Shown: in pieces, positions 1 through 64,000 of the stretch | Layout: each line of letters opens with the position of its first letter | How positions within the stretch are numbered: position 1 is the first letter of the stretch | Notes under the pieces: model-generated | The model's database searches: none | Told to the model about the DNA's origin: nothing | Seen by the model: the letters and a program-made list of their open reading frames with translations, nothing else | Assembly (NCBI GenBank): GCA_000004985.1 | Contig: GG738867.1 | DNA: 64,000 nucleotides | From: Naegleria gruberi | Taxonomy: Eukaryota | Reading direction: 5' to 3' (one strand) | Made by a program: the position numbers and the translations under genes

Positions 1-492
1 TGATGTAATTTCTATATTACTCAACCCACCATCCAATTGATCTAATTTGGCATTCTTAAATATTTCACTCGTAGAAAATCCAGTTAAATCATCATTCGTA
101 TTATTTGTTTTGTAATACATGTCATAGGCATTGTCATTATTAAATATCATCACATCAACAATGTATCTCATCGGAATGGTTGATCTTTCCACTATAATAT
201 TAGGTACGGCTAAACTCACACCAATTATTCTACTTTCGTCCAACACCATTGGATTCACAACAAATTCACTCACAACTGATCCATTAAACATAATGCCATC
301 TTTCTGCCAGTAAAAAACAAATAATGGTAAATCACTGAGAATGGCATAATTGTTATTATTCTTGATGTAATTGGTGTGAAGTTTGCTTGTTAAATAATTT
401 GATAAATTAATTTCTGTTGATGATGAAAAGTGACACACAAATGTCAACACAATAATGCAAATAAGTGATAGGTGGTGTAGATGTGTTGACAT
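1..492 (-). CDS. N-terminal part of a secreted or signal-anchored protein; 5' exon only, continues past window start
   Basis: Minus-strand frame opens at the ATG (revcomp of 490-492) and runs to position 1 with no stop (>160 codons). The N-terminus MSTHLHHLSLICIIVLTFVCHFSSS is hydrophobic and signal-like. It is absent from the ORF track because it has no in-window stop. Confidence 0.5.
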   Translation of the reverse strand, partial: MSTHLHHLSLICIIVLTFVCHFSSSTEINLSNYLTSKLHTNYIKNNNNYAILSDLPLFVFYWQKDGIMFNGSVVSEFVVNPMVLDESRIIGVSLAVPNIIVERSTIPMRYIVDVMIFNNDNAYDMYYKTNNTNDDLTGFSTSEIFKNAKLDQLDGGLSNIEITS

Positions 493-587
493 TCTTTTTG
501 AGGATGGAAAAATCGGGAAGAAATTATCCAATCAACTCCTAAAGATTACAATAAAGTTTCGTTTAGTTTCTACTTGATGCAAAACTA

Positions 588-602
588 TTTCTGGCGCCAA
601 AT
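588..602. promoter_or_regulatory. E2F-like GC-rich element (TTTCTGGCGCCAAAT) about 100 bp upstream of the ATG at 492
   Basis: GGCGCCAAA core in a >75% AT context. It is a member of a motif family recurring in promoters in this window. Confidence 0.3.
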
Positions 603-639
603 TTTTAACAAACATTTTTATAGTTTCATCTTGTGTTGA

Positions 640-2025
640 CTACCACCAACCTCCAACCTTAAATACATCTTTATACAATGCACGAGCTATTTCAATGAAT
701 TCACTTTGAACTTCTTTAGGAATGAACTCAAACGCCAAAATCTTAAATGATGGCCGTTTTGTTCGATTCTTGGCATCTGACTTGATGGCTTCTAAAATAA
801 TCACTCGATCACGTTTCAATTCATCGGATGCAAATTGAATTGCGTTTCCATCTTGTTGCACAGCTCGTAACACCAAATCTCTGTCATTTTTCAATATTAA
901 GGAAGCATATTCCAGAGCCATGCCTTCTTGTTTGACAGCTTCAAACATGACATCTCTGTCATTACTGCAAAATGAACCTCTGATTATATCAATTACAGAA
1001 CCAGAGTAGTATCTATAACTGTTTAGAGTTTGTAAAACTATTTCCTTTTCATTTTGTAGCTCAATAGATGCATATTCAAATGCCATTCCATTCGATTGAA
1101 GTGCTTTCATAACTATTTCTCTATGGTTTCTCAATTCGTGTGATGCAAATTCAAGAGAAATTCCATTTTGCTTAACAGCTTTCATTACAATTTCCTCATC
1201 TCTGTTAAATTCTTCTGATAAATATTCTAAAACAGTTCCTTTGGTTTTCACGCATTGTAAAACAAATTCTCTGAACCATTTCTTGTCATTTCTCAAATCT
1301 TGTGAAGGAAATCTGACAGCAATTCCATCATATTGAGCTGCTTTCATCAAAATTTCCTTGTCATTCCTTGCAATAGCTGACCATTTCAATATTTCTTCAG
1401 TTCCATTATACGATTTGCTTGTTTCCAGAGCTTTCAAAATCAAATCTCTATCCTCAGGAATATTCTCAAATATCCAATAAATCAATTTCCAATTTTCCAC
1501 AGCTTTTAACACAAATTGTTTGTTCTCCCACAAGTTGAGCACTTTTGCAATTCTAATTAACTTGTTTTCGTCTTTGAGTTTGAGAATTTCTTGAATAATA
1601 AACTTTTCGTCTCGTTTCCAATTCAATGAATTTCGAAAATTTAGAAAGGGTGAATTCTTGGAATGTTTTTTCATTGGGTTTTCTTCATCACTTTCATCTT
1701 CCAAATCTGAATCACTAGTTTCGTCTTCTTGATTACTTTCGTCTTGTTCATCTGAATCTGAATTTTCGTTATCAGAATTTTCTATGTTGGAATTTTCAAC
1801 GTCATGATGAAAGTGTGAAGGTTTCAAGTGAAAAGTTTCGAATATCGGTTTCATTATCATTTCAATTTTCAAAGCTTGGGGAACATCTTGGATTCGAATA
1901 GGAAGAAGTTTCGATTTGTGATGTATATCGAGAGAAATTATGACTGGTCCTGTGGTTGCATTTTGATCGGATTTGTTTTTCTTGTTCTTGTTGTGTGAAG
2001 CAGTATCTTGTAAGGATCGTTTCAT
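640..2025 (-). CDS. DUF4116-type repeat protein with an acidic Ser/Asp/Glu N-terminal tract
   Basis: 461-aa ORF with an ATG start. The C-terminal two thirds is about 10 tandem ~30-aa repeats (…L.YAS.ELKNDR[DE]IVL.AVKQ[DN]G.AL.FAS…) characteristic of the DUF4116 repeat family. Confidence 0.7.
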   Translation of the reverse strand: MKRSLQDTASHNKNKKNKSDQNATTGPVIISLDIHHKSKLLPIRIQDVPQALKIEMIMKPIFETFHLKPSHFHHDVENSNIENSDNENSDSDEQDESNQEDETSDSDLEDESDEENPMKKHSKNSPFLNFRNSLNWKRDEKFIIQEILKLKDENKLIRIAKVLNLWENKQFVLKAVENWKLIYWIFENIPEDRDLILKALETSKSYNGTEEILKWSAIARNDKEILMKAAQYDGIAVRFPSQDLRNDKKWFREFVLQCVKTKGTVLEYLSEEFNRDEEIVMKAVKQNGISLEFASHELRNHREIVMKALQSNGMAFEYASIELQNEKEIVLQTLNSYRYYSGSVIDIIRGSFCSNDRDVMFEAVKQEGMALEYASLILKNDRDLVLRAVQQDGNAIQFASDELKRDRVIILEAIKSDAKNRTKRPSFKILAFEFIPKEVQSEFIEIARALYKDVFKVGGWW

Positions 2026-2139
2026 TGTTTTTTTTTGGTTGACTTGTGAACGTTTCTGTGGCCTATGTCTTTGCCTAGCTCTTCAAACATTCAGTGTTCT
2101 TAATAAAGGCAACTTATAACTTGAATACAAAGTAATAAT

Positions 2140-3012
2140 TTATTGTTCTAACATTTTAGTGACAGCAGCGTTAATGTCACCATTAGTTTCTTGCAAAACT
2201 TTGATTAAAACACTGTCATCGACTGGGAATCCAAAACTACGTAATGTGGCAAGACTGTGTGGATCAACATTTGATTGTTGTGGTTGAACAGGTTGTGATA
2301 CTAATGGTGGTTGATTTACAACTGGTGGTTGTTGAACTGGTGATTGAGATGTAACACTTGGTGAGCTAAAGCTAGAATTGAGTGGATGTGGTTGTTGCAT
2401 AGTGACACTATTAGTCAATGTCTTTGTTGGAGTTGTAGTGGCAACTAATGGTGAAACATTACGAGGAACTCCACTTGCTTGAGTCATTGGTTGATTCATA
2501 GCAAATGGTTGCAATTGTGGTTGAGTGGATCCAAATGCCATAACTGGTGGTTGAACTGGTCTAATTGAAGGTTGTTGTGGTTGTTGTGGATACATTGGTT
2601 GGAAAGGATATGGATTTACAGGTTGAACTGGTTGAATAAATGGTGATTGTGTTACAGGAGGTTGAGGTTGAACAAATGGTGATTGAGTTACAGGTGGCTT
2701 TACAGGTTGAATTGGTTGAACAATAGGTTGTGTTACAGGAGGTTGAATTGGCTTTTGCTCAACAACAATTGTTTGTTCAACAACAGGATTTGTTTGTTTC
2801 TTTGGAGTCTTTCCTTCCTTTGCTTGGATCTTGAAAACACCATTCACAGATAACAAATGTCTGGCATGATTCATAGCATCATTAAATTCGGAATCAGTAT
2901 CAAAACGGATCCATTCATTTTGATCATCATTCCAAGCTAACAAAAGATCCTTATCAGCAACACTGGCATATCTTTTGATTTGTTCGGTTACTTGTTGCAA
3001 GTGAGTGGCCAC
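2140..3012 (-). CDS. UBA-domain protein with a Pro/Gln-rich linker and an N-terminal PB1/OPCA-like acidic motif; N-terminus unresolved
   Basis: C-terminal DPHSLATLRSFGFPVDDSVLIKVLQETNGDINAAVTKMLEQ matches the UBA consensus. The N-terminal WNDDQNEWIRFDTDSEFNDAMNH resembles a PB1 OPCA motif. The listed start is GTG and the frame stays open upstream without an ATG. The real start is probably supplied by an upstream exon or a frameshift (candidate ATG at 3266 in another frame). Confidence 0.6.
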   Translation of the reverse strand: MATHLQQVTEQIKRYASVADKDLLLAWNDDQNEWIRFDTDSEFNDAMNHARHLLSVNGVFKIQAKEGKTPKKQTNPVVEQTIVVEQKPIQPPVTQPIVQPIQPVKPPVTQSPFVQPQPPVTQSPFIQPVQPVNPYPFQPMYPQQPQQPSIRPVQPPVMAFGSTQPQLQPFAMNQPMTQASGVPRNVSPLVATTTPTKTLTNSVTMQQPHPLNSSFSSPSVTSQSPVQQPPVVNQPPLVSQPVQPQQSNVDPHSLATLRSFGFPVDDSVLIKVLQETNGDINAAVTKMLEQ

Positions 3013-3346
3013 GATGGTGTTTGTTGTTGTTGTTGGGAAGTTGTTTGTGGAGGAGGTGATTGAAAAACACCGGATTGATTGAGAGGTCTGGCGTGGAACA
3101 TGTTGTTGCTTTGATTTTTTTCTTGTGATTGAATTGGAATGCTTTTCGATGGAAGCGAGTTTTTGAGTCTTTTTCGCTTGGATGGAAACAAGGAACCTTG
3201 AAAACTATTTTTAAAAAAACAAAAGGAATTGTTTGAGGTGATGACTAAACGTGTTTTTTTGACCATCAGGAGGATGGGAATTCTCTCTCGGGTTGAGTTT
3301 TTTTATACAACAAGATTGAAAAGTTACAGTAAAATGTTTATGGAAC

Positions 3347-5238
3347 TTGTTTGGACAACTGTTGATAATTAAAAAATCTGATACCAGTCAGTTTACAATG
3401 AGTCTGTCCTCTGGTAAGGTGTGCAATGCTGTCACAAGAAAAAAAATGCTTTCCCAAGATGATGAAAAAAGTTACCGAAATTGTCAAGAATTAGTTAAAT
3501 GGTTGGAGGAACAGAGGTGTCCACCCACGATTAGAAAAGGTAGGCTGCTCTAAGTGATTTATTAATTATTAATACTTTGGGTAAATCAGCATTACAAGAT
3601 AACGCTTGTGATGAGTGGATTTTGTGTAACAGTGATGAAGAAACTCTGTTGCAAGAATTAAATCTAACCAAATTACAATTACGCGCGTTGATGAGATTCA
3701 TCACTAACTCCTCCTCATCGTCAAGCAATAGCAGCAGCTCATCATCAAACTCTACCAAGAAAGATACACCACAAATTACTTCGAATGAATTTGACAACAA
3801 GTATAACAACATTGGTTTACTGGGAAGTGGAGGTTACGGAAAAGTGTATAAAGTGACGCTCAAGCATAAACCAAGTATTATGCGAGCTGTCAAGGTAATT
3901 GAAGATCGATACGATTTTACTGTTAACGAAGCATTGAAAGAAGTAATGCAAACAATGAAAGTTGCACACAAACATGTTGTGCAAATATATGATGTTACTA
4001 TTACTAATAATCGTTCACTGATGATTGAGATGGAATGTTTGGAATGTGGAAGTTTATACGACCATTTCATTAGGAAACGAGTTAAGCCTTCTGAAAGGAT
4101 AGCCATTTCAATCATTCAGCAGATATTAAGCGCACTTCAATTTATGCAAAAAAGTTTTAAAATGGTTCACAGAGATGTCAAACCAGCAAACATTTTGATT
4201 AGATCTATCGATTTAGACAAGGGTGAAATTGATGTTTGTTTGGCAGATTTTGGATTTGCAAGATCATTTGAACCTTCATCTCAAATATCTAACATTTACG
4301 GTACATTTTCTTATTTAGCTCCTGAAGTTAAATTAGTTTTGGACAATGATGAAATGAGATCAAAACAACCCTACTCAGTAGCTTCTGATATTTATGCATT
4401 AGGTGCAACAATGTTTTATCTAATGACGTTTAATCAAGCCAACCAAGCCAATCATCAATTATTGAATTCGCTAAACCATTACTCATCGAAACTGGTTGCA
4501 ATTATTTTGAAAATGTTAAGTGAAGATCCAATAGATAGACATTTAGAAATTACTACAATCAATATGTCACAAATTTCTACTTTTGGACATGATAACCAAG
4601 TCAAGGAATTAAAGAATCAAGTGACCGAAACAACCTTAGAATCTACAATTATTCAACATACTGCAAATCAAGAAAATATAGTTACTCAATATAATTTAGG
4701 TATGAAGTATATAAAAGGAGAAGGATGTGAAAAATCATTTGAAAAAGCATTTGAATGGTTTGAAAAATCTGCAAATCAAGGATATAATGAAGCCCAATAT
4801 AGGTTAGGTTTGATGTATTGCTTTGGACAAGGATGTAACGAATCATTTGAAAAAGCATTTGAATGGTATGAAAAATCTGCAAATCAAGGACATAATGAGG
4901 CGCAATTTAGGTTAGGTTTGATGTATTATCTTGGAAATGGATGTAAACAATCATTTGAAAAAGCATTTGAATGGTATGAAAAATCTGCAAATCAAGGAAT
5001 TGCTATTGCTCAACATATGTTTGGTGAGATGTATTTACAAGGAGAAGGATGCAAACAATTATTTGAAAAAGCATTTGAATGGTTTGAAAAATCTGCAAAT
5101 CAAGGATATAATGAAGCGCAATTTAATTTAGGTTCGATGTATTTAATTGGAGAAGGATGTGACAAATCATTTGAAAAAGCATTTGAATGGTTTGAAAAAT
5201 CTGCAAATCAAGGACACAAAATGCACAATTTTATTTAG
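3347..5238 (+). CDS. Ser/Thr protein kinase fused to a C-terminal Sel1 (TPR-like) repeat array; 2 exons (3347-3554, 3590-5238)
   Basis: Kinase motifs GSGGYGKVYKV, VKVIE, HRDVKPANIL, DFGFAR and APE are present. The 3577 ORF starts at TTG. The upstream ORF 3347-3553 joins through a 35-nt intron (3555-3589, GTAGGC…CAG) with correct phase, giving …PPTIRK|ALQDNAC…. From about 4690 onward there are repeated 36-aa Sel1 units (GC.KSFEKAFEWYEKSANQG..EAQF.LG.MY). Confidence 0.65.
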
Positions 5239-6038
5239 GTTTGATGTATTATAATGGACAAGGATGTCAACAATCATTTGAAAAAGCTCTTAAATGGTAT
5301 GAAAAATCTGCAAATCAAGGACATAATGAGGCGCAATTTAGGTTAGGTTTGATGTATTATCTTGGAAAAAGATGTAGACAATCATTTGAAAAAGCATTTG
5401 AATGGGTTGAAAAATCTGCAAATCAAGGATATGATGAAGCACAATTTAAGTTAGCCTGGATGTATTTTAATGGAGAAGGATGTGAAAAATCATGTGAAAA
5501 AGCATTTGAATGGTATGAAAAATCTGCAAATCAAGGTCATACAAAAGCTCCATATAGGTTAGGTTTGATGTATTATCTTGGAAAAGGATGTAAACAATCA
5601 TTTGAAAAAGCATTTGAATGGTATGAAAAATCTGCTAATCAAGAAAATGCAGTTGCTAAATTTAATTTAGGTTTGATGTATTATAATGGAGAAGGATGTC
5701 AACAATCATTTGAAAAAGCACTTAAATGGTATAAAAAAGCTGCTAATCAAGAACATGCTAATGCTCAATTTAATTTAGGTTTGATGTATTATAATGGAAA
5801 AGGATGTGAAAAATCATTTGAAAAAGCATTTGAATGGTATGAAAAAGCTGCTAATCAAGAACATGTAAATGCTCAACATGTATTTAGGTTAGATGTATTT
5901 TAATGGAGAAGGATGTAAACAATCATTTGAAAAAGCATTTGAATGGTATGAAAAATCTGCAAATCAAGGACATAATGGTGCGCAATTTAGGTTAGGTTTG
6001 ATGTATTATCTTGGAAAAGGATGTAGACAATCATTTGN
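4682..6038 (+). repeat. Tandem array of about 12.5 108-nt units encoding Sel1 repeats (protein-coding tandem repeat)
   Basis: Near-identical 108-nt periodicity from about 4690 to the N gap at 6039. Units differ by synonymous or conservative changes. Confidence 0.85.
5241..6038 (+). pseudogene. Frameshifted continuation of the Sel1 array (ORFs 5241-5903 and 5893-6111); either a decayed repeat tail or assembly errors next to a gap
   Basis: At about 5216-5240 the unit reads caaggacacaaaatgcacaattttatttagg instead of the canonical caaggacataatgaggcgcaatttaggttagg (indel). A second indel lies at about 5876-5900. The array runs into N's at 6039. Confidence 0.45.
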
Positions 6039-6087
6039 NNNNNNNNNNNNNNNNNNNNNNNNNNNNNNNNNNNNNNNNNNNNNNNNN
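6039..6087. other. Assembly gap (49 N)
   Basis: Run of N; convergent genes run into it from both sides. Confidence 0.99.
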
Positions 6088-8375
6088 GTTATTAAACTTT
6101 CTGTATTGTAACATTCAGAAGAATTTTTCAAATTTCGAGCAGTCTTGTTAAGTTTTTCTGTTGTCAATTCTTGGATATCGAAAAAGTCATCAATAATTGA
6201 GTCATCGGCAAAGTTGATGAAAATTCTGGATAATTTACGTTCCTCCTCGTGTAAGACATAATGTACATTCTGCCAATCGTCAATTTCCTTTGAAATTTCC
6301 TCAAATAGCATAATCCACAACTTTTTCACAAATACAAATCGATAACTATATGATGAATATTGAGAATCAGTTAAAAGGGTCAAAATACGTAATGCATGAA
6401 TAGCATTGGTGCCATACAAATTCTTTGGAAGGACTTGCTCATCGAAAACATTTTGTTTCTTGGAAGATTTCTTAGGTGTGGTTGGTGTCGAGTTATTGGA
6501 ATTATTTGCAGAGGATTTTTCACCATTACTTGATGAGGATGAAATTGGTGAGCTTGTTGGGTCATGTGAAGGACCTGGAGCAATATACAAATCTTTCTCG
6601 CTCAACAATTCAAATTCTGTTGTAACAGATGAAGATCTTAAACCAAAGAAGAGATTCATTACACTTGGAGAGAATCCTAACTTGTTACTAATCACGCTAT
6701 AAATCATTGGAATTAAGAATAGGAGAATAAAGTCCTTGTGTACCTCATCCTTTTCCGTATTCTTCTTTGAGATGTGAATGTCCATATAGGCCAGCCAAGA
6801 TTTAACAATTTCAACCAATTTTTCATTAACATCTGCAATAGCTTGAGATTTGAGAGTGATTTGCTCAACAGTTTTCTGAATTAATTGCTTGTCATGAGAT
6901 TGAATGGCTTTTAGAAGTTGAGTGAAGAGAATGGAAGATTTCATTTCCAATTCCTTATTTTGTTTAGAAACTGATGCGAGTGAGTCCAATGTCTTCTTAA
7001 TGAACTGAATTTCAGATTCATATGTTGGATAATTATCCGATACTGTGTTTGTTGAGTAAATGTCTTTGAATATTTCTTCCAAAAATTCACTTCTTATCTT
7101 TTCTCCCTTTTCATTGAGTTGCTTGATGGCTGGATCAATTCTTGAGAGATTTTCAATTTCCCTTCGTAGCATTGTGTTCTTTGTCTTGACATGGACATCA
7201 ATGGCAGAACATATTGACTGGAGAATGGAATCCAAAGATTGTCTGTCCCCAAATCTATTCAAATTCAATTTGAGAATTTGATACTCAGTATTCTGTGCAT
7301 CTCTATCAACTATGGAATCAACTTCACTTAATCTATACGATCCACCATATTCATCTCTTTTCTTATAATCTGAGGAGAATAGAGTTGTTAGATATTTAGG
7401 TTGTGTACTTTCGAATAATAGCAACTCTGAAATGGTTGTAATTTTCGTCGCACTTTCGGACAATAACACATTGGCCAATAATGCATGCTCACTTAATGAA
7501 GATGAAATGCATGATTTGTGCATTTGCTTGAGGGAAATGGATAAATTGATTGAACTTGCAACATCCTCAATTAAATTATTGAAACCATTAGATTTTTCAC
7601 CATTTCTTCTCATTGCATTGATAACATCCTCAACAAATTGAATATCAAACAAATCTTCGAGAATAATACTAACTACTTGATGGATCCAATCTTTGGAGAG
7701 TGAAGATTCCAATTGTGTCATGATTTCCATTACTAATAAATCAAAATACTTTTCAAATCCTAATTTTCTTCTCTTCTCTGGATTTTTAATGATGAATGCA
7801 ACCTTTGCAGGAAATAAATTCGTTAATTCCTTTGTCATTTTCATGACTTTTGCCAATCTTTGATGAAATTTCAATACTTCTGAATATCTTCTATGTGATG
7901 AAAGTGAACATTTTCCATTTCTGACAGTCATTGTTATTTGATATTTCATTTTCGATGTCCCAACAACAATGAATGGACAAGACAATTTGAAACACTTGAA
8001 TTCTGCTGATGGAATTAGTAATTGATCCTCCTGTGCGAGTTCACTCAACCAAGTAACTTTCTGTACATTGTTTTGTGATGTTATTGTGACTGGTGAAGAG
8101 GAAACACTATTTTCAACTCTAGGAGATTGTTGATCTTGTTTACCATTATTCGTATTGTTGTTGTTATTATTATTATTATTGTTGGCAGTATTAGAATCTG
8201 GTGGTGAAGAATTATTGGAAGAGGATTTTTGGAATCGTCCAGCCATTGGTGAAGTATTCGAAATGATTGTAGCAAATCTTCTCACTCTGACAGGTGTTGT
8301 TAGTTGACCTTGTTGCACAACTTCGGAAGAAGCATTATTCTCTTCACCTGATGATGGTGATGAGGTTTGGGACAT
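6088..8375 (-). CDS. PX (phox-homology) domain protein with a poly-Asn tract; C-terminus lost in the gap
   Basis: ATG at 8375. …KYQITMTVRNGKCSLSSHRRYSEVLKFHQRL…LFPAKVAFIIKNPEKRRKLGFEKYFDLL matches the PX-domain RR[YF]S[DE]F…P.LP…R(R/K)..L..Y motif. The frame is still open at the gap edge (…ECYNTESLI). Confidence 0.65.
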
Positions 8376-8933
8376 TTTCTTTTAGTTTCGTCGTCGCTTT
8401 TATTACTTCTCGAAGAGTTTGAAAAGGACGAGGGTGGAAAGTGGATTTTCTGTTCCTGGCAGTGATTCGTGCTGATATTGAATATTGTTCTGTGTGTGAT
8501 TCAGATGTTGTGAATATTGTTGCTGTGTAATAGTAGAATGAGAGAATAGAAGGGTAAAAGATCAAAAAGATCTCTTCTCACAAAGAATGTAGTTTTTTTC
8601 TGTCTGATCATTAAAGATTCGGATGAAAGGGTTGTTGGAATTGGATCCGATTGGTTGTTTTCATATGGCCTTGCAATTAATGGTGAGATGTGTGTGGTTG
8701 TTGTGAACAATACGTATATGCGCTGCTGAAAAGTGATTTCGAGATTGAAATTAATAAATAAGGTTCTAAAGCAAAAGTTGTTTTATAATTCAGCAATTCT
8801 CAATCACAGAATTATCTGATGATCACACTTGGTAAGCTTGTGTTTGGCTTCAAAGTATTCTTGAAGAATTCATAAAAATTAATTTTAATAATTTAAATTT
8901 TTTTTAAAAAATTAAAGCAGCACCAATAACAAT

Positions 8934-11900
8934 ATGATTAGAACATCATCATCGCTGCCGAAAAATAGTAGTGGCAAGGCTTCTTCAACAAAATCAAATA
9001 CTGAGGAGCTTTGTGATTATTATAAAAGATCATTTTCTTTATTGTATGGAGTTTTGACTTCTCCTGTAGATAATTTTCCGTGGGTATGTGTGGATTAATC
9101 ATCATGATGATTTTTAATATGAATTGTTTACTATTAAATAGGCTCAAGTTTTGGAAAGTGTAAAGAATTCATTAAAGGATGTATGGAAAAGTTTTGAAAA
9201 TAGAAAACCTGAAGAAAAGGATATCAAACAAAAGGATATTGTTTCTGAATTGGTGAAGAGAACGGTATGTTTTGGAGATATCAAAATTTATTGATTATCA
9301 TTCTTGTAGAAATTAAACGAAGATAGCTGTTACAGATTGTTGGAAGATTATGTTGTTTGTGAAGCTCCTGATGCTCTCACATCAGACTCACAATCCATTC
9401 AAAAAGTATGTTCACATTCTTGATTATTATAATAATTATAATAATAACTTAATTAATAATATTAATGGATTATTATCTAAATATTTAGATTATTAATTTT
9501 TATTATTCGGAAAGAATTTTATTACTAGAGTGTATTTCAACAATTCTTAGGATTGATACTGAATATTCGGAAGACGATAATTGTGATGAAAGGACAAAAG
9601 TTTGCCACGATATTGCAACTTGGCTTTTCAATAATAACCTTGAACAAACTATGCACACCCTATTTTTTGATGCCTGTGATATTAACACACATTTGAAGAG
9701 TATTAATGAGTCATCATTAACCGAGACTGAAGCCACCAGAAGAAAGGTAGAGCTTACCGAACAAAAATTGAATGAACAAGCTTCTATACTAAATGTCTTG
9801 TTCATGCTCTATTATGGAAGACAATGCGATTTCAAAACATTTTTAAATTTAATTTCTCAACATTATCATGTAAGTATACTGAAACTTAAATATATTACTC
9901 ACACTTGTTCTAAAGGCAAACGATTTCGGAAATATTAATAGAAGTATTGGAAATGTTTCTATTAAAGGATTTCAAACAATAAGGAGAATAGTATGTTTGT
10001 CTGTACTGCTCTTTGTGGAAATTCTTGGATTTGAAAACGCTCTTGAAAAAACAAATCAAGGTGGAACATACTCTTCCTTCAAAGAAAGAGAAATTGCTAT
10101 GATAAATGACAACCTCAAGACACTTATTGATGAACCTCACACGGCAGCCATCAGAATATTTTGGGCAGCTTTCCTTCATCTTACCCAAAATAATGTTTCA
10201 CCACAAGTAATTTATGATCTGGCTCAAAAAGGTATTAAAGAAAATGGATTGGAATTTATTAGAAAAATGTTTGACAGAGATGATAATCCATTTGTGGTAA
10301 ATAATAATAATATTGAGGGTTATAGAACAGTGGTTTCAGGAGGAGTTTCATGCATCTACTTTTTATTTAGATTCCACAAAATTCCATATCAAATTTTGGA
10401 GCAAGTTTTTTCTGTAACTGAAATAGTTATACAACCAAAACCATACTGTATCGAGGATCAAAAATTATCCATGATTTTTAACGATCAAATGTTACAGAAG
10501 CCATATAGCGAGCTGTTGACATATTTCAAATTAGTATTTCCTGCTAGGAAAGAAATTCTTAGATTATTATCTTTAATGTGTTGTGATAATCAAAGTACAG
10601 TGAGCGTGAGATCTATTATGGAGTCACAAGACACATACTGTATTGAGATGACCCACACAGAGCTTAAGAGAATATGCGGACTGGACCAATCAAATTCAAA
10701 TGAATGGGAAACAAAACAAACACCTTTAGTTACGATAACATCAGTTAGAGACGAGACTACTAATGTAGTGATTCCACCAAATGTACAATGCATAGTTGTT
10801 AATCAAACTGCAGAAACCTGCCTTGTAACTTTCAACTTTTCAAGCTATATTTGGAAACTCATGTTTAGTCAAATTATTGAAGTGTTGCAAAATTCTGTTT
10901 CTATCAATAATCCACATGTTCGTTCGACAATGCACTATTTTTTGAATTTACTCTATAGAGTCATTAGTTTCAAAATGCTTAACATTGAAAAATTAGAAAA
11001 ATACTTGATTGAATTGCTTTTAAGTAAGCAAATTTATTCATCCAGAGACGAGAAGAGAGGAATTGTACAACTTCTTTCACACTTATTGAAGTATTTCTCT
11101 GATTTCCCACTTTCAAGCATTCCTATGGAAATAGTATTATCATGTTCTAAATGTTTGCATGCTCTTTCTGAAGTATCTCCTGTGGATACAGCATGCCAAG
11201 TTTCTCTTTTGATTCAAAAGTATCATTTTTCAAATATTTTGAGAGAAGAATGTATGATTGGTAGATATGGTGCAACCCTAAGCTTACTGGACACAGTGTT
11301 GTCATTGGCCAAAAATCATCCAGGACCAATGGATTCTGTCATAGAAATTCAACCTTTTATTTGCAGCAACATATTTTCTGTTCATGATTCATGGAGATAT
11401 CAAAAATTGGAAGAAAGATGGTTGATTGCTCTTAAGTGTCTTCAAATTTTCAACCAAATTGCTCAAGATTCATTGTGGGCTGAAAGAAAGTCTTCTCAAT
11501 CTCTTGTAGGATGTGGTGGTAGACCACTTTTGAATGCCTTCCTTCACGATGGTAGTTTGTATCAAGTTTTGTTCTCATTGATTGGCTTGGGTGGTACTTT
11601 TCTTGAGAATATCCTTCGTCATGAAAAGACAGATGAAGCAGCAACAGTTCAAAGTCTTATTGTTGAATCTCTCAAGTTGTTGGATTCAATCTTGAGATTC
11701 AGACAAATTGCCAAAGCAACAAATATTTCAACATTTGAGGATGTACTTTTCTCAAAGTTACTAGGAAAACAACAAGTGCCACTCATTACTTCTATTTTTG
11801 AATTTATTGATCATCCTAATGCGCCAGAAATTAGAATTTTAGCATGTAAGATTATTACCTTGATTGCTCAACTCACTGAAGACTACAATTCCAGACCTCC

Positions 11901-14823
11901 ATCCCTTGTTGGTTATTTGGGTAACCAATCTAGCTCTCTAGTTGGGCGTTGCTTGTACAGACTTCAGAGTGTTGGTGAAAGTGATGAATTGAAAATTGCA
12001 CTTCTTGATTTAATTTCAACAACAGTAGAAATTCAAAGAGGTTTGGCTGACTTGTTCTTGACCTCAACACCAGCAAAGATTAAAATCAAGAAGGAGAAGA
12101 ACGATGAAGAGCTCGCCCCTGGAGGTGTTCTTGTTACAATTTTAAAGATTATAGAAAATACTGAAAATTATATTGTAGAAAAGAGAACAAGTCTAGTAAG
12201 AAGTGCTTTGGCTGTCATTCAATCTATTTTCCAAAATGGAGAGAATAGATCCAAAATTACAAAGATTTTAAGAAATGACAGCTATTTCTGGAAATCAATG
12301 AAGAATATGTTTACCATCTTTACCAAAGATGAATCCACTAGTAAGAATATTGATATCCTTAGATCTATTACTTCAGTTATTGCTATTTGCTCTGTCGATA
12401 TGTACAATCTCAGAATATTGAAACAAGACCATAGTATGGAAACTGATATTGAAAAGACTCTCTTTGAAAAGGACTCTAAAACAATTCAAACTATACTCAA
12501 GACTTCAATTTCATTCATTATGAACAATATTAACTACTTGTCTGGTCTTATTCAAGATATTGATAGACTTTCAAAGAGAGATTCACAACAATTGGGAAGA
12601 GAAATTTTCTTCTCGGACTATCTCCTTGAAAGAAATACCAAGAAGGATGTTCTGTATGATACAGATAGAATTGTGAGATGGGAAACTGGTATTAGTGCCG
12701 AGTTACTCGACTCTCTATCATTGCTAAATCAAAAAATTGCCGTAGAGGAAGCATTTATTGCTCTGCTTAAATCCTTGCATGCCTTGTTTTCTGTGAGCTT
12801 GGAATCTCCTCTTCTCACAAGAGAGGAATCATCTGAAGAATACTTTTTGAATATTATTGATATTCTAGTTGTAGGACTCAAGATTTCAGAAGGTGATGCT
12901 ATGACCAAATATGTTTTCAACCCAACCAATGAATTCGGTCTCGATCTTGAAGTTTATGTTCCATTGCCAAAACTTTTGGATAACCTATTGAATACCTTCC
13001 ACATTGAAGTTGCTGCAATGCTAGCCAAGCTAATCCACAAATTCAACGCCAATTTCCCTCCAACAGATTTGATTGAAAAGCACAGCAGTTGGCTTTCTGA
13101 CCATTTATCAAAGTTGACACATTTATTACATACACAAGTTCAAAGAAAGAAGTCTAATGCAACAAAAGAAATTTTGGGTTGTCTCTTGATGTACTTTGTT
13201 GATTTGGATGAAGCTATTGGTGTCAGAACATGTTCCAAACTCACTCCAATACTTTTCCAAATCTTGAAGACATTTAACAGATACGAGCAATGCACAGAAT
13301 TGGCTATTTCGATTTTGGCTGTTTGTATCAAAGTTACTATCAATGAAGAATATGGAAACTATATTTGCAGAGAACTATGTGAATGTTTGACCACTTTTGA
13401 TGGAGTTGACGAACAACATTCTAAACACACCATTAACGTTCTCAATTTACTTTTGGCTTTCTCCACTACTCGAGCTGGAAGTTCAATGATGGTTGCCAAC
13501 AATATCTTACAAAAGTTTTCTGGTTGTACATTTTTAAGTTCTGGATGTGGAAAATATGCAGGTCAGACCTACTTTGAAGGAGAAAGAACTTACTGGCATA
13601 CTGCTTGGAGATATAGCTTGAAGATTATCACTACTCTCTTGAATTGTTACTATGTTGCAACTCAACCTAAGAGAAATATGGCCATGATGGATGAAGATAC
13701 AAACTATGGTCAATATCAATATTTTGTTCAACAAGTTCAAGATTTTTGTAATACTCACAGAAAGAGATTAGTTTTAGGTTTGGATGAATTATGGGATAAG
13801 AGACCTTTGACTTTTGCTCTTATTGAAGAAGTTGAACTCATTGGTATGCTAGTGAATGCACTTGCCAGATCTCACATTTTACCAAATTTACCTTACCTTG
13901 TCCAATCATCTCTTGTAGCAACAGCCAAGTGCGTGAATGCTGTTAAGCATTTTAGATTGATTTTGTCTGCTGTTACCCCAATCACACAACACGAAAGAAA
14001 ACTCCACGAAAAGGACAAACATTATATGGAAGAACTTCGTGCCTCCAGACCAACCTCAACAGGTACCAAGACTAGACGCCCTTTCAGAGAAAGAACAAAC
14101 TATGAAAACACCATTCCTTACAATTCTGAAGAGTCTCCATTTATTACCCATGCTACAGATGCTATCAAGAATCTTTATCAAGGAAGAGAGATGTTAAATT
14201 GGAATACTCAAATAGATTTGACAGTTTTTGGAACATTACAAAGCTTGGTTGCATCCATTCGTTGTTTGACCATTCTTCCTAGTGATGATGGAATTGAACA
14301 ACCTGTAGAGCCTGTTATTGTTCTTTCAATGCAATCCAATAGCCCTAATATTGAAACAATCTTCAAATGTGCTGAAGCTTGTGTTGATACCCTAAAGATT
14401 ATACCTTCGAGCAAATATAATACTGAACTAAGCAACAACAAGACAGGAAATGAGCTTGGCTCTTCAACTCCAACCGAGACACTCTCACCTTCATTCAGCG
14501 CAACTACTGAAAGAATGAGCAAAGAACAAGAGGCTATGATTAAGGCTAGACTTTTGGTGACACGTGTAGTGGTGGGTACTTTACAGGAATCTATCAATGT
14601 TATTGTTTCACACGTTTTGATTTATGAATTTATTGCCTATGGAGAGGAAAGTCAATCTGTTCGTGAAGTAAGAAATCACATGAAGGAACGTTTTGAATTT
14701 TTCCACAGAACTTGTGAGGGATTGTCGACGAAAAGTTGGTTCTTTATGAAGCATCCTGAACCTTTGCGAACAGTGCTCACACTTTTGAGAGATGTTATCG
14801 ACCTAGGTGGTTTAAAACAATAA
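8934..14823 (+). CDS. Large (about 1885 aa) alpha-solenoid protein of unknown identity (size and class of a Nup188/Nup205-type scaffold; not verified); 5 exons
   Basis: Exons 8934-9083, 9142-9264, 9310-9405, 9489-9869 and 9916-14823. Introns have GTATGT or GTAAGT donors and AG acceptors (lengths 58, 45, 83, 46 nt). All junctions keep the frame. The 9997 ORF starts at TTG and is open upstream to the intron, so it is the last exon. Confidence 0.7.
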
Positions 14824-14831
14824 TTTATAAA

Positions 14832-16919
14832 TTACAATTTGTCTAGTATGTTTCTGACTCGCTTAAAGTTACTAACTTTTCGTTCCTGCAAAGTAGATTT
14901 GTCTGATTTTAAGAGCTGGTTCTTAAAATGCACTCGTTCATCAATCAAGTGTTGTTCATAATTTTCCAAATCTTTCCTCATACCTCCACCATTCATTTTA
15001 ATGTAGTGACTTAGGTTTCCTAGTAATGAATAGAAGCAACTTGTGGATACTATTCCATTTTCACTAGTTGAATATGCGACAGGAACATATTCTGGATGCT
15101 TATGTTTCTTGCTTATAAAAGTAAGAGTTGGCTGACTGCTGTGGTTTGCAACTTTTGCAGATTCATGGAAATTGGAAAACGAAAGTTCCAAATTAGTTTG
15201 GTAAATTCTTTGGGGAATTGGAACGCCAAAATTATTGTATATACAATCTAGTCCTAGTGTAGAATCGTTACTTTCTGCTGGTTGAGGTATCAGCCCAATA
15301 GCGCTGAATTTGATTTCCTTTCTCCAGTTTTGTGTGCTTAATTTGTATTTCTGTAATAAGGTTTTATCCAATATCGAAGGGAAGTATGGAATTCTAGAAG
15401 ACAACTCTACATATGATGAAATGTCAACAGAGCAAGGTGCTGTCACATTCAAAGTGAATGAATTACCCCATGCACTTGAGCTTACACCTGAAAAGTACAA
15501 TCTTCTACCATCTCGATCGGTTTCAATAAGTGTTCCCTTCACATATAGCTTGGAAACAATTTGACTGTGCACATATTCGTTTCTAGATGGTCTATGAACT
15601 CCTTTAGGTTTAAAGTTTGCTTTTTTCACTTTGGAAATTGGTGGTTGACCCTCCAATCTAATCATTCTGTATCTGTATACTAAAGCTCCAAAATCACCTG
15701 TTTTTAACCTTTGTGGTTCTCTCCAATAATCGGTAACCCAATATAACCCATCATATCTATAACCTTTAGCAGGTGCATAGGCAGAATCTAATTGATAACC
15801 TCTCACAAGTCTGACTGGCATTCTTCTTTTCATACTCTCCACCAAACTGATATTATATCGATTAAGAGTTTGATTCTCAGTATCAGTACCACCTTGACCA
15901 GTATAAATAAAAACATCTCCATAATCTTCGTCTCCATATCCACCCATAGCCATAGCAACAATAGAATCAGATGGAACACCAAAATGCCCACTGATACCAG
16001 GTTGAGTTGGTGTGTGTGAACCTTTCCTTGAGCATGTTAATCTAGTTTCATAAACTGTAAAGACGTCATCTCTGTGACCATACACTCTACTTTTAATCCT
16101 GATAGGTTCTGTGAGTAGCTCATCTGCCTTCTCATCTCTGTATCGAATAGTTTTCCACTCGGAAGCTTTTCCCATAAACTTTTTGTCCTTCTCTGTAATT
16201 GTTGAACTTCTCTTTAGTTTCATATCAATTTCAAGTTTCTTTGTTTCCTGATCCTCCTCTTCGTCATGAGTGGCAACAACAAGTCTTGAACCAGAGTGAT
16301 GCAAAAGTTTGACAGATCCATTCTTTATATCCACAAAAGCATCTGTTCTTCCAGCTTCATTATTTTCCATGCAAATTGTAACAAGATCCTTATCTTTCAC
16401 TTGAGTGATGTCCTTACTTTCATCATAGTCAATTGCACAAAATGGTGTGGAATCTGAAATGAAAGCAGTCAAAGTAACTCTTTGCTTTTTATCATTAGCC
16501 TTCTCCGTCACTTGGTCAATTTTGGCTATCATGTTGCTCTCCTTTTCATCATCCTCTTCAAGTTGCAACTTTTTTGATTGTTTCCGTGATGATGCATTTT
16601 TCCATTCCTTCGCCGAAGTTAATTTTGCCTGTTTGGCTTTGGATACTCCATTAGTTGATGTTGTCTTTCTCTTGTTGTTAGTTTTATCACTTGTTGTTGT
16701 TGATGATTTTGATTTCTTATTATTGGTTGTCTTTGACTTGGTTATAACAGGAGAAGACATTAATTCATCAGAGTCATCAGATAATTCATTCATTTTCTTC
16801 TTCTTACTCCTATTAATCTTATATTCCTCATATTGATCCGATGAAGAAGAATCATCTAAATATTTTGTGTGATTCTTGTTGGTTAGAGTAGCCGTTTCAC
16901 CACTCCTGATAATTCTCAT
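14832..16919 (-). CDS. SRA-YDG domain protein (methyl-cytosine reader-type domain) with Lys/Ser/Thr-rich N-terminus and uncharacterised C-terminal half
   Basis: ATG at 16919. GISGHFGVPSDSIVAMAMGGYGDEDYGDVFIYTGQGG…PVRLVRGYQ…GYRYDGLYWVTDYW…RLEGQPP matches the SRA/YDG consensus (GG[YF].DD…IYTG.GG…PVRV.RG…YDGLY.V). No SET, RING or PHD domain was found. Confidence 0.75.
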   Translation of the reverse strand: MRIIRSGETATLTNKNHTKYLDDSSSSDQYEEYKINRSKKKKMNELSDDSDELMSSPVITKSKTTNNKKSKSSTTTSDKTNNKRKTTSTNGVSKAKQAKLTSAKEWKNASSRKQSKKLQLEEDDEKESNMIAKIDQVTEKANDKKQRVTLTAFISDSTPFCAIDYDESKDITQVKDKDLVTICMENNEAGRTDAFVDIKNGSVKLLHHSGSRLVVATHDEEEDQETKKLEIDMKLKRSSTITEKDKKFMGKASEWKTIRYRDEKADELLTEPIRIKSRVYGHRDDVFTVYETRLTCSRKGSHTPTQPGISGHFGVPSDSIVAMAMGGYGDEDYGDVFIYTGQGGTDTENQTLNRYNISLVESMKRRMPVRLVRGYQLDSAYAPAKGYRYDGLYWVTDYWREPQRLKTGDFGALVYRYRMIRLEGQPPISKVKKANFKPKGVHRPSRNEYVHSQIVSKLYVKGTLIETDRDGRRLYFSGVSSSAWGNSFTLNVTAPCSVDISSYVELSSRIPYFPSILDKTLLQKYKLSTQNWRKEIKFSAIGLIPQPAESNDSTLGLDCIYNNFGVPIPQRIYQTNLELSFSNFHESAKVANHSSQPTLTFISKKHKHPEYVPVAYSTSENGIVSTSCFYSLLGNLSHYIKMNGGGMRKDLENYEQHLIDERVHFKNQLLKSDKSTLQERKVSNFKRVRNILDKL

Positions 16920-16947
16920 TTTTTTTGAACGTTTAAATGTTTTTGAA

Positions 16948-16961
16948 ATTTGGCGGCAAAA
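16948..16961. promoter_or_regulatory. E2F-like element ATTTGGCGGCAAAA about 30-40 bp upstream of the SRA gene ATG
   Basis: TTTGGCGG core in AT-rich context. Confidence 0.3.
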
Positions 16962-16963
16962 GT

Positions 16964-17910
16964 TTATTCTCTTCTCTTGGTTGGCATGAGTGAGGCAACT
17001 CTACTCTTATCCTTTCTCTTGGTCTTTTTGATGAATTTGTTCATCTTGCCTGATTTTTTGATACCTTCAACTTTTCTTTCTTTGAGAATCTTTTTCACAT
17101 CAGAATCTTTTAAGAAGTAAGCTTGTTTACCCTTTTCTGAGATTAATTTCTTTTCTCTCTTGTAGAATGAGTCTTTGACCTCTGCAACGGCCTTTTGAGT
17201 TTCGAATTTCTTATTTCTGGTTTGAAGTCTTGAAATTTCTCTTTGAATTTCATTTCTGTCCTCATAGGTCAGTGATTTATCTCTTAATCTTTCTCTATTT
17301 TCGTCTATTTCATCCTTTAATTGATCGAAAACATGTTTATAATGGCCAGAAAATTGTTTAAACGATGATGGATCTGTATCACTTGCTGTTGGGTCAAATC
17401 TAGGATCACGTGACTTTTTTTTCACATAACCCAATCTCTTTGCAATGTCTGGAATGGATTTTGGTTTGAGTTTTGAACTCACTTCCTTTGGAGCATTCTT
17501 ATTTTTCCTTTCAATAACAGTCTTTTCACCCTTTTCAACTTTTTTCTTTGTTGGAGTATGATGTTTACCATTACGATGTCTATTTTGTTGTTGAAGATGC
17601 TTATCATTTGTTTTGAAATTTGATTTTGGTTTCATATTACTGAGTGCCAATCTTTCAGCAAATGAAAGTGTTTTTTCATCCTCCGAAGATGATTCTTTAT
17701 CCTCCTCTTCATCATCTTCCATTTCTTCATCTTCATCTTGTTCTTGTTGTTCGGAATTGTCAGCCTGTTGTTCCTCTTCATAGAGTGCATTTAGTTCATC
17801 ATCATTTAATTCATCCTCTTCATCTATTGGTTCTTGTTCCGCATCATCATATTGATTTTCCACCTCATCGTCATCGTATTGTGGTGCTGTTTGCTTTCTC
17901 TTTAGAAACA
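16964..17910 (-). CDS. rRNA biogenesis protein RRP36-like (DUF947) with an acidic N-terminus
   Basis: True ATG at 17910 (the ORF-track start 17923 is ATT). Acidic Asp/Glu run, then …KKSRDPRFD…FKQ…Y.FL…EI..LK…LRDKSLT..DR.E…E..RL..R…K..AEVK…KRE…G..YFLK.SD.K-type basic C-terminus typical of Rrp36. Confidence 0.55.
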
Positions 17911-18077
17911 TTTTTTTTGTCAATTAACTTGTTGATCTTCTCCTATTCATAGAACAATATTAGATGACCGATTTATTGTTTGTTGTTTAGATTGTTTATT
18001 AATTTCATAAATATACTTTCAAATATTCATGGCAGCTGTGATGATATGATGAAATTCCGTTGTTTATTTGCAATAAA

Positions 18078-18089
18078 TTTTTGGCGCCA
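18078..18089. promoter_or_regulatory. E2F-like element TTTTTGGCGCCA in the divergent promoter (RRP36-like <- -> 18294 gene)
   Basis: Exact TTTGGCGC core. Confidence 0.35.
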
Positions 18090-18293
18090 TTCTTTACAGT
18101 TTGAAAGGTTTTAACCACATTTCAAATCAGAAAAAAACAAGTTAAGGTTTGAACAACCACCCCAACCACTCTTTGTACATAACTACATTCAAAACGTTCG
18201 GATCCGATTAATAATCAGTTAATTCTTGTTTATTATTTCATTATCTTGTCTTGTTGAAAATAACAATCATATCACACAACTTTTATCATCAAA

Positions 18294-18797
18294 ATGAATA
18301 GACCTAAAGGTGTTACTCCGAATGCTGCTGTGCATTCTCTCAAGGAAACTTTAAAGAAGGAACACTATACAAGAGTCCAGTGGGAACAACAATACGGGAA
18401 ACAATTTAAGGACCAACAAAATGAGAATGAATTCCTGTCATCACGAAAGGATTTTGTCACCTCCAGATATAATGAAAGTAGTAGCAAACCAAGAAGATTG
18501 CACGTAGAGATTGATCCATCAGAGGTCGATGATGAAGGAGATTATGATGAAAGTGATCCAAACTTATTCAGTGGATACAGCTCGAGATTTTGTGGATTTT
18601 ATCTGCCAACCGAGAAAACCAATACATTTAAGACAACACAATCTCTGGAACAAACTGAGAAAGCTATTGAACTCGAACATAAGGATAACTTTAGAAAAAA
18701 GCATTGGCTCAAGATGTACTTTGAGGAGAGTGCCAAGATGCAAAATTTATTCAAGAATCCTGGTGATAAATCAGCACCTGCAGCAACCAAGAAATAA
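18294..18797 (+). CDS. Hypothetical protein (167 aa)
   Basis: ATG-initiated ORF in a divergent arrangement with the RRP36-like gene. The composition is charged with an acidic middle tract. No domain recognised. Confidence 0.5.
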   Translation: MNRPKGVTPNAAVHSLKETLKKEHYTRVQWEQQYGKQFKDQQNENEFLSSRKDFVTSRYNESSSKPRRLHVEIDPSEVDDEGDYDESDPNLFSGYSSRFCGFYLPTEKTNTFKTTQSLEQTEKAIELEHKDNFRKKHWLKMYFEESAKMQNLFKNPGDKSAPAATKK

Positions 18798-18798
18798 A

Positions 18799-19137
18799 TT
18801 AATCTGATTGTTGATGTGAAATGACTTGGTCAAAGATATTTACATTGTATTCAGTTGAAAGTTTTCCATTCTTCTGATAGATTGCCTGAAGCATTGATTC
18901 CCTATCTTCCTTAGACATTTTCCGTATCACATCTTCCATGTGCTTTTTCCTTTGGGGTGAGATCAAGAGGATTTGTTTTAAGGGTTCAATAGAGTCCTTC
19001 ACTCGTGATGGTGAATCAGTCGTCGTCAATGATGAATGATGGTGATGATAATTATTCGTCGTTGTTGTCACAACTGATTTTATTTGTGGAGTTTGAGGGC
19101 CTTGCATTTTCATGTTGCTTGGTTTGTTGTTGTTCAT
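18799..19137 (-). CDS. Hypothetical small protein (112 aa; His-run, Thr-rich)
   Basis: ATG at 19137. It converges on the previous gene with stops 1 bp apart. An E2F-like site lies 50 bp upstream. Confidence 0.4.
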   Translation of the reverse strand: MNNNKPSNMKMQGPQTPQIKSVVTTTTNNYHHHHSSLTTTDSPSRVKDSIEPLKQILLISPQRKKHMEDVIRKMSKEDRESMLQAIYQKNGKLSTEYNVNIFDQVISHQQSD

Positions 19138-19183
19138 ATAATTTTTTTGTACTGTTAAAAAAGCTTTCCAAAATCACAGATAT

Positions 19184-19195
19184 TTGGCGCGAAAC
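19184..19195. promoter_or_regulatory. E2F-like palindrome TTTGGCGCGAAA about 50 bp upstream of the ATG at 19137
   Basis: Perfect TTTGGCGCGAAA. Confidence 0.4.
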
Positions 19196-19332
19196 ATTAT
19201 CTGTAGTACTATTATTGGAGGCAGCATGCTTTTCATTCTCGAATGGTTCACCCATTCGTTATTCATTACTACTGTTGCGAACTGGTTTGCTTCTTTGAAA
19301 TATTAATAATAACAATATTCTCTTAACAACAG

Positions 19333-19881
19333 TTATGAAAGTAATCGACTCTGTAAAACTCTATCTTCAAGGCAGAGACAAAAGATTGGTACCACAACTC
19401 TACTATTTCCAATAAAAATCCAATCATCGTCTGTGTCTTCGTCTGAATCTCTCATCATTTCCAATTCTACTTCGTCACCAACAATTGAAACAACTCTTCC
19501 CATCTTACCATGTAAATGAAAGTCTATCATTTGGAGAATGGCACAATCCTCATCAACATTGATAATCACAATGTCTTCCTTTCTCACTACCTTTGATGTA
19601 CTATTATTTGTGATGAATCTCTTAAGGGAGGACCTTCTTGAGGAGGATAGTTTCTTCACTTGAAGTGAACTGGACACTGTTCTCTGACTGTTGTGAATGG
19701 ATGAATGGTGCTGACTCATCTTATAGTTGGACAAGTAACAATGACTAGCGTTTGGTGAATAATTACTAGAGAGCAAACATGACATTTCAGCTCGTTGTTC
19801 CCTTGCATATAGTGTTGTTGGTTGATGCTGTGGGTGATTATTATTAATACTACCACTAGCTACTACTCTCTTGAGAAACAT
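19333..19881 (-). CDS. Hypothetical protein (about 183 aa from the first ATG); acidic C-terminal segment
   Basis: The ORF-track start (19995) is GTG. The first ATG gives MFLKRVVASG…. No domain recognised. Confidence 0.4.
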   Translation of the reverse strand: MFLKRVVASGSINNNHPQHQPTTLYAREQRAEMSCLLSSNYSPNASHCYLSNYKMSQHHSSIHNSQRTVSSSLQVKKLSSSRRSSLKRFITNNSTSKVVRKEDIVIINVDEDCAILQMIDFHLHGKMGRVVSIVGDEVELEMMRDSDEDTDDDWIFIGNSRVVVPIFCLCLEDRVLQSRLLS

Positions 19882-20146
19882 TTCAACGTTAGTAGTGAAT
19901 GGGCGTAGATTCAACAATTTGTTGAGGGAGGTTTTGGTTTTCTTTTTTTTGATGAAGATGCCCTCTCCATTCCATGCGCCAAGTTTTCCTTGCACGTGTA
20001 AAAGTACACACTTACACTCAGGGCCCTTATTTGGAGATTTTAATTGGAATTGTCCTTATTAGAGTTGAACTACCTTAATAAAACGGCCACTTGTCGTTGT
20101 TAAAAAATTGTAAAGGTCTGCGAACGTTGAATTGGTCAAATAAATA

Positions 20147-21571
20147 TCAATGTGTATTGGAAGGTGGTGTGTTTGCTCTCAGCTCTGATGATGAAATATC
20201 AACTCTAAAATCGGGAATCTCAACAAACAAGTCTTGGAAGCCACTTGGAACTTGAATTTTTTCCATGGTTAAAAAGTGTTGTTTCTCCTTCTGATCCAAT
20301 CTTCCTCCCACGAGGAATTGGCAATTCTCCTTCTTGAAGCTCAGTAATGCATTGATCATTTCACTCTCACTATTGTTGTAATACTTCTTGTCGACAATTC
20401 TAATGGCTGTATCAGCTCCGATCACAATGAAAAGCTTGGTCTCCCTATTAAAGAGTGTTACTTTCTGATTGAAAAGTGGAGCCTTTGTAACAATGCAGGA
20501 GAAATTAGAGGTTACTGCTTTCATATCCTCCAATCGTTGTGTTACTGTCATTTCATCAATTCCCTTCTTGTCAACGTTTTGAACGGAAATTTCAAAGAGT
20601 GATTGTAGACCTACTGCTTGTTGATAGCTGTTCATATGGGAGAGAGCAATTTCTCTAGCTCTTTCCATCAACTTGACATGTCCAATGTGAAGTGGGTTGA
20701 AACTTCCAGGGAAAATTATGTAATTCATGTTTTCATCCTTGAGAATTGAGTTCGATTCAGAATGACCCAACTTGAAAGTATTCACTCCATCAAATGTGTA
20801 CAATCCAACTAATGGCTTTTCCATATTGAAATCCCAACAATCCTCGGTCCACTCTCTTTCACTGATTTTCTCAGAATCAAATAATAAACTATTAAAACTA
20901 TTCTCAAATTCAGAGATTAATTGTTGATTTTCTGCAATTGTTTTAATGTTGTGTGGAAGAGAATTTTCTATTAAAAGTTTGAGAATTAGAGAGCTAATCA
21001 AACATTCTTCTTCCTCTCTTTCTCTCCTATCCTTTTCCAAAATCAAGTGATAGGTCTTATTCACAACTTTGCCCTCACTATTCATAATATTTACAGCAAT
21101 GAAGGCTTGATGCTTTCCCTTCTTTGGAGTCTTTGATCTGATAGCTCCTGTACATCCAATACCAATAGCCTTCGATAATGATTGTGCATATTGACCCAAA
21201 ATGTTACTATTGCTACTAACAATACTATTTGAATTATTTTCATCATCCAACAACTCTTGAATATTGGAAAAGAAGGAAATTTTGGCACTTCTCTCAAAAG
21301 CCTTTCTACTCATCCCCAAAGCTGTCTCCTCACTAACATACTTTACCGAGTCGACATTCTTTTCTAGAATGGGTCTATTAGTCATCACTTCATTTGTACA
21401 AGTCATGGCATACGGAATGTAGGCATCTAATAAAACACTTGATGCTCCTGGTTCCTTTAATAGCCATGAAATAGATTGGCTTCCGACTCCTGAAACAATT
21501 AAACTAGCCTTCCGAGCAGAATGTTGAAATAAGAGTTGAATGGCAGATTGTTGCAGTTTGGAATTGATCAT
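20147..21571 (-). CDS. Cytidylyltransferase-like (HxGH) nucleotidyltransferase family protein, NMNAT/POF1-like
   Basis: ATG at 21571. IIFPGSFNPLHIGHVKLMERAREIA contains the (H/T)xGH nucleotidyltransferase motif in the usual GSF(N/D)PxHxGH context. Confidence 0.6.
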   Translation of the reverse strand: MINSKLQQSAIQLLFQHSARKASLIVSGVGSQSISWLLKEPGASSVLLDAYIPYAMTCTNEVMTNRPILEKNVDSVKYVSEETALGMSRKAFERSAKISFFSNIQELLDDENNSNSIVSSNSNILGQYAQSLSKAIGIGCTGAIRSKTPKKGKHQAFIAVNIMNSEGKVVNKTYHLILEKDRREREEEECLISSLILKLLIENSLPHNIKTIAENQQLISEFENSFNSLLFDSEKISEREWTEDCWDFNMEKPLVGLYTFDGVNTFKLGHSESNSILKDENMNYIIFPGSFNPLHIGHVKLMERAREIALSHMNSYQQAVGLQSLFEISVQNVDKKGIDEMTVTQRLEDMKAVTSNFSCIVTKAPLFNQKVTLFNRETKLFIVIGADTAIRIVDKKYYNNSESEMINALLSFKKENCQFLVGGRLDQKEKQHFLTMEKIQVPSGFQDLFVEIPDFRVDISSSELRANTPPSNTH

Positions 21572-21681
21572 TTTTTTTAATTTTAAATAATATTAAAGTG
21601 GACTATTAATAATGATCAATAGTTGACAAGGTACCATTACAAAAGTTGTAGATATAGAGAAACAAATGTTGGAAAGATAAA

Positions 21682-23583
21682 TTATAATTTTAATTGTTCA
21701 ATAAGAGAGGAAAGTTCACTATCTGAATTCTCATCAACTGAGATGGTACTTTCGTAATCCTTGATGGCATCCTTCAGACAATTAATACTTCTCTCAGTGA
21801 ATTGGTCCTTCTTTTCGGTGAGTTGTTGCTTTGTTGGCTCATCTTGAATGAATGGTAATCCTTCAATGATATTCTCACTCATTCTGTGGTAAACTTCAAA
21901 AGTGAGAATGTTGAGTCTCACCTTCCATTCTTTCATTTCCTTATTCATGAATAGAGTAGCTCCCAAGTCCAAGCAACTTCTTGCCTCTTCCAAATAATCC
22001 AAACCATTGACCGTATCTGTAATTCCTTCCATTGTGTCAAAGGCAGAAAGATAGAGGTAAATTTCAGCCAAATAAATATTGACCTTTGGGAAGCTTTCTG
22101 AACCCATTTGTTTGGTCTTTTGCATGATTGAATCCTTTTCCTTCAAATCTGGTTTAATGACTTCGAGAGCTGCCTTCAAAATTGTGGCTGCCTTGGTGGC
22201 AGCTTGGTGTGCTGTTTTCAGAACAGTAGCATCAACCTTCTCCTCCAAAAGTTGCATATACAATTTAGTTTTCAAGAGGTGGGCATATCCTAGATTGATA
22301 TTAACAAGTCCCAAGTAGTGATCTTTGGTAGAGAGTTCCTTCCTATTTGGGTCCTGTTGTGTTGGAGCAGTTTTCAGTTTGCTGAATCCAGCTTCACTCT
22401 TATCAAACCACTCAATGGCTGTATCAATGGTTTTGATGTGATTGCTAATATCTGATGGAGATTCTTTTCTCTTTTCAAGTTTGAGAGTATCTCTCAAACC
22501 AATAACATATTCATTGAGAATAAACTTTGCAACTTGTGCAGAGCTCTTCCTTTCCTCAGAGTTTTGAGACTTGTTTTCCTCAATCTTTGCCAAGTATGTA
22601 TTGGCAATATTCATACATAGAGAAGCATACTTGGTTGGATCTGTATCATTTGGCTTTCTAACCTCCAATACTTTTTGGAATGCCTTAATGGCCTCGTCAT
22701 ACTTTTTCTTTTGTTTCAACAAGTGGGCAAGTTGTGAATAACAAACAGCAAAGTCATCTGGTGAATTTTGTACAGTGACAACGTTCAATGCACTCTTTAA
22801 ATAGTACATGGCAATATCTTCATTATTGGATCTGTAAAATTTTTCATGATTGTGAGAGTAGAGAGGTGGAAATTCCTGAGTCAGAGATTTCATATCTTTC
22901 ATAACTTGGAATGGGGAGTAGGATCTTTGCAAGTATAAACTTGCCAATTGAATTTCAATCTTTGGAGCCATCAAGATAAATCTTGAATCAGAGGCAATCT
23001 GTGGAGGAATCTTAGTCTTGTTACAATTGGTGGACTCTTTGTAATCTGAGGTTTGAATTGGAGATCGATTGGATTGGACTAAAGCTTCTAGAGCAGCAAT
23101 GGAAATTTCCTGAAAGTGATTAAAATCATACTGTTTCACTTGAGGTGCATCCGAAAGTTTATAGTCAATTTTTCTTTGCTCTTCTGGAGTCAAAATCGGA
23201 GACAAATAAGGAATAATAGCTGGCAATCTTACATTTTGTAAGAAAGTGGCAAAATTGAATAGTTGAACAGTGATTTGATATTTGGCTTGAAAGTTCATTG
23301 GTGCATTATTGGCAAATTCCTTATCAGCATCCTGAAATTTGATTTCAATATATTGTGACAAATATTTGGGAAACTCCTCGGTTTGTAACAATAGGACGGA
23401 TCCTGTCTGTGCTAAGAGTTGATAAATTTCGGAGGGATTCTGAGCATTCTTTCCCATAAAATCGAGAATGGCTGTTAAAAAACGATGAGCAACACCTTCT
23501 GCTGAGTATTGTGTTGTACCTGTTGCATTATTACTACTAGAGGTGGAGGGAGATTTATTTACGGGAGTGGTGGATGAAGACAT
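21682..23583 (-). CDS. Hypothetical 633-aa helical-repeat (TPR-like) protein
   Basis: ATG at 23583; a long uninterrupted ORF that looks helical throughout. No confident family assignment. Confidence 0.55.
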   Translation of the reverse strand: MSSSTTPVNKSPSTSSSNNATGTTQYSAEGVAHRFLTAILDFMGKNAQNPSEIYQLLAQTGSVLLLQTEEFPKYLSQYIEIKFQDADKEFANNAPMNFQAKYQITVQLFNFATFLQNVRLPAIIPYLSPILTPEEQRKIDYKLSDAPQVKQYDFNHFQEISIAALEALVQSNRSPIQTSDYKESTNCNKTKIPPQIASDSRFILMAPKIEIQLASLYLQRSYSPFQVMKDMKSLTQEFPPLYSHNHEKFYRSNNEDIAMYYLKSALNVVTVQNSPDDFAVCYSQLAHLLKQKKKYDEAIKAFQKVLEVRKPNDTDPTKYASLCMNIANTYLAKIEENKSQNSEERKSSAQVAKFILNEYVIGLRDTLKLEKRKESPSDISNHIKTIDTAIEWFDKSEAGFSKLKTAPTQQDPNRKELSTKDHYLGLVNINLGYAHLLKTKLYMQLLEEKVDATVLKTAHQAATKAATILKAALEVIKPDLKEKDSIMQKTKQMGSESFPKVNIYLAEIYLYLSAFDTMEGITDTVNGLDYLEEARSCLDLGATLFMNKEMKEWKVRLNILTFEVYHRMSENIIEGLPFIQDEPTKQQLTEKKDQFTERSINCLKDAIKDYESTISVDENSDSELSSLIEQLKL

Positions 23584-24780
23584 TTTTTTTTGATTGACTG
23601 ATGAAGTGAAGGATTGCTAATAGCTTTAGCCAGGCTGTAATATAATGATGGCTATTCTCTTTGGTATTAGGATATGGTTATCTATTCAAAAATTGTTCCT
23701 TTGTATGAGGTTGTTGATAGTTGTTGTTTGCTGGGAACATTCAGCATCATCCAGAGAGATAACAAAGTTGGTGTAACAATTTGGTTGCCAAGGTTGGAGC
23801 GTGAAACAGTAAATTGTTGAAAAAGTTATTAATTGATGGAACACCTTAATTGTTTATTAATAATATTTACAAGGCAATTGATGCTTTCTTCCAAAAAGGA
23901 AGCAACAATTAACAAACAATTCCTAATATTAAGTTGGTTTGTTTAAATTGTTCATTTTTATATTCTAACCATGACTTTATTGGAATCTGATGAGTTCATT
24001 CACCACTGATTAGTTTTAATATTTTTGTGTTGATGAAATAACACAGAACAAATCTAATTAGTGTGAGTTTCAAGTCCTGTCCTCAAACTATTCCTCATAA
24101 TAGACAATAAAATCATCTACTTGAAGCACAGTGATAACAAATGGGCGAAACGATTTGAGCAACTTGAATAATAAAAATCCGATTAGTACATATATTAATA
24201 ATATTTTTGTTTTTAATTTCCCATGAGATGTTTATCATCATGAATATACTAGATTTGATAGAATTAGCAAAGTGATATTCCACACAAAATAGATAATTTA
24301 GTTCTTAGCGGAGAAAGAGCTGAAGAGCTTGGCTCTAACTGGTGGACAAATGAAAGCATATGAAACCATGAGACCGCCACCAATGACACCACATCTGACC
24401 AAAGCACCAAAGAAAGAAGCTTGGAGAGTTCTCTTACCAACACCTGTTAATGTTATATATTGTTATGATTCATCAAGACAGTCCACAAAAACCGCAAGGA
24501 ATTTAATAAATTTCCAATTATTAAATTCCAACATTAGGAATTATGATGATGAAGTTATGATTATTAAAACATTAATATAGAGCATTGATGATGGAGCAGA
24601 AGAAAAATTATGATGAGCAAACGCGCGAAGAGAAAAACCTACCTGCACGAAGACCGGACATTTTTTGAAATTTTTTTGTTGTTTGTGTCTGCTTTGTAAA
24701 GCTTTTAATAGAGCCTTCCTTGTGGAGAATTAAATAATAAGAATATTAAAATATTATTAAATAGTAAAACATAATCGGAT

Positions 24781-25366
24781 TCATTTATTCTTTAAATTCT
24801 TTGAACGAATATCAATATCTAAAATCATCAGCTCTAGCAAGGTGTCGTTTGATTTAATCAAGGTTGAACTCTCCAAGTTATTATTACCCTTCGATGGAGT
24901 ACTGGAAGAAGGGGTGACAATATCATTGAATTGAGGCTCATTAGATGTTATCTTCTTTTGATAATAGTCATCAATTGTTTGTGATGATTTGTGGATGATG
25001 CTTTTTGGTGTCAAGGCAAGGTTGAGTTGATTCTTTAAAATTCGATGTTCTTCATTGAGGCTCAATTTCTCTCCAATTAAATTCTCACATAAAGATCCTA
25101 ATAAATCGAATTGTTTTTCCAATGTGATGGTTGTTGTTTCAAGTTCCTCTCTCAATCTAAGATCATTCTCAACTATTCTTGCAAAGGCTAATTCATTGCT
25201 CAATACCTTTACAATTATGATGATGAATTAAAAAGCGAAACTTTAATCTTACCTCCTGTTGTATTTTATTAAACTCAATTGGAAATGATTTCTTTTCATC
25301 TTCCCTTCTCGAAAATACACCTTCTTCTTGCTTGATAGAATTACTAAACAGAAACTTGTGCGCCAT
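24781..25366 (-). CDS. Hypothetical coiled-coil protein, 2 exons (25366-25253, 25206-24781)
   Basis: ORFs 25193-25429 (TTG start) and 24781-25203 (TTG start) join in frame through a 46-nt intron (25207-25252, donor GAG|GTAAGA, acceptor TGTAAAG|). The first ATG is at 25366 (MAHKFLF…). Confidence 0.5.
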
Positions 25367-25422
25367 ATTTTTTAAATCTTGTTTTTCGTATAAAGGCTTA
25401 TTTCCCACAGATTGGATTTTGC

Positions 25423-27086
25423 CTACCAAAAATCCTTATCATTGATTCCATCTTCATCTGGTTCATCGATAAAATCATCAAGAATGGTCAATTTAGATTC
25501 TTCTTCTTGTTCTAATGGAACTTGTTGCTCTTCTACAGTGTGTTGAGCGTTTAACTCTCCAGGTGTCTTGTAAGATCTTCCTTCCACAATGACAGTGGCT
25601 GTTGTAGAATCCACGGAATGTAACTTGTTAAGAATGAGAGTAGATCCACTTGGAATTGGATTTGGATTAACGTAGGCATTGGAAATGTCTGATTTGATTT
25701 CTCCATTCTTATCCAAATTGACCTTATATTCCATTCTAAATTGAACGTATGGATCCTCTTTGATGTGTAACTTTTCCAAGTAGGAACCATATTTAAGGGT
25801 AAGGTAGTCATCAACATTGTCCGTCTTGAAAATAACACGTTTTCTGAACTTTTCTTGTAATTTCTTATATGGTGAGCAATCAATGAATACTCTAAAGGAA
25901 TGAATCATACAGTACAACTTGGTGCACAATTCCTCATCTAAATTCATTGGATGATGTGCAGAATTTTGAGTCTTTGTCTCAAAGATTGCAAGATTGAGAG
26001 CATCCAATCCTAATGCCAAACCTTCCATAATACTAGTGGCAGTATCTTTGTAAATTTCCTCACTGGATGTTACGTGAACAGGTAATTGATTATTCTTTGG
26101 AGAGCTCATAGCTGTGTAGGCAGAGATTTTAATCATTCCTTGTCTTACTTTTCTTGTTATGAGTCTGAGAGAAGAGTTGATAAAATCGGTCATTAATTCT
26201 ATAGACTCAGGATCAAGTTTGTTGGAAGATCCATAATTATCTCCAAAGCTAGAACTATCCTCAAATTCTCCCAAAAATTCATTCTTTTTGGAACATTTCA
26301 AAACTTCATCATATTCCAATATTGCTTCCACGGTTTCGTAAATCATTACACTTGCAAGCTTCCATTGTTCATGCATCATGGCAGAAGCTATTGTTAAAGG
26401 TGCAATTTTTACAAGAGTTTCAGGATCTTGTCTCTTTAAAAAGAACAGTTGAGTGTACTCTATTGGTGAATTTTCATCGTAAAGTGGAGATGTAACCAAT
26501 TTTTTCTTTTCATTTGATTTTCTCTTCCCTTCACATTGGTTATTGGTAAAGATATTTTTAACTTGTTCTGGATATTGTTTGTAATATCTTCCAAAGAATA
26601 ATATAATAGAAGAAAGAGTTTGAACATCTGTTCAATAATATATTAAAATTCAAATTTGAATTAATTAATGGTAAACTTACCAACCATTGATAAATTATTC
26701 TTGAGGGTAGCCCAAATCTTTCTAACATCTTCAAGCTTTTGTTCTTTAATGGCCATCTCCAAAGCAATTGAATAAAGTGCCACATTTGGTGTAGTGTTTC
26801 CACTTGAGCTTGCAAATTTTTCAAGTTGGGTCAAACACAACCTCATCTCCTTCATATTTTTACATTTTCGGAATTGTGATGCCAATTCTCTAATTGTTTT
26901 ATTGGCCATCACATTGTCACTACTAGCAAGTCTAGCACTTGTAGCAAAGGTGAAAATATCCTCCTGTAATATTGTCATCACTCGGTTCGATTTTGTTGTA
27001 TGATGATGAGCAACATGAGAATGTTTGGTGGCTCCGCCAAGAATTTTCGAACAACAGCTTCTTAAAGGTCCGAGTTGTTTGAACAT
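25423..27086 (-). CDS. Hypothetical protein (about 520 aa), 2 exons (27086-26681, 26627-25423)
   Basis: ATG at 27086. Exon 1 ends …AATGGTTG|GTAAGTTTACC. A 53-nt intron (26628-26680) ends …TTGAACAG|. Phase 1 joins into the frame of ORF 25423-26499, which itself starts at TTG. Confidence 0.6.
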
Positions 27087-27308
27087 TTTTTTGTATTATT
27101 AGAAAGGAGGAGTGCGAACTGTGTTGGATTGAAATCAATAACTGAAGATCAACGATAACAAGCAAGTTGCGATACTTTACAATCAATTGTTGACTGATCA
27201 AAGAAGGGATAATTGAAGATTTTGTTTGACAAGATTCTAATTAGCTGTTGGGAGAGGAAGATTTGAAAATATAGTTTTATTGAGACAAGCAGTTAGGTTA
27301 GTAGTTTA

Positions 27309-28146
27309 TTATATTGTACAGTGAAGAACTAATTGAGATGGAGGTGAATTAGTAAATTTGGTTTTCAGGCAATCAAGCAAATATCCATCACAAACAGGTA
27401 ATTTTCGATCGTAAAAAGATTCATACTTGATATCAATTGGGCGAAAGTTGCAAGCTGTTTCAATTGCTTGTTTCAATGTATTCACATTTGAAAAGTTCTC
27501 CAATGATAGGTAACAAGTTTTAATTTCTGTGAATTCTCCAATTTTAATTCTTACCAGCTTCCCTTTGGATTGAGTTAGTGTCTGAACCATACTTGGTTGT
27601 GAAATCTGTGCACTCTTTGAATAAAGCACACTGTCAACAATTGACAGTTGTGGAGAAATATCATCATCGTTGTTACCACGACCATTACTGGAGTCTTCTT
27701 CACTACTGATTGAAATATCATCTTTTACTTCTACCCTTTCAATAGCAATCTTTTCAAATTGTTTTATAATGGGATCATAAAAGGTCTTTTGCAATTCATC
27801 CTTGTATACATCTGCATTCGCACAAGCTTGAGGCGATATATTCCTGGTAAAGTTATTCACCTGATTGATAATTATTGCATCTAGTTTTGCTCTATCCTTT
27901 GGATCAAATTTAAAACTATCAAAGAGAATACGATTAAAGTATCCATTCATTGGAGTTTTAAAGTTACCAGTCTTTGCACACAATTCTTGAAGGTGATTAC
28001 ATTTGATTTTCTTCTTGAAGCACGCTGGACAATTCTTGGAACCTTTAGATCGAAATGAATTCATGCTGCTATTGCTACTTTTAATGGTTTTCCTTGGAGG
28101 CTTGTTCAGAGGAGTTGTGTGTTGTTTTATTGATTGGATGGTCATT
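27309..28146 (-). CDS. Hypothetical protein with a small Cys cluster (CPACFKKKIKCNHLQELC)
   Basis: The ORF-track start is TTG. The first ATG at 28146 gives MTIQSIKQ…. No domain confidently recognised. Confidence 0.45.
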
Positions 28147-28430
28147 GTTGTTTTTTGTTGCGTTATTTTTTTGAAACTAAAATATTTGTTGCACGCCAAG
28201 CAAAATTGTCAAATGGTGTGTTTACAGAATAAAAAATACGGATAAAAATAGAACAAAATATTTTTTCCAACAATGTTCCGATTTGCTGGTTGTTACATGA
28301 ATTCAGTTCATCATTTAGTTTGAAAGTGTTAGCTTTACTTTATTATAAACAATAAAGTTTTGTGCAGAAGAAAAATCTTGGACACATCAGGATTTTTGTT
28401 TATTTAAGTAATATTTTTTCATCACCTGTA

Positions 28431-28503
28431 GCCCGTCCAGCTCAGTCGGTAGAGCGCAAGGCTCTTAACCTTGTGGTCGTGGGTTCGACCCCCACGGTGG
28501 GCG
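28431..28503 (+). tRNA. tRNA-Lys (anticodon CTT)
   Basis: GCCCGTCCAGCTCAGTCGGTAGAGCGCAAGGCTCTTAACCTTGTGGTCGTGGGTTCGACCCCCACGGTGGGCG. The cloverleaf has a 7-bp acceptor stem. The anticodon loop CTCTTAA, the box A/B-like D and T arms, and near-identity to metazoan Lys-CTT support the call. A T-rich terminator follows. Confidence 0.9.
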
Positions 28504-28984
28504 AATGCCTTTTGCTAATTGTTCTCTTTTATTTTGATTTCAACAAGAATAAAATTAACTAAAAAATATTTGAAACTCCAGATTTCACTCTCTGTTAGCT
28601 CATTTCATTGTTCTTTTGATAATTTTTTTTTAGTTGGAACTTGTGAGACAGAGAAGTTGTTTTCCACCTTTCTTTATTGACCCACTATAACCTATTGCTT
28701 TCAATAAATGAAAGGAAAGTTATCTTAATTTGAATTACTAAACTGCTATTTAGAAAAATATATTATTTGAAAGTTACTAGTTTCCAGGTAGAGTAACAGA
28801 GTCACATCAATTTACAACATGCTGCCTTTCATGTTAGCTTGTCTCATTTTAGTAATTTAGAGTTTGTTAAAATGTCAGTTGACGTAACAGGAGAGTAGCA
28901 CCCATAGAAAACATTCAATGATTTGTGATACCACCGAAATTCACTTCTTTATTAACAAGTGCATTCTGTATTGTTAAAAAAAAC

Positions 28985-31174
28985 ATGTCGAAAGGTTTCG
29001 TACAACTCGTTGCATGTTTGTTTGCCTTGTTGATGGTGATAACCGCAACTATAGCAACAACAGTCAACATTCAAGATTATCTTCCAAACTCTGAGAAATC
29101 TCTCATTGAGCAAGGAACCAGTTCCCTTGATTGCAGCTCTATCATTTCGTCCATTGTTTCCAATACTACTAATGGAGGTTCGGTAAATGTATTCTTTCCA
29201 AAAGGTGTCTACAGTATCAAATCATCTATTACTCTCTCACTAGCCACATCCTCTCTCACCAATGAATACGAAATCACATTCACAGGTGAAGCATTTCACA
29301 GCTCTGTACTAAACTTGAAAGGAGCAAGTGGAAGAATCACATTCCAAAATTCAGATTCTAACAAGAGTTTGAGAGTTAGATTGGCCTTCTTGAGTTTCAT
29401 CAATGATGGAGACTCTACTGGAAGTCCAATGGTTGACTTGAAATCGGTCGACTCATCAGATTTTAACAGTGTTTACATTAAGAATAATAATCCAAATAAG
29501 GTGATTTCTAATTTACGTATCATGAATGGTAATTTGGTTAAATCAAATGGTCATTACAAGTTGCTTGTGTTGAATGGTGCAACTGGACATAATCTTGTAT
29601 TCGATACTGCCAGCTCAGTTGTCAGTACTCATGTCTACTCATGCGACACTTGTTTATTGACATTGGCCACTGCTCTCGATAGTCAATCCACGAATCTACT
29701 CTTCGACAATCAAAGTTCTCTCAACAAGGATTCGAATATTTTGTGGTCTCTTCCAAATTCTCATCTTTCGTACTATCCAGGTGATAATGACTATTCGAAA
29801 TATACCTATGGAATCAGATATGGTGGAATGTCCAAACAATCAAGCATTAATCTCATTATGAATGGAGGTGGATTTGAAAATCAACGTGTCATGATTCAAC
29901 CTTCGTCCAATTCGAATGACCTTTCGTCTGCTGATTTCTATTCTGCTTTATTTATGGGAAATTTGCACGGTAGCTCAGTGATGCGAGCATCCAATGACAG
30001 AAATGGAAGAATGGGATTTTATTCATGTAGATTCGTTAATTTAGTTTATGGAGTTTCGTCTAATCCATCACTTCCAAATTCAAAGACCTTAATGGGTTCT
30101 TCTATCTTTTACAATATCGAACAAGAAAAGATGACATTCGATTCAATGACAAATGTCATGGGAACAACCATTGGACTCACTCTCAAATACAATACAATAG
30201 CACAAGTTAGTGCTGGAGCTTCTTCCATTGACATTACCTATGAGAGTCAATTCGACAAGATTCCAACATTCTTCTCAATAACACCAACTTGGGATACCAT
30301 CTATTACATTTCAAAAGTTTCCACTGCTGGGTTGACTATTCAGTTTTCTTCAGCTCCTAGTGCATCCTCTTATTTATATGTTGATGTGAGTGCTCAGAGA
30401 ACTGCATCATGTTCAAAAGGATTTTCTGGTGCCAATTGTTCCATTCCAGTTTGTAATGGAATTGCAGCAGATGTCAGTGGTGTTTGTAATGGAAATGGCC
30501 AATGTTTGGCACCTGACACTTGTTCATGCAATGGAAATTCCTGGACTGCTTCTAGTTATTGTAAAGATGCCATCTGTGGTGGATTGAGTGGTGCAAGTGC
30601 ATGTGGTGGTTCAAATCGTGGCTCTTGCTCATCACCAAATACTTGCACATGCATCAACAAGTATTATGGAAATTCGTGTGAAAAATTTGATTGTTTTGGA
30701 GTTTTGTATTCCAGTTCAAAGGTTTGCTCATCGAATGGAACTTGTGTTTCACCTGATAAATGTTCATGTATGAATGGATGGTTGGGTGTTAATTGTAATG
30801 AGACTGTTTCGAATAATTCCAATGGTACAATTAATGGAACTATTGTGAATAATTCAACTAATAGTGGAAACGAAACTTTTGTTTGTCCAGCTGGATATGG
30901 AGGAGTGAATTGTTCAGCACCAATTTGTTTCGGTTATTTGGCAAATGATACGAAAGTTTGTAATAATGGAAAGGGAATTTGTCAATCTCCTAATAATTGT
31001 CTTTGTTTGGCTGGATGGAGTGGAGTCAATTGTGCCACAATGTCAGTAAGTGCCTCCAGCTCTTCAACCACCACAACACCAAAAACATCTACAAGATTGA
31101 ATGATTCGAATAGAATGATAACTGGATGGTTGATTGTTTTATTAGGTCTTTTTGCATTATTTTCTTCTATTTAA
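28985..31174 (+). CDS. Type-I membrane surface protein with a signal peptide, a beta-rich Ser/Thr/Asn-rich ectodomain, about 7 EGF-like Cys repeats and a C-terminal TM anchor
   Basis: True ATG at 28985 (MSKGFVQLVACLFALLMVITA; the track start 28925 is GTG). Repeats follow the pattern C.C..G..G..C (CSCNGNSWTAS.YC, CTCINKYYGNSC, CSCMNGWLGVNC, CLCLAGWSGVNC). The terminal ITGWLIVLLGLFALFSSI is hydrophobic. Confidence 0.65.
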   Translation: MSKGFVQLVACLFALLMVITATIATTVNIQDYLPNSEKSLIEQGTSSLDCSSIISSIVSNTTNGGSVNVFFPKGVYSIKSSITLSLATSSLTNEYEITFTGEAFHSSVLNLKGASGRITFQNSDSNKSLRVRLAFLSFINDGDSTGSPMVDLKSVDSSDFNSVYIKNNNPNKVISNLRIMNGNLVKSNGHYKLLVLNGATGHNLVFDTASSVVSTHVYSCDTCLLTLATALDSQSTNLLFDNQSSLNKDSNILWSLPNSHLSYYPGDNDYSKYTYGIRYGGMSKQSSINLIMNGGGFENQRVMIQPSSNSNDLSSADFYSALFMGNLHGSSVMRASNDRNGRMGFYSCRFVNLVYGVSSNPSLPNSKTLMGSSIFYNIEQEKMTFDSMTNVMGTTIGLTLKYNTIAQVSAGASSIDITYESQFDKIPTFFSITPTWDTIYYISKVSTAGLTIQFSSAPSASSYLYVDVSAQRTASCSKGFSGANCSIPVCNGIAADVSGVCNGNGQCLAPDTCSCNGNSWTASSYCKDAICGGLSGASACGGSNRGSCSSPNTCTCINKYYGNSCEKFDCFGVLYSSSKVCSSNGTCVSPDKCSCMNGWLGVNCNETVSNNSNGTINGTIVNNSTNSGNETFVCPAGYGGVNCSAPICFGYLANDTKVCNNGKGICQSPNNCLCLAGWSGVNCATMSVSASSSSTTTTPKTSTRLNDSNRMITGWLIVLLGLFALFSSI

Positions 31175-31578
31175 TAAATTGAATTTTTCACTTTCCAATA
31201 TCAAAGTAAACCTTAAACTGAAAGCAATTAAGATCAGCCAACATTAAATCTCTACAGTTTATTTTATACAACTCACTACAGTAGTTGTGAACTCATCAAG
31301 AGTCTTTGTAAACGTTGTAATTGTTAAATAGGAATGTAAAATTGTACCAACTACATTCCTATTTAACAATTACAAATGGCAAATTAGCAATTTATCATTA
31401 TAAGGCAATCGATTGTGCGTAAGAATGACTACCAATTTGAAACAAACTCGGTGATTCGAAGTAACATTCTGTCTTTTCACGCTCAATACATGTCACAAAT
31501 CAACATTACAACAAGTGCTAGTCATCCTTTAAAATCAACTCATTCTTATTACTTTAACACTGTTTACAAATAAAAAAA

Positions 31579-33470
31579 ATGTCGAGAGAAACAACTAGAT
31601 CATTCCTTGTTACCACTCTCTTATTGCTCTCATTGGTTGCCTTGTGCAGAGCTGGTTCTTACACAAACACCAGAACACTTATTGAAAATTTTGAAGGAAC
31701 CACAAGTCAAATATCATTCTACAATGGTGCTGAGTTCCCAGGTGCAACTGGATCTATCGTTATTACCACTGCAGGATATAGTGGTAAAGCACTCAATATG
31801 ACATTCAACTTGTCAGGTGGTAATTATGTCGCTGCCAATATTCCAATTCCTTCAACTTTGACAGCTACTTATAATGCAATTGCATTCAAAACTAAATCTT
31901 GTAATACTAACAATTGGTTAACTTTCCGTGTCTTTGACTCCACTGGACAAGTTTTCCAATTCCAATCATTGAATAGACCTTTTGAAAATTATCATAGTTT
32001 GAATTGGTACGAACAAATTGTCATGTTGAATACTAGTCTTGCTTCTGGAAGCTGGGGTGGAGCTGATGATGGTGTCATGCATTATCCATTATCATCTATC
32101 CAAATCTTGACAAGTGTCTATGAGAATTCACCTGCTTCCATTGCTAATGGATGTGTTCTGGTCGATGATATTTATGCATTGAATTTTAATGGTGTTAATT
32201 TGGATACATCCAAGTTTGTTTGGACTCCATTCAAGAATGCCAATGGAACTAATGGTATTGACATGTTGTCAAGAATGGGAGTTGCTCTCCATTACACAAC
32301 TAATACTGCCATTCTTGATGCTGTTAAGAATGCTGGTTTCCAATGGATCAGATGTGATTTTTCTGGGGTTGGGTTGAACAAGTTAAGGGTGTTTACGACT
32401 TTACAGTTTACGATAATTTCCTTACTCTTCTCCAAGCTCGTGGTTTGAAAGTTTTGTGGATTCTGACCTATTCCAATGATTTGTACAGTCCAGGAACTGC
32501 TCCATTGACTGCAACTGCCATTTCTGCCTATGCCAACTATTCCAGAGCTGCTGCCAAGAGATATGCTAGAAAGGGTGTCATGTACGAAGTTTACAATGAG
32601 GCTGATATTCAAGGAATTCCAACTGGTACTCAATATGCTAATTTGGCCAAAGCAACCATTTCTGCAATCTATGAAGGTGATCCATCTGCTCTTATTTCCA
32701 CAACTGGATTGGGTGGATTCAATTATGCCTATTTGAGAGAGTACATGCAACAAGGAGGATCAAAAGGATATAATTTCATTGGTTTGCATCCGTATGGACC
32801 TGGAAAGGCATATGGCTATGGACCATTGTGTGATCAAATGAGAAAATTCCGTTCAGTTATTAATGAATTTACATCCCTTTCAACATTTGGTGTCCATTCC
32901 AATTATGGAAGTGTAGTTACAACCTATCCACCAGTCTTGGACACAGAATGGGGATTAAGCTCCACCGATTACAATGGAAATGGTTTGGATGCAACTGCCT
33001 TAAGATTACATGCCTCACTCGTAGCCAACAGAATGTTAGCTGGTTTAGCCATGGGCTTCCCACTATCTGTCTATTACGATATGGTCAATGATGGAACTGA
33101 CGCCACCGAAAGAGAATACAACTTTGGTTTGTTATATGCTGATTTAACTGAGAAACCAGCAATGAAAGCAGTCAAACAATTATTCAACATTGCCAGAAGT
33201 AGAATGTTTGATGGTTATGTTAAGGTTGTGGATTCTCCATCACTTGTGGCCATGAGATTTATGGGACAAAGTGATTATATTGTTGTGATATGGGCAGGTG
33301 ATTTGAATACCTATACTAATGTTTATCTGCCAGGTGTTGTTTCAGTTGTGAACATTTTTGGAAATGCTGTAACTTTGAGTGGTGGAAATTTAAAGATTGG
33401 TGCTGTTGATGGTCCTTATTATGCAACTTATAAGAAGGATTCTGCTACTTTGGCCTCTCAATTCCAATAA
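31579..33470 (+). CDS. Secreted CBM-like domain plus clan GH-A (GH5-like) glycoside hydrolase, interrupted by a 1-nt frameshift near 32364-32375
   Basis: Signal peptide MSRETTRSFLVTTLLLLSLVALCRA. ORFs 31579-32448 and 32445-33470 are the same gene. After …GFQWIRCDFS the frame shifts within CTGGGGTTGGGTTG to give WVEQVKGVYDFTVYDNFLTLLQARGLKVLWIL…. The catalytic-type VMYEVYNEAD (NEx) motif is downstream. Confidence 0.6.
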
Positions 33471-33530
33471 AATGTGATTATTTCAATGATTTTGTTTCTA
33501 GCCGAATCTTTGCGAAAGTAACGGAAACAA

Positions 33531-33543
33531 CTGGCGCCAAAAT
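33531..33543. promoter_or_regulatory. E2F-like element CTGGCGCCAAAAT
   Basis: Same variant as at 588-602; it lies in the intergenic region upstream of the kinase gene. Confidence 0.25.
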
Positions 33544-33946
33544 ACAAAAGATTGAAATTGACCTAATTTGTGCAGTGCCGGCAATAATTCCATGTAGTCC
33601 ATTATTTGCATTCCTCTGTGACAATTTTCAAAAACAATTCCACAACATTATTTCACACCTGCCAACCTTCAACCCATCAATCCAATTTTTTACATTTTCC
33701 TTTGTTGAACTTCCTTTTCCACAAAACTCTTTCAACCACCAAAATTAAACGTTAAAACAAATCATCACTATTTTCAAAAAAAAATATGGTCAATTCTGAT
33801 TTGTGAATCTTCATCATACAACAACAATAACAATAAGAATAACAATCTTCAGCATACAACAAGAGAAACGCAAAATTTTCTTTTCAAACACACTCTGAAA
33901 ACCGCACAACAGCAACAACAGCAGCACCAAAATACATTAAATTCCG

Positions 33947-33959
33947 TTGGGCGGGAAAT
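33947..33959. promoter_or_regulatory. E2F-like element TTGGGCGGGAAAT about 150 bp upstream of the kinase ATG at 34110
   Basis: GGCGGGAAA core. Confidence 0.3.
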
Positions 33960-34109
33960 CTTTTGGATTTTAATTCGCTAATTCACAATTCATCATCATC
34001 ATTATCCATTAACTATATAATTTATATTTATTTCTCTATATATTTGATTATTGTTTTCATAAATAATTCTTCATCATTAGACCGGAAAATAGTAAATAAT
34101 TTTCAAATC

Positions 34110-37100
34110 ATGGCATCAAGTGATGTTCCAATTGAAAACAACCATATATCAACAACAACAACATGGGGAAGTGCTGCTACTAATACAATAACATCAACTC
34201 CAAGACTATTGCCGAAACCTCCAGTAACACCAAGAGGAAGTACAAAGGGAAGTTTGACACCATTAACAACGACAACAACAACCACCACTACTCCAAATAG
34301 TACTATTGCTAATGTTGTTAATGTAGGGAAACAACCTCCTCCAATTACAAATATTATTAGAAATCGAATAGAATTGGAGGAAAGAGAAAAGGAAAATCAA
34401 CAAAATATTCATTTATCATCACCGTTAACATCACCATCATCAATGCATAATAGTAATACTAATAGCTATTCGAATGAATATGAAAATTCCTCATACCTTT
34501 TCCAAGATGAAGTTGAAGAATATAAAACACCACCCAAACAATCGAGCACATCAACTCCCACAACAGAATCTTCATCTGCACTTCCTCCTCCTCCACCTTC
34601 TCTTCCATCATCAATGTCTAAATTGGCTTTAAAGAATGGAAAGATCAATAATAATTATCAGAAAGTAGTGACGACCACCATGATGAGTCCTCCACCTCCT
34701 CCACCAATAACAGTGGTGAGGAATGCACCTATTGCTACAATAGCTAGTACTGCATCACCAACAGTTTCGAATAGTAGTAATACTACACAACCAGAATCAC
34801 CTCGATTGGAAAGATACAAACCACTTCCTTCTGTTGCTAAATATAAGAGAGATTCAGTGGTAATTGCTAATTTGGCCAGTTTACCACCTCCTCAAATAAG
34901 TGATATGAAAGCATTCCTTGATATTTATGACAATAAGATACTAATTGTTGATTCGAGAGCATTTAGTGGCAGTAAAACTGTTAGTGAGCAATTAATATCA
35001 AGATTCACATTACGTACATTGACCATTGACAGCATTTTAGGAAGGGGCTGTTCGGGATGTGTCTATTTATGTAGTGAGAATGGAGAAAAGTTGGCTGTAA
35101 AGATTGTCACTCCAACTGCTACTTTTGCACCTAATGTAAAAGCAGAGTATGAACTAATGAGGTCATTGAATCATGATAGTATCATGAAAGTCCATGATTA
35201 TTTTGAAATGTTAACCTCACTTCAACCTGGATCTTTATTTACAATGAAATATTATGAAAATGGAGATTTGAGAAGATTAATTGAGGATTTTGAAAAGAAG
35301 GAAAAGAAAATCTCTATTCATGTATGTATTTTTTATAATTTTTAATGTAATGTGGATTTACCTTTGAATGAAAATTGAAACAAACAGTTGATTTATGATT
35401 TCATTTATCAAATGGCTAGCTCTTTAAATTTTATTCACACTCAAAAAATAATTCACCGAGATTTGGTATGTTTTAAAATTAATCAATTTCATAACCATTT
35501 CATCAATAGAAAGTAAGTTTCCTCTTTTGTTCCTCTTACTAAATTTGATTAATAGCCTGAAAATATTTTTATGGAAAAACAAACAGATCACACTTGTAAA
35601 ATAGTATTGGGAGATTTTGGATTGGCTAAAACTATACAACAATCACATGGACTCTATTCGATTGTTGGAACAATGAATTACCTTTCTCCTGAAATTGTAA
35701 ATAATTCTGAATACGGAGCAGAAACTGATATATGGAGTTTTGGTGTTGTCTGTTACGAGTTAATGACCTTAAAGAGTAAGCAAGTTGAAAGAGTGGTTAC
35801 ACTCCGCCAACAAGGAGCTCTCGTCAATGACATGCTCAACAGATATCCTCAAGAGGTTACCATGATCGAGTTGATTGTTCAAATGTTGAACAAGAATCCC
35901 TCTGATAGACCATCAGCGGATGAAATTCTCAAACAACCATGCATGAAACACTTTATTGAAATGAAGAAAGTGTGTGAACATATTGTACAGAAGCTTACTG
36001 AAAGTTTGGCTTATTTCCAGAAAAATTACGAGTTTGAAAAATGTGTACAGATCAAAGATCTTCTACAGAGTATTAGTCAACTGAGAGCAGAGTCCTGTGA
36101 TTCGAGTAGACTCAGGATATCACTCTTCAATGCATATACATTCTTGGAAGAAAAATTACCTGAAAATATTGACCTAAAACCAACTAAACCAAAGGTCAAT
36201 TTGGCTTCCTCTCCAGAAAAGCAAATAACTACCAAGAGAAGATCTAATACCAAAGCTGGTGTAACAAGTCCATCTAATCAAAATCCTCCATCATCCAATA
36301 CAACAATAACTACCACCACCAATAATCAACCTAACTTTAGAGTAACCATCTCAGGAGATGAGGAATTTTCACATCATTCTGAGGAATCTGAAAATTCCTC
36401 TGGTTCCACCGATAGTTCAACTGCTGTCAAGAAAAACTCCAATGCAAATAGTTTAGAGCTCGAAGATCCAAATATTATTAGAAAGAGGTCATCCTCTCGT
36501 AATACTATTATAAATCAAATCAAGGGATGGGTTGGTTATGGAACAGAAAAGGAGAAAAGCTTTAGACAAACTGTGGTAATTAAGCCACCAGATCCAAACA
36601 AGTTCCAACACAGCCATCACATTGGAGTGGACGATAGAAATAGAGTGAGTGGAAATTATCCAAAAGATTTTGATTCAGTCTTACAAGACATGCATATGGA
36701 ACCAGTAGAAAGCCCAATTGTTGAAACTCCCACTCCTGTCATTAAAGAAGGAGAAGAGGAAGAAGAAATTAAACCAAGACTACACAGAAGATCAACAAGT
36801 CTATTCGAAAAGCCATCCCTCAATCAATCTCTAGATGAGATTACAACAGTCGCGAGTCCAACCAAACAACGTAGCTCGACTGTGAAAAGTAGTAATAGCC
36901 CTGTACCACCAGTGGAGATTTTAAAAGATCCTCCAAACTCACCACCAAGTACAACAACTCCTTCGACACCCTCTAACTCTGAAATACTCAAAATTTCTCC
37001 ACGATTTGGAAAGGCTGGAAAGTTAGAAGTCAGTCCAACTCCATTCGAAATTACTGGTACTCCTGTAAAATCTCCAAACACACAAAATGGTGTGGAAATT

Positions 37101-37214
37101 CCAAGTATTGGAGGTGCATTCAAACTCATCTCTGACCGAAGACAACAAGATATCATTGAAAAGAATATTGAAGAAGCTTGTAGCTCACCAACAGTTTCAA
37201 GAAGACGAAGGTAA
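34110..37214 (+). CDS. NEK-like Ser/Thr protein kinase with a long Ser/Thr/Pro-rich C-terminal tail; 3 exons plus a putative 3-nt micro-exon
   Basis: Exons 34110-35321, 35388-35465, [35510-35512], 35556-37214. Motifs GRGCSGCVYLC, LAVKIV, HRDL(K)PENIF, DFGLAKT, GTMNYLSPE and DIWSFGVVCYELMT. Introns carry GTATGT or GTAAGT donors. The first ORF's listed start is upstream of the ATG, and the true start MASSDVP is at 34110. Confidence 0.7.
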
Positions 37215-37321
37215 AATAATAAACTATGATGACTGTTTCCAATAATTGTTAAACAACAATCCAAGAAATTTCAATAATTAAGAAAGGTTTTATTAATTCT
37301 TACATTACTAAAATCCAAGTC

Positions 37322-38209
37322 TTAAATATCATCGTTAGAAATGAGATTCTCCTTATTATTGTCACTCATTATTTCATCGTCTGAATTTTGATCTACAGCA
37401 GCAAAATCCTCATCAGTTGCATACAGTATCTTTTGCATATCTCTCATAAAGGTGAGTTGTTCCTGTGAAGCAGATTGATTATCTTCAATGGCTTGTGTAT
37501 ATAATTCAATGTCTCTGAGTTTTTGGAAGTAAAAGTCTCTTTCTCTCTCTAGGTTTTCAATTCTTAGTTGCATCATTGATAAAGAGGATTTTGGAGGGGC
37601 TGCTATCTTCTTCTCTATTTGAGTTCTAGCTCCTCCCCTTGTTGTGTTTACATTTCTAACGTTATTCATCTTATTGGTTGATGTTGTACTATTTATAGAG
37701 GTATTAAGGTTGTTGGTTGGTTTTCTTTGTGATATTGATGATGATACAGAGAGTGTACTAGTATTTGTTTGTGATGATCCTGCAATGGTTGTTGTTGTTT
37801 TTGTTGTTTGTCTATATTCCTTGATGGCAGCCTTTCTTTTCGAAACGGCATCATATCCAGCGTCTGTGCCTTCATTCAATTTGTCGTCATAGAACTTTTT
37901 AAGCCACTGTAGAAATTCTAAATTATCTTGATATTTTCCTCTAATTAATTTGTTAACTTCTATCACCTTCGGAATGTTCAGCTTGGTGAATACACTCTGT
38001 AGAATTTTATAATTTTTAATATATTCATAATCAAACTTGGCTTCAAAGTTTACTTTGGACATTGGTACAACTCCCGGAAAGAGACTATCTACTATTTGGC
38101 AAGCACAAGCTCCTGTACATGTTTGTTCTATACGTTCATATCCAAAACCGAACGATTCATTGATCCACTGCAGTAACTCCTTTCTTCCCATATGATAAGC
38201 GTCGGTCAT
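37322..38209 (-). CDS. EB1: Microtubule plus-end binding protein EB1 (calponin-homology domain plus EB1 C-terminal dimerisation motif)
   Basis: The N-terminal RKELLQWINESFGFGYERIEQTCTGACACQIVDSLFPGVVPMSKVNF…LQWLKKFYD is the EB1 CH domain. The C-terminal …ERDFYFQKLRDIELYTQ is the EB1 motif. Confidence 0.85.
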   Translation of the reverse strand: MTDAYHMGRKELLQWINESFGFGYERIEQTCTGACACQIVDSLFPGVVPMSKVNFEAKFDYEYIKNYKILQSVFTKLNIPKVIEVNKLIRGKYQDNLEFLQWLKKFYDDKLNEGTDAGYDAVSKRKAAIKEYRQTTKTTTTIAGSSQTNTSTLSVSSSISQRKPTNNLNTSINSTTSTNKMNNVRNVNTTRGGARTQIEKKIAAPPKSSLSMMQLRIENLERERDFYFQKLRDIELYTQAIEDNQSASQEQLTFMRDMQKILYATDEDFAAVDQNSDDEIMSDNNKENLISNDDI

Positions 38210-38268
38210 GTTGATTGGTAGTTATGATGATATTTTTTTTTTTGAAACTCTTCTTTTGCTAACTGTTC

Positions 38269-38282
38269 ATTTTGGCGCGAAA
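38269..38282. promoter_or_regulatory. E2F-like palindrome TTTTGGCGCGAAAA about 60 bp upstream of the EB1 ATG
   Basis: Perfect TTTGGCGCGAAA. Confidence 0.4.
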
Positions 38283-38615
38283 AGAAGCCTCCCTGTAATT
38301 TCTTCATTCACTTTGTTTGAAAACAATACTAGATGATTATTCTGAAACAGTTTATTACTTATTAATATTTCTTTGTTATTATGAAAGGTCATCTTCTGTG
38401 TGAGAATTTTAAAATTAGAAATGAACGTTAGGAATAACAATTCACCTTATTGCATCTTTTAATTTTTAATTATTTTAAAAAAATTATCGTTAAGAAACGC
38501 CCTAGTGGTATTAAGCCGAGTCGACTTCACACTTTTGAAGACCGTTGTACATATATAATAGTAACATTAATCTAATACAACAATCATTGTATAATAATCT
38601 AGGTAATTAATCATC

Positions 38616-40457
38616 ATGTCTTCGATGCCTCCGTTCGTGAAACAAAATTCAACCTCAAGCGTTTCATCATCTTCAGCTCCTAAAGCCTCAAAGCCATCAT
38701 TTAGGGAAAGATATCAATTGGATTCACCTTCTTCATCCCCTAGGACACCAACAACAATTGGAGAAGATGGATTTAATTCTACTGTTTCTGTTGAAGAAAC
38801 AAGATCGCCTTCCAACATTGTTTCGGCGGTAACATCATCAAAGGCAAGAATTATGGCTTTGCAAGAGGTTTTGCTCTCAAGAAAAGAAAAGGATAGAAGT
38901 GAATCACCAGCTGGTGAACAAAGAAAAACTCCATTTTCTATGGATTTTGAGAATAGATCGTCACCAAGAGTCTCTCCAAGAAATGTCTTTGACAACACTA
39001 AGGAGACAACTCCTACTATTGCCGTAACTTCATCATCGAATGTATTTACAGTACAAGGAGGTGAAGAGGGGAATAAGGTGGAAGTAAGTCAAGATCCAGT
39101 GCAAGCACATTTGGACAGAATTATGAATAGAAGAAAGGAAAGAGTTGTGACACAACCTGAACCAACGCAACCAGTAATGGATACCCCAAAGAGAGAACAA
39201 GAAACAAATGACAAGTTACAAGCAATTTTCGAAAGAAGAAAGAATAGAGAAGATAAATTGGAACAAATATTAATTGGAGAAGATTCTAACTCATCAGAAG
39301 ATGCTTCATCTGCATCAGGAGACATTATGAATGAATTCTTGAAACGAAGTGTTGAGAATAGCAGAGAATCATCACCAGTTCCAACCTCAACTTCTGATCC
39401 ATCAAAGATATCAGATCCAAAAATTCCAATGTCTGAAGCTACTTACAATCAACCAGAACCTAGAGAAAATATTCAACCAAAAATTGTTGAACCACCAGCA
39501 AGAGCAGTGGAAGATAGAAGAGATCTCACACCAACATTGCATCTGGATCATTTGAAATCATCTCCAATGCGTGGATCCCCTAAGATGCTTAGATTCAAGG
39601 AAGAAGATGAAATTTCCAGGCCAATTGAAGCACTTCCACATAATGTATCATTGTGGAGAATAACTGGAGAAAGATGGAAACTCTACAATGTTTCTTCGTT
39701 CCTTTCCAAAGAGTCGATGGCAATATTGTCGAATAGAACAACAGAACAACCAAATAATTTCGATGCCTTCTTTAATGAGACAGACACTGACCAAGGTGAA
39801 AGCTATCCTCACTACCAAAAAGCTCTTCAAAATCCATATCCTTCTTATCCATACGATCCTAAACCTGTCAGCAATCCATTTTCTTCTGAATTGAATTCCC
39901 CACAACCAAGAATGTTCAAATTCAGAAATCTTGATGATTTATTCCAAGCATCTTTTGAAGTTCCAACAGAAAATGGCATTGGAAAGAGACAGGCATTTAG
40001 AGCTGATTTGAATGGTAACTTTTTGAGATGTCTCAAAACTAATCAAGTTTTCAATCAATTTTTATCTATCGAAGAAGAAATTCTGAATAGATTGATAACA
40101 GGAAAGGAAGTTCTTAAAAACACTCCAAAAGGAAAGGTACACAAGAGATACCTTTTTATTGATCCAAAGAATAAGGAATTGGTATGGAGCGAAAATGAAA
40201 AGAAAAAGACTGGACTTGCTCGTGCTTCAAGAAGAATCAAATTGGCCGATATCACCCAATTGAAAGCATTGGAAATGACAATGGATCAAGCAAGAGTTAT
40301 GAAGATTGCAGTTCCATACGATAAGAAGCCATTTGGTTTGGTTATTGTATCACGAACAAGAACTGCTGAATTTATTGCAACAGAGAAACCATCCGAATTC
40401 CTTGCTATAGTAGTTGCCATTGCTTTAGCAGCTCACAAATATGGAACAACAATTTAA
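38616..40457 (+). CDS. Ser/Pro-rich protein with a C-terminal PH-like domain
   Basis: 613 aa with an ATG start. C-terminal …KGKVHKRYLFIDPKNKELVWSENEKKK…RIKLADITQ…PFGLVIVSRTRTAEFIA resembles a PH domain. The N-terminus is low-complexity. Confidence 0.5.
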   Translation: MSSMPPFVKQNSTSSVSSSSAPKASKPSFRERYQLDSPSSSPRTPTTIGEDGFNSTVSVEETRSPSNIVSAVTSSKARIMALQEVLLSRKEKDRSESPAGEQRKTPFSMDFENRSSPRVSPRNVFDNTKETTPTIAVTSSSNVFTVQGGEEGNKVEVSQDPVQAHLDRIMNRRKERVVTQPEPTQPVMDTPKREQETNDKLQAIFERRKNREDKLEQILIGEDSNSSEDASSASGDIMNEFLKRSVENSRESSPVPTSTSDPSKISDPKIPMSEATYNQPEPRENIQPKIVEPPARAVEDRRDLTPTLHLDHLKSSPMRGSPKMLRFKEEDEISRPIEALPHNVSLWRITGERWKLYNVSSFLSKESMAILSNRTTEQPNNFDAFFNETDTDQGESYPHYQKALQNPYPSYPYDPKPVSNPFSSELNSPQPRMFKFRNLDDLFQASFEVPTENGIGKRQAFRADLNGNFLRCLKTNQVFNQFLSIEEEILNRLITGKEVLKNTPKGKVHKRYLFIDPKNKELVWSENEKKKTGLARASRRIKLADITQLKALEMTMDQARVMKIAVPYDKKPFGLVIVSRTRTAEFIATEKPSEFLAIVVAIALAAHKYGTTI

Positions 40458-40542
40458 ATAAATTAACAATTATTCATCATTTTCTTCAATTAATTTGTAA
40501 TAATAACGGTCTTATTGTTCCCAAAAAAACTATTAATAAAAA

Positions 40543-41700
40543 ATGATTAATAATCGTGATGATCCTATTCTGAAGGAGGAAGAGATTGAAACTCTCTCTG
40601 ATTTGGATGAATTAGATGAATTGGACAATACACAAATTTTAGAACAATTTCTCTCCTTGTTGGAAGTTTACGAGAATTGTCTGAGTAATATTGCAAAATT
40701 ATTGGAGTACGTTGGAAAGAATAGTGCTGATTCGCTCTCAATTCGGAAGGATATTAAACATGAGAAGGATTTTGCACTCTCGCTCTCAAAGGATCTACAC
40801 GAATTATTATATGTTCATAATTCATACATTACCGAACATCATAATAATCACGTTGTTCGTTACAAGAAGAAAATGCAAGAATTGAATATTCTCTTTCAAA
40901 GATTTAAAGATTTGGAAAAGCAATATCCAGCATCGAACCTACCCGAAACAACCTCATCTACAAGTTACTACTCTCTAACTCCAGTCTATAAGAAATTATC
41001 AGGTTACATTTTCAAACAAGATGAAACTACCCATTTAGAGGAAGAATTGTTAAAACAACATGGAATTCATGATGATATGGAAATGTCTCACGATAAATTA
41101 GATGAATTGAAAAATGATTTGAAAGAATTGGTTTCAGTTTTTGAAACTCTTGAAGAAAGTTCCACAAAGAAGGATAAGAGAAAGAATAATCACTCTTCTT
41201 CTACAAGTATAGATGTAAATAATCACCCACAATCATCAACAAATAACAATAATAACCACTCGAGCAATAATCAAAGCACTGCTTCATCTTCTACTTCTGC
41301 ATCTCAAACCAGTAATGGTGCTTATTATGGAGCTGCTGTTGTAAGCTTGGGATTATTGGCTGGATCTCTAATTGGTGGACCTGTAGGAATGTACGTTGGA
41401 GGAAAATTAGGAGCTAGTATAATGACAACAGCTAGTTTGGGGAGTGGTATTGGTATGATTGGAAGTGGTCTACTCTTAGCAGGAAAGGGATATTTCTCTA
41501 GGCAAGAGAAACAACCACCAACTGAAATTGTAGCCACCACAACTACAAACAATCTTGATGCTTCATCCTCTACTACTATTATTGTGAATGGAACTACTAC
41601 TGAAAATAATGAACATTCTGAAAAGTCAGCAGAAGAAACAACTCCAAACACTCCACAAGATGAAAATTCCACTACTGAGGAAAGCAAAAAAGACAAGTAA
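40543..41700 (+). CDS. Hypothetical membrane protein with a Gly-zipper TM segment
   Basis: 385 aa. It has coiled-coil-like N-terminal and middle regions, then AYYGAAVVSLGLLAGSLIGGPVGMYVGGKLGASIMTTASLGSGIGMIGSGLLLAG, then a Thr-rich tail. Confidence 0.5.
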   Translation: MINNRDDPILKEEEIETLSDLDELDELDNTQILEQFLSLLEVYENCLSNIAKLLEYVGKNSADSLSIRKDIKHEKDFALSLSKDLHELLYVHNSYITEHHNNHVVRYKKKMQELNILFQRFKDLEKQYPASNLPETTSSTSYYSLTPVYKKLSGYIFKQDETTHLEEELLKQHGIHDDMEMSHDKLDELKNDLKELVSVFETLEESSTKKDKRKNNHSSSTSIDVNNHPQSSTNNNNNHSSNNQSTASSSTSASQTSNGAYYGAAVVSLGLLAGSLIGGPVGMYVGGKLGASIMTTASLGSGIGMIGSGLLLAGKGYFSRQEKQPPTEIVATTTTNNLDASSSTTIIVNGTTTENNEHSEKSAEETTPNTPQDENSTTEESKKDK

Positions 41701-42137
41701 TGTATCATATGTATAGTATGCACCACCTTGTAAATATATTCTAACTATTAATAAACGTTAAATGGCATGTATTGATGAATATTAAGGTAAATATTATATA
41801 ATTATTTGAATAAATTGATTTCCAATGTTGTGAATTTCAATATTGAACTTAAATAGAAAGCAGCTTTTACAATTGTGAGTCATACAGAAGGTATTAAACA
41901 GATGGTGTGCAACTGTTAATATCTTCCAAACTATTAGCACTTTGTTTTCCTTAGTTTCGAATAACATTTCCAAGTTCAATTGTCAATTTAGAACCTTAGG
42001 TCTTGACCTATGAAATTTAGAAACCAAACCAAACTTTCTAAAAATAACAACTTAAAAAAATTCCTTCACTTCTCCCTCAAAATTCCATCACCAATACACT
42101 TTTCCTCAGCACCCTCAGAGAGAGTTTGAGAAAGTAG

Positions 42138-43577
42138 ATGACAACGACAATACTACATACAACAAGCACCACCACCACTGCTGCTAGTAACAACAATAAG
42201 GGTAATATTGATAAAACTGCTAATCTAATAAGTGAGGTTTTGTGTTCAGTTATCGGAGGAGGATCATCGAGAAGTACTATGGGTAATACAATGAAAGAGG
42301 AAGGTTCATCTTCTTCTACATCCTTAGTAGGAGGATCGTCGGTTTATATAAGTGATGAGGGGGTTTCGAATTTGAGCCATTATAAACCCTCATCACAATT
42401 GGATTATTCATTTATTTCAAAGATTTTGAATCCGTATTGGAATTATGTTGCTACATTGTTTCCTGATTGGATGGCACCGAATACAATTACTCTGATTGGA
42501 TTTTTGGCTGTTGTTTTTACATTTCTTGCAACAATTTATACGAATGATAGTGCAGAGCATCGTTGGATTTATCTGATGAATGCAATTGCATTGTTTTGGT
42601 ATCAAACAATGGATGCTTGTGATGGAAAACATGCCAGAAGAACACAAACTTCTTCACCTCTTGGAGAATTATTCGATCATGGTTGTGATTCAATTAATTC
42701 TCTAATGCAAACAGTGTTGGCTTTGGCTGCAATGCAATTATTGAATGTGGATGATGCTTGGATTTGTTTTGTAACATTGTTAACTGTAACTGCCATGTTT
42801 TACATTTCAATTTGGCAACAGTACCATACTGCAGTATTGAATTTTCAAAACTTTTCTGGACCAACCGAGGGTCAATTTGTAGTCATGATTGTCAACTTGG
42901 TTGTATTTGCATTCGGACCTATTGTATTCAATGATAACTTGATTCACTTGATTCTAGGTAATGTGGACGAATCCAGTATGTTGTATAGTTTGTCGAAGAG
43001 CGAGTTTGTCAAATTGAAGTATATTATCATTTTTGGAGTCAATGTGTCTACCATTACTGGAGTATTCCAATGTTTAAGAGATACAATCCAGTCAATTAAC
43101 AATACACATGATTTGGAAAATTCAAATGGACAAGAAAAGAGAATGAACAAAACTCCTGTTTTTAAATCTCTCTGTTCCTACCTAGTGTTTGCTTTGGTAT
43201 TTACCGTTTGGATTCTCATATCTGGTAGTAAGCAAACGTTGGAAAGAAATCTCTTGTCGGTTCTCTATTCCTACGGCATGTTTCATGCATACATAGTAAC
43301 AAGGACCATATTGGCCAGAGTTTGTGATATGACCATTCCAACTCTTATGCCAGTTCTGTATTTCCTAATTGTTGGATTGTTGAACACCCTATTTGGAATT
43401 ATGAAAGGAGGAAATGCCATTCTAGATGAAGGATTATATTTGAATATTTTGGTCATTGTGACCACTATTATGTATACTCATCTGGCCTATGATGTCATTT
43501 CCACATTAACTGCACACTTGGGAATTTATTGTTTTAGTGTGCAAAAAAGGAATCCAATCAATCCAACCTCAAAATAA
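42138..43577 (+). CDS. CDP-alcohol phosphotransferase, choline/ethanolamine phosphotransferase-like (CPT1/EPT1 family)
   Basis: DACDGKHARRTQTSSPLGELFDHGCDSINSLM matches D-G-x2-A-R-x8-G-x3-D-x3-D. The protein is multi-pass hydrophobic and starts with an ATG. Confidence 0.85.
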   Translation: MTTTILHTTSTTTTAASNNNKGNIDKTANLISEVLCSVIGGGSSRSTMGNTMKEEGSSSSTSLVGGSSVYISDEGVSNLSHYKPSSQLDYSFISKILNPYWNYVATLFPDWMAPNTITLIGFLAVVFTFLATIYTNDSAEHRWIYLMNAIALFWYQTMDACDGKHARRTQTSSPLGELFDHGCDSINSLMQTVLALAAMQLLNVDDAWICFVTLLTVTAMFYISIWQQYHTAVLNFQNFSGPTEGQFVVMIVNLVVFAFGPIVFNDNLIHLILGNVDESSMLYSLSKSEFVKLKYIIIFGVNVSTITGVFQCLRDTIQSINNTHDLENSNGQEKRMNKTPVFKSLCSYLVFALVFTVWILISGSKQTLERNLLSVLYSYGMFHAYIVTRTILARVCDMTIPTLMPVLYFLIVGLLNTLFGIMKGGNAILDEGLYLNILVIVTTIMYTHLAYDVISTLTAHLGIYCFSVQKRNPINPTSK

Positions 43578-43744
43578 CTTGAATCTGAATTGATTTTGTA
43601 AATAGCAATGTAAAAAAGAAACCAACCTTAATTTATTAAATTCTAAGATTTTTAAAATATATTTTTAATTAAACTTTTTAATTATTGAAAAAATAAGGTG
43701 ATCTAATCGTGCCTTACCTTATCTTAATTGATTTTTACTGTACA

Positions 43745-43817
43745 TCCCCCTTAGCTCAGTCGGTAGAGCGTCAGACTGTTAATCTGCAGGTCGGTGGTTC
43801 GAGCCCACCAGGGGGAG
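43745..43817 (+). tRNA. tRNA-Asn (anticodon GTT)
   Basis: TCCCCCTTAGCTCAGTCGGTAGAGCGTCAGACTGTTAATCTGCAGGTCGGTGGTTCGAGCCCACCAGGGGGAG. There is perfect 7-bp acceptor pairing. The anticodon loop is CTGTTAA, the T-loop is GGTTCGAGCC, and a T-run follows downstream. Confidence 0.85.
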
Positions 43818-44063
43818 ATACTTTTGTTCCTATTTGAATGGCTGTGCTATGGTTGTTCCTTTTTCCCAATCCTGTATATTCTCCTCGCCTACTTGTACCT
43901 TTGTTTTAAACTTTGATTAAGAATTGTTTTAAAGAATCCAAATTTTTCAACTTTCTTTTCTTTGAGAATATTTGTTAGTGGCATTGAAAAATGTAAAAAG
44001 TAGAATTGCACTTTTTCAAATTCATCCAAACATTTGGAAATTGATTTAATCAAAGTTTAAAAA

Positions 44064-45026
44064 ATGGAGCAACATGGTGGAGGGGAAAATGTTGTGTTTT
44101 GCTTGATCGATTTTTTCAAGACACCTTCATCATCATCATCGGAATCAAACAATAATTCATCACCATTACAAAATTATTTAAAACAAAAATTTAGAGAACC
44201 AACCAAGATGGAATATTCTGGTCGATTTATTATAGAAAAGATCATTGATTTTGAAAATACTTTTTATAATTTTGTAATTGTAAGAGAGTACAATTTATTA
44301 ATGATTATATTTGGTAATGGAGAAGTGAAATTTTTGGATTTGGATTCGTATATTGTGGTTCTTTCTCTTAATGTTGGCAAAGGGTTGAAAACTGTAACTT
44401 TGGAAAGAGCAATACCTTCTCAATTGAGTGTTATACTTGGAGCTTCAAATGACATTCTTCTCAAGTACGATTTAAAGAAAATATTGGAGGAAAAGCTTAC
44501 AAATGATTCACTTTCAACAGCTCTAATTTGGGAAAAAACAATTGATTGTGAATTTCTTTGGGGAATTGGCTCGATGGAAAATCAGATATTTGTAATAGAT
44601 TATAATAATGATGCTATTCGTGTCTATGATTCAAAAACTGGAGACAGTGTGTTGAGAATTTTGCCTGGATTTAATAATTTAGTTGACCTAAAGTTTTTAC
44701 CAAATGGTGATTTGATTGCTTGTGGAAATAAGTTTGTTGGACTATTTAAAAAAGATGAGAATGGAGAATGGAAAGTACACAAAAAAGTTCACTCAACTGA
44801 AAATGAACTTAATCGATGTTTTGCAATCTATTATGAAGAGAAATCAGAAAAGATTTATATCAGTGATGCTGATGGTAGTGTTTGTGTGTTTTCAAAAGAT
44901 TTAGTACAGCTCTCAAAACACAAGCTTGAAGAATTTAATGATAATTATTGCCTAGTCGTTAATGAAAAGAATGGGAAAATGTTAATTTCCAATTCTGGTA
45001 AAATGCAATTACTAATCCTGAATTAA
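44064..45026 (+). CDS. Hypothetical protein, possibly beta-propeller/NHL-like
   Basis: 320 aa with an ATG start. Repeated …IYISD.DGSV.VF… / …IRVYDSKTGDSV… strand-like motifs. Weak assignment. Confidence 0.45.
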   Translation: MEQHGGGENVVFCLIDFFKTPSSSSSESNNNSSPLQNYLKQKFREPTKMEYSGRFIIEKIIDFENTFYNFVIVREYNLLMIIFGNGEVKFLDLDSYIVVLSLNVGKGLKTVTLERAIPSQLSVILGASNDILLKYDLKKILEEKLTNDSLSTALIWEKTIDCEFLWGIGSMENQIFVIDYNNDAIRVYDSKTGDSVLRILPGFNNLVDLKFLPNGDLIACGNKFVGLFKKDENGEWKVHKKVHSTENELNRCFAIYYEEKSEKIYISDADGSVCVFSKDLVQLSKHKLEEFNDNYCLVVNEKNGKMLISNSGKMQLLILN

Positions 45027-45157
45027 ACCTTAATTATGAATTAATAGGAATACTAAATGGAATAAAAATCAAATTGTTGAACTCCTCTTGAATATCATTC
45101 GTGGTTTATTTACTAACTATTTTTAGTAAATCAGACATTTAAATTCTATTGATAACA

Positions 45158-46324
45158 CTATTTTTTAATCATAACGAGTATGTTGACTAGTCCACAATTC
45201 TTGTATTGTTCACAGTGAATTTTAAATTCACATCTTCTAATTTTGGTAATTGGTTGATTGCCATATTGATAGTAAATAGTAACAGAGTTTGAGTTGGCCC
45301 TGTCTTCAGCTCTTAAATACCACGAATAAGCTGAATCGAACTCTTGGCATCTAATATTTATCACCAAGTTTCCATCAAATAATTTAATTATTCCATAATT
45401 ATCCTCATCAGCCACAAGCAAGTAATTGGTAATAGATTGAGAGCTCAGTAATTCTGCATTATTCTCAATCGTTCCATTAATTGGAGACAAATCAATACCT
45501 AATAATTTGGCAATTTCTTCACAATTATGAGAATGATCTATTTGATTTTTGAAGATACTCCTAGCTTGCAAATGTAGTATTGGAAATGACTTTTCAAAAG
45601 GTTTCAAGTGGTCACTGGTAATGGTTGTTACTTGATTATGATATTTAATTTGCTCTCTCAGTAATTTTAGCTTTTTCTCAAGAGGAACAATCTCTTGTTG
45701 ACAAATCAAATCAACCAACTCATTGGTATACGTTTCCCAATCCTGATAATCATTAAATACCATTGCAACAAAGTCTTCTTGTGTAAACTCTCTTTCCAAC
45801 AAGTGTTTAATTTGAAAATATATTCCTGAATATTGCAAATTTTCTTCATTTCCATATATTCTCAATAGATATTCATTCAAACAATCCAAATCAAAGAATC
45901 TGGCCATAAAAACAATTTTCTTGACTCTATCACCATCCAATTCCTCTACTACAATCTCATCAGAATACAAGTATCTCATAACGAGTTCAAAATCCTCTTG
46001 TGTAATCTCACTTCCATCATTGAAAATGGATTTTTCCATTGTTATTAAATTAATAATTGGCTTTCCATCTTGTTTCTCCAAATTCCAAGTTTCATGTGAT
46101 TCTAACATGATTTTAAAAAGACCACTTCTCTTCACAATTAAATCATGTACCTGATAATCCTTGAAAGAGGTTCGGATAATGACATTTGTCATCAAATTCA
46201 ACTGGTTGGCTTGCTTTTTTAATGGTGGTGGAACATCTTCTTGGTCATGATTATTATTGTTAGCACTATTAAAGAGGGAAAGCAAATAATTGGAGAGGGT
46301 ATTTTCCTTTACTTGTGTTGACAT
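45158..46324 (-). CDS. BTB/POZ-like domain protein
   Basis: ATG at 46324. …DYQVHDLIVKRSGLFKIMLES…INLITMEKSIFNDGSEITQEDFELVMRYLYSDEIVV…KIVFMARFFDLDCL fits the BTB pattern. Confidence 0.5.
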   Translation of the reverse strand: MSTQVKENTLSNYLLSLFNSANNNNHDQEDVPPPLKKQANQLNLMTNVIIRTSFKDYQVHDLIVKRSGLFKIMLESHETWNLEKQDGKPIINLITMEKSIFNDGSEITQEDFELVMRYLYSDEIVVEELDGDRVKKIVFMARFFDLDCLNEYLLRIYGNEENLQYSGIYFQIKHLLEREFTQEDFVAMVFNDYQDWETYTNELVDLICQQEIVPLEKKLKLLREQIKYHNQVTTITSDHLKPFEKSFPILHLQARSIFKNQIDHSHNCEEIAKLLGIDLSPINGTIENNAELLSSQSITNYLLVADEDNYGIIKLFDGNLVINIRCQEFDSAYSWYLRAEDRANSNSVTIYYQYGNQPITKIRRCEFKIHCEQYKNCGLVNILVMIKK

Positions 46325-46419
46325 TTTTTTAAAGCAAGCTAATCTGAACGAATCTTCACCACAATTGAGAATAAAAGATTACTCTCTTTGGTAATAACAT
46401 CTTTAAATTGTGTGTTTTA

Positions 46420-47934
46420 TTAATCACCAGAAACAGAGCCACATATTTTGGAAAAGAGTGGATTTCCTCTCCTAGGTTTGCTCTCCTTTTCCTTATCTTT
46501 CATATTCTGAATGATGGTTGTTGCCAAGTGAGTGAGAGCCATCTTACACTCATCCTTATCTTCTACATCAATTTCCAAATAACTGATTATCTGTTTCTCT
46601 TTCCACTTATCTACAACACTAATTACTTGAGAGGTATTTACAACACTAGGCATTCTATTCGAATGAGAATAAGTTCCCAAAACTATTGATGGTTTGACAA
46701 AATCATGTACGTCCACATACTTTTTGCTAATGGTCTGTTTGAGTTCATTCCATCCCTCTGAATGAGTAATATTAAACATGAATAATAATCCGTGACAATC
46801 CTTTGCTTCATCTTTCAAAAAATCCATCAAATACCAATTGAATTGTGAATAGAAATTGAAAGTGCACGTGACCTTTTCATTGTTATTCCTCAAAATAAAG
46901 CTAACTTGTCTATTTGATATGTACATTTGACCTCCAGCAGTTTTTAACATTTTGTGAACTAGACAATTATCCAAATCACCAATACAAATCAAATACAATT
47001 CGTAATGTTTGCTAATTTCCAATTCTCCACTATCTGAAACTGAATCATCTATCACTGAATTCTTTCTCATTATCGTCTCATCAACAGAGGCAGTATTATG
47101 ATGTCCATTGAAAAAGTAATTTCCATTTGCATTGGAATTTTGTGCATTTCCATAGAAAGCATTTGGTTTGTTTGGCACTGGAAATGTAATTTCCGAGGCA
47201 CTTGTTTGTGCAGAATTAACTTCCAATCCAAAATCAATCTGTGAAAAATCATCATTTTCCAATGCATACTTGTATTTGGAAAATGATTCATTATTTCCTC
47301 CATTATTCAACGACGAAACTTGACTATTCTTCTGATTATTCGTCAATATTTGAAGTGATTTATAAGCATCACCACTTTTTGATTCAATTTTCGAATAGGA
47401 TGCACTATTCCCACTCTTATTCAATTTCTGTTGTGAAGAAGAAGCAGAAGAACTATTCTTAAGTGCTGCTTTCAGATTATTAGTTGTTGCTATTTTTCTG
47501 TAGGGAGAAACGAGTTCTGGTAATTCTTGTGAACCACGTTTGTGAACGAAATGGGTTGGGACGATATTGATAGTGTTCCTTCGGTTGATTTCTAATTCTT
47601 CTTGGTTTATATTCGAATCTTGGTCAATGATCATGTCGAGAATGCTGGAAGAGGATGGTGATGAGGAGATGATTAGATTATTTTCACTATTTTGTTTGTG
47701 CATTTGTTTTGTGTGAGGAGGAGATTTAATATTCTCATCCTCATAATCATAAGAGGCATCAATTGATGCTTCTTCTTGTTGTGTTATTGGTGTCATGTAA
47801 TTTTTATCCGAAACCGTTTCGAATTTTGTTTCTGATTCTTCTTCAATGTTAGAAGACGAAACTGTTGGTAATATTTCCAAAGAGCTGTTGATTGTATGAA
47901 GTTCTCCCGATGGGTGTTGAGGCGAAAGATTCAT
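46420..47934 (-). CDS. Hypothetical 504-aa protein; Ser/Asn-rich N-terminus; the C-terminal about 200 aa may be a degenerate small-GTPase-like fold (no intact P-loop)
   Basis: ATG at 47934. …YELYLICIGDLDNCLVHKML…LLFMFNITHSEGWNELKQ…PSIVLGTYSH… is Ras/Rab-like in secondary pattern but lacks GxxxxGK[ST]. Confidence 0.4.
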   Translation of the reverse strand: MNLSPQHPSGELHTINSSLEILPTVSSSNIEEESETKFETVSDKNYMTPITQQEEASIDASYDYEDENIKSPPHTKQMHKQNSENNLIISSSPSSSSILDMIIDQDSNINQEELEINRRNTINIVPTHFVHKRGSQELPELVSPYRKIATTNNLKAALKNSSSASSSQQKLNKSGNSASYSKIESKSGDAYKSLQILTNNQKNSQVSSLNNGGNNESFSKYKYALENDDFSQIDFGLEVNSAQTSASEITFPVPNKPNAFYGNAQNSNANGNYFFNGHHNTASVDETIMRKNSVIDDSVSDSGELEISKHYELYLICIGDLDNCLVHKMLKTAGGQMYISNRQVSFILRNNNEKVTCTFNFYSQFNWYLMDFLKDEAKDCHGLLFMFNITHSEGWNELKQTISKKYVDVHDFVKPSIVLGTYSHSNRMPSVVNTSQVISVVDKWKEKQIISYLEIDVEDKDECKMALTHLATTIIQNMKDKEKESKPRRGNPLFSKICGSVSGD

Positions 47935-48606
47935 TGTGATGAAAATTGACCGTTTTTTTATGTTGTTTTATTTTAATACGAAAGTTCGCCATTCACCGAT
48001 TGTGGAGTTGGAAGTTGATATTCGAAACCCAATTTTTATTGCTCAAATAAGGTCGCACTGAGCATTAATTAAAACAGCGCCTATTTAGAAGGAAGCTATT
48101 TGAAAAATCCTTTATTCGAATGATCCTTAATAAGATCTAACAATCATGTAGTACTTTCTGTTAATATTGTTCTCATAAATTAGATTCTTATAAAAATATC
48201 TTCCAACATGTGAATTCATCATCATCATGTAATCTTAATAATTTTTTAATTTTTTAATACAATTGATGATGAAAATCACTTCCGAGCAGCTCCTATGTGA
48301 AACAAGATAGTAGAATTTGAACAAGTGATGATGAAAAATACAAATCTAGAATTGAAGCAAACTTCATATCAAAACACGTGTTTATCAATTTCCGATGAAT
48401 AAAAATTCTTCTCTAACTCGTCATCATCAAATATAATTTAATTTTTTAAAAATACAAAAAAACAAAATAACTTGTTGCTGATTTGGACTGTTGGCTGTAG
48501 TGGATTTTTCTCTCATCATCATCACTCCATTAACAATAACATCATCATCCATATATACGGAGTTTTTGTACAATAGTAGTTTTATATTGATCAACTATAG
48601 AAAATA

Positions 48607-49356
48607 ATGTCATCGATTGGAGATATGTGGGCAAGTTGGCCTTTTGTTACTAAACATTTGGGTGCCTTTTCGTTTGCCTTGACTTGTGCAGTCTCTTTCA
48701 AAATGATAAATCCATTCAATTTAGTATTATTATTTGATAGAGTGTTTAGTACAGATTTTGAAGTATGGCGTCTGATAACTAATGCTGTATTCTTTGGTGG
48801 ATTCGGAATGAATTTTCTTTTTGCATTCATGTTGTTTATTCAATACAGTTCGGAATTGGAAAAGAGTAGATTTGATGGACGTGTTGCTGATTTTATATTC
48901 TGCATCTTGTTTGGTTTGGTGCCAATGACTGTTTTGGCTTTCTTTTCTGGATCCTATGTCCTGTCCAGTTCATTAATGATGTATATGGTTTATATATGGT
49001 GTAATTATAATCCTGATAGTAATTTGAGATTAATGTTTATTCCTACTCAAATTCCGAGCAGGTGGTTCCCATTTGCTTTGACTGCATTCCATGTTGTTCT
49101 TGGTGGTGGAATTGAAACTGTCATTGAGGATGGTATTGGTATTTTGTGTGGACATTTGTATTATTTCTTGGAGGAAAAGTATCCAGAAGCTAGAGAAACA
49201 AAGATTCTCAATACTCCTTCATTGCTCTATTGGTTATTCCCTCCAGCAGCCATGGGAGGAGCTGTTCACGGTGTTCATGGAAATGCACCACCAAGAGCTG
49301 CTGCTGAACAACAAGGTCGTAGACCATTCCCAGGTCAAGGCAGAACTTTGAATTAA
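48607..49356 (+). CDS. Derlin (Der1-like ERAD membrane protein)
   Basis: MSSIGDMWASWPFVTKHLGAFSFALTCAVSF…FEVWRLITNAVFFGGFGMNFLFAFMLFIQYSSELE… A four-TM rhomboid-like Derlin signature. Confidence 0.8.
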   Translation: MSSIGDMWASWPFVTKHLGAFSFALTCAVSFKMINPFNLVLLFDRVFSTDFEVWRLITNAVFFGGFGMNFLFAFMLFIQYSSELEKSRFDGRVADFIFCILFGLVPMTVLAFFSGSYVLSSSLMMYMVYIWCNYNPDSNLRLMFIPTQIPSRWFPFALTAFHVVLGGGIETVIEDGIGILCGHLYYFLEEKYPEARETKILNTPSLLYWLFPPAAMGGAVHGVHGNAPPRAAAEQQGRRPFPGQGRTLN

Positions 49357-49372
49357 TTTTCATAAAATAATT

Positions 49373-50434
49373 TTAATTAATATTTGGGTATAATAATTCC
49401 AAAAGTTCAGGATCCGAATTATCGAAATGTTCAGATGATTGTACAGTAGATTTGAACAAGAGCTTGTCACATTCAGATGGATTAGTCTTTCTCATTTCAT
49501 GATATCTCTTGATGAGTGATCTGACATGTTGTTGAACTTTTGATAATCCATCAAGTTTGTAATATTCCTCTAATGGAGTCCATTGACAAAGATCAATCTC
49601 ATTAGGACAAGCAGCGATGGCATCTTTGTGTTCTTGAGATTTAGGTTCCAAGAGACAAATATAATAAATATCTGGAACACCAAATCTGAAATCCTTCTTG
49701 TATCTGAATCCTAAAATTCCTCTAAAATTTGTTTCCACTGAGGTTTCTTCCCAAACTTCTCTCACACAACCTTCCTCAATAAATTCATGTTTCTCCAATT
49801 GACCTCCTGGGATTTTGAATGGCTTGACATGTTTTGGTAAATCAGTTCTAATATTAATCTTTTCAGTAATTAACAAAATTTCCTCTGTTTTAAAATCCAC
49901 AACACATCCACCAGTTCCAATATAATGTTGACAAAATGGTGGATAGGTATTCTTCTCCTCAGTTGCAATCCAACGATGCAAGAAAATATATTCAGGTGTA
50001 CAGTGATGAAATTCAAATCCAAACTTTTTCAAACAAATTGGAATTAATTCACTAAACTTGGCATCAATTTTCAAATGGGCACTTCTCACTCTACTTTGGA
50101 AATCAACCTTCTTAGAAGATCTGCTTTGCCATCCAATCAAGGCTTGTTGCAAAACTTTTTCAAACTCTTCAATATTTACAATTGATGATGAATCAGAGGA
50201 TTCAATATTTACTCGGACTGCTCTATATTGATCAATATGTGCCTTCTCGAATGCTTCATGCAATGACAACCCCGAATGGCTTGATGATTTATTATTCATC
50301 ATCATGGAAGTTGAAAATTGAGAGAATTTTGTGCATGAATTCGGAAGAATTTTCTTGGTTTTCAAGAAGAAACTTGTTTGATTCTTGTTGATCAATAGCA
50401 TTCTTTGAAGGGTTCTAGTTGGAGCTAGCATCAT
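49373..50434 (-). CDS. Nudix hydrolase (NUDT6/NUDT12-like, with N-terminal pre-Nudix region)
   Basis: Nudix box GGQLEKHEFIEEGCVREVWEETSV (G-x5-E-x7-REVxEExxV). ATG at 50434. The N-terminus is basic and targeting-peptide-like. Confidence 0.75.
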   Translation of the reverse strand: MMLAPTRTLQRMLLINKNQTSFFLKTKKILPNSCTKFSQFSTSMMMNNKSSSHSGLSLHEAFEKAHIDQYRAVRVNIESSDSSSIVNIEEFEKVLQQALIGWQSRSSKKVDFQSRVRSAHLKIDAKFSELIPICLKKFGFEFHHCTPEYIFLHRWIATEEKNTYPPFCQHYIGTGGCVVDFKTEEILLITEKINIRTDLPKHVKPFKIPGGQLEKHEFIEEGCVREVWEETSVETNFRGILGFRYKKDFRFGVPDIYYICLLEPKSQEHKDAIAACPNEIDLCQWTPLEEYYKLDGLSKVQQHVRSLIKRYHEMRKTNPSECDKLLFKSTVQSSEHFDNSDPELLELLYPNIN

Positions 50435-50561
50435 CTTGTTGAGGATCCTTTGGGTATTTTTTTTTTAAATTTATTTTTAATTTTAATTTTTCAAATTCCA
50501 TAAATGGAAAATTGTAAAAGGATCTGTTGGAATTGATTGAATATTGAGAATTGAATTTGAT

Positions 50562-51467
50562 TTATTTTGAGATTTGGAATGGTTTTCTCTTTAAACAAAT
50601 TCTCTTCTTTTGATACTTTTTGCAAATTTTCTTTTGTTTCCAAATTTTGCAAATTTTCTTCTCAATTTTCCTAATGCACTTTTTGTAAACTTTTCGTTTG
50701 AGACATTTTGGCGGGAAATGTTGTTGTTGGGAACAGTATTTTTCCTTGTGGAATCGTACACATTGGAAGAATCTTCTCTTGTGTTTACAGACTTTCTTAC
50801 ACTTGAATTGGGCACAATATGAGTTTTTCCTAATTTGGAGACACTTCTTGAGGAGAATTCTTAGCTTGCAGAATTTAATTTTTCTGAATTTGACGCATTT
50901 CTTGGCGAAGGATACGATTTTGCACTTTTTCACGTGTTTGCATTTTTGTGGTTGGTAAGAATCGACTGATTTCGAATAAGAATCACAAATCTTTTTGGTT
51001 TCACACTTTCTTATTGGAACCTTCTTGTACTTTCTGCATACCTTTCGTTCTCCATGCTTGACACACTTTGGAATAAAGGTACGCTTTGCACAATAGTGAT
51101 GGAATGCCTTTTTAGTACAGATTCGTCTAGTTCCGTATTGATCACAAGTTGACCATCCTCTTCTATCAGCACATTTAGTTCTTCTGAATCCGAACTTGAT
51201 GCATTTTCTCTTTGGTTTTCCAAGTTTGATGCATTTGCAGAACTTTTTGAATTTGACACATTTGGTGATTTTTGAATGGTGTGCGCAAACTTTGAACTTT
51301 TTGAATTTCAAACACTTTCCTCTGATTATCTTCTTATGTAGACAGTGTTTTCTTCTTGGACTTGGATTATATTGGTCCACATTCGAATAAGAATCGACAG
51401 GAACAGAACAAGAAACTAAACTAATCAATAGAATAATGGCAAGAGTAAGAACCAGATGAGTTTTCAT
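50562..51467 (-). CDS. Secreted, extremely basic Lys/Arg- and Cys-rich repetitive protein (about 45 Cys and about 90 Lys/Arg in 302 aa)
   Basis: True ATG at 51467 gives MKTHLVLTLAIILLISLVSCS (signal peptide; the track start 51527 is GTG). It is followed by degenerate KC.KFKKF.KC / KKC.K.RK-type repeats up to the stop. Confidence 0.55.
   Translation of the reverse strand: MKTHLVLTLAIILLISLVSCSVPVDSYSNVDQYNPSPRRKHCLHKKIIRGKCLKFKKFKVCAHHSKITKCVKFKKFCKCIKLGKPKRKCIKFGFRRTKCADRRGWSTCDQYGTRRICTKKAFHHYCAKRTFIPKCVKHGERKVCRKYKKVPIRKCETKKICDSYSKSVDSYQPQKCKHVKKCKIVSFAKKCVKFRKIKFCKLRILLKKCLQIRKNSYCAQFKCKKVCKHKRRFFQCVRFHKEKYCSQQQHFPPKCLKRKVYKKCIRKIEKKICKIWKQKKICKKYQKKRICLKRKPFQISK
50705..50718. promoter_or_regulatory. 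Canonical E2F-type element TTTTGGCGGGAAAT; inside the 3' end of the Lys/Cys-rich ORF and about 270 bp upstream of the Nudix ATG
   Basis: Exact TTTGGCGGGAAA. Confidence 0.3.
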
Positions 51468-51767
51468 GTTGATGCTGTTTTTTTCTAATAATAATTTGAT
51501 TTTATAATTATGAACGTTATTAATCACATTAAATGAAACTCAAATTCCAAAATACCAAAAATGGTAAGAAAGTTAACAACAATTTATTAAAAATTTACAA
51601 AAAATTAAAGACTGCAACTCAACATATTTCATTCCAATTCAGTATTTAAGCAATATTTATCAATGTAATTTAACCTTGACATGTTCCAATTCATAAATAG
51701 AAAGGAAACGATTGTCAATTAAATGATCTCACAAATTCGAAAGATTCATTTAGCACCAAAGTATTTA

Positions 51768-52553
51768 TTAACATTTTTGGCAATAAGATGGAATAACATA
51801 ATCAGCATCAGTATTAAAAGGTTTGAAATTCCAACTTCCTCCACTATATGAAGAAACACTTATCATTCCTCCATTCGAATCAACAACTTGTGTTTTTCCT
51901 TCCATGGAAATAATAGCACAATCATAAAAACATGGATATGGATCTGGATATGGAAGTGGAGGGGCCTTTCTTTGAATTGGTTGGACAATTAGGGTGTCAA
52001 TTTCAGTAGTATTCGAATTCACCTGCTTTCGTCTAACAAATTTTTGAGCTTTAACATGATCTTCAGTTTCAATTCCAATGGCAATGTCACCTTCAAAGTC
52101 AAAATCAAATTCTACGCATGTGACCATCAACATTTCACCTTGTTTAGTTAACTTTCTACAAGAGCAAGAAGTACCATTGAAAGTATACTCAACACCAAAA
52201 CTGGAAGGATACGGATCCATGAATCCCATAACTGTATTATCAACAACTAGTTGACCATTTATTTCAATACGGGAATCTAAACGATAACGACGATTATAGA
52301 AATCTGGCATGTGTCTTTGACGAAAAACTCCAAAACCAGAATTACAATTCATGCCATTACAATTTTCCAACATGGTTTTACTTCCTTCGAAATGGAAAGT
52401 ATGTTGACGAGGCATGCAACATGTGTGCATTGGCTGTTGTTGTTGATGAGATGATGTTGCAGGATAATTCTTCAATGGCGAGATGGCACATGTGAACGCA
52501 GCAAATGATACAAGAAGTAACAAGACAGAGGTGGCATTAAGGTACTTGACCAT
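51768..52553 (-). CDS. Hypothetical secreted Cys-containing protein
   Basis: ATG at 52553. N-terminus MVKYLNATSVLLLLVSFAAFTCA is a signal peptide. 261 aa with multiple Cys. Confidence 0.5.
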   Translation of the reverse strand: MVKYLNATSVLLLLVSFAAFTCAISPLKNYPATSSHQQQQPMHTCCMPRQHTFHFEGSKTMLENCNGMNCNSGFGVFRQRHMPDFYNRRYRLDSRIEINGQLVVDNTVMGFMDPYPSSFGVEYTFNGTSCSCRKLTKQGEMLMVTCVEFDFDFEGDIAIGIETEDHVKAQKFVRRKQVNSNTTEIDTLIVQPIQRKAPPLPYPDPYPCFYDCAIISMEGKTQVVDSNGGMISVSSYSGGSWNFKPFNTDADYVIPSYCQKC

Positions 52554-52825
52554 TTTTTTTTGGAGATTGAGTGATAATTAGCCGAAAGGAAATTGAAATA
52601 CGGAGATCGGAGACAGATAATTGAGGAGTTGGGCTGAGCTCTATACAATCTATTATCCCTTTTGAATGGCTATTTGGCTAATTAATTCTTGTTCCTTCAA
52701 CTCTGTACTTATACTTGTGAATTCCAAAAATCAATTAATTGCAGCCTCTACATTGCAATTGTAGGAACATAGTGATTTAGACTTACTAATCGATCAGTAT
52801 CTCCCTATTTGAACATAATCACGAA

Positions 52826-52906
52826 GCAGACTTGGCCGAGAGGTTAAGGCGCGAGACTCGAAATCTCGTGGGGAAACCTTCGTAGGTTCGAATCCTGCAG
52901 TCTGCG
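52826..52906 (+). tRNA. tRNA-Ser (anticodon CGA)
   Basis: GCAGACTTGGCCGAGAGGTTAAGGCGCGAGACTCGAAATCTCGTGGGGAAACCTTCGTAGGTTCGAATCCTGCAGTCTGCG. It has a long variable arm typical of Ser. The anticodon loop is CTCGAAA and a T-run follows. Confidence 0.9.
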
Positions 52907-53075
52907 TCTGAAATTTTGATTGTATTTTTTCTAATCTCTTTTTTCAGATAACTGACCTTAAATCCATGTTTCTAATGGTGGATCAAAAAACTACAAGGGT
53001 GGTTTGATGAAAATTGTTTAATAAAATTGTTTTAAATAAATTTTTTTTGATTCAAATAGAAAAAAATTTAAGGGA

Positions 53076-53678
53076 ATGGTTTTTGAAAAATCACAATACT
53101 ATTCCACTCTTGTTTGCTCTCCAGCTCCAACGAACAAACTCTCATTTTCGCAATTTGTAAAAGATTTTAGTAGATATACTTGGTCAGCCATTTGCACCGG
53201 ATTTGGACCATTTGCTGGTACTTTATTTGGTGGTTGGTTCATCACTAGACAACAATCAGAGTTTGAATTGAATAGAAAAATGGCCCAAGAAGCCTCTCAT
53301 TTGGAAGGACAAATTATAAAGAAACACACAGCTTATAGTAAATGCATGGGTGAGATTAAGGCCTTTGAATTGAAGGTTGGTCACTTGGATTATGCAGAAG
53401 TATTTTCGAAAAAGATGAAGGAGAGTCCAAGAGATCTAGAAATTACAAGAATTAATGAGTGCAGAGGATTGACAATAGATTGGTGGGAGATGGTTCAAAC
53501 TTTCCACACAAGGTATGGCATAGAGCCTGAATTGAAAAGAGAAAGATATAACGAACGATTTCAACATTTCAAAACACTTGTCGGTCCTCTTGATAGGTTA
53601 TTGGAAGGCAGAAACGATTTATTGAACACAATTTATCACTTTGATCCCTCAAAGCCAAGAAGTGAGCCTCCAAAATAA
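53076..53678 (+). CDS. Hypothetical protein (200 aa) with an N-terminal hydrophobic segment
   Basis: ATG start. …WSAICTGFGPFAGTLFGGWFITRQ… is TM-like, followed by a charged helical region. Confidence 0.45.
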   Translation: MVFEKSQYYSTLVCSPAPTNKLSFSQFVKDFSRYTWSAICTGFGPFAGTLFGGWFITRQQSEFELNRKMAQEASHLEGQIIKKHTAYSKCMGEIKAFELKVGHLDYAEVFSKKMKESPRDLEITRINECRGLTIDWWEMVQTFHTRYGIEPELKRERYNERFQHFKTLVGPLDRLLEGRNDLLNTIYHFDPSKPRSEPPK

Positions 53679-53962
53679 TGACATTGGTTCAATTATTTAA
53701 ATAAATGGTGGGAAATTTGGTGCGCTCTGGAAACCCTGCAGTGTGAAATGTTACTGTTGTGATATTCATGGTTGTTAATCTGTACTTTAATTTCATTAGA
53801 ATTTATAGGATTGAAATCCTGACCTTTCTCGGGATTCACTTTCTATAGAAGGTGGTTTCAATCTTCTGATACATTACCAATCATACTAAATGTTAGAGAA
53901 TCATCTTTGATCTCAACTGAACCTTAATTTTATATTTCAAAGTAAATTGATTTTTGAAAGAC

Positions 53963-56900
53963 TTAATGTTTCACTTTATTAACCATTTTTTTATCCTTTT
54001 TCATTTTGAGATCCTCTTTTACCTCTTTTAGCTTCTTAACAAGCTCATCAAAGTCCTTAATTCCATTGGAGAGATCTAAGTTATTGCATTTTCTTCCCTT
54101 TGGAGATTTTTGTTTTTTGCAAGGAGAACCACCACCACTACTTGTTGCATTTCTATTAGGACTACTACTAGTACATGATGCTGTATTGCTATTATTTTGA
54201 ATGGTGATAACTGCTTGTGATGATGGTACCTCATTTCCGCACATTGGGGTTGCTTGTACTGTTAGAGTTTCTTCTGTTTCTTGTCTTGGAGATGAGTCTT
54301 GCTTTGGAATGTCTTGTTCTATCTGGTCTTGAACATCTTTATACAAGGTCAGAGTTTCCATAACTGTTGGAATATTTGGATTAATATAATATGGACCAGT
54401 GGATGTACTGTCGATATTTACACCTAATTTCATGGAATGATTGTTTTCCTCGAATGAAAATTCTTGTGAATTTGAGGAATGTTCAATGTAATCATATGAG
54501 ATGGGTTGATCCAATTGAGTAATAATAATGGTTTCAGTTACATTCTTTTCTTCCTGTTTTGGAATGGTTTCCCATGAAACAAGTTCAAAATTCTCATATG
54601 ATTCTTCGATTTCTTTCGTTTCTACTGTAGGGTCAATTGTTTCATTAATAATATCAGATGAAAAGGCTTCTAATTTGCATAATGCATCATAGAGATGGTC
54701 CTGAACCAACGAAATGTCAAGTTTTAGCATTTGTTCAACATTTCCATTCTCCTCTGTCAATTGATACAAAGCATTAATTTTGTCAATTGTTTCAGTATTT
54801 GCACAAGCGGCTATTTTGTCAACCATTACCCCAGTTTCAGATCTGACTAGTTCTTTGAGAGTTTCGTTTGTTCCGTTTTCAATTTGCTTCTTTGCTATTG
54901 ATTTCACACATGTTGTGGGTTCAATTTCTTGATTCTTATCATTAATCTTTGCTACAAACTTGCAACAAAGTTCATTATTGAATTTCATCACTTCCTCTCT
55001 TGATGGAAGATTATTAAGGGAAGTTTCCAATTTTCCAAGATTAACATTCTCTTTAATAATCTGTGAAATATTATTTTGTAAATCATCCACATATTGTTTA
55101 ATCTTGGTATCCACTTCCTCTTTTGTAGCTATCATCTTGATCTCATCAGTTAATGTTGCTAATTCGGATTGGTTGGTGTCTAATTTGTGAGCTATTTCAT
55201 CTGCAACAAGTTGTTGAAGAGTGTCAAGTGTGCTCTTCATTTCTTTATGGAGATTCTTTTCACTTGAATTAACAAGCTCATTTGTTTCATTGATGGACTT
55301 GCCAAGATGTTCAAAATGTGTTGAAAGGTGATTATCTAGTAAATTCGTTGTTTCAAATTTGGTCGAAATGAAATTCTCCAGATTATCAACTTTGGTGCGG
55401 AGTGCTTCATGTTTTTCTGAAATGATTTGATTTGTTTCACTAATCATTGTTTGAAGTGAATCTTTAAGAGTTTCTACAAATGTTTGCTTAGTTTCGTTAA
55501 GCATTGTTGGAAGATTGTGTAATGGTTTAAGATATGTATTGGATGTTTCTTTTGAAAGATTTTCCAAATCTGAAACATTCTTTGTTAATTTCGAAAGAGT
55601 ATGGCTTGATTCTGTAACTATTTTTGTGGATTCAGTTATAGACTTCTGGTTCTCTTCAACTGTTTTGTTTGTTTTTTCAAGCGTTGTTTGAAGAGTTTCT
55701 AATGGTTGTTTAATCTGGTTGACCACTTCCTCTTCGGTAAGTATCATCTTTACCTCTTCAGTTAATTGATTCAATGCAGAGGTTACAGAGTTATGAGTTT
55801 CTTTGCTATTAGTCAAAATACTATTATTAAATCTTTCCAATTTGGAAACTACCAAATCAGTGGAATCCTTTCCAACACTTGAAATGAATTTCTCAAGATT
55901 ATCAACTTTAGAACAAAGTGCACTGCTGAACTCAGTTATTCTAAAGCGTTCTAAAGTGGTAGTTGCACTAATCAAACCTGTCAATTTTGAGGCGACAGAG
56001 TTCTGGTTCTCTACAATGGCTTGTTTGGATTCATTAAGAAATGTTGGAAGATTTTCCAATGGTTTTAGATATTTCTTGGTAGTTTCTAATTGTTGTTCAG
56101 TAATCTTTCCCATATCTTTTTCTATTATATCCAAACTGGAGTTTACAATTTCCTGATATAGTTTCAAAGTTTCCATTTCTGATTCTAATGTGGAAACTAT
56201 GGTCGAACTTTCTTTGGTAACAATCTGTTGGACACTTTCAAGTTTGCTCTTCATTTCTTTATGAAGCACTTGATTCGTATCATCAATCTTTGCTACAAAC
56301 TTGCAACAAAGTTCATTGTTGAATTTCATCACTTCCTCTCGTGATGGAAGATTATTAAGGGAATTTTCCAATTTTCCAAGATTAACATTCTCTTTAATAA
56401 TCTGTGAAAGATTATTCTGTAAATCATCCACATGTTTTTTAATCTTGTTGACCACTTCCTCTTCGGTAACTATCATCTTGACCTCTTCAGTTAATTGATT
56501 CAATGCAGAGGTTACAGAGTTTTGAGTTTCTTTGCTATTAGTCAAAATACTGTTATTGAATCTTTCCAATTTGGAAACTACCAAATCGGTGGACTCCTTT
56601 GCAATCTTGGTAATTGCTTCAGTTTGACTCTTACCAACCCTTGAAATGGAATTCTCAAGATTATCAACTTTTGAAGAAATTTCAATTATTCTTCTATTGG
56701 TTTCTTCAATCTTTTTCGTTTCAACAAGATTTGACTCTAAATTGGTAGAAATGGATTTCTCAAGATTATCAACTTTAGTGCTGAGTGTTTCGTGTTCTGC
56801 TGAAATGATTTGATTTGTTTCATTAACCATTGTTTGAAGTGAATCTACAAACATTTGCTTAGTTTCGTTAAGCATTGTTGGAAGATTTTCTAATGATTTA

Positions 56901-58273
56901 AGATAGGTACTAGATGTTTCTTTTGAAAGACTTTCCAAATCTGAAACATTCTTTGTTAATTTCGAAAGAGTTTGACTTGATTCTGTAACTATTTTTGTGG
57001 ATTCAGTTATAGACCTATGGTTCTCTTCCACTTTTTTGTTTGTTTTTTCAAGCAGAGTTTCTATTGGTACAAGATATTTCTTGGCTGTTTCTAATTGTTG
57101 TCCAACATCTTTTGCTATTGTATCCAAACTGGAGTTTACAGATTCATGATATAGTTTCAAAGTTTCCATTTCTGATTCTAATCTAGAAGCTATGGTTGAA
57201 CCTTCATTGGTAACAATTTGTTGGACACTTTCAAGTGTGCTCTTCATTTCTGTATGGAAATTCTTTTCACTTGAATCAACAAGCTCCTTTATGAGTTGGG
57301 TAATGTTCTTATCCAAGTCGTCATGTTTTTTTTCAAGCTGGTGACCAAGTTTAACAGCGCCAAGGAAAGAATTGGCAATTTTTTCTTCAAGATATTTCTT
57401 TGTATTTTCTAGTTCTGAACTTTGATTTGTAGTATTCTTATTGACAGTAGAAACTAAGTCTGAAACATAGTTCCCCAATGTTTGTGTTTCTTTCTTAATT
57501 TCTGTTATCCTTTCACATTGGGAGCTATGAAGAGAAGTGACCTCCCATTGGAGTTTGTACCAAAACATTGCGATTGCTATCAAGAGTACTGAGAAGGGTA
57601 CTATTTGCAAACTATTAGATGAATAGTTTGAGGAACTTGATTCAGGGTTACTAAGGAATGAATAAAAGTTAGACAATTCGGCACCAATGAGTGGTAGATT
57701 CTCTGTTTTACCAAATTGACTCTTGATCCAATAAACTATCTCGTCTTTGGAATCTTTTCTCAAAAAGTTGTCAATAACATTTGGTTTTAGTTGATAACTC
57801 TTTGAAAAGTATGAAACTGAAAAGTATTCAAGCAGCTTTCTGACAATTGCTGAAGATTGATCACTTCCAAACTTGGTTGTGATATGATACTCTTTCTCCA
57901 GCACTGACACATTAGCCTTGATCATGAAGGGATTAAAGAACAAGTCCTTCTTGGCCATCTGCTTGTGAACAGTCATGGCATCTTCCTTATTAAGTGAACA
58001 GAAATCCTTAGTGTTGATCACTTGTTGGGAGATGTGATTATCAAAGATTGATGCCGAAAGCTGACCACTCTTGAAACAATCAAAATTGAAGCAGAATTCT
58101 TGAAGGGATCTAATGTTCCTCTCATAGAGAATGTTCTTAATAATTCTGGAGCAACAGGTGCTGTGAGGATTGAAGGTACATTCTGATAGGACGTCCTCCA
58201 CTTTCTTGGCTTGCGAGATTTTGCTGCCGAAAAACAAGATTACAAGCAGTAGGAGAAGGATCTTTGCGATCAT
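53963..58273 (-). CDS. Giant (1436 aa) coiled-coil protein with an N-terminal signal/anchor, one internal hydrophobic helix and large internal near-identical duplications
   Basis: ATG at 58273 (MIAKILLLLLVILFFGSKISQA). About 1000 aa of heptad-rich sequence with repeated …LESEMETLKLY…VNSSLD… blocks. The C-terminus is Thr/Ser-rich. Confidence 0.65.
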   Translation of the reverse strand: MIAKILLLLLVILFFGSKISQAKKVEDVLSECTFNPHSTCCSRIIKNILYERNIRSLQEFCFNFDCFKSGQLSASIFDNHISQQVINTKDFCSLNKEDAMTVHKQMAKKDLFFNPFMIKANVSVLEKEYHITTKFGSDQSSAIVRKLLEYFSVSYFSKSYQLKPNVIDNFLRKDSKDEIVYWIKSQFGKTENLPLIGAELSNFYSFLSNPESSSSNYSSNSLQIVPFSVLLIAIAMFWYKLQWEVTSLHSSQCERITEIKKETQTLGNYVSDLVSTVNKNTTNQSSELENTKKYLEEKIANSFLGAVKLGHQLEKKHDDLDKNITQLIKELVDSSEKNFHTEMKSTLESVQQIVTNEGSTIASRLESEMETLKLYHESVNSSLDTIAKDVGQQLETAKKYLVPIETLLEKTNKKVEENHRSITESTKIVTESSQTLSKLTKNVSDLESLSKETSSTYLKSLENLPTMLNETKQMFVDSLQTMVNETNQIISAEHETLSTKVDNLEKSISTNLESNLVETKKIEETNRRIIEISSKVDNLENSISRVGKSQTEAITKIAKESTDLVVSKLERFNNSILTNSKETQNSVTSALNQLTEEVKMIVTEEEVVNKIKKHVDDLQNNLSQIIKENVNLGKLENSLNNLPSREEVMKFNNELCCKFVAKIDDTNQVLHKEMKSKLESVQQIVTKESSTIVSTLESEMETLKLYQEIVNSSLDIIEKDMGKITEQQLETTKKYLKPLENLPTFLNESKQAIVENQNSVASKLTGLISATTTLERFRITEFSSALCSKVDNLEKFISSVGKDSTDLVVSKLERFNNSILTNSKETHNSVTSALNQLTEEVKMILTEEEVVNQIKQPLETLQTTLEKTNKTVEENQKSITESTKIVTESSHTLSKLTKNVSDLENLSKETSNTYLKPLHNLPTMLNETKQTFVETLKDSLQTMISETNQIISEKHEALRTKVDNLENFISTKFETTNLLDNHLSTHFEHLGKSINETNELVNSSEKNLHKEMKSTLDTLQQLVADEIAHKLDTNQSELATLTDEIKMIATKEEVDTKIKQYVDDLQNNISQIIKENVNLGKLETSLNNLPSREEVMKFNNELCCKFVAKINDKNQEIEPTTCVKSIAKKQIENGTNETLKELVRSETGVMVDKIAACANTETIDKINALYQLTEENGNVEQMLKLDISLVQDHLYDALCKLEAFSSDIINETIDPTVETKEIEESYENFELVSWETIPKQEEKNVTETIIITQLDQPISYDYIEHSSNSQEFSFEENNHSMKLGVNIDSTSTGPYYINPNIPTVMETLTLYKDVQDQIEQDIPKQDSSPRQETEETLTVQATPMCGNEVPSSQAVITIQNNSNTASCTSSSPNRNATSSGGGSPCKKQKSPKGRKCNNLDLSNGIKDFDELVKKLKEVKEDLKMKKDKKMVNKVKH
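54930..57070. repeat. Intragenic segmental duplications (blocks of 150-300 nt at about 90% identity, offset about 1340-1380 nt)
   Basis: 54931-55190 matches 56272-56531. 55441-55660 matches 56821-57010. 55741-55930 matches 56461-56650. The matches are visible directly in the sequence, and the ORF track shows twin antisense ORFs 54960-55190 and 56301-56498. Confidence 0.8.
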
Positions 58274-58553
58274 ACTGATGTTGATTTTTTTTGTTGTTGA
58301 AAATTTTGATTAAGGAGCGAAGACTTTTGTCTATTTAAGGAAAAGTAATAGGAATGCAGTTTTGTAAAGTTGTTGCCCTTTTGAGGGACTTTTGGAGGAG
58401 GGTGGAACAAAAATTGCACAATTACAAAGCAAGTTCATTAGCCAATGACAAATGCTCAAATCTCTGTTTTAAATTACAAGCTTTTTTTTTGCCCAATTTA
58501 GGTAATCGAATTCTATACAACAAGAGTAAAGCAGAATTTACTTTGAAGAATAT

Positions 58554-61088
58554 TTATTTTAATAAAGCACTCAACATTGCTTCTTGAGATCCTTTGAGGA
58601 AAAGTAATGAATTACCAATTTTGTAATCAGACTTTTCTTGCAATTTGTGTTCTTCTAAAATGGTAAGGGTATTTTGTTTGGCATCCTTTCCAAGTTTTGA
58701 TGAAGAAACAAGTGATGAAAATCTCTCCACAAATTTTTCAAATGTAAACTTTGATGAATAGCCCTTTCTAGCCAATTTAATCATTTCCAAAATTCCATAA
58801 TTTCTAACTTGTTTTTGGACAAGTTTGTCATTGAAAGCAAGAGAGCTACCAGCACTGCTGTTACGAATGCAAATGACTGGATAGGTATACTTGGTGGAGG
58901 AAATGTGTTTCAATAGGAGTTCAACATTTTTCACATAGATGTCGGAGGCAAACTCTACAGAATTGGAACCTTGCAATAATTCAGAGTAAACTGTTTGAAC
59001 AATGGTATTCTTTGAGTTTTTGGCTAAGAATTCTTTGGATTGTTGAGGAATGGAGCTGATTGGATACACTGCCTGTTGGAACCAATCAATAACCTTATAA
59101 GTGACCTTGCCATTGAAATGTCCTAAAGAGAATTCCATATCAACAAGATTTGGTTTGAAGAGTTTGCTAACTTGTTCAGATTTTCCAGAGAACATTTTTG
59201 TGAGCTCTTGAATTATTGCTCCTTCATCGGATCCCTTGTACATGCTGTTAGTTTCCTTCTTGATAATAGTGAAAACTCCATCATTGGTATCCTCAATGGT
59301 GCTCAACAGAATTGATTTGGAGTTGAATGGAGAGAAATCAATTGGTTTCCAATCAATATTCTCTGATTTGTAAATTTCTTGTTCTTGATTGAATAACTTG
59401 TCGTGAATCAATTCTTTGAATCTTTCATTTGCATAATTGACCAATAATTGTTCCAAACCATTGTATTTTACACCTCTTTGAGCATCTACACCTGTTGCAA
59501 TGCTTTCAAATCCTGTACCAATATCGATGAGTGAAATTTCTCTATTGCACTCTGGATTCTTCAACATGTCATTAATGTTCTTTACAATCCATTCGAATAA
59601 TCCATTATAAAGAGTCATGACCATCAAATCTCTATAGTGAGAAGCTTGCTTGGCATTGACAAAGGTATCAACAAAGCTGTCACCAACAGCAACCGTTGGT
59701 TTTATCATTGTGAATAATAATTCCTTATCATCAACACCCAACAATCTTGTAGCTCTATAGAATGAAGCAAAACTATTTTCACTCAACTTGGTCATTGCAC
59801 TGGTATTTGATTCATTTTCAACAAAGTCACAATTATTTAAATGTAAAAGAGCGCACAAAATCTTGGTAACATCTCCAATATTAGTTTCAGTAAAACCAAC
59901 ATTGAGGAAGAGCTTTTCTACAGCAGATGAAAAACTTGTCTTTTGTTCGAGTTCCTTATTCAACAATTGAGTGAGTTTGAATTTGGTTTTCAATTTTTCA
60001 TCGGCCAACATTTGGTAAAACACTTGGAAATTATTAATAAATCCAGATTTGTAGTCAGTCTCTTCGACTGGAATACCTTCCTTCTCAGAAATCTTTTCCA
60101 TCACCCTCACCACTGCACGACTCATTTCCAAATTGAAACATTCGAAATGAGCACCAGTGAGTGAAGAATTGGTAAATTGCAAACCAATTTTTTTAGAAAC
60201 TCTGCTACTATACTTGGATTGCTCAGTTGATGAACTTGAAAAGAGTTCAATAATTTTCAAAGCATCACTTGCCTTTGAGACAATCTTGCTATTGGTCAAT
60301 TCTCCAAAAGAATCTAATAATAATTTTACAGTAGTTGATTTTCCAGAATTACTATCACCAAGTAGAATAATTGATTGATTTTCACCTGTTGAATTCAATT
60401 TGCTAAAAACTTGATTGGGTAATTTTTGTGAAATTTTTCCATCTCGTAAATTATTAACAGAATTTGAAATGATTGATGCAAATCCACCACAATCAGTAAA
60501 CACCAAAGGATTCCTATTATCTTCTAATCTAGATTTTAAATGATGTAAAATACAAGGTTCATTAACATGAGTCAATTGTGTCAAATCTTCCAACTTGGAC
60601 ATTCCAGGAGGATTCATAAACATGACACCCATCACAGGTACCTGAGCAATTTTCTTTTTAGGATCAGAAATATTCAACAATTCAACATTGACAACATTTC
60701 CATTTCTTTCCATCAACTTTCCCATTTGAAATAATTGATTTTGAACTTGTTGTTGTGGTTTTAAATCAGAACTCAATACCCAAACATGATTATCTCCAAA
60801 TTCTTGATCACTCAAAAGTTGTGAAAATAATTTTGTACTTTTCAATGGTGAAGATGAAGAAGATGAAGCATTGGAACTTGTTTTAAAAATTGGATGAGCT
60901 TTGGAACGTGAACGGAGGTTATTTTCTGAAGAATCCGAGAGTGAATTCTTATCATTGTCGAGACCTTGTGTTTTTTGGAGCAGTTGCTTACGACGAGCTG
61001 ATGAAGAAACTGGAGAGGAATCGTTTGCTGATGACATTTTTTTTGATTGTTGATTGATGAAGGTTTTTAGTCCAATTTTGTAAGACAT
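58554..61088 (-). CDS. Divergent myosin motor-domain protein; ends right after the converter with no IQ neck or tail
   Basis: …LEQLLVNYANERFKELIHDKLF…, P-loop-like ILLGDSNSGKSTT, switch-II-like LIDIGTGFE, converter-like …YKIGNSLLFLKGSQEAMLSALLK then stop. Alternative ATGs at 61088 and about 61037. Confidence 0.7.
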   Translation of the reverse strand: MSYKIGLKTFINQQSKKMSSANDSSPVSSSARRKQLLQKTQGLDNDKNSLSDSSENNLRSRSKAHPIFKTSSNASSSSSSPLKSTKLFSQLLSDQEFGDNHVWVLSSDLKPQQQVQNQLFQMGKLMERNGNVVNVELLNISDPKKKIAQVPVMGVMFMNPPGMSKLEDLTQLTHVNEPCILHHLKSRLEDNRNPLVFTDCGGFASIISNSVNNLRDGKISQKLPNQVFSKLNSTGENQSIILLGDSNSGKSTTVKLLLDSFGELTNSKIVSKASDALKIIELFSSSSTEQSKYSSRVSKKIGLQFTNSSLTGAHFECFNLEMSRAVVRVMEKISEKEGIPVEETDYKSGFINNFQVFYQMLADEKLKTKFKLTQLLNKELEQKTSFSSAVEKLFLNVGFTETNIGDVTKILCALLHLNNCDFVENESNTSAMTKLSENSFASFYRATRLLGVDDKELLFTMIKPTVAVGDSFVDTFVNAKQASHYRDLMVMTLYNGLFEWIVKNINDMLKNPECNREISLIDIGTGFESIATGVDAQRGVKYNGLEQLLVNYANERFKELIHDKLFNQEQEIYKSENIDWKPIDFSPFNSKSILLSTIEDTNDGVFTIIKKETNSMYKGSDEGAIIQELTKMFSGKSEQVSKLFKPNLVDMEFSLGHFNGKVTYKVIDWFQQAVYPISSIPQQSKEFLAKNSKNTIVQTVYSELLQGSNSVEFASDIYVKNVELLLKHISSTKYTYPVICIRNSSAGSSLAFNDKLVQKQVRNYGILEMIKLARKGYSSKFTFEKFVERFSSLVSSSKLGKDAKQNTLTILEEHKLQEKSDYKIGNSLLFLKGSQEAMLSALLK

Positions 61089-61251
61089 TCATCAAATCAA
61101 CTAATTAAATTCTATCAATGAAATCTGGAGAAGAAGAAACTTGCTTTCAATACTGTCCAATTCGATTAATTCTCTTGACAATTGACTCATCATGATTTGT
61201 TATTAAATTTTGCAATTAATTTTAAAATTAAAAACAAGAAAAACAAAAAAA

Positions 61252-61879
61252 ATGAGCTTAAAGTCATCACAGCATCATAACGGATCATCAGCAACATCAT
61301 CTTCTAATAATCAATCATCACAACAACAACGATTATATGTCCGATATGTAGGTTTATAGTCGTTATATTAAATTATTATAATTTAGAAAAAATTAATTTA
61401 ATATTATTTTGATTAGTATGTTGGACATAAGGGAAAATATGGTCATGAATTTTTGGAAATTACTTTTCATCCCGATGGTTTATTAGAATATAAAAATAAT
61501 ACAGATTATAAAGGAGAGGGAGAAATATTGAAAACTGTAAATTTAAATAATATTGTGTTGGAGCAATTAAAGACAATAATTTTGGAATCACGTATTATGG
61601 AGTAAGTTTTGGATGTTAAATTTGGATATTAATCTGATGAATAGAGAAAGTGATCGAAAGTGGCCACTACCAGACAATATTGGAAAATCAGAATTGGAAA
61701 TTGTATTAGATAAGGAACACATTTCATTTGCCACCACTAAAATTCAAACTCTTTCCGAAGTTACCAAATCACATGATCCAGAAGGATTGAAGAACTTTTA
61801 TTATTTAACAGCTGATTTGAAAGATTTTGCACTCAACCTCATCAATATGCATCATAAACTCAAACCAATTCTGTACTAG
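61252..61879 (+). CDS. MAGOH: Mago nashi (exon junction complex core subunit), 3 exons (61252-61347, 61417-61601, 61645-61879)
   Basis: Spliced product …[38 protein letters not shown]…ILESRIMEESDRKWPLPDNIGKSELEIVLDKEHISFATTKIQTLSEVTKSHDPEGLKNFYYLTADLKDFALNLINMHHKLKPILY aligns along its length with Mago nashi. Introns are 61348-61416 (donor GTAGGT) and 61602-61644 (donor GTAAGT). Confidence 0.9.
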
Positions 61880-61944
61880 TAAAACAACAAATATCAAACA
61901 AATCCTGGTCGAGCATTCTTGCCTTAATTCCATTAATACTCGTA

Positions 61945-62025
61945 GCAGACTTGGCCGAGTGGTTAAGGCGACAGACTTGAAATCTGTTGGGGAAACCTTC
62001 GTAGGTTCGAATCCTGCAGTCTGCG
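61945..62025 (+). tRNA. tRNA-Ser (anticodon TGA)
   Basis: GCAGACTTGGCCGAGTGGTTAAGGCGACAGACTTGAAATCTGTTGGGGAAACCTTCGTAGGTTCGAATCCTGCAGTCTGCG. It is a paralogue of the Ser-CGA gene at 52826 and shares the same 3' flank TCTGAAATTTTG. Confidence 0.9.
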
Positions 62026-62157
62026 TCTGAAATTTTGTTTTAAGATATTCTAATATTTGTAACTATTGGTCTTTGTTTTTTACAATCGGGCATTTAAAGG
62101 ATTACAAAATTACTATCCAATTCTCCATCCGAAGCAGAATTGAAAGTATAAAAAAAA

Positions 62158-63200
62158 ATGCAACAAGAACAGGAGGAGGGTGATACATGTTTCGAAAGCG
62201 AACATGAGTACATCACCACACAAGATGGCTACAAAGTGTCTGGTACCTTGTTCTTTCCCATTCAACGTCATCTTGTAATTGATGAACACATGAAGACAAC
62301 TGTCATTTTATTAAGTGGAGCTATGGGAGTTCCTTCTAAATTTTATAGAGAATTTGCTAGATTTCTATGTGGAAAAACAAAATGTGTGATATCTACAATC
62401 GATTATAGANNNNNNNNNNNNNNNNNNNNNNNNNNNNNNNNNNNNNNNNNNNNNNNNNNCCATTCCAGGACTTTATTTATATTGGACACTCAATTGGTGC
62501 TCAAATACTGGCCTATTTCCCACCAGAATACTTGAAAAAACTGAGAGGAACTCTCCTAGTAGCGACACAAAGTGGTGCCCTTAAACATTGGCCATTAATT
62601 CGTCAGAGGGCAGAGTTGTACTTTTATTGGTATGTTTTTCTGCCGAGCATGACCATGCTGTATCCAAGGGAGGTTCCATTATTTGGTGTGGATAATCGAA
62701 TAATTTCAGATTGGTATGGAGCTGGTCGATGCCACAACAAGTATTTATTCGAATATTTTAATATTGGAGATGCAAAGGTTAATTCGAAACATGTATCTTG
62801 GATTTTACAAGACAAACCAGTGGTTGTATATAATGTAGATAATGATAAGTTTGCACCATATGATGCAACCATGTGGCTGACCAGAACATTTACTGAACCA
62901 AGTTTTGTTTCTGATTTGAAAATGGAATATTTCAATGACAAGTCAAAAGCTCTGCAAATAATGGATTTGAAATTTGATGGAAATGATAGAAAATTGGGAA
63001 CATTTGGAGGAAAACAAAAGATATTTTACTGTATTCGTGGCCAAGTTGCTAAAAATATTGGACATTTTAACTTTTTTAGGGAAAAGGAGGGAAAGAATGA
63101 ATGTTGGCCTCACTTGCTATCCCATTGTTTAGATTTATTAAATAATTGTGAAAATGATGATACATTAAATCCACCAACCACAAGACATAGTAAACTTTGA
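62158..63200 (+). CDS. Alpha/beta-hydrolase fold serine hydrolase, split across an assembly gap (apparent frame change is a gap artefact)
   Basis: N-terminal part 62158-62409. After the gap the frame shows …FQDFIYIGHSIGAQILAYFP… (GHSxG nucleophile elbow), continuous with ORF 62532-63200. Confidence 0.6.
62410..62459. other. Assembly gap (50 N)
   Basis: Run of N. Confidence 0.99.
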
Positions 63201-63302
63201 AGTGACGAGTTGGGCTTATGGTGAAGAAGAAGAAGAAGAAGAAGGAACTGGTTGAGTAGGCAAAACTGGAAATACACCAGAATATTATTAGTATTGGAAA
63301 GT

Positions 63303-63608
63303 ATGAAGGTATTGTGTAAAGTTCGCACAAGTAAGGTAAAAACATTAAAAAAAAATATAACCTCAACCAAATCTGTTGAAATGTTAAAGCAACAAGAGGA
63401 AGAAGCTCCAACCAATAATAAAAGAAAGACTGAAGAGCAGGTTTCTTTTGATGACTGGAAAAGAAATTTAGCAAAAGGCGTACCGAATGTATTTTATACC
63501 AACATACCAGGAGATATTGAAAAGTATCACGCAATGGAAAAGAAAGAAAATTTTATTATATTCTGTGATGAAGATGGTGATGATGATTCTGACTATGAAT
63601 ATTTTTAA
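63303..63608 (+). CDS. Hypothetical small protein with an acidic C-terminus (about 101 aa from the first ATG)
   Basis: The ORF-track start 63252 is TTG. The first ATG is at 63303 (MKVLCKV…). The sequence ends …FCDEDGDDDSDYEYF. Low-complexity flanks reduce confidence. Confidence 0.3.
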   Translation: MKVLCKVRTSKVKTLKKNITSTKSVEMLKQQEEEAPTNNKRKTEEQVSFDDWKRNLAKGVPNVFYTNIPGDIEKYHAMEKKENFIIFCDEDGDDDSDYEYF

Positions 63609-63922
63609 ATTATTGTAACTTGGTTGTGTTGATCTTAACGAATATCTGTTGTTTGATTGGCCGTATAATGAGGAGTAAGGGTAGGTCATTTGGATTTGTA
63701 AAATCTTATTAATAAAACAATTTTGTTGTGGATATTCAATCGTCTTATTTACACACAACTTTAAACACTGTTTAGAGTTTTTCAACTTTTTGAAACATCT
63801 TTCACAAACCAAATATTGACACGTTCTGAGAAAACACGTGTTGAACATGAACATTCTCTGACCAAAGAAATGCATTTTCCCAATTTGGATGTTTCCAACA
63901 GTTTTTCATCAGAAATTAAAAA

Positions 63923-64000
63923 ATGAAAAGATCTCCACTCGTACCATTAGTAGAACTTTGCATATTTGCTGTTCTGTTTATTTTCTTGGCACAATTTGCA
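63923..64000 (+). CDS. Start of a gene encoding a signal-peptide protein; 3' partial, runs off the window
   Basis: ATG at 63923 gives MKRSPLVPLVELCIFAVLFIFLAQFA… and is open to the window end. Confidence 0.3.
   Translation, partial: MKRSPLVPLVELCIFAVLFIFLAQFA

What the first reader, a model, noticed from the sequence alone, without database searches (positions are those of the whole stretch)
3347..6087. Kinase-Sel1 fusion gene with a 1.35-kb 108-nt tandem array, two frameshifts and truncation by an assembly gap
The kinase domain (two exons) is fused to at least 12 Sel1 repeats encoded by almost identical 108-nt units. The frame is broken at about 5216-5240 and about 5876-5900 by small indels. 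The array then runs into 49 N. Either the repeat tail is decaying (a pseudogenised distal part) or the assembly of this near-perfect tandem array is collapsed or erroneous. The true repeat number is undetermined. Kinase-Sel1 architectures are unusual outside a few protist lineages.
Basis: seen in the sequence. Interest (0 to 1): 0.5.

Follow-up and report, generated by a model that had tools for sequence, protein, structure and literature searches.

The report
Naegleria kinase–Sel1 gene, unfinished assembly
This is an ordinary, already annotated Naegleria gruberi protein-kinase gene with a tail of Sel1 repeats; its two frame breaks and its missing end lie next to a gap in an old draft assembly and cannot be called real or artefact without the reads.

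Summary
The window is Naegleria gruberi. Positions 3398-6037 (+) encode a Ser/Thr protein kinase (Pfam Pkinase, E 3e-40, all catalytic motifs present). It is followed by 13 Sel1 units of 108 nt. Unit 6 is 107 nt (an A run of four at 5218-5221). Unit 12 is 109 nt (extra base near 5886, plus a TAG at 5890-5892 in the Sel1 frame). The net shift is zero. The array runs into 50 N (not 49).

The units are 71-96% identical (mean 82%), so they are not almost identical. The kinase domain lies wholly in exon 2. The public model (515 aa) stops at the first frame break.

"Decay" is not supported. The out-of-frame units match Sel1 as well as the in-frame ones, and 235 codons stay open.

The rarity claim is wrong. 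The closest kinase relatives are Naegleria lovaniensis proteins, four of which carry 5-21 Sel1 units. Bacterial kinase-Sel1 fusions are also abundant.

No independent sequence of this locus was found. Artefact (about 0.5) and a recent real truncation (about 0.37) stay unresolved.

Low interest: a new member of a known kind, with a recently amplified repeat array.

The parts
3398..3539 (+). Putative exon 1 (ATG 3398; 47 codons plus 1 base). An N-terminal extension with no recognisable domain.
   Evidence: Open frame from the ATG and phase-correct junction to exon 2. No Pfam hit and no homologue covers it. It is absent from the public model P0001. Inferred, not shown.
3540..3589 (+). Putative 50-nt intron, GTAGGC...TCAG, phase 1.
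   Evidence: Read from the sequence. Splicing it out joins the two open frames. An alternative donor at 3414 (GTAAGG) is also in phase. There is no transcript evidence.
3590..5238 (+). Exon 2 up to the first stop: Ser-rich linker, kinase domain, linker, and Sel1 units 1-5 plus the start of unit 6. The public 515-aa model P0001 is 3691-5238.
   Evidence: P0001 is 100% identical, named 'predicted protein [Naegleria gruberi]'.
3802..4536 (+). Protein kinase catalytic domain (aa 119-363). Motifs: GSGGYG 3823-3840, Lys of RAVK within 3883-3897, HRDVKPAN 4168-4191, DFG 4246-4254, APE 4318-4326.
   Evidence: Pfam PF00069 E 3.4e-40. Motif coordinates. Best solved-structure matches are CDPK/CaMK/STE20/ULK at E about 1e-21.
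4657..6037 (+). Sel1 repeat array: 13 units of 36 codons (108 nt), the last cut at 85 nt by the gap.
   Evidence: TRF period 108, 12.5 copies. Unit table. Pfam Sel1.
5218..5221 (+). Lesion 1: an A run of four where five would keep the frame (unit 6 is 107 nt). It leads to TAG at 5236-5238.
   Evidence: Adding one A gives KSANQGHKNAQFYLGLMYYNGQGC, a good Sel1 unit (67 bits).
5196..5900 (+). Shifted open frame (235 codons) that carries Sel1 units 6-12. It is not translated if lesion 1 is real.
   Evidence: Pfam Sel1 223 bits, 6 repeats.
5886..5903 (+). Lesion 2 (unit 12 is 109 nt): extra A at 5886 relative to the closest unit (unit 4). TAG at 5890-5892 in the Sel1 register. T run of four at 5898-5901. 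TAA at 5901-5903 ends the shifted frame.
   Evidence: Removing A5886 leaves an in-frame TAG. Removing one T instead gives a stop-free ORF but a weaker unit (39 against 60 bits).
5893..6037 (+). End of unit 12 and unit 13, back in the kinase's reading frame and open into the gap.
   Evidence: Pfam Sel1 E 1.6e-13.
6038..6087 (.). Assembly gap of 50 N. It hides the 3' end of this gene and the stop codon of the convergent neighbour.
   Evidence: The second gap in the window (62410-62459) is also exactly 50 N, which suggests a nominal length (inference).
6088..8375 (-). Convergent neighbour, an orthologue of the N. fowleri and N. lovaniensis 'PX domain-containing protein'. It is open into the gap. 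It is context, not part of the gene.

Best explanation
This is a genuine Naegleria gruberi gene for a cytosolic Ser/Thr protein kinase. It has a short N-terminal region of unknown fold, a Ser-rich linker, a catalytically complete kinase domain and a C-terminal Sel1-like repeat array.

The kinase belongs to a heterolobosean-specific family that is combined with different repeat modules: Sel1, TPR or DUF4116.

By analogy with other repeat-bearing kinases, the Sel1 array most likely acts as a protein-binding platform that recruits substrate or a regulator to the catalytic domain. This is inferred, not shown.

In N. gruberi the array was recently amplified or homogenised from a 108-nt unit. Its scaffold half is conserved and its surface positions are variable.

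The draft Sanger assembly could not carry the contig through this array. The gap, and most likely the three frame-breaking features in the last 820 nt before it, are defects of an unfinished contig end or a mis-piled repeat. They are probably not biology. The true gene would then be a continuous ORF of at least 863 codons with 13 or more Sel1 units.
For: Identity: a 100% match to an N. gruberi predicted protein.

Domains: Pkinase and 12 Sel1 matches. All catalytic motifs are present.

Family: the exhaustive search puts N. lovaniensis, Willaertia and N. gruberi kinases nearest. Four N. lovaniensis relatives carry Sel1 arrays: P0270, P0272, P0279 and P0262. One metagenome protein, P0281, does too.

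Recent amplification: units here are 69% (protein) and 82% (DNA) alike, against 28-38% (protein) in those four N. lovaniensis relatives. Conserved residues use identical codons.

In favour of artefact:
- All lesions lie within 820 nt of a contig end inside a tandem repeat.
- Units 3, 7 and 13 are 95-96% alike, and the array holds exact repeats of 60 nt or more (for example 4862 against 5293), which are the conditions for mis-piling.
- The kinase domain and units 1-5 (about 1.8 kb) are clean.
- Distal units show no loss of Sel1 signal (also 223 bits for 6 repeats against 182 for 5).
- The net frame shift is zero.
- Two single-base homopolymer corrections give a stop-free ORF of 863 codons.
- The same gap also removed the neighbour's stop codon and corrupted its public model.
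- The assembly is a Sanger draft, and it is the only N. gruberi genome tabulated in a 2023 comparison (PMC9928731).

Role of Sel1 in a kinase: in eEF2K the SEL1-like domains are needed to phosphorylate substrates in trans (PMC3268225). [quoted passage not shown]
Against: Sanger consensus rarely miscounts a run of four, to my knowledge.

By homology to unit 4, lesion 2 is an inserted base plus an in-frame TAG. The artefact reading therefore needs three errors, not two.

A recent real frameshift would leave exactly the same picture, because too little time would have passed for detectable decay.

No reads, quality values, transcripts or second assembly could be consulted.

No orthologue sits at the syntenic position in N. 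fowleri or N. lovaniensis to serve as a template.

The function of the Sel1 array is analogy only.
Confidence: 0.5

Rival explanations
1. The lesions are real and recent. The gene now makes the annotated truncated protein (kinase plus 5 Sel1 units, stopping at 5236-5238). Units 6-13 are a freshly silenced, not yet eroded remnant, possibly in only one allele.
For: The first stop leaves the kinase and five good Sel1 units intact. N. lovaniensis relatives function with as few as 3-5 Sel1 units (P0272).

Downstream of the first stop there are two further disabling changes (an inserted base and a TAG). That is expected once the tail is untranslated.

Several singular replacements at otherwise invariant positions fall in units 7-9: G23R, Y35V, G15A, F28C and Q11P.

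Sanger consensus is usually reliable for four-base runs (my own knowledge).
Against: Distal units score no worse than proximal ones. The pN/pS ratio is not higher distally (0.95 against 1.45).

The lesions cluster at the contig end beside a gap. The two changes of lesion 2 lie 4 nt apart, which looks like a local quality problem.
Confidence: 0.37
2. The whole locus is a dead pseudogene, with kinase and repeats both non-functional.
For: There are frame breaks and a stop in the 3' third. No orthologue is found at the syntenic site in two other Naegleria species. The N-terminus has no homologues.
Against: About 1.84 kb (3398-5235) is free of stops. Every catalytic motif is intact. The kinase scores 138.6 bits against a cut-off of 31.7.
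Confidence: 0.05
3. The breaks are bridged at expression, by programmed ribosomal frameshifting or transcriptional slippage at the A and T runs, or by tiny introns.
For: The two shifts cancel (-1, then +1), and both lie at or near short homopolymers.
Against: There is no X XXY YYZ heptamer in the zero frame at either site, read from the sequence. Four-base runs are, to my knowledge, too short for polymerase stuttering.

Sel1 homology switches frame at the A run itself. The homology-based register leaves a TAG.

The only GT..AG segments that would fix the phase are 8-13 nt long. That is far below the roughly 50-70 nt introns I read by eye in this window (putative 3540-3589; the second kinase gene).
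Confidence: 0.03
4. The kinase ORF and the distal Sel1 ORF (5241-5903) are two separate genes or transcripts.
For: the ORF listing reports them as separate ORFs.
Against: There is no intergenic space. The break falls inside unit 6 of a regular 108-nt array. The distal ORF starts in mid-repeat and has no ATG in a sensible context.
Confidence: 0.02

Closest known systems
Naegleria lovaniensis kinase-Sel1 proteins: C9374_009419 (P0270, 905 aa), C9374_005935 (P0272, 651 aa), C9374_012870 (P0279, 1772 aa) and C9374_012872 (P0262, 2270 aa)
   Same: They are among the nearest kinase-domain relatives, at 31-39% identity in an exhaustive search. The order is the same: a kinase followed by a C-terminal Sel1 array of 5-21 units by my profile, 3-12 by Pfam for the three scanned. 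They come from the same genus.
   Different: They are not orthologues. The N-terminal region differs: their N-termini resemble each other and not this one (read by eye). The genomic position differs. Their Sel1 units are old and heterogeneous, 28-38% alike and 36-44 aa long. Here the units are a uniform 36 aa and 69% alike.
Other members of the same heterolobosean kinase family with other repeat modules: Willaertia magna ABK040_013012 (kinase + TPR, P0267); N. lovaniensis C9374_009965 and C9374_007252 (DUF4116 repeats + kinase, P0273 and P0274)
   Same: The kinase domain is related, at 35-40% identity. The logic of joining a kinase to a repeat module is the same.
   Different: The repeat type is different. 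For DUF4116 the repeats lie N-terminal to the kinase.
Bacterial Ser/Thr kinases fused to Sel1 repeats, for example Akkermansia sp. MDO4750948.1 (P0250, in the cluster of P0007, 936 aa) and a 643-aa family in gut-metagenome contigs (P0111)
   Same: Both carry Pkinase plus a C-terminal Sel1 array. Their Sel1 units are the best non-self matches to this array, at 40-53% identity.
   Different: In the kinase-only searches the kinase domain is only distantly related: the best match whose gene neighbourhood looks bacterial is 28% identical. At least one of these proteins appears to have a membrane-spanning stretch between kinase and repeats (P0003, by eye). Nothing here tests for or suggests gene transfer.
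[quoted passage not shown]
   Same: A kinase with C-terminal SEL1-like repeats. The repeats are required for phosphorylating substrates in trans, and the C-terminal domain that holds them docks the substrate eEF-2 (PMC3268225, PMC9258954). It is the best-studied model for how such a tail can work.
   Different: Its catalytic domain is an alpha-kinase, not a conventional protein kinase. It has a calmodulin-binding region and few, diverged repeats. It is a functional analogy only.
Sel1-like repeat (SLR) proteins in general (Pfam PF08238; for example Helicobacter Hcp proteins, SEL1L/Hrd3)
   Same: The 36-residue unit and its consensus positions match, with very strong Pfam scores.
   Different: Most are secreted or membrane-associated adaptors without an enzymatic domain (my own knowledge). 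The unit-to-unit identity here is unusually high.

Membership tests
Eukaryotic protein kinase superfamily (Pfam PF00069) | Profile match above the curated cut-off | tested here: met
   138.6 bits against a cut-off of 31.7, aa 119-363.
Eukaryotic protein kinase superfamily (Pfam PF00069) | Catalytic motifs: Gly-rich loop, VAIK Lys, HRD..N catalytic loop, DFG, APE | tested here: met
   GSGGYG 126-131, RAVK (Lys 149), HRDVKPAN 241-248, DFG 267-269 and APE 291-293. HRDVKPAN is the Ser/Thr type of catalytic loop.
Eukaryotic protein kinase superfamily (Pfam PF00069) | Phosphotransferase activity | not testable with these tools
   Needs an enzyme assay.
Sel1-like repeat family (Pfam PF08238) | Tandem 36-44-residue units that match the Sel1 profile | tested here: met
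   5 + 6 + 1 repeats scoring 181.7, 223 and 51.1 bits against a cut-off of 30.7. The period is 36 codons.
Sel1-like repeat family (Pfam PF08238) | Alpha/alpha solenoid fold | tested here: inconclusive
   The single-sequence AlphaFold2 model of P0001 has a mean pLDDT of 42 and is unusable.
Heterolobosean kinase family combined with repeat modules (this report's grouping, not a curated family) | Nearest kinase-domain relatives are heterolobosean | tested here: met
   Of the 20 hits whose names were looked up, 14 are from N. lovaniensis, N. fowleri, N. gruberi or Willaertia magna, including most of the best-scoring ones.
Heterolobosean kinase family combined with repeat modules (this report's grouping, not a curated family) | One-to-one orthology with an N. 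lovaniensis or N. fowleri kinase-Sel1 gene (synteny, shared N-terminal domain) | tested here: not met
   The syntenic neighbour of the PX-like gene in both species is a short-chain dehydrogenase, not a kinase. The N-termini differ. It is therefore a lineage-specific paralogue.
eEF2K / alpha-kinase family | Alpha-kinase catalytic domain | tested here: not met
   The Pfam hits are Pkinase and PK_Tyr_Ser-Thr. No alpha-kinase hit appears.
Decayed pseudogene | Disabling lesions spread along the gene, and relaxed constraint after the first lesion | tested here: not met
   There are no lesions in 3398-5217. Distal units score 64.6 bits against 62.0 for proximal ones, Mann-Whitney p = 0.83. A very recent disablement is not excluded.
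Programmed -1/+1 frameshift site | Slippery heptamer (X XXY YYZ) or a known +1 shift site at the frame change | tested here: not met
   Read directly from 5212-5238 and 5880-5903. No canonical heptamer is present, and no downstream structure was examined.

The most novel reading that the evidence does not exclude
The Sel1 array is a fast-evolving recognition module of a Naegleria-specific family of sensor-like kinases that exchange repeat modules (Sel1, TPR, DUF4116). In N. gruberi it was recently amplified. Its scaffold half is frozen even at silent sites, and replacements concentrate at about nine surface positions (overall pN/pS about 1.1-1.45). This would point to diversifying selection for new ligands such as prey or intracellular bacteria. 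Repeat-number change and homopolymer frameshifts would then be real, recurrent ways of varying or switching the receptor.
Probability: 0.08. Interest if true: 0.45.

Novelty: new member of a known kind. Interest (0 to 1): 0.15.

Why it matters
It matters mainly for annotation. The public N. gruberi model (515 aa) is probably truncated at both ends. Its N-terminal exon is missing, and at least eight Sel1 units are cut off by a frame break. The neighbouring gene's model has an invented C-terminus because its stop codon lies in the same gap.

A modest biological point also follows. Naegleria and Willaertia have a lineage-specific kinase family that is joined to different repeat modules. I found no paper that describes it. 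This N. gruberi member shows an unusually young, uniform Sel1 array.

None of this bears on a long-standing question.

Tried and rejected
- My first guess from composition and architecture was an arbuscular mycorrhizal fungus (Rhizophagus). The 100% match to N. gruberi rejected it.
- The look-up of contigs that encode P0001 found no record.
- Two exact-match scans of the metagenome contigs, one with a conserved 32-mer of the array and one with a 26-mer of the kinase, found nothing. No independent copy of the locus was obtained.
- The word-indexed search with the kinase part alone made the kinase look like an orphan, with a best non-self hit of 28% identity. The exhaustive search corrected this.
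- The N-terminal region has no Pfam hit even at E = 10 and no homologue. I suspected a SAM-like fold from the sequence pattern. I could not test it, because the structure tool refuses spliced sequences.
- The single-sequence AlphaFold2 model of P0001 has pLDDT 42 and was discarded. No fold search was run.
- The literature searches for Naegleria + Sel1 + kinase and for the N. gruberi kinome returned nothing that describes this family.
- Tiny introns or recoding as a way to bridge the breaks were considered and rejected from the sequence.
- Codon-position and pN/pS comparison of proximal and distal units showed no sign of relaxed constraint. The test has little power for a recent event.
Full report
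**What is in the sequence**

The region was read directly. Three-frame translation shows an open frame from 3544 to 5235, a second one in another frame from 5196 to 5900, and a return to the first frame from 5893 into an N run. The N run is 6038-6087, which is 50 N rather than 49. A second gap at 62410-62459 is also exactly 50 N.

Tandem Repeats Finder reports one array at 4685-6037. Its period is 108, with 12.5 copies and 82% matches. A conserved motif (AAAAATCTGCAAATCAAG) recurs exactly every 108 nt, with two exceptions: 5195->5302 is 107 nt and 5842->5951 is 109 nt.

**Gene model**

- An ATG at 3398 opens a 47-codon frame.
- A 50-nt GT..AG segment (3540-3589) joins that frame in phase to the long frame.
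- The spliced conceptual protein up to the first stop is 596 aa.
- Pfam finds Pkinase at aa 119-363 (E 3.4e-40) and five Sel1 repeats in it. It finds six more Sel1 repeats in the shifted ORF (223 bits) and one more after the return to frame.
- The kinase domain (3802-4536) lies entirely in exon 2. All catalytic motifs are present: GSGGYG, the Lys of RAVK, HRDVKPAN, DFG and APE.
- Exon 1 and the intron rest only on ORF and splice-site logic. The N-terminal 118 aa have no Pfam match and no homologue.
- I read other introns in the window by eye in the second kinase gene. They begin GTATGT or GTAAGT, so the donor GTAGGC here is not ideal.

**Origin and public status**

The protein search returns a 100% identical 515-aa 'predicted protein [Naegleria gruberi]' from a 424-kb contig (P0001). 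That model starts at the internal Met (ATG 3691) and ends at TAG 5236-5238, which is the first frame break. The locus is therefore already annotated, in truncated form.

The convergent neighbour (6088-8375, minus strand) is also an N. gruberi predicted protein. It has 46-49% identical orthologues in N. fowleri and N. lovaniensis, named 'PX domain-containing protein'. The uninterrupted ORF aligns with them to within about one residue of their C-termini and then meets the gap. The public model P0258 instead jumps to another frame to find a stop. The gap has therefore damaged both gene models.

A 2023 comparison of Naegleria genomes lists a single N. gruberi assembly (NEG-M), made by Sanger sequencing. 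The N. lovaniensis type-strain assembly there is PacBio, and one N. fowleri assembly is Nanopore (PMC9928731).

**Anatomy of the array**

There are 13 units, each of 36 codons. Unit 1 is degenerate and unit 13 is cut at 85 nt.

- Pairwise DNA identity is 71-96%, mean 82%.
- Units 3, 7 and 13 are 95-96% alike. Exact repeats of 60 nt or more occur, for example 4862 against 5293.
- The half of the unit that encodes ...SFEKAFEWYEKSANQG is nearly invariant, including silent sites.
- Differences concentrate at about nine codons (7-9, 13, 16, 19, 20, 22, 25), and almost all change the amino acid.
- Differences are spread evenly over codon positions (72/69/61).
- Nei-Gojobori pN/pS among units is about 1 (0.95-1.45).

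This is the pattern of a young or homogenised array with a fixed scaffold and variable surface positions. It does not by itself prove positive selection.

**The lesions**

*Lesion 1.* The sequence CAC AAAA TGC has four A's (5218-5221). With five A's the unit reads KSANQGHKNAQFYLGLMYYNGQGC, a good Sel1 unit.

*Lesion 2.* Compared with its closest unit (unit 4), unit 12 has an extra A at 5886 (TTT[A]GG). Once that base is removed, a TAG stands at 5890-5892 where the other units have TTG or GAG.

Alternatively, dropping one T of TTTT (5898-5901) gives a stop-free frame. Together with the A-run correction this produces an ORF of 863 codons that runs into the gap. The middle of unit 12 is then an out-of-register translation. 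It scores 39 bits instead of 60.

A strict homology reading therefore needs three base-level errors for the artefact hypothesis. The most lenient reading needs two homopolymer miscounts.

**Decay or artefact?**

I built a Sel1 profile from 197 units taken from other proteins. On it, in-frame units 2-5 average 62.0 bits and out-of-frame units 6-11 average 64.6 bits (Mann-Whitney p = 0.83). The Sel1 frame stays open for 235 codons, while the other frames have stops about every 33 codons. There is thus no measurable erosion of the tail.

That result fits an artefact. It fits equally well a real but very recent frameshift.

Points in favour of artefact:
- All lesions lie in the last 820 nt of a contig that ends inside a tandem repeat.
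- The two changes of lesion 2 are 4 nt apart and about 150 nt from the contig end.
- About 1.8 kb upstream is clean.
- Near-identical units invite mis-piling of reads.

Points in favour of real lesions:
- Sanger consensus seldom miscounts four-base runs (my own knowledge).
- A stop followed by further lesions downstream is what a truncation would produce.
- Relatives function with as few as 3-5 Sel1 units.

No independent sequence could be found. I put artefact at about 0.5 and real recent truncation at about 0.37.

**Family context**

The word-indexed search with the kinase part alone found nothing closer than 28% identity. The exhaustive HMMER search of 1.84 billion representatives did find relatives. 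Source names show that most of the best ones are heterolobosean:

| Protein | Source | Length | Architecture |
|---|---|---|---|
| P0270 (C9374_009419) | N. lovaniensis | 905 aa | kinase + 8 Sel1; 39% identity |
| P0272 | N. lovaniensis | 651 aa | kinase + 3-5 Sel1 |
| P0279 | N. lovaniensis | 1772 aa | kinase + 12-21 Sel1 |
| P0262 | N. lovaniensis | 2270 aa | several kinase domains + Sel1 |
| P0267 | Willaertia magna | 1337 aa | kinase + TPR |
| P0273, P0274 | N. lovaniensis | 693 and 913 aa | DUF4116 repeats + kinase |
| P0263 | N. gruberi | 292 aa | kinase only; 43% identity |

Sel1 units in the four N. lovaniensis Sel1-bearing relatives are only 28-38% alike at the protein level and vary in length. 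Here they are 69% alike.

The gene has no counterpart at the syntenic place in N. fowleri or N. lovaniensis. There the gene convergent with the PX-like gene is a short-chain dehydrogenase. The N-terminal regions also differ. It is therefore a lineage-specific paralogue with a recently amplified array.

**How common is the architecture?**

By my count of the table, 58 of the 120 best hits to the kinase-plus-Sel1 query carry both PF00069 and PF08238. They include:
- a cluster named 'protein kinase [Akkermansia sp.]';
- a 643-aa family seen on many gut-metagenome contigs, in a dense neighbourhood with VapE-like, DarT and DUF6602 genes;
- P0003, a 973-aa protein of an unnamed NCBI assembly that lies beside two other kinase genes in a compact, bacteria-like neighbourhood;
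- a Mortierellomycota protein, P0071.

Both Sel1 repeat and protein tyrosine kinase motifs are reported among the inflated gene families of Rhizophagus irregularis. That paper does not state a fusion of the two (PMC6123716).

The statement that the architecture is unusual outside a few protists is not supported.

**Likely mechanism (inferred)**

The protein is predicted to be an active Ser/Thr kinase. The Sel1 array most plausibly forms a protein-binding platform that recruits substrate or a regulator, or holds the kinase in a complex.

The best-studied parallel is eEF2K. Its SEL1-like domains are needed to phosphorylate substrates in trans (PMC3268225). [quoted passage not shown]

I could not obtain a usable structure model.

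**Verdict**

The locus is an annotated member of a Naegleria kinase-repeat family in an unfinished stretch of a draft assembly. Its only mildly notable feature is the young, uniform Sel1 array. Interest is low.

Noticed in passing
window 6088-8375 (-): The public model of the neighbouring PX-like gene (P0258, 661 aa) has a C-terminus that does not match its N. fowleri and N. lovaniensis orthologues. The uninterrupted ORF matches them to the end and then meets the gap. The stop codon is lost in the 50 N, and the gene caller appears to have switched frame to find one.
   Followed up: yes
window 640-2025 (-): The ORF upstream of the kinase gene encodes a DUF4116 repeat protein (Pfam E 1.5e-66). 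DUF4116 repeats are fused to kinases of the same family in N. lovaniensis (P0273, P0274). I did not examine whether this adjacency means anything.
   Followed up: partly
window 62410-62459, with flanks 62158-63200 (+): The second assembly gap is also exactly 50 N. It interrupts an ORF that reads ...STIDYR before the gap and ...IGHSIGAQ after it. By eye this resembles an alpha/beta-hydrolase with its nucleophile elbow. Pfam gave only a weak Abhydro_lipase hint (E 0.18) for the part before the gap.
   Followed up: partly
window 33963-37214 (+): A second, unrelated protein kinase gene. Its N-lobe lies in ORF 33963-35345 and its C-lobe in 35571-37214. By eye it is split by at least two short introns that begin GTATGT or GTAAGT.
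   Followed up: partly
window 28431-28503, 43745-43817, 52826-52906, 61945-62025 (+): Four tRNA genes, all on the + strand: Lys-CTT, Asn-GTT, Ser-CGA and Ser-TGA.
   Followed up: no
window 9997-14823 (+): A 1608-codon open frame with no Pfam match at E <= 1e-4. Other large ORFs in the window: a SAD/SRA domain protein (14832-16919, -), a myosin head (58554-61088, -) and an EGF/teneurin-like repeat protein (28925-31174, +).
   Followed up: no
L002 and L003 1-7932 (gut-metagenome contigs, ENA): A 643-aa kinase-Sel1 protein seen on many contigs. It sits in a compact block with DUF6602, a second kinase, DUF6939 and DarT, next to VapE-like and BT4734-like genes. This looks like a mobile element, perhaps a defence island.
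   Followed up: no
window 2620-2712: A 36-nt tandem repeat (2.4 copies, 80% matches) inside the minus-strand ORF 2140-3012, which has no Pfam match.
   Followed up: no

What the first reader, a model, noticed from the sequence alone, without database searches (positions are those of the whole stretch)
14832..16919. Stand-alone SRA-YDG (methyl-cytosine-binding type) domain protein in an AT-rich protist
The SRA/YDG fold is the 5mC/5hmC flipping reader of UHRF1, plant SUVH/VIM and bacterial McrB-N/SRA-HNH. Here it sits between a basic low-complexity N-terminus and an about 330-aa C-terminal region with no recognisable RING, PHD, SET or HNH domain. Its presence implies cytosine modification (5mC or a derivative) is read in this organism. 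The partner domain is uncharacterised. An E2F-like site lies just upstream, as for UHRF1 in animals.
Basis: partly seen in the sequence, partly recalled or inferred. Interest (0 to 1): 0.6.

Follow-up and report, generated by a model that had tools for sequence, protein, structure and literature searches.

The report
SRA-only methylcytosine reader in Naegleria
This is a real, intact Naegleria gruberi gene for a protein whose only recognisable domain is an SRA methyl-cytosine-flipping reader; it is a second copy of a Naegleria-group family already noted in the literature, so it is useful but not very surprising.

Summary
The minus-strand ORF 14832-16919 (695 aa) carries a genuine SAD/SRA domain at about aa 271-428 (Pfam 101 bits against a cut-off of 30.7). 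Its predicted fold matches the solved SRA domains of SUVH5, TagI and UHRF1/2. No RING, PHD, SET, HNH or other known domain was found.

The window is from Naegleria gruberi. Published work reports two DNMT1 orthologues, TET-like enzymes and sparse, context-independent 5mC on silent repeats in this species. So the inference that cytosine modification is read here fits published data.

By alignment the domain is SUVH5-like. It has the thumb Gln306 and pocket residues Tyr328, Asp330 and Tyr339, and its finger loop is shorter than in the five best-matching solved SRA domains. I infer a thumb-only reader of 5mC that is indifferent to sequence context.

The rest of the protein is specific to Heterolobosea:
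- a basic low-complexity N-terminus;
- a conserved motif just before the SRA domain;
- about 175 aa with no confident fold;
- a conserved basic helical C-terminus.

A profile of the C-terminal part found only family members among 1.84 billion proteins. Naegleria has two paralogue clades. The other copy (XP_002680882) is already listed in the literature as an N. gruberi UHRF1 homologue. This copy appears to be missing from the reference protein set.

Verdict: a new member of a known kind (SRA-only readers); moderate interest.

The parts
14832..16919 (-). Complete single-exon coding sequence, 695 aa plus a TAA stop at 14832-14834.
   Evidence: ORF list. A metagenome contig, L001, is 99.5% identical in DNA, and its only indels within the gene are in-frame, of 3 and 9 nt. 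Orthologues exist in N. lovaniensis (52% identity) and N. fowleri (49%).
16275..16919 (-). N-terminal basic low-complexity region, aa 1-215, with K/S/T/N-rich stretches such as RSKKKKMN and NNKRKTT. It is probably disordered and may act as a nuclear-localisation or non-specific DNA-binding tail (inferred).
   Evidence: pI 9.3, with K 15%, S 13% and T 10%. pLDDT is below 35. Identity to orthologues is only 20-31%. The strain indels fall in this region.
16110..16274 (-). Conserved helical motif before the SRA domain, aa 216-270, with core MKLKRSSTITEKDKKFMGKASEW. The family consensus is RS..IT..D...GDA..W.
   Evidence: The motif is conserved in seven of the nine aligned family members; it is missing from the N. 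fowleri model P0003 and the truncated P0009. AlphaFold predicts helices at 220-256, with pLDDT 58-82 over aa 221-250.
15636..16109 (-). SAD/SRA (YDG) domain, aa 271-428. The Pfam match covers aa 285-425, which is 15645-16067.
   Evidence: Pfam E=6.9e-29. PDB sequence hits. Foldseek hits to SRA structures only. Identity to the Naegleria orthologues is 86-87%.
16002..16004 (-). Gln306, which aligns with SUVH5 Gln392. In SUVH5 this thumb-loop residue inserts into the duplex and pairs with the orphan guanine.
   Evidence: HMMER alignment to 3q0b. The residue's role is taken from PMC4740795. The codon was checked. A Gln is present in all eight family members that cover this position.
15903..15938 (-). 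Base-binding pocket segment GGYGDEDYGDVFIY. Tyr328 aligns with SUVH5 Tyr416, Asp330 with Asp418 and Tyr339 with Tyr428. Thr340 and Gln342 follow immediately.
   Evidence: Alignment to 3q0b. Pocket roles are from PMC4740795. These columns are invariant across the family. Codons were checked.
15570..15635 (-). Basic linker after the SRA domain, aa 429-450, with the conserved pattern KPK...RPSR.EY.
   Evidence: pI 10.7. Invariant residues P438, K439, R443, P444, R446, E448 and Y449 in the clade A plus Willaertia alignment.
15045..15569 (-). Lineage-specific middle region, aa 451-625. It has no confident predicted fold but contains short conserved islands: AWGNSF, W532..FS, TLGL..IYN..GVPI and AY..NG.xSTS.FYS.
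   Evidence: pLDDT is below 50 in both AlphaFold runs. Identity to the Naegleria orthologues is 38-39%. The islands are visible in the alignments. No homologue was found outside Heterolobosea.
14835..15044 (-). C-terminal helical module, aa 626-695. It ends in a conserved basic amphipathic helix, L677..RK..NF.R.R.I..KL.
   Evidence: AlphaFold predicts helices at 626-643, 645-671 and 674-694, with pLDDT 50-81. L677, R680 and R687 are invariant in all nine family members.
16953..16960 (-). E2F-type motif TTTGCCGC, within TTTTGCCGCCAAATTT, 34 nt upstream of the ATG. It lies in the 44-nt gap after the stop codon of the upstream RRP36 gene.
   Evidence: Sequence. Motif enrichment of 10 against 1.23 expected. 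Nine of the ten hits lie outside ORFs.

Best explanation
The gene encodes a nuclear reader of 5-methylcytosine in Naegleria gruberi that has no catalytic domain. Its SRA domain is expected to flip a modified cytosine out of the duplex. The base would sit in a pocket between Tyr328 and Tyr339, with Asp330 hydrogen-bonding to its Watson-Crick edge, while Gln306 of the thumb loop fills the gap. The finger loop, which in UHRF1 and SUVH4 probes the major groove and enforces preference for hemimethylated sites, is almost deleted here. The domain should therefore behave like SUVH5: thumb-only, indifferent to CG, CHG or CHH context and to hemi- versus full methylation, and probably tolerant of 5hmC. 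That behaviour would suit the published N. gruberi methylome, where all four CN dinucleotides are methylated equally and strand symmetry is weak. The basic disordered N-terminus would provide nuclear targeting and non-specific DNA affinity. The heterolobosean-specific C-terminal part, made of conserved short islands and a basic amphipathic helical end, would act as an adaptor or oligomerisation surface. It would connect 5mC-marked heterochromatin (young transposons, viral insertions, silent genes) to effectors, most plausibly the DNMT1 orthologues or the H3K9/H3K27 silencing machinery. Shown here: the gene is real, the domain is SRA, the pocket and thumb residues are conserved, the finger loop is short, no other known domain is present, and the family is restricted to this lineage. 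Inferred: binding specificity, nuclear location, the partners and the silencing role.
For: Domain identity rests on Pfam at 101 bits, PDB hits to SUVH5 and TagI at about 1e-17 and a confident fold that matches only SRA structures. Q306, Y328, D330, Y339, T340 and Q342 align with SUVH5 Q392, Y416, D418, Y428, T429 and Q431. The roles of Q392, Y416, D418, Y428 and Q431 are documented in PMC4740795. The pocket-wall segment has the same length as in SUVH5 (nine residues). The finger loop is shorter than in SUVH5 (+8 residues there), SUVH6 (+12), SUVH4 (+7), SUVH9 (+5) and TagI (+6). PMC4740795 links disengagement of the finger loop to thumb-only recognition that does not depend on methylation status. 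The pocket, thumb and loop length are conserved across the family members that cover them. The window is N. gruberi. That species has DNMT1 orthologues, TET-like enzymes and context-independent 5mC that coincides with H3K9me3 and H3K27me3. The SRA domain is under strong constraint, at 86-87% identity between Naegleria species against 38-40% for the tail. An SRA-only protein that promotes 5mC maintenance has a precedent in C. neoformans Uhrf1.
Against: No binding data exist for any member of this family. The SUVH5-like behaviour is inferred from alignment alone, and small pocket differences can shift preference, for example P307 where SUVH5 has S393. The C-terminal part gave no confident fold from an alignment of only 8-9 sequences. 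Whether it is an interaction module, a small novel domain or largely disordered is therefore open. No partner can be deduced from gene neighbourhood, because the neighbours are unrelated housekeeping genes. Transcription of this copy was not checked, and the gene appears to be absent from the reference protein set.
Confidence: 0.6

Rival explanations
1. It is a functional UHRF1 equivalent: an S-phase maintenance cofactor that recognises hemimethylated sites behind the replication fork and brings in or activates DNMT1, as UHRF1 does in animals and the SRA-only Uhrf1 does in Cryptococcus.
For: The paralogue XP_002680882 is listed in the UHRF1 column for N. gruberi in PMC10538959. An E2F-type motif lies 34 nt upstream of the ATG, in a window where the motif class is enriched and almost all hits fall outside ORFs. 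The N. lovaniensis orthologue has a similar T-run, GC-core, A-run element 10-25 nt before its ATG. The SRA-only C. neoformans Uhrf1 binds hemimethylated DNA selectively.
Against: There is no RING, UBL, tandem Tudor or PHD domain. The finger loop that carries the NKR residues is essentially deleted. PDB sequence similarity is higher to SUVH5 and TagI (about 1e-17) than to UHRF1 (about 1e-13). N. gruberi 5mC shows no CpG preference and only modest strand symmetry (r=0.25), so a hemi-CG maintenance logic does not describe its methylome. The exact E2F motif is absent upstream of the N. lovaniensis orthologue and of its clade B paralogue.
Confidence: 0.2
2. It reads oxidised methylcytosine (5hmC and beyond) or works with the TET-like enzymes, either shielding 5mC from oxidation or marking sites that are being turned over.
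For: The pocket is SUVH5-like, and the SUVH5 SRA binds 5mC and 5hmC with similar affinity. [quoted passage not shown]
Against: [quoted passage not shown] The pocket-wall loop has the SUVH5 length rather than the one-residue insertion that gives UHRF2 its 5hmC preference. There is no linkage to a TET gene in the window.
Confidence: 0.1
3. It is a redundant, drifting duplicate of the clade B gene with little function of its own. Only the SRA fold persists, and the tail is decaying.
For: The tail has diverged from the clade B motifs. For example, HWHGSSSEF.E.PL in clade B corresponds to NWRKEIKFSAIGLI here. Tail identity between Naegleria species is only 38-40%. The gene is absent from the reference protein set.
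Against: The ORF is intact in three Naegleria species and in a second strain, where the only indels are in-frame. The SRA domain is 86-87% identical between species, with every pocket residue kept. The conserved islands and the terminal helix persist.
Confidence: 0.06
4. It is a relic or eukaryotic adaptation of a bacterial modification-dependent restriction protein of the SRA-HNH type, used against foreign modified DNA such as that of giant viruses.
For: TagI, an SRA-HNH endonuclease, is one of the two best PDB hits (1.4e-17) and the top Foldseek hit. TagI also has a Gln at the thumb position. The Willaertia homologue sits next to a GmrSD_N (DUF262) gene.
Against: No HNH or other nuclease domain is present. 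There is no match to any PADLOC defence model. The gene lies among ordinary eukaryotic genes. The family has typical eukaryotic low-complexity tails.
Confidence: 0.04

Closest known systems
Heterolobosean SRA protein family, clade B (N. gruberi XP_002680882.1 / D2V4P2, listed in the UHRF1 column for N. gruberi in Funabiki et al., eLife 2023)
   Same: Both share the overall layout: a variable N-terminus, the pre-SRA motif RS..IT..D...GDA..W, a finger-less SRA domain with the same pocket residues, a basic linker, a lineage-specific tail and a terminal helix L..RK..(N/H)F.R.
   Different: The two are paralogues, not orthologues. SRA identity is 55-60%, against 87-88% to clade A orthologues. The tail motifs of clade B (YYYF.ERE.AI, HWHGSSSEF, RNEPDG.F.E) are degenerate or replaced here. 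This copy is not in the N. gruberi reference protein set.
Arabidopsis SUVH5 SRA domain (PDB 3Q0B/3Q0C/3Q0D/3Q0F/4YGI)
   Same: It is the best PDB sequence hit and the top Foldseek match after TagI, at 36-39% identity. It shares the thumb Gln, the Tyr/Tyr sandwich, the Asp, the Gln after YTG and a nine-residue pocket wall. It uses no finger loop, which in SUVH5 goes with binding in any context and any methylation status.
   Different: SUVH5 joins the SRA domain to pre-SET, SET and post-SET domains that methylate H3K9. This protein has no SET or other catalytic domain. Its finger loop is shorter still, by eight residues.
UHRF1/UHRF2 (animals)
   Same: They share the SRA fold and base-flipping pocket. 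The E2F-type promoter motif recalls E2F control of UHRF1; that control is my own recollection and was not verified here.
   Different: This protein has no UBL, tandem Tudor, PHD or RING domain and no NKR finger. The HMMER alignment to human UHRF1 breaks into two stretches and, over the finger-loop region, starts only at query residue 73 of the fragment, aa 365.
Cryptococcus neoformans Uhrf1 (CNAG_00677), an SRA-only protein
   Same: It is a eukaryotic protein with an SRA domain but no Tudor or RING domain, and it supports 5mC maintenance in parallel with H3K9 methylation. It is the nearest functional precedent for a stand-alone SRA reader.
   Different: It binds hemimethylated CG selectively and serves a strictly CG, DNMT5-based system. 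Sequence relationship outside the SRA domain was not tested. The Naegleria tail has no homologue outside Heterolobosea.
Bacterial SRA-HNH endonucleases (TagI, PDB 6GHS)
   Same: SRA similarity is as high as to SUVH5 (1.4e-17). TagI has a thumb Gln and a short finger loop.
   Different: TagI has a C-terminal HNH nuclease domain and is a dimeric restriction enzyme. No nuclease domain is present here.

Membership tests
SAD/SRA (YDG) domain, Pfam PF02182 | Profile match above the curated gathering score | tested here: met
   101 bits against a cut-off of 30.7, E=6.9e-29, covering profile positions 9-148 of 148. All nine family members match.
SAD/SRA (YDG) domain, Pfam PF02182 | SRA fold | tested here: met
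   In the AlphaFold model the 10-residue block means are 60-90 over about aa 300-430. The 43 best Foldseek hits are SRA domains of TagI, SUVH4/5/6/9 and UHRF1/2, each with probability 1.0. SRA-like domains of modification-dependent restriction enzymes such as MspJI follow.
SAD/SRA (YDG) domain, Pfam PF02182 | Flipped-base pocket (two aromatic residues and an acidic residue) and a thumb-loop residue that replaces the base | tested here: met
   Y328, Y339, D330 and Q306 align with SUVH5 Y416, Y428, D418 and Q392. Their roles are described in PMC4740795.
SAD/SRA (YDG) domain, Pfam PF02182 | Preferential binding of 5mC-containing DNA | not testable with these tools
   This needs EMSA, ITC or fluorescence polarisation with defined oligonucleotides.
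UHRF1/UHRF2 family | RING E3 ligase domain, together with UBL, tandem Tudor and PHD domains | tested here: not met
   No Pfam family other than SAD_SRA matches at E<=1, and the same holds for all family members. The tail is not Cys/His-rich.
UHRF1/UHRF2 family | Long finger loop with the NKR residues that reads the hemimethylated CpG from the major groove | tested here: not met
   The loop between YTGQGG and the next helix is only about 8 residues (TDTENQTL) and is shorter than in the five best-matching solved SRA domains. The NKR residue identities for UHRF1 are from my own knowledge.
SUVH (SRA-SET) histone methyltransferases | Pre-SET, SET and post-SET domains C-terminal to the SRA domain | tested here: not met
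   No SET match in Pfam. A profile of the C-terminal part against PDB finds nothing better than E=0.7.
SRA-HNH / type IV modification-dependent restriction enzymes | A nuclease domain (HNH or PD-(D/E)xK) fused to the SRA domain | tested here: not met
   No nuclease family in Pfam. No hits in PADLOC or NCBIfam.
SRA-only UHRF1-like proteins (for example C. neoformans Uhrf1) | An SRA domain without RING or Tudor domains in a eukaryote that has a DNMT and 5mC | tested here: met
   Architecture. The organism is N. gruberi. Its DNMT1 orthologues and 5mC are reported in PMC12344493.
SRA-only UHRF1-like proteins (for example C. neoformans Uhrf1) | Selective binding of hemimethylated CG and a contribution to 5mC maintenance | not testable with these tools
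   This needs biochemical and genetic tests.
Heterolobosean SRA plus C-terminal module family (defined here) | The shared pre-SRA motif, finger-less SRA domain, conserved tail islands and terminal helix L..RK..NF.R | tested here: met
   Alignments. The tail profile retrieves only Naegleria, Willaertia, Acrasis and related ENA metagenome proteins, at E from 5e-53 to 3e-123.

The most novel reading that the evidence does not exclude
The heterolobosean-specific tail (conserved islands plus the basic terminal helix) is a new effector interface. It would couple a context-independent, thumb-only 5mC reader directly to the DNMT1 orthologues or to heterochromatin writers, without ubiquitin signalling. 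That would explain how Naegleria keeps non-CG, weakly symmetric methylation on repeats and viral insertions with only DNMT1-type enzymes. The two paralogue clades would divide this work, for example replication-coupled (this E2F-motif-bearing copy) against constitutive.
Probability: 0.2. Interest if true: 0.6.

Novelty: new member of a known kind. Interest (0 to 1): 0.35.

Why it matters
The Naegleria gruberi methylome was characterised in 2025. Methylation is sparse, repressive and independent of sequence context, and it is made by DNMT1-type enzymes alone, in a lineage that matters for reconstructing the ancestral eukaryotic state. The methylome paper (PMC12344493) does not mention UHRF1 or SRA readers. 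This gene and its paralogue are the obvious candidate readers. Their SRA domain is predicted to ignore sequence context, which matches the methylome and gives a direct biochemical test. The gene also appears to be missing from the reference protein set, so surveys that list a single UHRF1-like protein in N. gruberi probably undercount. SRA-only proteins and the presence of 5mC machinery in Naegleria are already known, so the finding extends known biology rather than overturning it.

Tried and rejected
1. Looking for a hidden domain in the C-terminal part found nothing. I tried Pfam at E<=1; Pfam on all nine family members; a profile HMM against PDB (best E=0.7); a profile HMM against 1.84 billion representative proteins (only the family itself); and PADLOC and NCBIfam.

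2. Two AlphaFold runs, on the full length and on the C-terminal part alone, gave pLDDT below 50 for about aa 440-625. With only 8-9 sequences in the alignment, this cannot separate disorder from an unmodelled fold. I therefore did not run a fold search on that part.

3. Gene neighbourhood gave no lead. No DNMT, TET/JBP or chromatin gene lies in the 64-kb window.

4. Conservation of the E2F motif is weak. The exact motif is absent from the N. lovaniensis orthologue locus, where only a one-mismatch look-alike lies 10-25 nt before the ATG. It is also absent from the N. lovaniensis clade B locus. In Willaertia the only sites sit in front of the neighbouring FAN1 gene.

5. I could not read the reference annotation at this locus. 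Exact-sequence look-ups of neighbouring window ORFs and of the N. gruberi proteins P0014 and P0007 were not on record. The claim that the gene is missing from the reference set therefore rests on the homology search alone.

6. A literature search for E2F/DP in Naegleria gave no usable text.
Full report
**The observation**

The finding's coordinates match exactly one minus-strand ORF, 14832-16919, of 695 codons starting with ATG. At the window's base composition the chance of 695 codons without a stop is about 4e-23. A metagenome contig (L001, ENA ERZ929261) is 99.5% identical in DNA over 5.4 kb. Within the gene it differs by two substitutions and two in-frame indels of 3 and 9 nt, both in the N-terminal low-complexity part.

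Pfam finds one family, SAD_SRA (PF02182), at aa 285-425. The match has E=6.9e-29 and 101 bits against a gathering score of 30.7, and it covers essentially the whole profile. Nothing else matches at E<=1. Sequence search of PDB returns only SRA domains: SUVH5 (1.2e-17), the SRA-HNH endonuclease TagI (1.4e-17), SUVH6/9/4 and UHRF1/2.

An AlphaFold model built on a nine-sequence family alignment is confident over the SRA part, with 10-residue block means of 60-90 over about aa 300-430. Foldseek against PDB finds SRA domains of TagI, SUVH4/5/6/9 and UHRF1/2 as the 43 best matches, followed by the SRA-like domains of modification-dependent restriction enzymes.

**The organism**

The nearest relatives of the protein are all heterolobosean: N. 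lovaniensis (52%), N. fowleri (49%), Willaertia magna (37%) and Acrasis kona. The 461-aa DUF4116 protein encoded at window 643-2025 is identical in sequence to N. gruberi XP_002677424.1. The window is therefore N. gruberi. GC content is 30-38%.

The remaining ORFs are ordinary eukaryotic genes, including RRP36, kinases, EB1, Der1, a myosin and a NUDIX protein. None is a DNMT or a TET/JBP enzyme.

**Anatomy**

The protein divides into six parts.

1. aa 1-215. A basic, K/S/T/N-rich low-complexity region with pI 9.3 and pLDDT below 35. It is poorly conserved.
2. aa 216-270. A conserved helical motif with family consensus RS..IT..D...GDA..W.
3. aa 271-428. The SRA domain, 86-87% identical between Naegleria species.
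4. aa 429-450. A basic linker with the conserved pattern KPK...RPSR.EY.
5. aa 451-625. A region with no confident predicted fold, but with short conserved islands.
6. aa 626-695. Three predicted helices ending in a conserved basic amphipathic helix. L677, R680 and R687 are invariant in all nine family members.

**The SRA domain in detail**

The HMMER alignments to SUVH5 (3q0b, construct residues 362-528) give these equivalences:

| This protein | SUVH5 |
|---|---|
| Gln306 | Gln392 |
| Tyr328 | Tyr416 |
| Asp330 | Asp418 |
| Tyr339 | Tyr428 |
| Thr340 | Thr429 |
| Gln342 | Gln431 |

In SUVH5, Gln392 of the thumb loop inserts through the minor groove, replaces the flipped base and pairs with the orphan guanine. 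Tyr416 and Tyr428 sandwich the base, and Asp418 reads its Watson-Crick edge (PMC4740795).

The pocket-wall segment is nine residues long, as in SUVH5, without the one-residue insertion that enlarges the UHRF2 pocket. The finger loop between YTGQGG and the following helix is shorter here than in all five best-matching solved SRA domains. By comparison SUVH5 has +8 residues, SUVH6 +12, SUVH4 +7, SUVH9 +5 and TagI +6. The alignment to human UHRF1 breaks into two stretches and, over the finger-loop region, starts only at aa 365, after the loop.

PMC4740795 attributes hemimethylation-selective, single-base flipping to an engaged finger loop, as in UHRF1 and SUVH4. It attributes status- and context-tolerant binding to thumb-only recognition, as in SUVH5 and UHRF2. 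The pocket, the thumb Gln and the short loop are conserved in every family member that covers them. From this I infer a thumb-only, context-indifferent reader of 5mC that may also accept 5hmC. This is inference from alignment, not a measurement.

**The tail**

A profile of the region after the SRA domain (eight sequences) was scored against 1.84 billion representative proteins. It found only six proteins, all members of the same family: Naegleria, Willaertia, Acrasis and related metagenome sequences. The same profile against PDB gave nothing better than E=0.7. Pfam on all nine family members gave only SAD_SRA, and PADLOC and NCBIfam gave nothing.

AlphaFold on the tail alone again modelled only the terminal helices. 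The tail is therefore lineage-specific and of unknown structure. Because the alignment is so shallow, the low confidence cannot distinguish disorder with short binding motifs from an unmodelled small domain.

**The family and what was already known**

Naegleria has two paralogue clades.

- Clade A holds this gene, its 99% identical metagenome copy, and the N. lovaniensis and N. fowleri orthologues.
- Clade B holds N. gruberi XP_002680882.1, N. lovaniensis C9374_008967, a truncated N. fowleri model and an ENA sequence.

The Willaertia and Acrasis proteins resemble clade B in their tail motifs. XP_002680882.1 is the accession listed in the UHRF1 column for N. gruberi in Funabiki et al. (PMC10538959 source data). 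That paper marks some UHRF1 homologues as having an SRA domain but no RING finger.

No N. gruberi-annotated protein of clade A appeared in the homology search, and the cluster that holds the 99% identical sequence has a single member. This copy therefore seems to be missing from the reference protein set. I could not read the reference annotation at the locus to confirm this.

**Does the organism have the modification?**

Yes, according to published work. N. gruberi has two DNMT1 orthologues. It carries 0.28% methylated cytosine with no CpG preference and modest strand symmetry (r=0.25). There are 447 hypermethylated regions on repeats, young transposons and silent genes, and they coincide with H3K9me3 and H3K27me3. 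No 5hmC was detectable by nanopore sequencing (PMC12344493).

TET-like enzymes are well characterised, notably NgTet1 (PMC4678852). 5mC marks silent repeats, while 6mA marks a subset of expressed genes (PMC12695648). The context-independent methylome also fits the predicted properties of a finger-less SRA domain.

**The E2F-like site**

TTTGCCGC lies at 16953-16960 on the gene's strand, 34 nt before the ATG. It sits within the 44 nt that separate the ATG from the stop codon of the upstream RRP36 gene. TTTSSCGC occurs 10 times in the window against 1.23 expected, and none of 100 shuffles reached 10. Nine of the ten hits lie in the roughly 25% of the window outside long ORFs, several of them in front of start codons or in divergent promoters. 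The motif class therefore looks functional in this genome.

Conservation at this particular gene is weak. The N. lovaniensis orthologue has only a look-alike, TTTTGCGCGGGGAAAA, 10-25 nt before its ATG. The N. lovaniensis clade B gene has none. That Naegleria encodes E2F/DP is my recollection and was not verified here.

**Most likely mechanism**

The protein is most likely a non-catalytic 5mC reader that flips the modified base, with Gln306 filling the gap, regardless of sequence context. It would use its lineage-specific tail to oligomerise or to recruit effectors to methylated heterochromatin. The best precedents are two. One is the SRA-only Uhrf1 of Cryptococcus, which binds hemimethylated DNA and promotes 5mC in parallel with H3K9 methylation. 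The other, at the level of the domain, is SUVH5.

It is not a member of the UHRF1, SUVH or SRA-HNH families in the architectural sense, because their defining partner domains were tested for and are absent.

The rivals, in order of plausibility:

- a true hemi-CG maintenance cofactor;
- a reader of oxidised methylcytosine, or a TET-linked factor;
- a drifting duplicate of the clade B gene;
- a remnant of a bacterial restriction system.

Each carries specific evidence against it, given in the rival explanations above.

**Verdict**

The feature is real and correctly interpreted. It is a new (apparently unannotated) member of a known kind, with a lineage-specific tail of unknown function. Interest is moderate. 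It gives a concrete candidate reader for a recently described, unusual methylome, but neither the domain nor its presence in Naegleria is surprising.

Noticed in passing
window 594-601, 16953-16960, 18080-18087, 19183-19194, 33534-33541, 33951-33958, 38271-38282, 50711-50718: The E2F-type motif TTTSSCGC occurs 10 times against 1.23 expected. Nine of the ten hits lie outside long ORFs. Two are palindromic double sites (19183-19194 and 38271-38282); the second lies in the divergent promoter of EB1. This suggests a genuine promoter element class in N. gruberi.
   Followed up: partly
window 14832-16919: The gene appears to be absent from the N. gruberi reference protein set. The homology search found no N. 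gruberi protein of this clade, only the paralogue XP_002680882.1, although the window matches N. gruberi exactly elsewhere (XP_002677424.1 at 643-2025).
   Followed up: partly
window 14821-14834 and 16920-16966: Gene packing is very tight. The stop codons of the convergent 1574-aa gene (from its first ATG; 14821-14823) and of the SRA gene (14832-14834) are 8 nt apart, so their 3' ends must overlap. Only 44 nt separate the RRP36 stop codon from the SRA ATG, so the SRA promoter or 5' UTR overlaps the end of RRP36.
   Followed up: no
L002 4095-5582 (N. lovaniensis PYSW02000003.1): A 495-aa TnpB/Fanzor-like ORF (HTH_OrfB_IS605, OrfB_IS605 and Cas12f1-like_TNB hits) sits immediately upstream of the N. 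lovaniensis orthologue of the SRA gene. No ORF with such domains was found next to the SRA gene in the N. gruberi window.
   Followed up: no
L003 499-5665 (Willaertia magna JBEGDK010000070.1): The Willaertia family member is preceded by a GmrSD_N (DUF262) protein, a domain known from modified-DNA restriction enzymes, and by a FAN1 nuclease. A palindromic E2F-type site (2600-2611) lies a few nucleotides before the FAN1 start.
   Followed up: no
P0003 (N. fowleri model), alignment columns about 277-303 of A1: The N. fowleri protein model lacks the conserved pre-SRA motif (LKRS..TEKD...G.A.EW) through a gap of about 27 aa. This is probably a mis-called intron. P0009, the N. fowleri clade B model, is truncated at its N-terminus inside the SRA domain.
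   Followed up: no
window 33963-35345 and 35571-37214 (+): One protein kinase domain is split between two adjacent ORFs, with Pfam Pkinase positions 3-93 in the first and 135-262 in the second. This indicates an intron-containing gene rather than two genes.
   Followed up: no
window 640-2025 (-) and 3577-5238 (+): The window holds a DUF4116-repeat protein and a kinase with Sel1 repeats.
   Followed up: no

Follow-up and report, generated by a model that had tools for sequence, protein, structure and literature searches.

The codon for a catalytic-loop lysine very probably makes up an entire exon in a protein kinase gene of the heterolobosean protist Naegleria gruberi. The window analysed here is a 64,000-nt stretch of contig GG738867.1 (assembly GCA_000004985.1), and in it a 90-nt block separates the exon that ends in HRDL from that which begins with PENIF. 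The block is best read as two introns, of 44 and 43 nt (A and B in what follows), flanking the 3-nt exon AAA, whose inclusion in the mRNA would give HRDLKPENIF and is strongly suggested by the sequence. Such a micro-exon had been proposed in a preliminary description of this DNA. The proposal is well supported by the lysine of the orthologues, the contiguity of the corresponding codons in orthologous DNA, the splice sites on both sides of AAA, the gain in Pfam score and the lack of any equivalent deletion among the 120 best homologues.

The kinase gene and its 90-nt block

Direct reading of the window bears out the layout of HRDL, AAA and PENIF that had been described, and translation confirms that removing the block in one piece would give HRDL-PENIF, in frame and without the lysine (Table 1). 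GTATGT (35466-35471) and CAATAG (35504-35509) bound intron A, with GTAAGT (35513-35518) and TAATAG (35550-35555) bounding intron B, and AAA has a YAG directly 5' and a GTRNGT directly 3' of it (CAATAG-AAA-GTAAGT, 35504-35518). Exon 1, as translated, contributes the Gly-rich loop GRGCSG, the VAIK-type lysine (here LAVK) and the helix-C glutamate, and the last exon finishes with SPTVSRRRR ahead of a stop codon at 37212-37214. With AAA included the kinase would have 983 aa. The G+C content of the window, ~33%, equals that published for N. gruberi NEG-M (PMC8296547).

Table 1. Kinase gene, its alternative junctions and further features of the window (positions are those of the window)
Feature	Positions	Strand	Remarks
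Kinase exon 1	34110..35321	+	first ATG of open frame to …KKISIH; from translations and orthologue alignment
Intron 1	35322..35387	+	66 nt, phase 0, GTATGT…AACAG; position conserved; in-frame stop inside
Exon 2	35388..35465	+	78 nt, LIYDFIYQMASSLNFIHTQKIIHRDL; ends ATT CAC CGA GAT TTG (…IHRDL)
Intron A	35466..35509	+	44 nt, GTATGT…CAATAG; donor GTATGTTT; 80% A+T
Proposed micro-exon	35510..35512	+	3 nt, AAA; would encode catalytic-loop Lys of HRDLKPEN
Intron B	35513..35555	+	43 nt, GTAAGT…TAATAG; donor GTAAGTTT; 72% A+T; pyrimidine-rich stretch
Last exon	35556..37214	+	starts CCT GAA AAT ATT TTT (PENIF); …DFG…SPE…DRPSA, long C-terminal tail
Predicted mature junction, AAA included			GATTTGAAACCTGAA; k-mer CACCGAGATTTGAAACCTGAAAATATT
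Mature junction if AAA were skipped			…GATTTG CCTGAA…; k-mer CACCGAGATTTGCCTGAAAATATT
Expected splicing intermediate, A removed and B retained			TTGAAAGTAAGT
Expected splicing intermediate, B removed and A retained			CAATAGAAACCTGAA
Large gene, putative intron	9084-9141	+	58 nt; reading-frame continuity only
Large gene, putative intron	9265-9309	+	45 nt; reading-frame continuity only
Large gene, putative intron	9406-9488	+	83 nt; reading-frame continuity only
Large gene, putative intron	9870-9915	+	46 nt; reading-frame continuity only
tRNA gene Lys-CTT	28431-28503	+	
tRNA gene Asn-GTT	43745-43817	+	
tRNA gene Ser-CGA	52826-52906	+	
tRNA gene Ser-TGA	61945-62025	+	

The catalytic loop with and without its lysine

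Against the Pkinase profile (PF00069, cut-off 31.7 bits) the product scores 185.7 bits with the lysine and 173.4 bits without it, a drop of 12.3 bits. The pattern D[LIVM]K..N is present in 114 of the 120 best homologues, the remainder having tyrosine-kinase-type or HLD-type loops, and a loop shortened by that one residue, HRD[LIVM]P[EAS]N, occurs in none of the 120. The catalytic-loop lysine of protein kinases touches the gamma-phosphate, and its deletion would also shift the asparagine relative to the catalytic aspartate. All other catalytic motifs are intact: besides the Gly-rich loop and LAVK these are the helix-C Glu (AEYE), HRD, the Asn of PEN, DFG, SPE, DIWSFG and DRPSA. Inclusion of the micro-exon would accordingly complete a predicted product that matches PF00069 and carries every catalytic residue of an active kinase; AAA leaves the frame undisturbed and brings back residues that homologues conserve.

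Reading through intron A meets a stop after 16 codons and reading through intron B a stop after 9. Retention of A, B or both was considered, as were nearby alternative AG and GT sites, and all of these lead to stops or frameshifts, so that a normal kinase can be made only by way of the 3-nt exon. One part of the preliminary description did not hold up, namely its label 'NEK-like', for which specific support is lacking: the solved chains that come closest to it are those of CDPK (3.9e-29), PLK2 (1.1e-28) and NEK1 (4.5e-27), then PLK4, NEK7 and Aurora A, all at similar E-values (range 1e-29 to 1e-25), and the database matches that come next after the orthologues are of the RSK, CDPK, PLK and MLCK types.

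Orthologues with an uninterrupted codon

Orthologues of the kinase are available from N. lovaniensis, N. fowleri, a metagenome contig in ENA and Willaertia magna, the best database match being the N. lovaniensis hypothetical kinase at 52% identity, with generic kinases ranking far lower. All four have HRD[LI]KPENIF, with the lysine at exactly the position of the micro-exon, and the HRDLKPENIF predicted for the window is identical to the sequence in N. lovaniensis, N. fowleri and the ENA contig. When the lysine is included, the alignment with the orthologues is free of gaps from ISIH to DFG.

The DNA was read at three of these loci. N. lovaniensis has CAC AGA GAT TTG AAA CCT GAA, N. fowleri CAT CGA GAT TTG AAA CCT GAA and the ENA contig GAT TTG AAG CCT GAG, in each case uninterrupted, and introns A and B are thus missing from all three. 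Since the orthologues are contiguous at TTG-AAA/AAG-CCT, what sets the window apart is a pair of insertions placed exactly on either side of the lysine codon. Aligned with two gaps, the window matches the orthologous loci at 17-18 of the 20 positions before CCT. MAFFT places a single 90-nt gap instead, setting the tail of intron B on the orthologue exon with only 10 of 20 identities; this placement was rejected as an artefact of gap cost. The same 10/20 resemblance does not count as evidence for an origin by exon duplication. Once spliced, the window sequence is identical to the orthologues at 61-70 of 87 positions, and at the C-terminus it stays colinear with them to the last residues (…ACSSPTVSRRRR in the window vs …ACNSPTVSRRKR).

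Intron 1 lies at the same phase-0 site, after ISIH, as the sole annotated intron of the gene in N. lovaniensis (69 nt; 2719-2787 of locus L001) and N. fowleri (65 nt; 2728-2792 of locus L002). That its position is common to the three Naegleria confirms orthology, and makes mini-introns A and B lineage-specific among the available genomes. In the ENA contig intron 1 is missing too, the gene there being one uninterrupted ORF. Pairwise identities set this contig apart from the three Naegleria sequences, and Willaertia still further away. A gain of introns A and B in the lineage of the window has a slight edge in parsimony over two losses, and a joint loss of both, 3'-biased and mediated by reverse transcriptase, would fit too.

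Exact look-up of the form with the lysine, the form without it and the Mago nashi protein encoded further along the window gave no match in the protein collection, where the best identities to the window products (the 52% given above for the kinase, 75% for Mago) are with other Naegleria species. In metagenome contigs no spliced junction with 0-3 intervening bases was found, and family-specific peptides matched no relatives there.

Are introns of 43 and 44 nt credible?

Introns in this window range from 43 to 83 nt, and A and B stand at the very bottom of that range. An independent case is provided by the Mago nashi gene (61252-61879, + strand; 171 aa, PF02792 at 191 bits), which has one intron of 69 nt (61348-61416, donor GTAGGT) and another of 43 nt (61602-61644, GTAAGTTT…GAATAG). 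With the 43-nt intron taken out the product is exactly colinear with PF02792, residues 1-137 corresponding to profile positions 6-142, and in N. fowleri the annotated Mago nashi gene is interrupted at these two positions too, in the same phases, by introns of 114 and 74 nt. Introns of 43 nt are real in this genome, and that of Mago nashi is validated.

Intron B has the very donor of the 43-nt Mago nashi intron, both ending in AATAG, and intron A shares its donor with the putative intron at 9265. Elsewhere in the window, where reading-frame continuity points to further introns of 45, 46, 53, 53, 58 and 83 nt, these two donors and the acceptor AATAG are the forms that introns use most often. A branch-like TACTAAA, close to the yeast TACTAAC, stands 13 nt upstream of the acceptor of intron B and a branch-like CATAAC ~15 nt upstream of the AG of intron A, both picked by eye against a general consensus that may not be that of Naegleria. 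Each of the two introns thereby has a donor, a candidate branch site (as judged by eye), an acceptor and a locally validated length. A scan of the window for other micro-exons (AG-N(1-15)-GTRNGT joining open frames) returned only ambiguous matches inside long open frames.

How often would AG-AAA-GT arise by chance?

The motif AGAARGTAWGT occurs a single time in the window, at the site of the micro-exon. Dinucleotide-preserving shuffles give an expectation of 0.18 per 128 kb, both strands counted, which, over the ~79 positions inside a single 90-nt intron, amounts to ~1e-4. With a first-order Markov model whose training set was the interiors of nine further introns from the window, the chance is 2.5e-6 for any interior position and 6e-7 if both sub-introns are to be at least 35 nt. 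The looser motif YAGNNNGTAWGT has no window-wide enrichment (1 found vs 1.08 expected), and with that motif at chance level the signal comes from a particular site in its context, not from general abundance of the motif.

Counted on both strands of the window, the donor-like hexamer GTAWGT is under-represented (32 vs 45.9 expected, sd 7.1). Its count was at least 32 in 98 of 100 shuffles, a marginal shortage in a single window, such as selection against cryptic 5' splice sites could produce.

A probable route to the mature message

Introns A and B would be minimal U2-type GT-AG introns, the removal of both producing TTG-AAA-CCT and with it HRDLKPENIF, a catalytic loop of the kind normal in active Ser/Thr kinases. 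Each is short and would probably be recognised across its own length (intron definition). Only three bases lie between the acceptor of A and the donor of B, and since the factors bound to them would overlap, sequential removal is most likely, rather than removal of both together. Were A to go first it would leave TTGAAA-GTAAGT, and were B to go first CAATAG-AAACCT, an ordinary splice site either way. The introns that flank plant micro-exons are removed consecutively (PMC8831610). We infer that use of AAA would be constitutive rather than regulated. If the donor of A were paired with the acceptor of B, the exon would be skipped without loss of frame, an event invisible to nonsense-mediated decay, and this may explain why all four splice sites are at full consensus strength. 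Some skipping of AAA, with production of an isoform devoid of the lysine, is mechanically possible.

A 9-nt inverted repeat (35478-35486 / 35545-35553, ATTAATCAA / TTGATTAAT) joins introns A and B; its pairing would loop out the micro-exon, and such matches are to be expected by chance in A+T-rich DNA. Several other characters that the block might have had were considered and rejected. A structured RNA is not indicated by the predicted fold of 35456-35565 (-11.9 kcal/mol, z-score -0.22). Intron B is not to be taken for a duplicate of A, the alignment score of their interiors being reached by 18% of shuffles. For copies of an 'introner' one would look to a second occurrence of the 90 nt, and the one window examined has none. 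Opposite the kinase coding sequence the only candidate for an antisense gene is a 72-aa ORF with a TTG start, which is not taken for a gene.

Competing readings of the block

The simplest gene model, and the output expected of most gene finders, is a single 90-nt intron (35466-35555) within which AG-AAA-GTAAGT is coincidental, the product, which would read HRDL-PENIF, being either a pseudokinase or a kinase whose loop is altered. The junction would be in frame and 90 nt may be taken as within the local range, given the 83-nt intron at 9406. However, this reading has to accommodate a lysine kept in all orthologues and worth 12.3 bits to the Pfam match, a deletion that none of the 120 best homologues shares, the retention of every other catalytic residue, and a motif whose chance occurrence is put at only 1e-4 to 3e-6 and which sits, of all places, at the ancestral codon position. 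We regard it as very unlikely. Further out, and close to negligible, is a decaying pseudogene or assembly artefact in which the 90 nt are junk that has landed in the catalytic loop. The block is indeed missing from all three relatives with readable DNA, but the frames on either side of it are intact (404 and 552 codons) and conserved to the last residues, the position of intron 1 is conserved, canonical splice signals mark all four boundaries around intron-like sequence of 72-80% A+T, and no repeat copies of the block lie elsewhere in the window.

A reading that shares the two introns with that preferred here makes AAA a regulated cassette, both isoforms being produced, with inclusion giving an active kinase and skipping an in-frame but impaired one, so that splicing would act as an on/off switch, e.g. 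between amoeba, flagellate and cyst stages. Skipping would preserve the frame and go unnoticed by nonsense-mediated decay, animal 3-nt exons are often alternative (Drosophila troponin T, cytohesin-1, MAP4K5; PMC6314551), and exon skipping has been detected in transcriptomes of N. gruberi, which is among the non-animal species studied (PMC6142364). In the same study, though, intron retention outnumbered skipping in every species except one, and all four splice sites are of the strongest local types, which favours efficient constitutive use, while relatives encode the lysine constitutively without any intron. Regulated use of this exon is on balance quite unlikely, and the wider proposal of a splicing switch across the life stages of Naegleria, whose skipped form would be a catalytically impaired scaffold made in stage-dependent proportion, and to which a recent double intron gain in an N. 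gruberi-like lineage is related, is unlikely as well, if a shade less so. A constitutive micro-exon between two minimal introns is what the evidence argues for.

Relation to known micro-exons

Exons of 3 nt in animals and of 1 nt in plants are already known, and the Naegleria case adds another, notable for the catalytic residue encoded, the minimal introns on both sides and the protist host. In the literature searched no report of micro-exons in Naegleria was found. If confirmed at the RNA level, it would to our knowledge rank with the shortest exons on record for organisms other than animals and plants.

The 3-nt exon of Drosophila troponin T is a parallel in what it encodes: it too specifies one lysine, which is lost on skipping (Benoist et al. 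1998, as related in PMC8042270). It is alternative and tissue-specific, has longer flanking introns, and its lysine is non-catalytic, whereas the Naegleria exon is probably constitutive, belongs to a heterolobosean protist, has flanking introns of 44 and 43 nt and would supply the lysine of a catalytic loop. Mouse Ncam likewise has a single-codon exon, missed or misplaced by standard mapping and annotation (Santoni 1989, as related in PMC8042270), and single-codon exons of cytohesin-1 (PMC6314551) and MAP4K5 (PMC8632122) have been missed or misplaced too. Of these, MAP4K5 likewise encodes a protein kinase, but its codon is the single-codon variant V569E/del at residue 569 and not the catalytic-loop lysine (PMC8632122). 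These vertebrate exons are embedded in long introns, recognised as exon units, alternatively spliced and supported by RNA; the Naegleria micro-exon is predicted from DNA sequence.

Plant micro-exons (1-15 nt, those of 1 nt being in APC11 and VPS55) are similar in behaviour: they are constitutive, contribute essential coding and are pervasively unannotated, and they have strong donors (GTRAGT) in addition to the consecutive intron removal mentioned above (PMC8831610). Some plant relatives are intronless, the bases of the micro-exon being subsumed in one exon (PMC8831610), and likewise in N. fowleri and N. lovaniensis the lysine codon is part of a continuous exon. Plant micro-exons are, however, conserved in many species and backed by RNA-seq and RT-PCR (PMC8831610), while the Naegleria exon comes so far from one genome.

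The Naegleria arrangement also has a certain likeness to recursive splicing in that a 3' splice site almost abuts a 5' splice site, and that removal of the upstream piece would set a functional 5' splice site against the upstream exon, the remainder being removed in a further step. Recursive splice sites (AG-GTAAGT), found in Drosophila and vertebrates, are zero-length exons that subdivide very long introns. Such sites leave no bases in the mRNA, whereas the Naegleria site would keep three coding bases between minimal introns. A recursive splice site proper was rejected here, the AG and GT being separated by an AAA that the conserved protein needs.

Implications for annotation and for splicing

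A gene model devoid of AAA would have a one-residue deletion in the catalytic loop, wrongly hinting at a pseudokinase, and the present reading is in the first place a correction of annotation, as well as a warning that single-codon exons can hide in intron-poor protist genomes. If confirmed by RNA, the locus would offer a natural test of intron definition, in which only three bases part the splice sites of two minimal introns, and could serve for the study of removal order, steric exclusion and fidelity against in-frame skipping. With introns A and B missing in relatives that share intron 1, it is usable for the study of intron gain and loss. A double gain at adjacent codon boundaries, if true, would be a rare snapshot of the birth of a micro-exon in an intron-poor protist.

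Gene neighbourhood

A large gene (~8934-14823, + strand, ~1885 aa from the first Met) appears to have four short introns near its 5' end, and no Pfam match was found for the N-terminal 626 aa of its product. In N. fowleri the orthologues of the kinase and of Mago nashi are both on contig VFQX01000017.1, at 203-209 kb and 270-272 kb respectively, so that their linkage is kept with a spacing of ~63 kb there vs ~25 kb in the window. Some 65 nt separate the Mago nashi stop codon from the Ser-TGA tRNA gene downstream of it.

What the first reader, a model, noticed from the sequence alone, without database searches (positions are those of the whole stretch)
50562..51467. Secreted protein that is about 30% Lys/Arg and about 15% Cys with degenerate KC.KFKKF repeats
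A signal peptide is followed by about 280 aa with extreme positive charge and regularly spaced cysteines. The composition is reminiscent of antimicrobial or cell-wall/cyst-wall cysteine-rich proteins, or of nucleic-acid/polyanion-binding proteins. I recognise no known domain, so the family may be uncharacterised. The DNA is low-complexity and several alternative-frame ORFs overlap it, so real coding status needs support.
Basis: seen in the sequence. Interest (0 to 1): 0.5.

Follow-up and report, generated by a model that had tools for sequence, protein, structure and literature searches.

The report
Secreted lysine/cysteine repeat protein, Naegleria family
This is a real Naegleria gruberi gene for a secreted, extremely basic protein with one cysteine about every ninth residue; it belongs to an unstudied gene family found across the genus Naegleria, including the brain-eating N. 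fowleri, and its function is still only a guess.

Summary
The ORF is real and sits where stated, on the minus strand (50562..51467). It is the annotated N. gruberi gene NAEGRDRAFT_67458, 301 aa, "predicted protein".

- The mature protein is 34.6% Lys+Arg.
- Cys is 10.7%, not 15%.
- The most striking feature was under-described: 17 of 29 Cys-to-Cys gaps are exactly 9 residues (shuffle mean 1.3, maximum 8 in 20,000).

Coding status is well supported. The open frame is 325 codons, against a maximum of 170 in 1,000 dinucleotide shuffles. A published Phobius run predicts a signal peptide and no transmembrane helix. Homologues keep 83-93% of the Cys positions while other residues are only 18-44% identical.

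It is not an orphan. A Naegleria pangenome paper places it in the "core" orthogroup OG0000016, with 4 N. gruberi genes and about 7-9 per N. fowleri strain. I confirmed a collinear paralogue, soil-metagenome relatives and an N. fowleri member.

There is no Pfam or PDB match, and AlphaFold2 models are poor. I found no expression or localisation data.

The best inference (about 0.4) is a disulfide-braced polycationic matrix, wall or adhesive protein. An antibacterial polycation is the main rival.

This is an uncharacterised family rather than a new principle, so interest is moderate.

The parts
50562..51467 (-). Complete single-exon CDS of NAEGRDRAFT_67458 (XP_002677436.1 / EFC44692.1 / D2VF04), 301 aa plus the stop codon at 50562-50564
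   Evidence: ORF list and translation. 100% match to the N. gruberi predicted protein. The open frame is 325 codons against a maximum of 170 in 1,000 dinucleotide shuffles. Its codon score is the best of the six frames.
51405..51467 (-). Signal peptide, residues 1-21 (MKTHLVLTLAIILLISLVSCS). The cleavage site after Ser21 is inferred.
   Evidence: Published Phobius result: TM 0, SP Y. Homologues P0005, P0008 and N. fowleri P0011 also begin with hydrophobic signal-like segments ending in AxA-type sites. The cleavage position is my inference from the -3/-1 rule and from alignment of the following VDSY motif.
51345..51404 (-). N-terminal Cys-free linker, residues 22-41 (VPVDSYSNVDQYNPSPRRKH), with two [VI]DxY motifs
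   Evidence: The motif is conserved in P0005 and P0008 (TVDSY...VDKY).
50985..51344 (-). Repeat module A, residues 42-161: 16 Cys, mostly spaced 9-10 residues apart, very Lys/Arg-rich
   Evidence: It aligns collinearly with P0005 and the paralogue D2W3K5, with Cys columns kept.
50943..50984 (-). Central Cys-free linker, residues 162-175 (DSYSKSVDSYQPQK), carrying a conserved VDSY-x-P motif
   Evidence: The aligned positions read TVDSYAPKK in P0005 and P0008 and VDPYAPSR in D2W3K5. Related (I/V)DSYKP tandem copies occur at the C-terminus of N. fowleri P0011.
50595..50942 (-). Repeat module B, residues 176-291: 14 Cys, mostly spaced 9 residues apart
   Evidence: It is homologous to the C-terminal 140 aa of N. 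gruberi NAEGRDRAFT_76199, to P0007, to P0010/L001 and to D2W3K5. It shows weak similarity to module A, consistent with an old internal duplication.
50565..50594 (-). Short basic C-terminal tail, residues 292-301 (LKRKPFQISK). It has no hydrophobic GPI-type or TM segment and no KDEL-type retention signal.
   Evidence: Read directly from the sequence. Phobius predicts 0 TM.

Best explanation
Shown:
- This is a genuine single-exon Naegleria gruberi gene (NAEGRDRAFT_67458).
- It encodes a protein with a signal peptide and no transmembrane helix. The mature part is about 34 kDa with a net charge of about +87.
- The mature part has two arrays, 16 and 14 Cys, built from old, diverged units of about 9 residues that each end in a cysteine. 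Both arrays are preceded by short Cys-free linkers carrying a [VI]DxY motif (VDSY/VDQY).
- It belongs to a Naegleria-wide multigene family of Lys/Tyr(Phe)/Cys-rich proteins, orthogroup OG0000016.
- Across that family the cysteines are by far the most conserved residues.

Inferred:
- After secretion the 30 cysteines form disulfides. The count is even here, and the N. fowleri homologue has 32.
- The disulfides would brace the chain, or link chains to each other, into a stiff, protease-resistant polycation.
- That polycation would stick electrostatically to polyanionic material such as acidic wall glycans, substratum or biofilm. It could be cross-linked further through Tyr, Lys and Cys.
- On this reading it is a structural or adhesive component of an extracellular layer, and the cyst wall is the most obvious candidate.

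My confidence is about 0.9 that it is a real secreted member of this family. It is about 0.4 for the structural/adhesive mechanism, which is the figure given in the confidence field.
For: Real gene:
- The open frame is 325 codons against a maximum of 170 in 1,000 dinucleotide shuffles, and other frames carry 11-33 stops.
- Its codon score is the highest of the six frames.
- It fills a gene-sized slot between a Nudix gene and another secreted-protein gene in a compact region.

Secretion:
- Phobius predicts a signal peptide and no TM for 67458 and for the paralogue 75973.
- Signal-like N-termini are present in the homologues.
- There is no GPI-like or TM tail.

Family:
- Exhaustive phmmer finds P0005 (E 4e-43), the N. 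gruberi paralogue segment P0006 (2e-18), P0007 and P0008.
- Profile searches add P0010 and N. fowleri FDP41_004030 (E 1.5e-27).
- PMC9928731 lists EFC44692.1 in core orthogroup OG0000016, with 4 N. gruberi members and 7-9 N. fowleri genes per strain.
- The group's representative, D2W3K5, aligns collinearly over both modules.

Structural constraint on Cys:
- 17 of 29 gaps equal 9 residues (shuffle mean 1.3).
- Cys are kept at 19/21, 26/28, 13/15, 12/13, 10/12 and 25/30 aligned positions, while non-Cys, non-basic residues are 18-44% identical.
- TGT and TGC are mixed 19:12 and the units are only 39% identical at DNA level. The periodicity is therefore maintained at the protein level and is not a recent DNA repeat.
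- Cys counts in the mature proteins are even, 30 and 32.

Hints of abundance:
- The C-ending fraction of two-fold pyrimidine codons is 0.51, against 0.12-0.34 in 26 other ORFs of the window. TTC:TTT is 16:1.
- The metagenomic homologue has AAG:AAA 42:7 and TTC:TTT 6:0, unlike its neighbours.

Cross-linkable chemistry: family members are rich in Tyr and Lys as well as Cys, and N. fowleri P0011 ends in four tandem (I/V)D(S/T)YKP copies.

Precedent: lineage-specific multi-copy Cys-domain proteins are the main cyst-wall proteins of Acanthamoeba, including Leo lectins with 8-Cys domains and Thr/Lys/His-rich spacers (PMC6541295).
Against: - No expression, proteomic or localisation record was found for this gene or its N. 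fowleri relatives.
- The JGI model name (fgeneshNG_pg) indicates an ab initio model without EST extension.
- Neither disulfide bonding nor any binding partner is shown.
- AlphaFold2 gave low-confidence models (mean pLDDT 44.6 and 47.6), so there is no fold to argue from.
- A Fourier analysis of hydrophobicity shows no clear beta (period 2) or alpha (period 3.6) amphipathic signal, only a weak period 3 (z 2.4).
- A net charge near +87 fits an antibacterial or polyanion-packaging role equally well.
- The codon-bias hint may partly reflect inheritance from a common repeat unit. In this gene AAG:AAA is unremarkable (33:41).
Confidence: 0.4

Rival explanations
1. It is an antibacterial or prey-binding polycation. 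The protein, or fragments cut at its many dibasic sites, would be delivered to phagosomes or the medium. There the disulfide-stabilised cationic segments would bind and permeabilise or agglutinate negatively charged bacterial envelopes, much as cationic disulfide-braced peptides do.
For: It has a signal peptide, extreme positive charge and mixed hydrophobic/basic units (consensus h-K-(Y/F/K)-K-x-h-K-(h/K)-C). Naegleria feeds on bacteria (established knowledge). The family is multi-copy and fast-evolving, with 25-55% identity between members, which is common for immune-type effectors. Dibasic motifs occur throughout the sequence.
Against: Mature lengths of 280-350 residues and a collinear two-module architecture conserved from N. 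gruberi to N. fowleri fit an intact structural protein better than a peptide precursor. No unit is flanked by a consistent processing site. No amphipathic periodicity was detected. The [VI]DxY motifs and the DSYKP tandem copies have no obvious role in an antimicrobial. No activity data exist.
Confidence: 0.25
2. It is a lumenal polyanion-packaging protein. It would stay inside the secretory or endolysosomal system and condense a polyanion such as polyphosphate, sulfated or acidic glycans, or nucleic acid from digested prey, acting as a counter-ion scaffold.
For: It has very high positive charge with few acidic residues, enters the secretory pathway, has no membrane anchor and has no N-glycosylation sequons.
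Against: No retention or sorting signal is recognisable. Nothing explains the strict Cys periodicity better than extracellular stabilisation does. No data exist.
Confidence: 0.1
3. It is a metal-binding, metallothionein-like protein that uses its Cys and His residues to bind metal.
For: It has 30 Cys and 11 His in 280 mature residues.
Against: There are no CxC or CxxC clusters except one C-K-C; the cysteines are isolated at 9-residue spacing. A signal peptide directs it to an oxidising compartment. It was not found in the held supplementary files of an N. gruberi copper-response study with proteomics.
Confidence: 0.04
4. It is not a functional gene. On this reading a chance ORF in A-rich, low-complexity DNA was picked up by an ab initio gene finder.
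For: The model is ab initio (fgeneshNG_pg) and I found no transcript evidence. One metagenomic homologue carries an in-frame TAG.
Against: The ORF is about twice the longest seen in 1,000 shuffles. Homologues in other Naegleria lineages keep the frame, the signal peptide and 83-93% of the Cys positions despite 25-55% overall identity. The periodicity is preserved at the protein level and not at the DNA level.
Confidence: 0.03

Closest known systems
Naegleria orthogroup OG0000016 of the genus pangenome (PMC9928731). The representative is N. gruberi NAEGRDRAFT_75973 / D2W3K5, and N. fowleri FDP41_004030 is a homologue I confirmed here.
   Same: Direct homologues. They share the signal peptide, the two collinear Lys/Cys repeat modules, the conserved Cys columns and the linker motif (VDSY here, VDPY in D2W3K5).
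   Different: This copy uses Phe where many paralogues use Tyr (17 Phe and 11 Tyr here; 11 Phe and 44 Tyr in the N. fowleri protein). It lacks the C-terminal DSYKP tandem copies. The family itself has no assigned function or Pfam model.
Acanthamoeba Leo lectins (8-Cys domains, some with Thr/Lys/His-rich spacers) and Entamoeba Jacob lectins (6-Cys domains), which are cyst-wall proteins
   Same: They are lineage-restricted, multi-copy, signal-peptide proteins built from Cys-rich units plus low-complexity linkers, and some are basic (PMC6541295). They are a functional analogy for a wall protein.
   Different: No sequence relationship was detected, and I did not align them directly. Leo and Jacob lectins have compact 8-Cys or 6-Cys domains, not a roughly 9-residue single-Cys periodicity. 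Most Leo lectins are acidic. Wall localisation and glycan binding are shown for them and not for this protein.
Insect and marine secreted structural or adhesive proteins with periodic Cys and high Lys/Tyr content, such as Chironomus Balbiani-ring secretory proteins and mussel or sandcastle-worm cement proteins (recalled from general knowledge, not tested here)
   Same: They are secreted, strongly basic and built from short tandem units with regularly spaced Cys and/or Tyr-Lys-Pro motifs. They assemble by disulfide or quinone cross-linking and by electrostatic binding to polyanions.
   Different: They have no homology with this protein and come from different organisms. The repeat lengths and motifs differ. 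The resemblance is compositional only.
Cationic disulfide-stabilised antimicrobial peptides such as defensins, tachyplesin and protegrin, and granulins
   Same: They are cationic, Cys-containing and secreted.
   Different: Those are single knots or hairpins of 18-60 residues with fixed multi-Cys patterns, and granulins have CC pairs. Here about 30 isolated Cys run through about 280 residues, with no CC pair and no match to any defensin or granulin Pfam model.

Membership tests
Naegleria OG0000016 (Lys/Tyr/Cys-rich secreted repeat proteins, uncharacterised) | Listed in the orthogroup by an independent all-against-all clustering | tested here: met
   EFC44692.1 appears in OG0000016 with EFC36348.1, EFC38066.1, EFC42971.1 and the N. 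fowleri members. The group is labelled 'core' (PMC9928731 supplements).
Naegleria OG0000016 (Lys/Tyr/Cys-rich secreted repeat proteins, uncharacterised) | Collinear alignment with conserved Cys framework | tested here: met
   Against D2W3K5: 35% identity over 243 aligned positions, with 26/28 Cys kept. Against N. fowleri P0011: 25/30 Cys kept, hmmsearch E 1.5e-27.
Naegleria OG0000016 (Lys/Tyr/Cys-rich secreted repeat proteins, uncharacterised) | N-terminal signal peptide and no TM helix | tested here: met
   Phobius table: 67458 and 75973 are both TM 0 and SP Y. Signal-like N-termini are present in P0005, P0008 and P0011.
Defensins / granulins | Compact domain with a fixed 6-8 Cys (defensin) or 12 Cys (granulin, with CC pairs) pattern, and a Pfam model match | tested here: not met
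   Cys gaps are 9-10 residues along the whole chain and there are no CC pairs. There are no Pfam hits at E <= 10.
Twin CX9C (CHCH) proteins | Pairs of Cys separated by exactly nine residues in a helix-turn-helix, with no signal peptide (mitochondrial intermembrane space) | tested here: not met
   The dominant spacing is CX8C (gap 9), repeated about 28 times, and a signal peptide is present. No CHCH Pfam hit.
Metallothioneins | Cys at about 25-30% in CxC/CxxC clusters, cytosolic | tested here: not met
   Cys is 10.7% and isolated, with a single C-K-C, and the protein enters the secretory pathway.
Known protist cyst-wall protein families (Giardia CWP with LRR, Entamoeba Jacob/Jessie chitin-binding domains, Acanthamoeba Luke with CBM49 and Jonah with CAA) | Presence of the defining domain (LRR, chitin-binding, CBM49 or CAA) | tested here: not met
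   No Pfam domain of any kind was found. This lowers the claim of membership, not the possibility of an analogous wall role.
Known protist cyst-wall protein families | Encystment-induced expression and localisation in the wall | not testable with these tools
   No N. gruberi encystment transcriptome or cyst-wall proteome was found in the searchable library.
Protamine / histone H1-like nucleic-acid condensers | Nuclear targeting and absence of a signal peptide | tested here: not met
   A signal peptide is predicted, and signal-like N-termini recur in the full-length homologues.

The most novel reading that the evidence does not exclude
The OG0000016 proteins may be the principal structural proteins of an extracellular layer of Naegleria, most plausibly the cyst wall. 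They would be built on a previously undescribed architecture, in which about 28 nine-residue units with one Cys each form a disulfide ladder with a polycationic surface. In that case the N. fowleri members would be genus-specific, abundant, surface-exposed markers or targets.
Probability: 0.25. Interest if true: 0.6.

Novelty: new variant of a known kind. Interest (0 to 1): 0.38.

Why it matters
Naegleria cyst walls and secreted matrices are almost uncharacterised at the protein level, yet cysts are how N. fowleri persists in water systems.

A genus-wide, multi-copy, secreted family has no homologues that my searches could detect outside Naegleria-like organisms. That makes it a concrete candidate for wall, adhesion or prey-handling functions. 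It could also supply genus-specific diagnostic antigens.

The strict CX8C periodicity on a net charge of about +87 is also an unusual protein design, and its fold is not predictable with current tools.

If the family proves to be just another fast-evolving secreted protein of minor abundance, the finding is of local interest only.

Tried and rejected
Searches that found little or nothing:
- Single-sequence word-indexed homology search returned only the protein itself. The exhaustive phmmer search and two profile searches were needed to find relatives, and even these missed most N. fowleri members listed in the literature orthogroup.
- Pfam at E <= 10 and a PDB profile search at E <= 1 found nothing.
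- Rfam over 49000-53000 found only a neighbouring tRNA and nothing over the gene.
- tblastn of family members against the window found no second copy.
- The look-up of encoding contigs found no record for the query, P0005 or P0006, so I could not inspect the paralogue's scaffold or look for transcript assemblies.
- Two metagenome scans found no further loci, and the alignment was too variable for a pattern-based scan.

Structure:
- AlphaFold2 was run twice, on the single sequence and on a 6-sequence alignment. Mean pLDDT was 44.6 and 47.6. Only a long hairpin around the central linker (138-161 / 176-200) was confident.
- I did not run fold searches, because low-confidence models give meaningless matches.
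- I first read the unit consensus as an amphipathic beta-strand centred on Cys. The hydrophobicity spectrum does not support period 2 or its 9-residue harmonics, so I dropped that claim.

Expression:
- Accession and locus-tag searches of the full-text library returned 0 papers.
- Supplement searches found nothing in an N. gruberi copper-metabolism study with proteomics.
- They also found nothing in three N. fowleri data sets: cyst/trophozoite RNA-seq, a genomics and transcriptomics study, and a co-culture study.
- These files were partly truncated when stored, so absence is weak evidence.

Rejected family assignments: defensin, granulin, twin-CX9C, metallothionein and protamine-like. Reasons are in the membership table.
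Full report
**Identity of the window and the feature**

The window is Naegleria gruberi nuclear DNA. The ORF at 50562..51467 on the minus strand translates to a 301-aa protein. It is 100% identical to "predicted protein [Naegleria gruberi]", NAEGRDRAFT_67458 / XP_002677436.1 / EFC44692.1 / UniProt D2VF04.

The region is gene-dense with about 32-33% G+C. Neighbours on the same strand are a Nudix hydrolase (49373..50434) and another signal-peptide protein without Pfam domains (51768..52553). A Der1-like gene lies further along.

**Checking the observation**

The mature part (residues 22-301) has these properties:
- 34.6% Lys+Arg and 3.6% Asp+Glu.
- Net charge about +87, computed pI about 10.3 and mass about 34 kDa.

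The motif KC[LV]KF[KR]K occurs three times. The stronger regularity is the cysteine spacing. 17 of 29 successive Cys-Cys gaps are exactly 9 residues and 21 of 29 are 9 or 10. In 20,000 shuffles of the mature sequence the mean number of 9-gaps is 1.3 and the maximum is 8.

The protein divides into seven parts:
- Signal peptide, residues 1-21.
- A Cys-free linker with VDSY and VDQY, residues 22-41.
- Repeat module A, residues 42-161, with 16 Cys.
- A Cys-free linker DSYSKSVDSYQPQK, residues 162-175.
- Repeat module B, residues 176-291, with 14 Cys.
- A ten-residue basic tail, residues 292-301.
- The stop codon at 50562-50564.

There are no N-glycosylation sequons.

**Is it coding?**

- The open frame is 325 codons. 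1,000 dinucleotide-preserving shuffles of the same region give a mean longest open frame of 85 and a maximum of 170. The other five frames carry 11-33 stops.
- A codon log-odds score trained on the other long ORFs of the window is highest for this frame (+0.13 against -0.06 to -0.68).
- TRF finds no 27-nt tandem array.
- The seventeen exact 27-nt units are on average 39% identical at DNA level (maximum 70%, composition expectation 29%) and 24% identical at protein level.
- Cys codons are a 19:12 mix of TGT and TGC.

The periodic cysteines are thus maintained at the protein level in old, diverged repeats. They are not a by-product of a recent low-complexity DNA expansion.

Rfam finds nothing over the gene.

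**Signal peptide**

I could not run SignalP. The Acrasis kona genome paper (PMC11589745, Supplementary Data 1) gives Phobius predictions for the whole N. gruberi proteome. It lists jgi|Naegr1|67458 with 0 transmembrane helices and signal peptide = Y.

Full-length relatives have equivalent N-termini ending in AxA-type sites...VQADA|TVDSY in P0005 and ...AVSA|DTYKPP in the N. fowleri protein. The C-terminus is hydrophilic, so no GPI anchor or membrane anchor is expected.

Cleavage after Ser21 is my inference. It would leave 30 Cys, and the N. fowleri homologue would have 32, both even numbers.

**Relatives**

The first word-indexed search returned only the protein itself. The exhaustive phmmer search of 1.84 billion representatives returned five real or apparent hits:
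- P0005: 232 aa, from a soil read set, E 4e-43, 55% identity, with a signal peptide.
- P0008: 125 aa, from the same read set.
- P0007: 147 aa, from another soil read set.
- P0006: N. gruberi NAEGRDRAFT_76199. Only its last 140 residues are homologous. Its N-terminus has SAM and PB1 domains, so it is probably a fused gene model.
- P0009: an unrelated repetitive protein that I regard as spurious.

Profile searches added two more. P0010 lies on a 3-kb JGI metagenome contig (L001), where the reading frame continues upstream through one in-frame TAG. N. fowleri FDP41_004030 (P0011, 379 aa, E 1.5e-27) is encoded by a gene with introns in a non-syntenic locus (L002).

The decisive lead came from the literature. 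The supplementary tables of the Naegleria pangenome paper (PMC9928731) place EFC44692.1 in OrthoFinder group OG0000016, labelled "core". The other listed members are:
- Three further N. gruberi proteins: EFC36348.1, EFC38066.1 and EFC42971.1.
- Seven N. fowleri ATCC 30894 proteins.
- Nine ATCC 30863 genes.
- Seven V212 genes.
- Further strains, in a row that was cut off in the stored file.

The representative printed there is D2W3K5 (NAEGRDRAFT_75973). It aligns collinearly with both modules and the central linker of the query.

The protein is therefore not an orphan. It is one copy of a genus-wide multigene family that has been clustered but never described. No second copy lies in this window.

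**What is conserved**

Relative to the query, cysteines are kept at these aligned positions:
- 19/21 in P0005.
- 26/28 in D2W3K5.
- 13/15 in the 76199 C-terminus.
- 12/13 in P0007.
- 10/12 in L001.
- 25/30 in N. fowleri P0011.

Lys/Arg positions stay basic in 68-92% of cases. All other residues are only 18-44% identical.

Pooling 45 exact nine-residue units from five homologues gives the consensus h-K-(Y/F/K)-K-x-h-K-(h/K)-C.

A [VI]DxY motif, often followed by Pro, recurs in three places:
- After the signal peptide.
- Between the two modules.
- At the C-terminus of relatives, as tandem copies. N. fowleri has IDTYKPAIDSYKPTIDSYKPKIDSYKP and L001 has RRVDVYKRKPDVYKKRRVDIYKK.

Most paralogues are much richer in Tyr than this copy, which often has Phe instead.

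**Structure**

There is no Pfam hit even at E <= 10 and no PDB sequence hit at E <= 1.

AlphaFold2 gave mean pLDDT 44.6 without an alignment and 47.6 with six sequences. Only a long two-stranded ribbon flanking the central linker (about 138-161 and 176-200) reached pLDDT 79-93. The C-terminal units were modelled as a low-confidence helix.

I first read the unit consensus as an amphipathic beta-strand centred on Cys. A Fourier analysis of hydrophobicity shows no excess at period 2, period 3.6 or the relevant 9-residue harmonics, only a weak period-3 signal (z 2.4). The secondary structure is unresolved, and I did not run fold searches on these models.

**Expression**

I found no direct evidence.
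- Locus tags and accessions of this gene, its paralogues and the N. fowleri members appear in no main text of the searchable library.
- They are absent from the held supplements of an N. gruberi copper-metabolism study with proteomics.
- They are also absent from the held supplements of three N. fowleri omics papers.
- Those files are partly truncated. A protein that is 35% Lys/Arg would also be nearly invisible to tryptic proteomics.
- The JGI model name (fgeneshNG_pg) indicates an ab initio model.

Indirect hints point to high expression.
- The C-ending fraction of two-fold pyrimidine codons is 0.51, against 0.12-0.34 in the 26 other long ORFs of the window. Phe is TTC 16:1.
- The metagenomic homologue shows AAG:AAA 42:7 and TTC:TTT 6:0, unlike its neighbours.
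- Part of this bias could be inherited from an ancestral repeat unit, so I treat it as a hint only.

**Mechanism**

Shown:
- It enters the secretory pathway and has no membrane anchor.
- It is extremely polycationic.
- It has about 28 diverged nine-residue units with one strongly conserved Cys each.
- It has linker motifs containing Tyr.
- It belongs to a multigene family conserved across the genus.

Inferred:
- In the oxidising secretory pathway the 30 Cys form disulfides, either between neighbouring units or between molecules.
- This would give a stiff, protease-resistant polycation that binds polyanionic material.
- Because the family combines Cys, Lys and Tyr with Tyr-Lys-Pro-type motifs, oxidative cross-linking is plausible.

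I therefore favour a structural or adhesive extracellular matrix role, with the cyst wall as the obvious candidate (about 0.4). This parallels the lineage-specific, multi-copy Cys-domain lectins that dominate the Acanthamoeba cyst wall (PMC6541295).

Rivals:
- The main rival (about 0.25) is an antibacterial or prey-binding polycation, possibly processed at dibasic sites.
- Less likely are lumenal polyanion packaging (0.1), metal binding (0.04) and a non-functional ORF (0.03).

**Comparison with known families**

So do twin-CX9C proteins (the spacing here is CX8C and there is a signal peptide), metallothioneins and protamine-like proteins. The details are in the membership table.

The domains that define the known protist cyst-wall proteins (LRR, chitin-binding, CBM49, CAA) are absent. 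That argues against membership, not against an analogous role.

Compositional analogues recalled from general knowledge include Balbiani-ring secretory proteins and marine cement proteins. They are leads only.

**Verdict**

The gene is real and already annotated as a predicted protein. It belongs to an uncharacterised secreted family that is core across Naegleria genomes and has no detectable relatives outside Naegleria-like organisms in about 15 billion proteins searched.

This is a new variant of a familiar kind, the secreted Cys-repeat basic protein, and not a new principle. Interest is moderate. It would rise if the family proved to be a main cyst-wall or adhesion component, especially in N. 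fowleri.

Noticed in passing
window 51768..52553 (-): The immediately upstream gene on the same strand, NAEGRDRAFT_67459 (261 aa, 12 Cys, pI 6.3), is also predicted by Phobius to have a signal peptide and no TM helix. It has no Pfam match. One ENA-derived protein (P0003) shares its 90%-identity cluster. So two uncharacterised secreted proteins sit side by side.
   Followed up: partly
window 52826..52906 (+): A tRNA-Ser (anticodon CGA) gene lies in the intergenic region upstream of that neighbour. Rfam scores it at 59.7 bits and ARAGORN agrees.
   Followed up: yes
N. gruberi NAEGRDRAFT_76199 (P0006, 443 aa; scaffold not retrievable here): This gene model joins cytosolic SAM and PB1 domains to a 140-aa Lys/Cys repeat module homologous to module B of the query. 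It is most likely a mis-fused ab initio model. If so, the true paralogue's 5' part is unannotated.
   Followed up: partly
L001 1..453 (+) (JGI metagenome 3300002220 contig): The homologue's reading frame continues upstream of the called gene through a single in-frame TAG (...KKRCCY*KKIKFC...). This could be a sequencing error, a pseudogene or a recoded stop. The gene shows strong AAG and TTC codon preference, unlike its neighbours.
   Followed up: partly
window 50562..51467 (-): The gene is a codon-usage outlier. Its C-ending fraction of two-fold pyrimidine codons is 0.51, against 0.12-0.34 in 26 other long ORFs of the window, and TTC:TTT is 16:1. This may reflect translational selection in an abundantly expressed gene, or inheritance from an ancestral repeat unit.
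   Followed up: partly
L002 6001..7343 (+) (N. fowleri VFQX01000036.1): The N. fowleri family member FDP41_004030 has introns, shown by in-frame stops between the coding pieces. It ends in four tandem (I/V)D(S/T)YKP copies and lies next to a ribosomal protein S24e gene. Its locus is not syntenic with the N. gruberi window.
   Followed up: partly
residues 138-200 of the protein (window about 50868..51056, -): Both AlphaFold2 runs placed a long two-stranded beta ribbon around the central VDSY linker. With the 6-sequence alignment its pLDDT reached 79-93, while the rest of the chain stayed below 50. I cannot tell whether this is a real hairpin or an artefact.
   Followed up: no
searches: HMMER-based searches of billions of proteins missed most N. 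fowleri and N. gruberi paralogues that OrthoFinder had grouped with this protein. I suspect composition-bias correction and word-index limits. For proteins this biased, 'no homologues found' is unreliable.
   Followed up: partly
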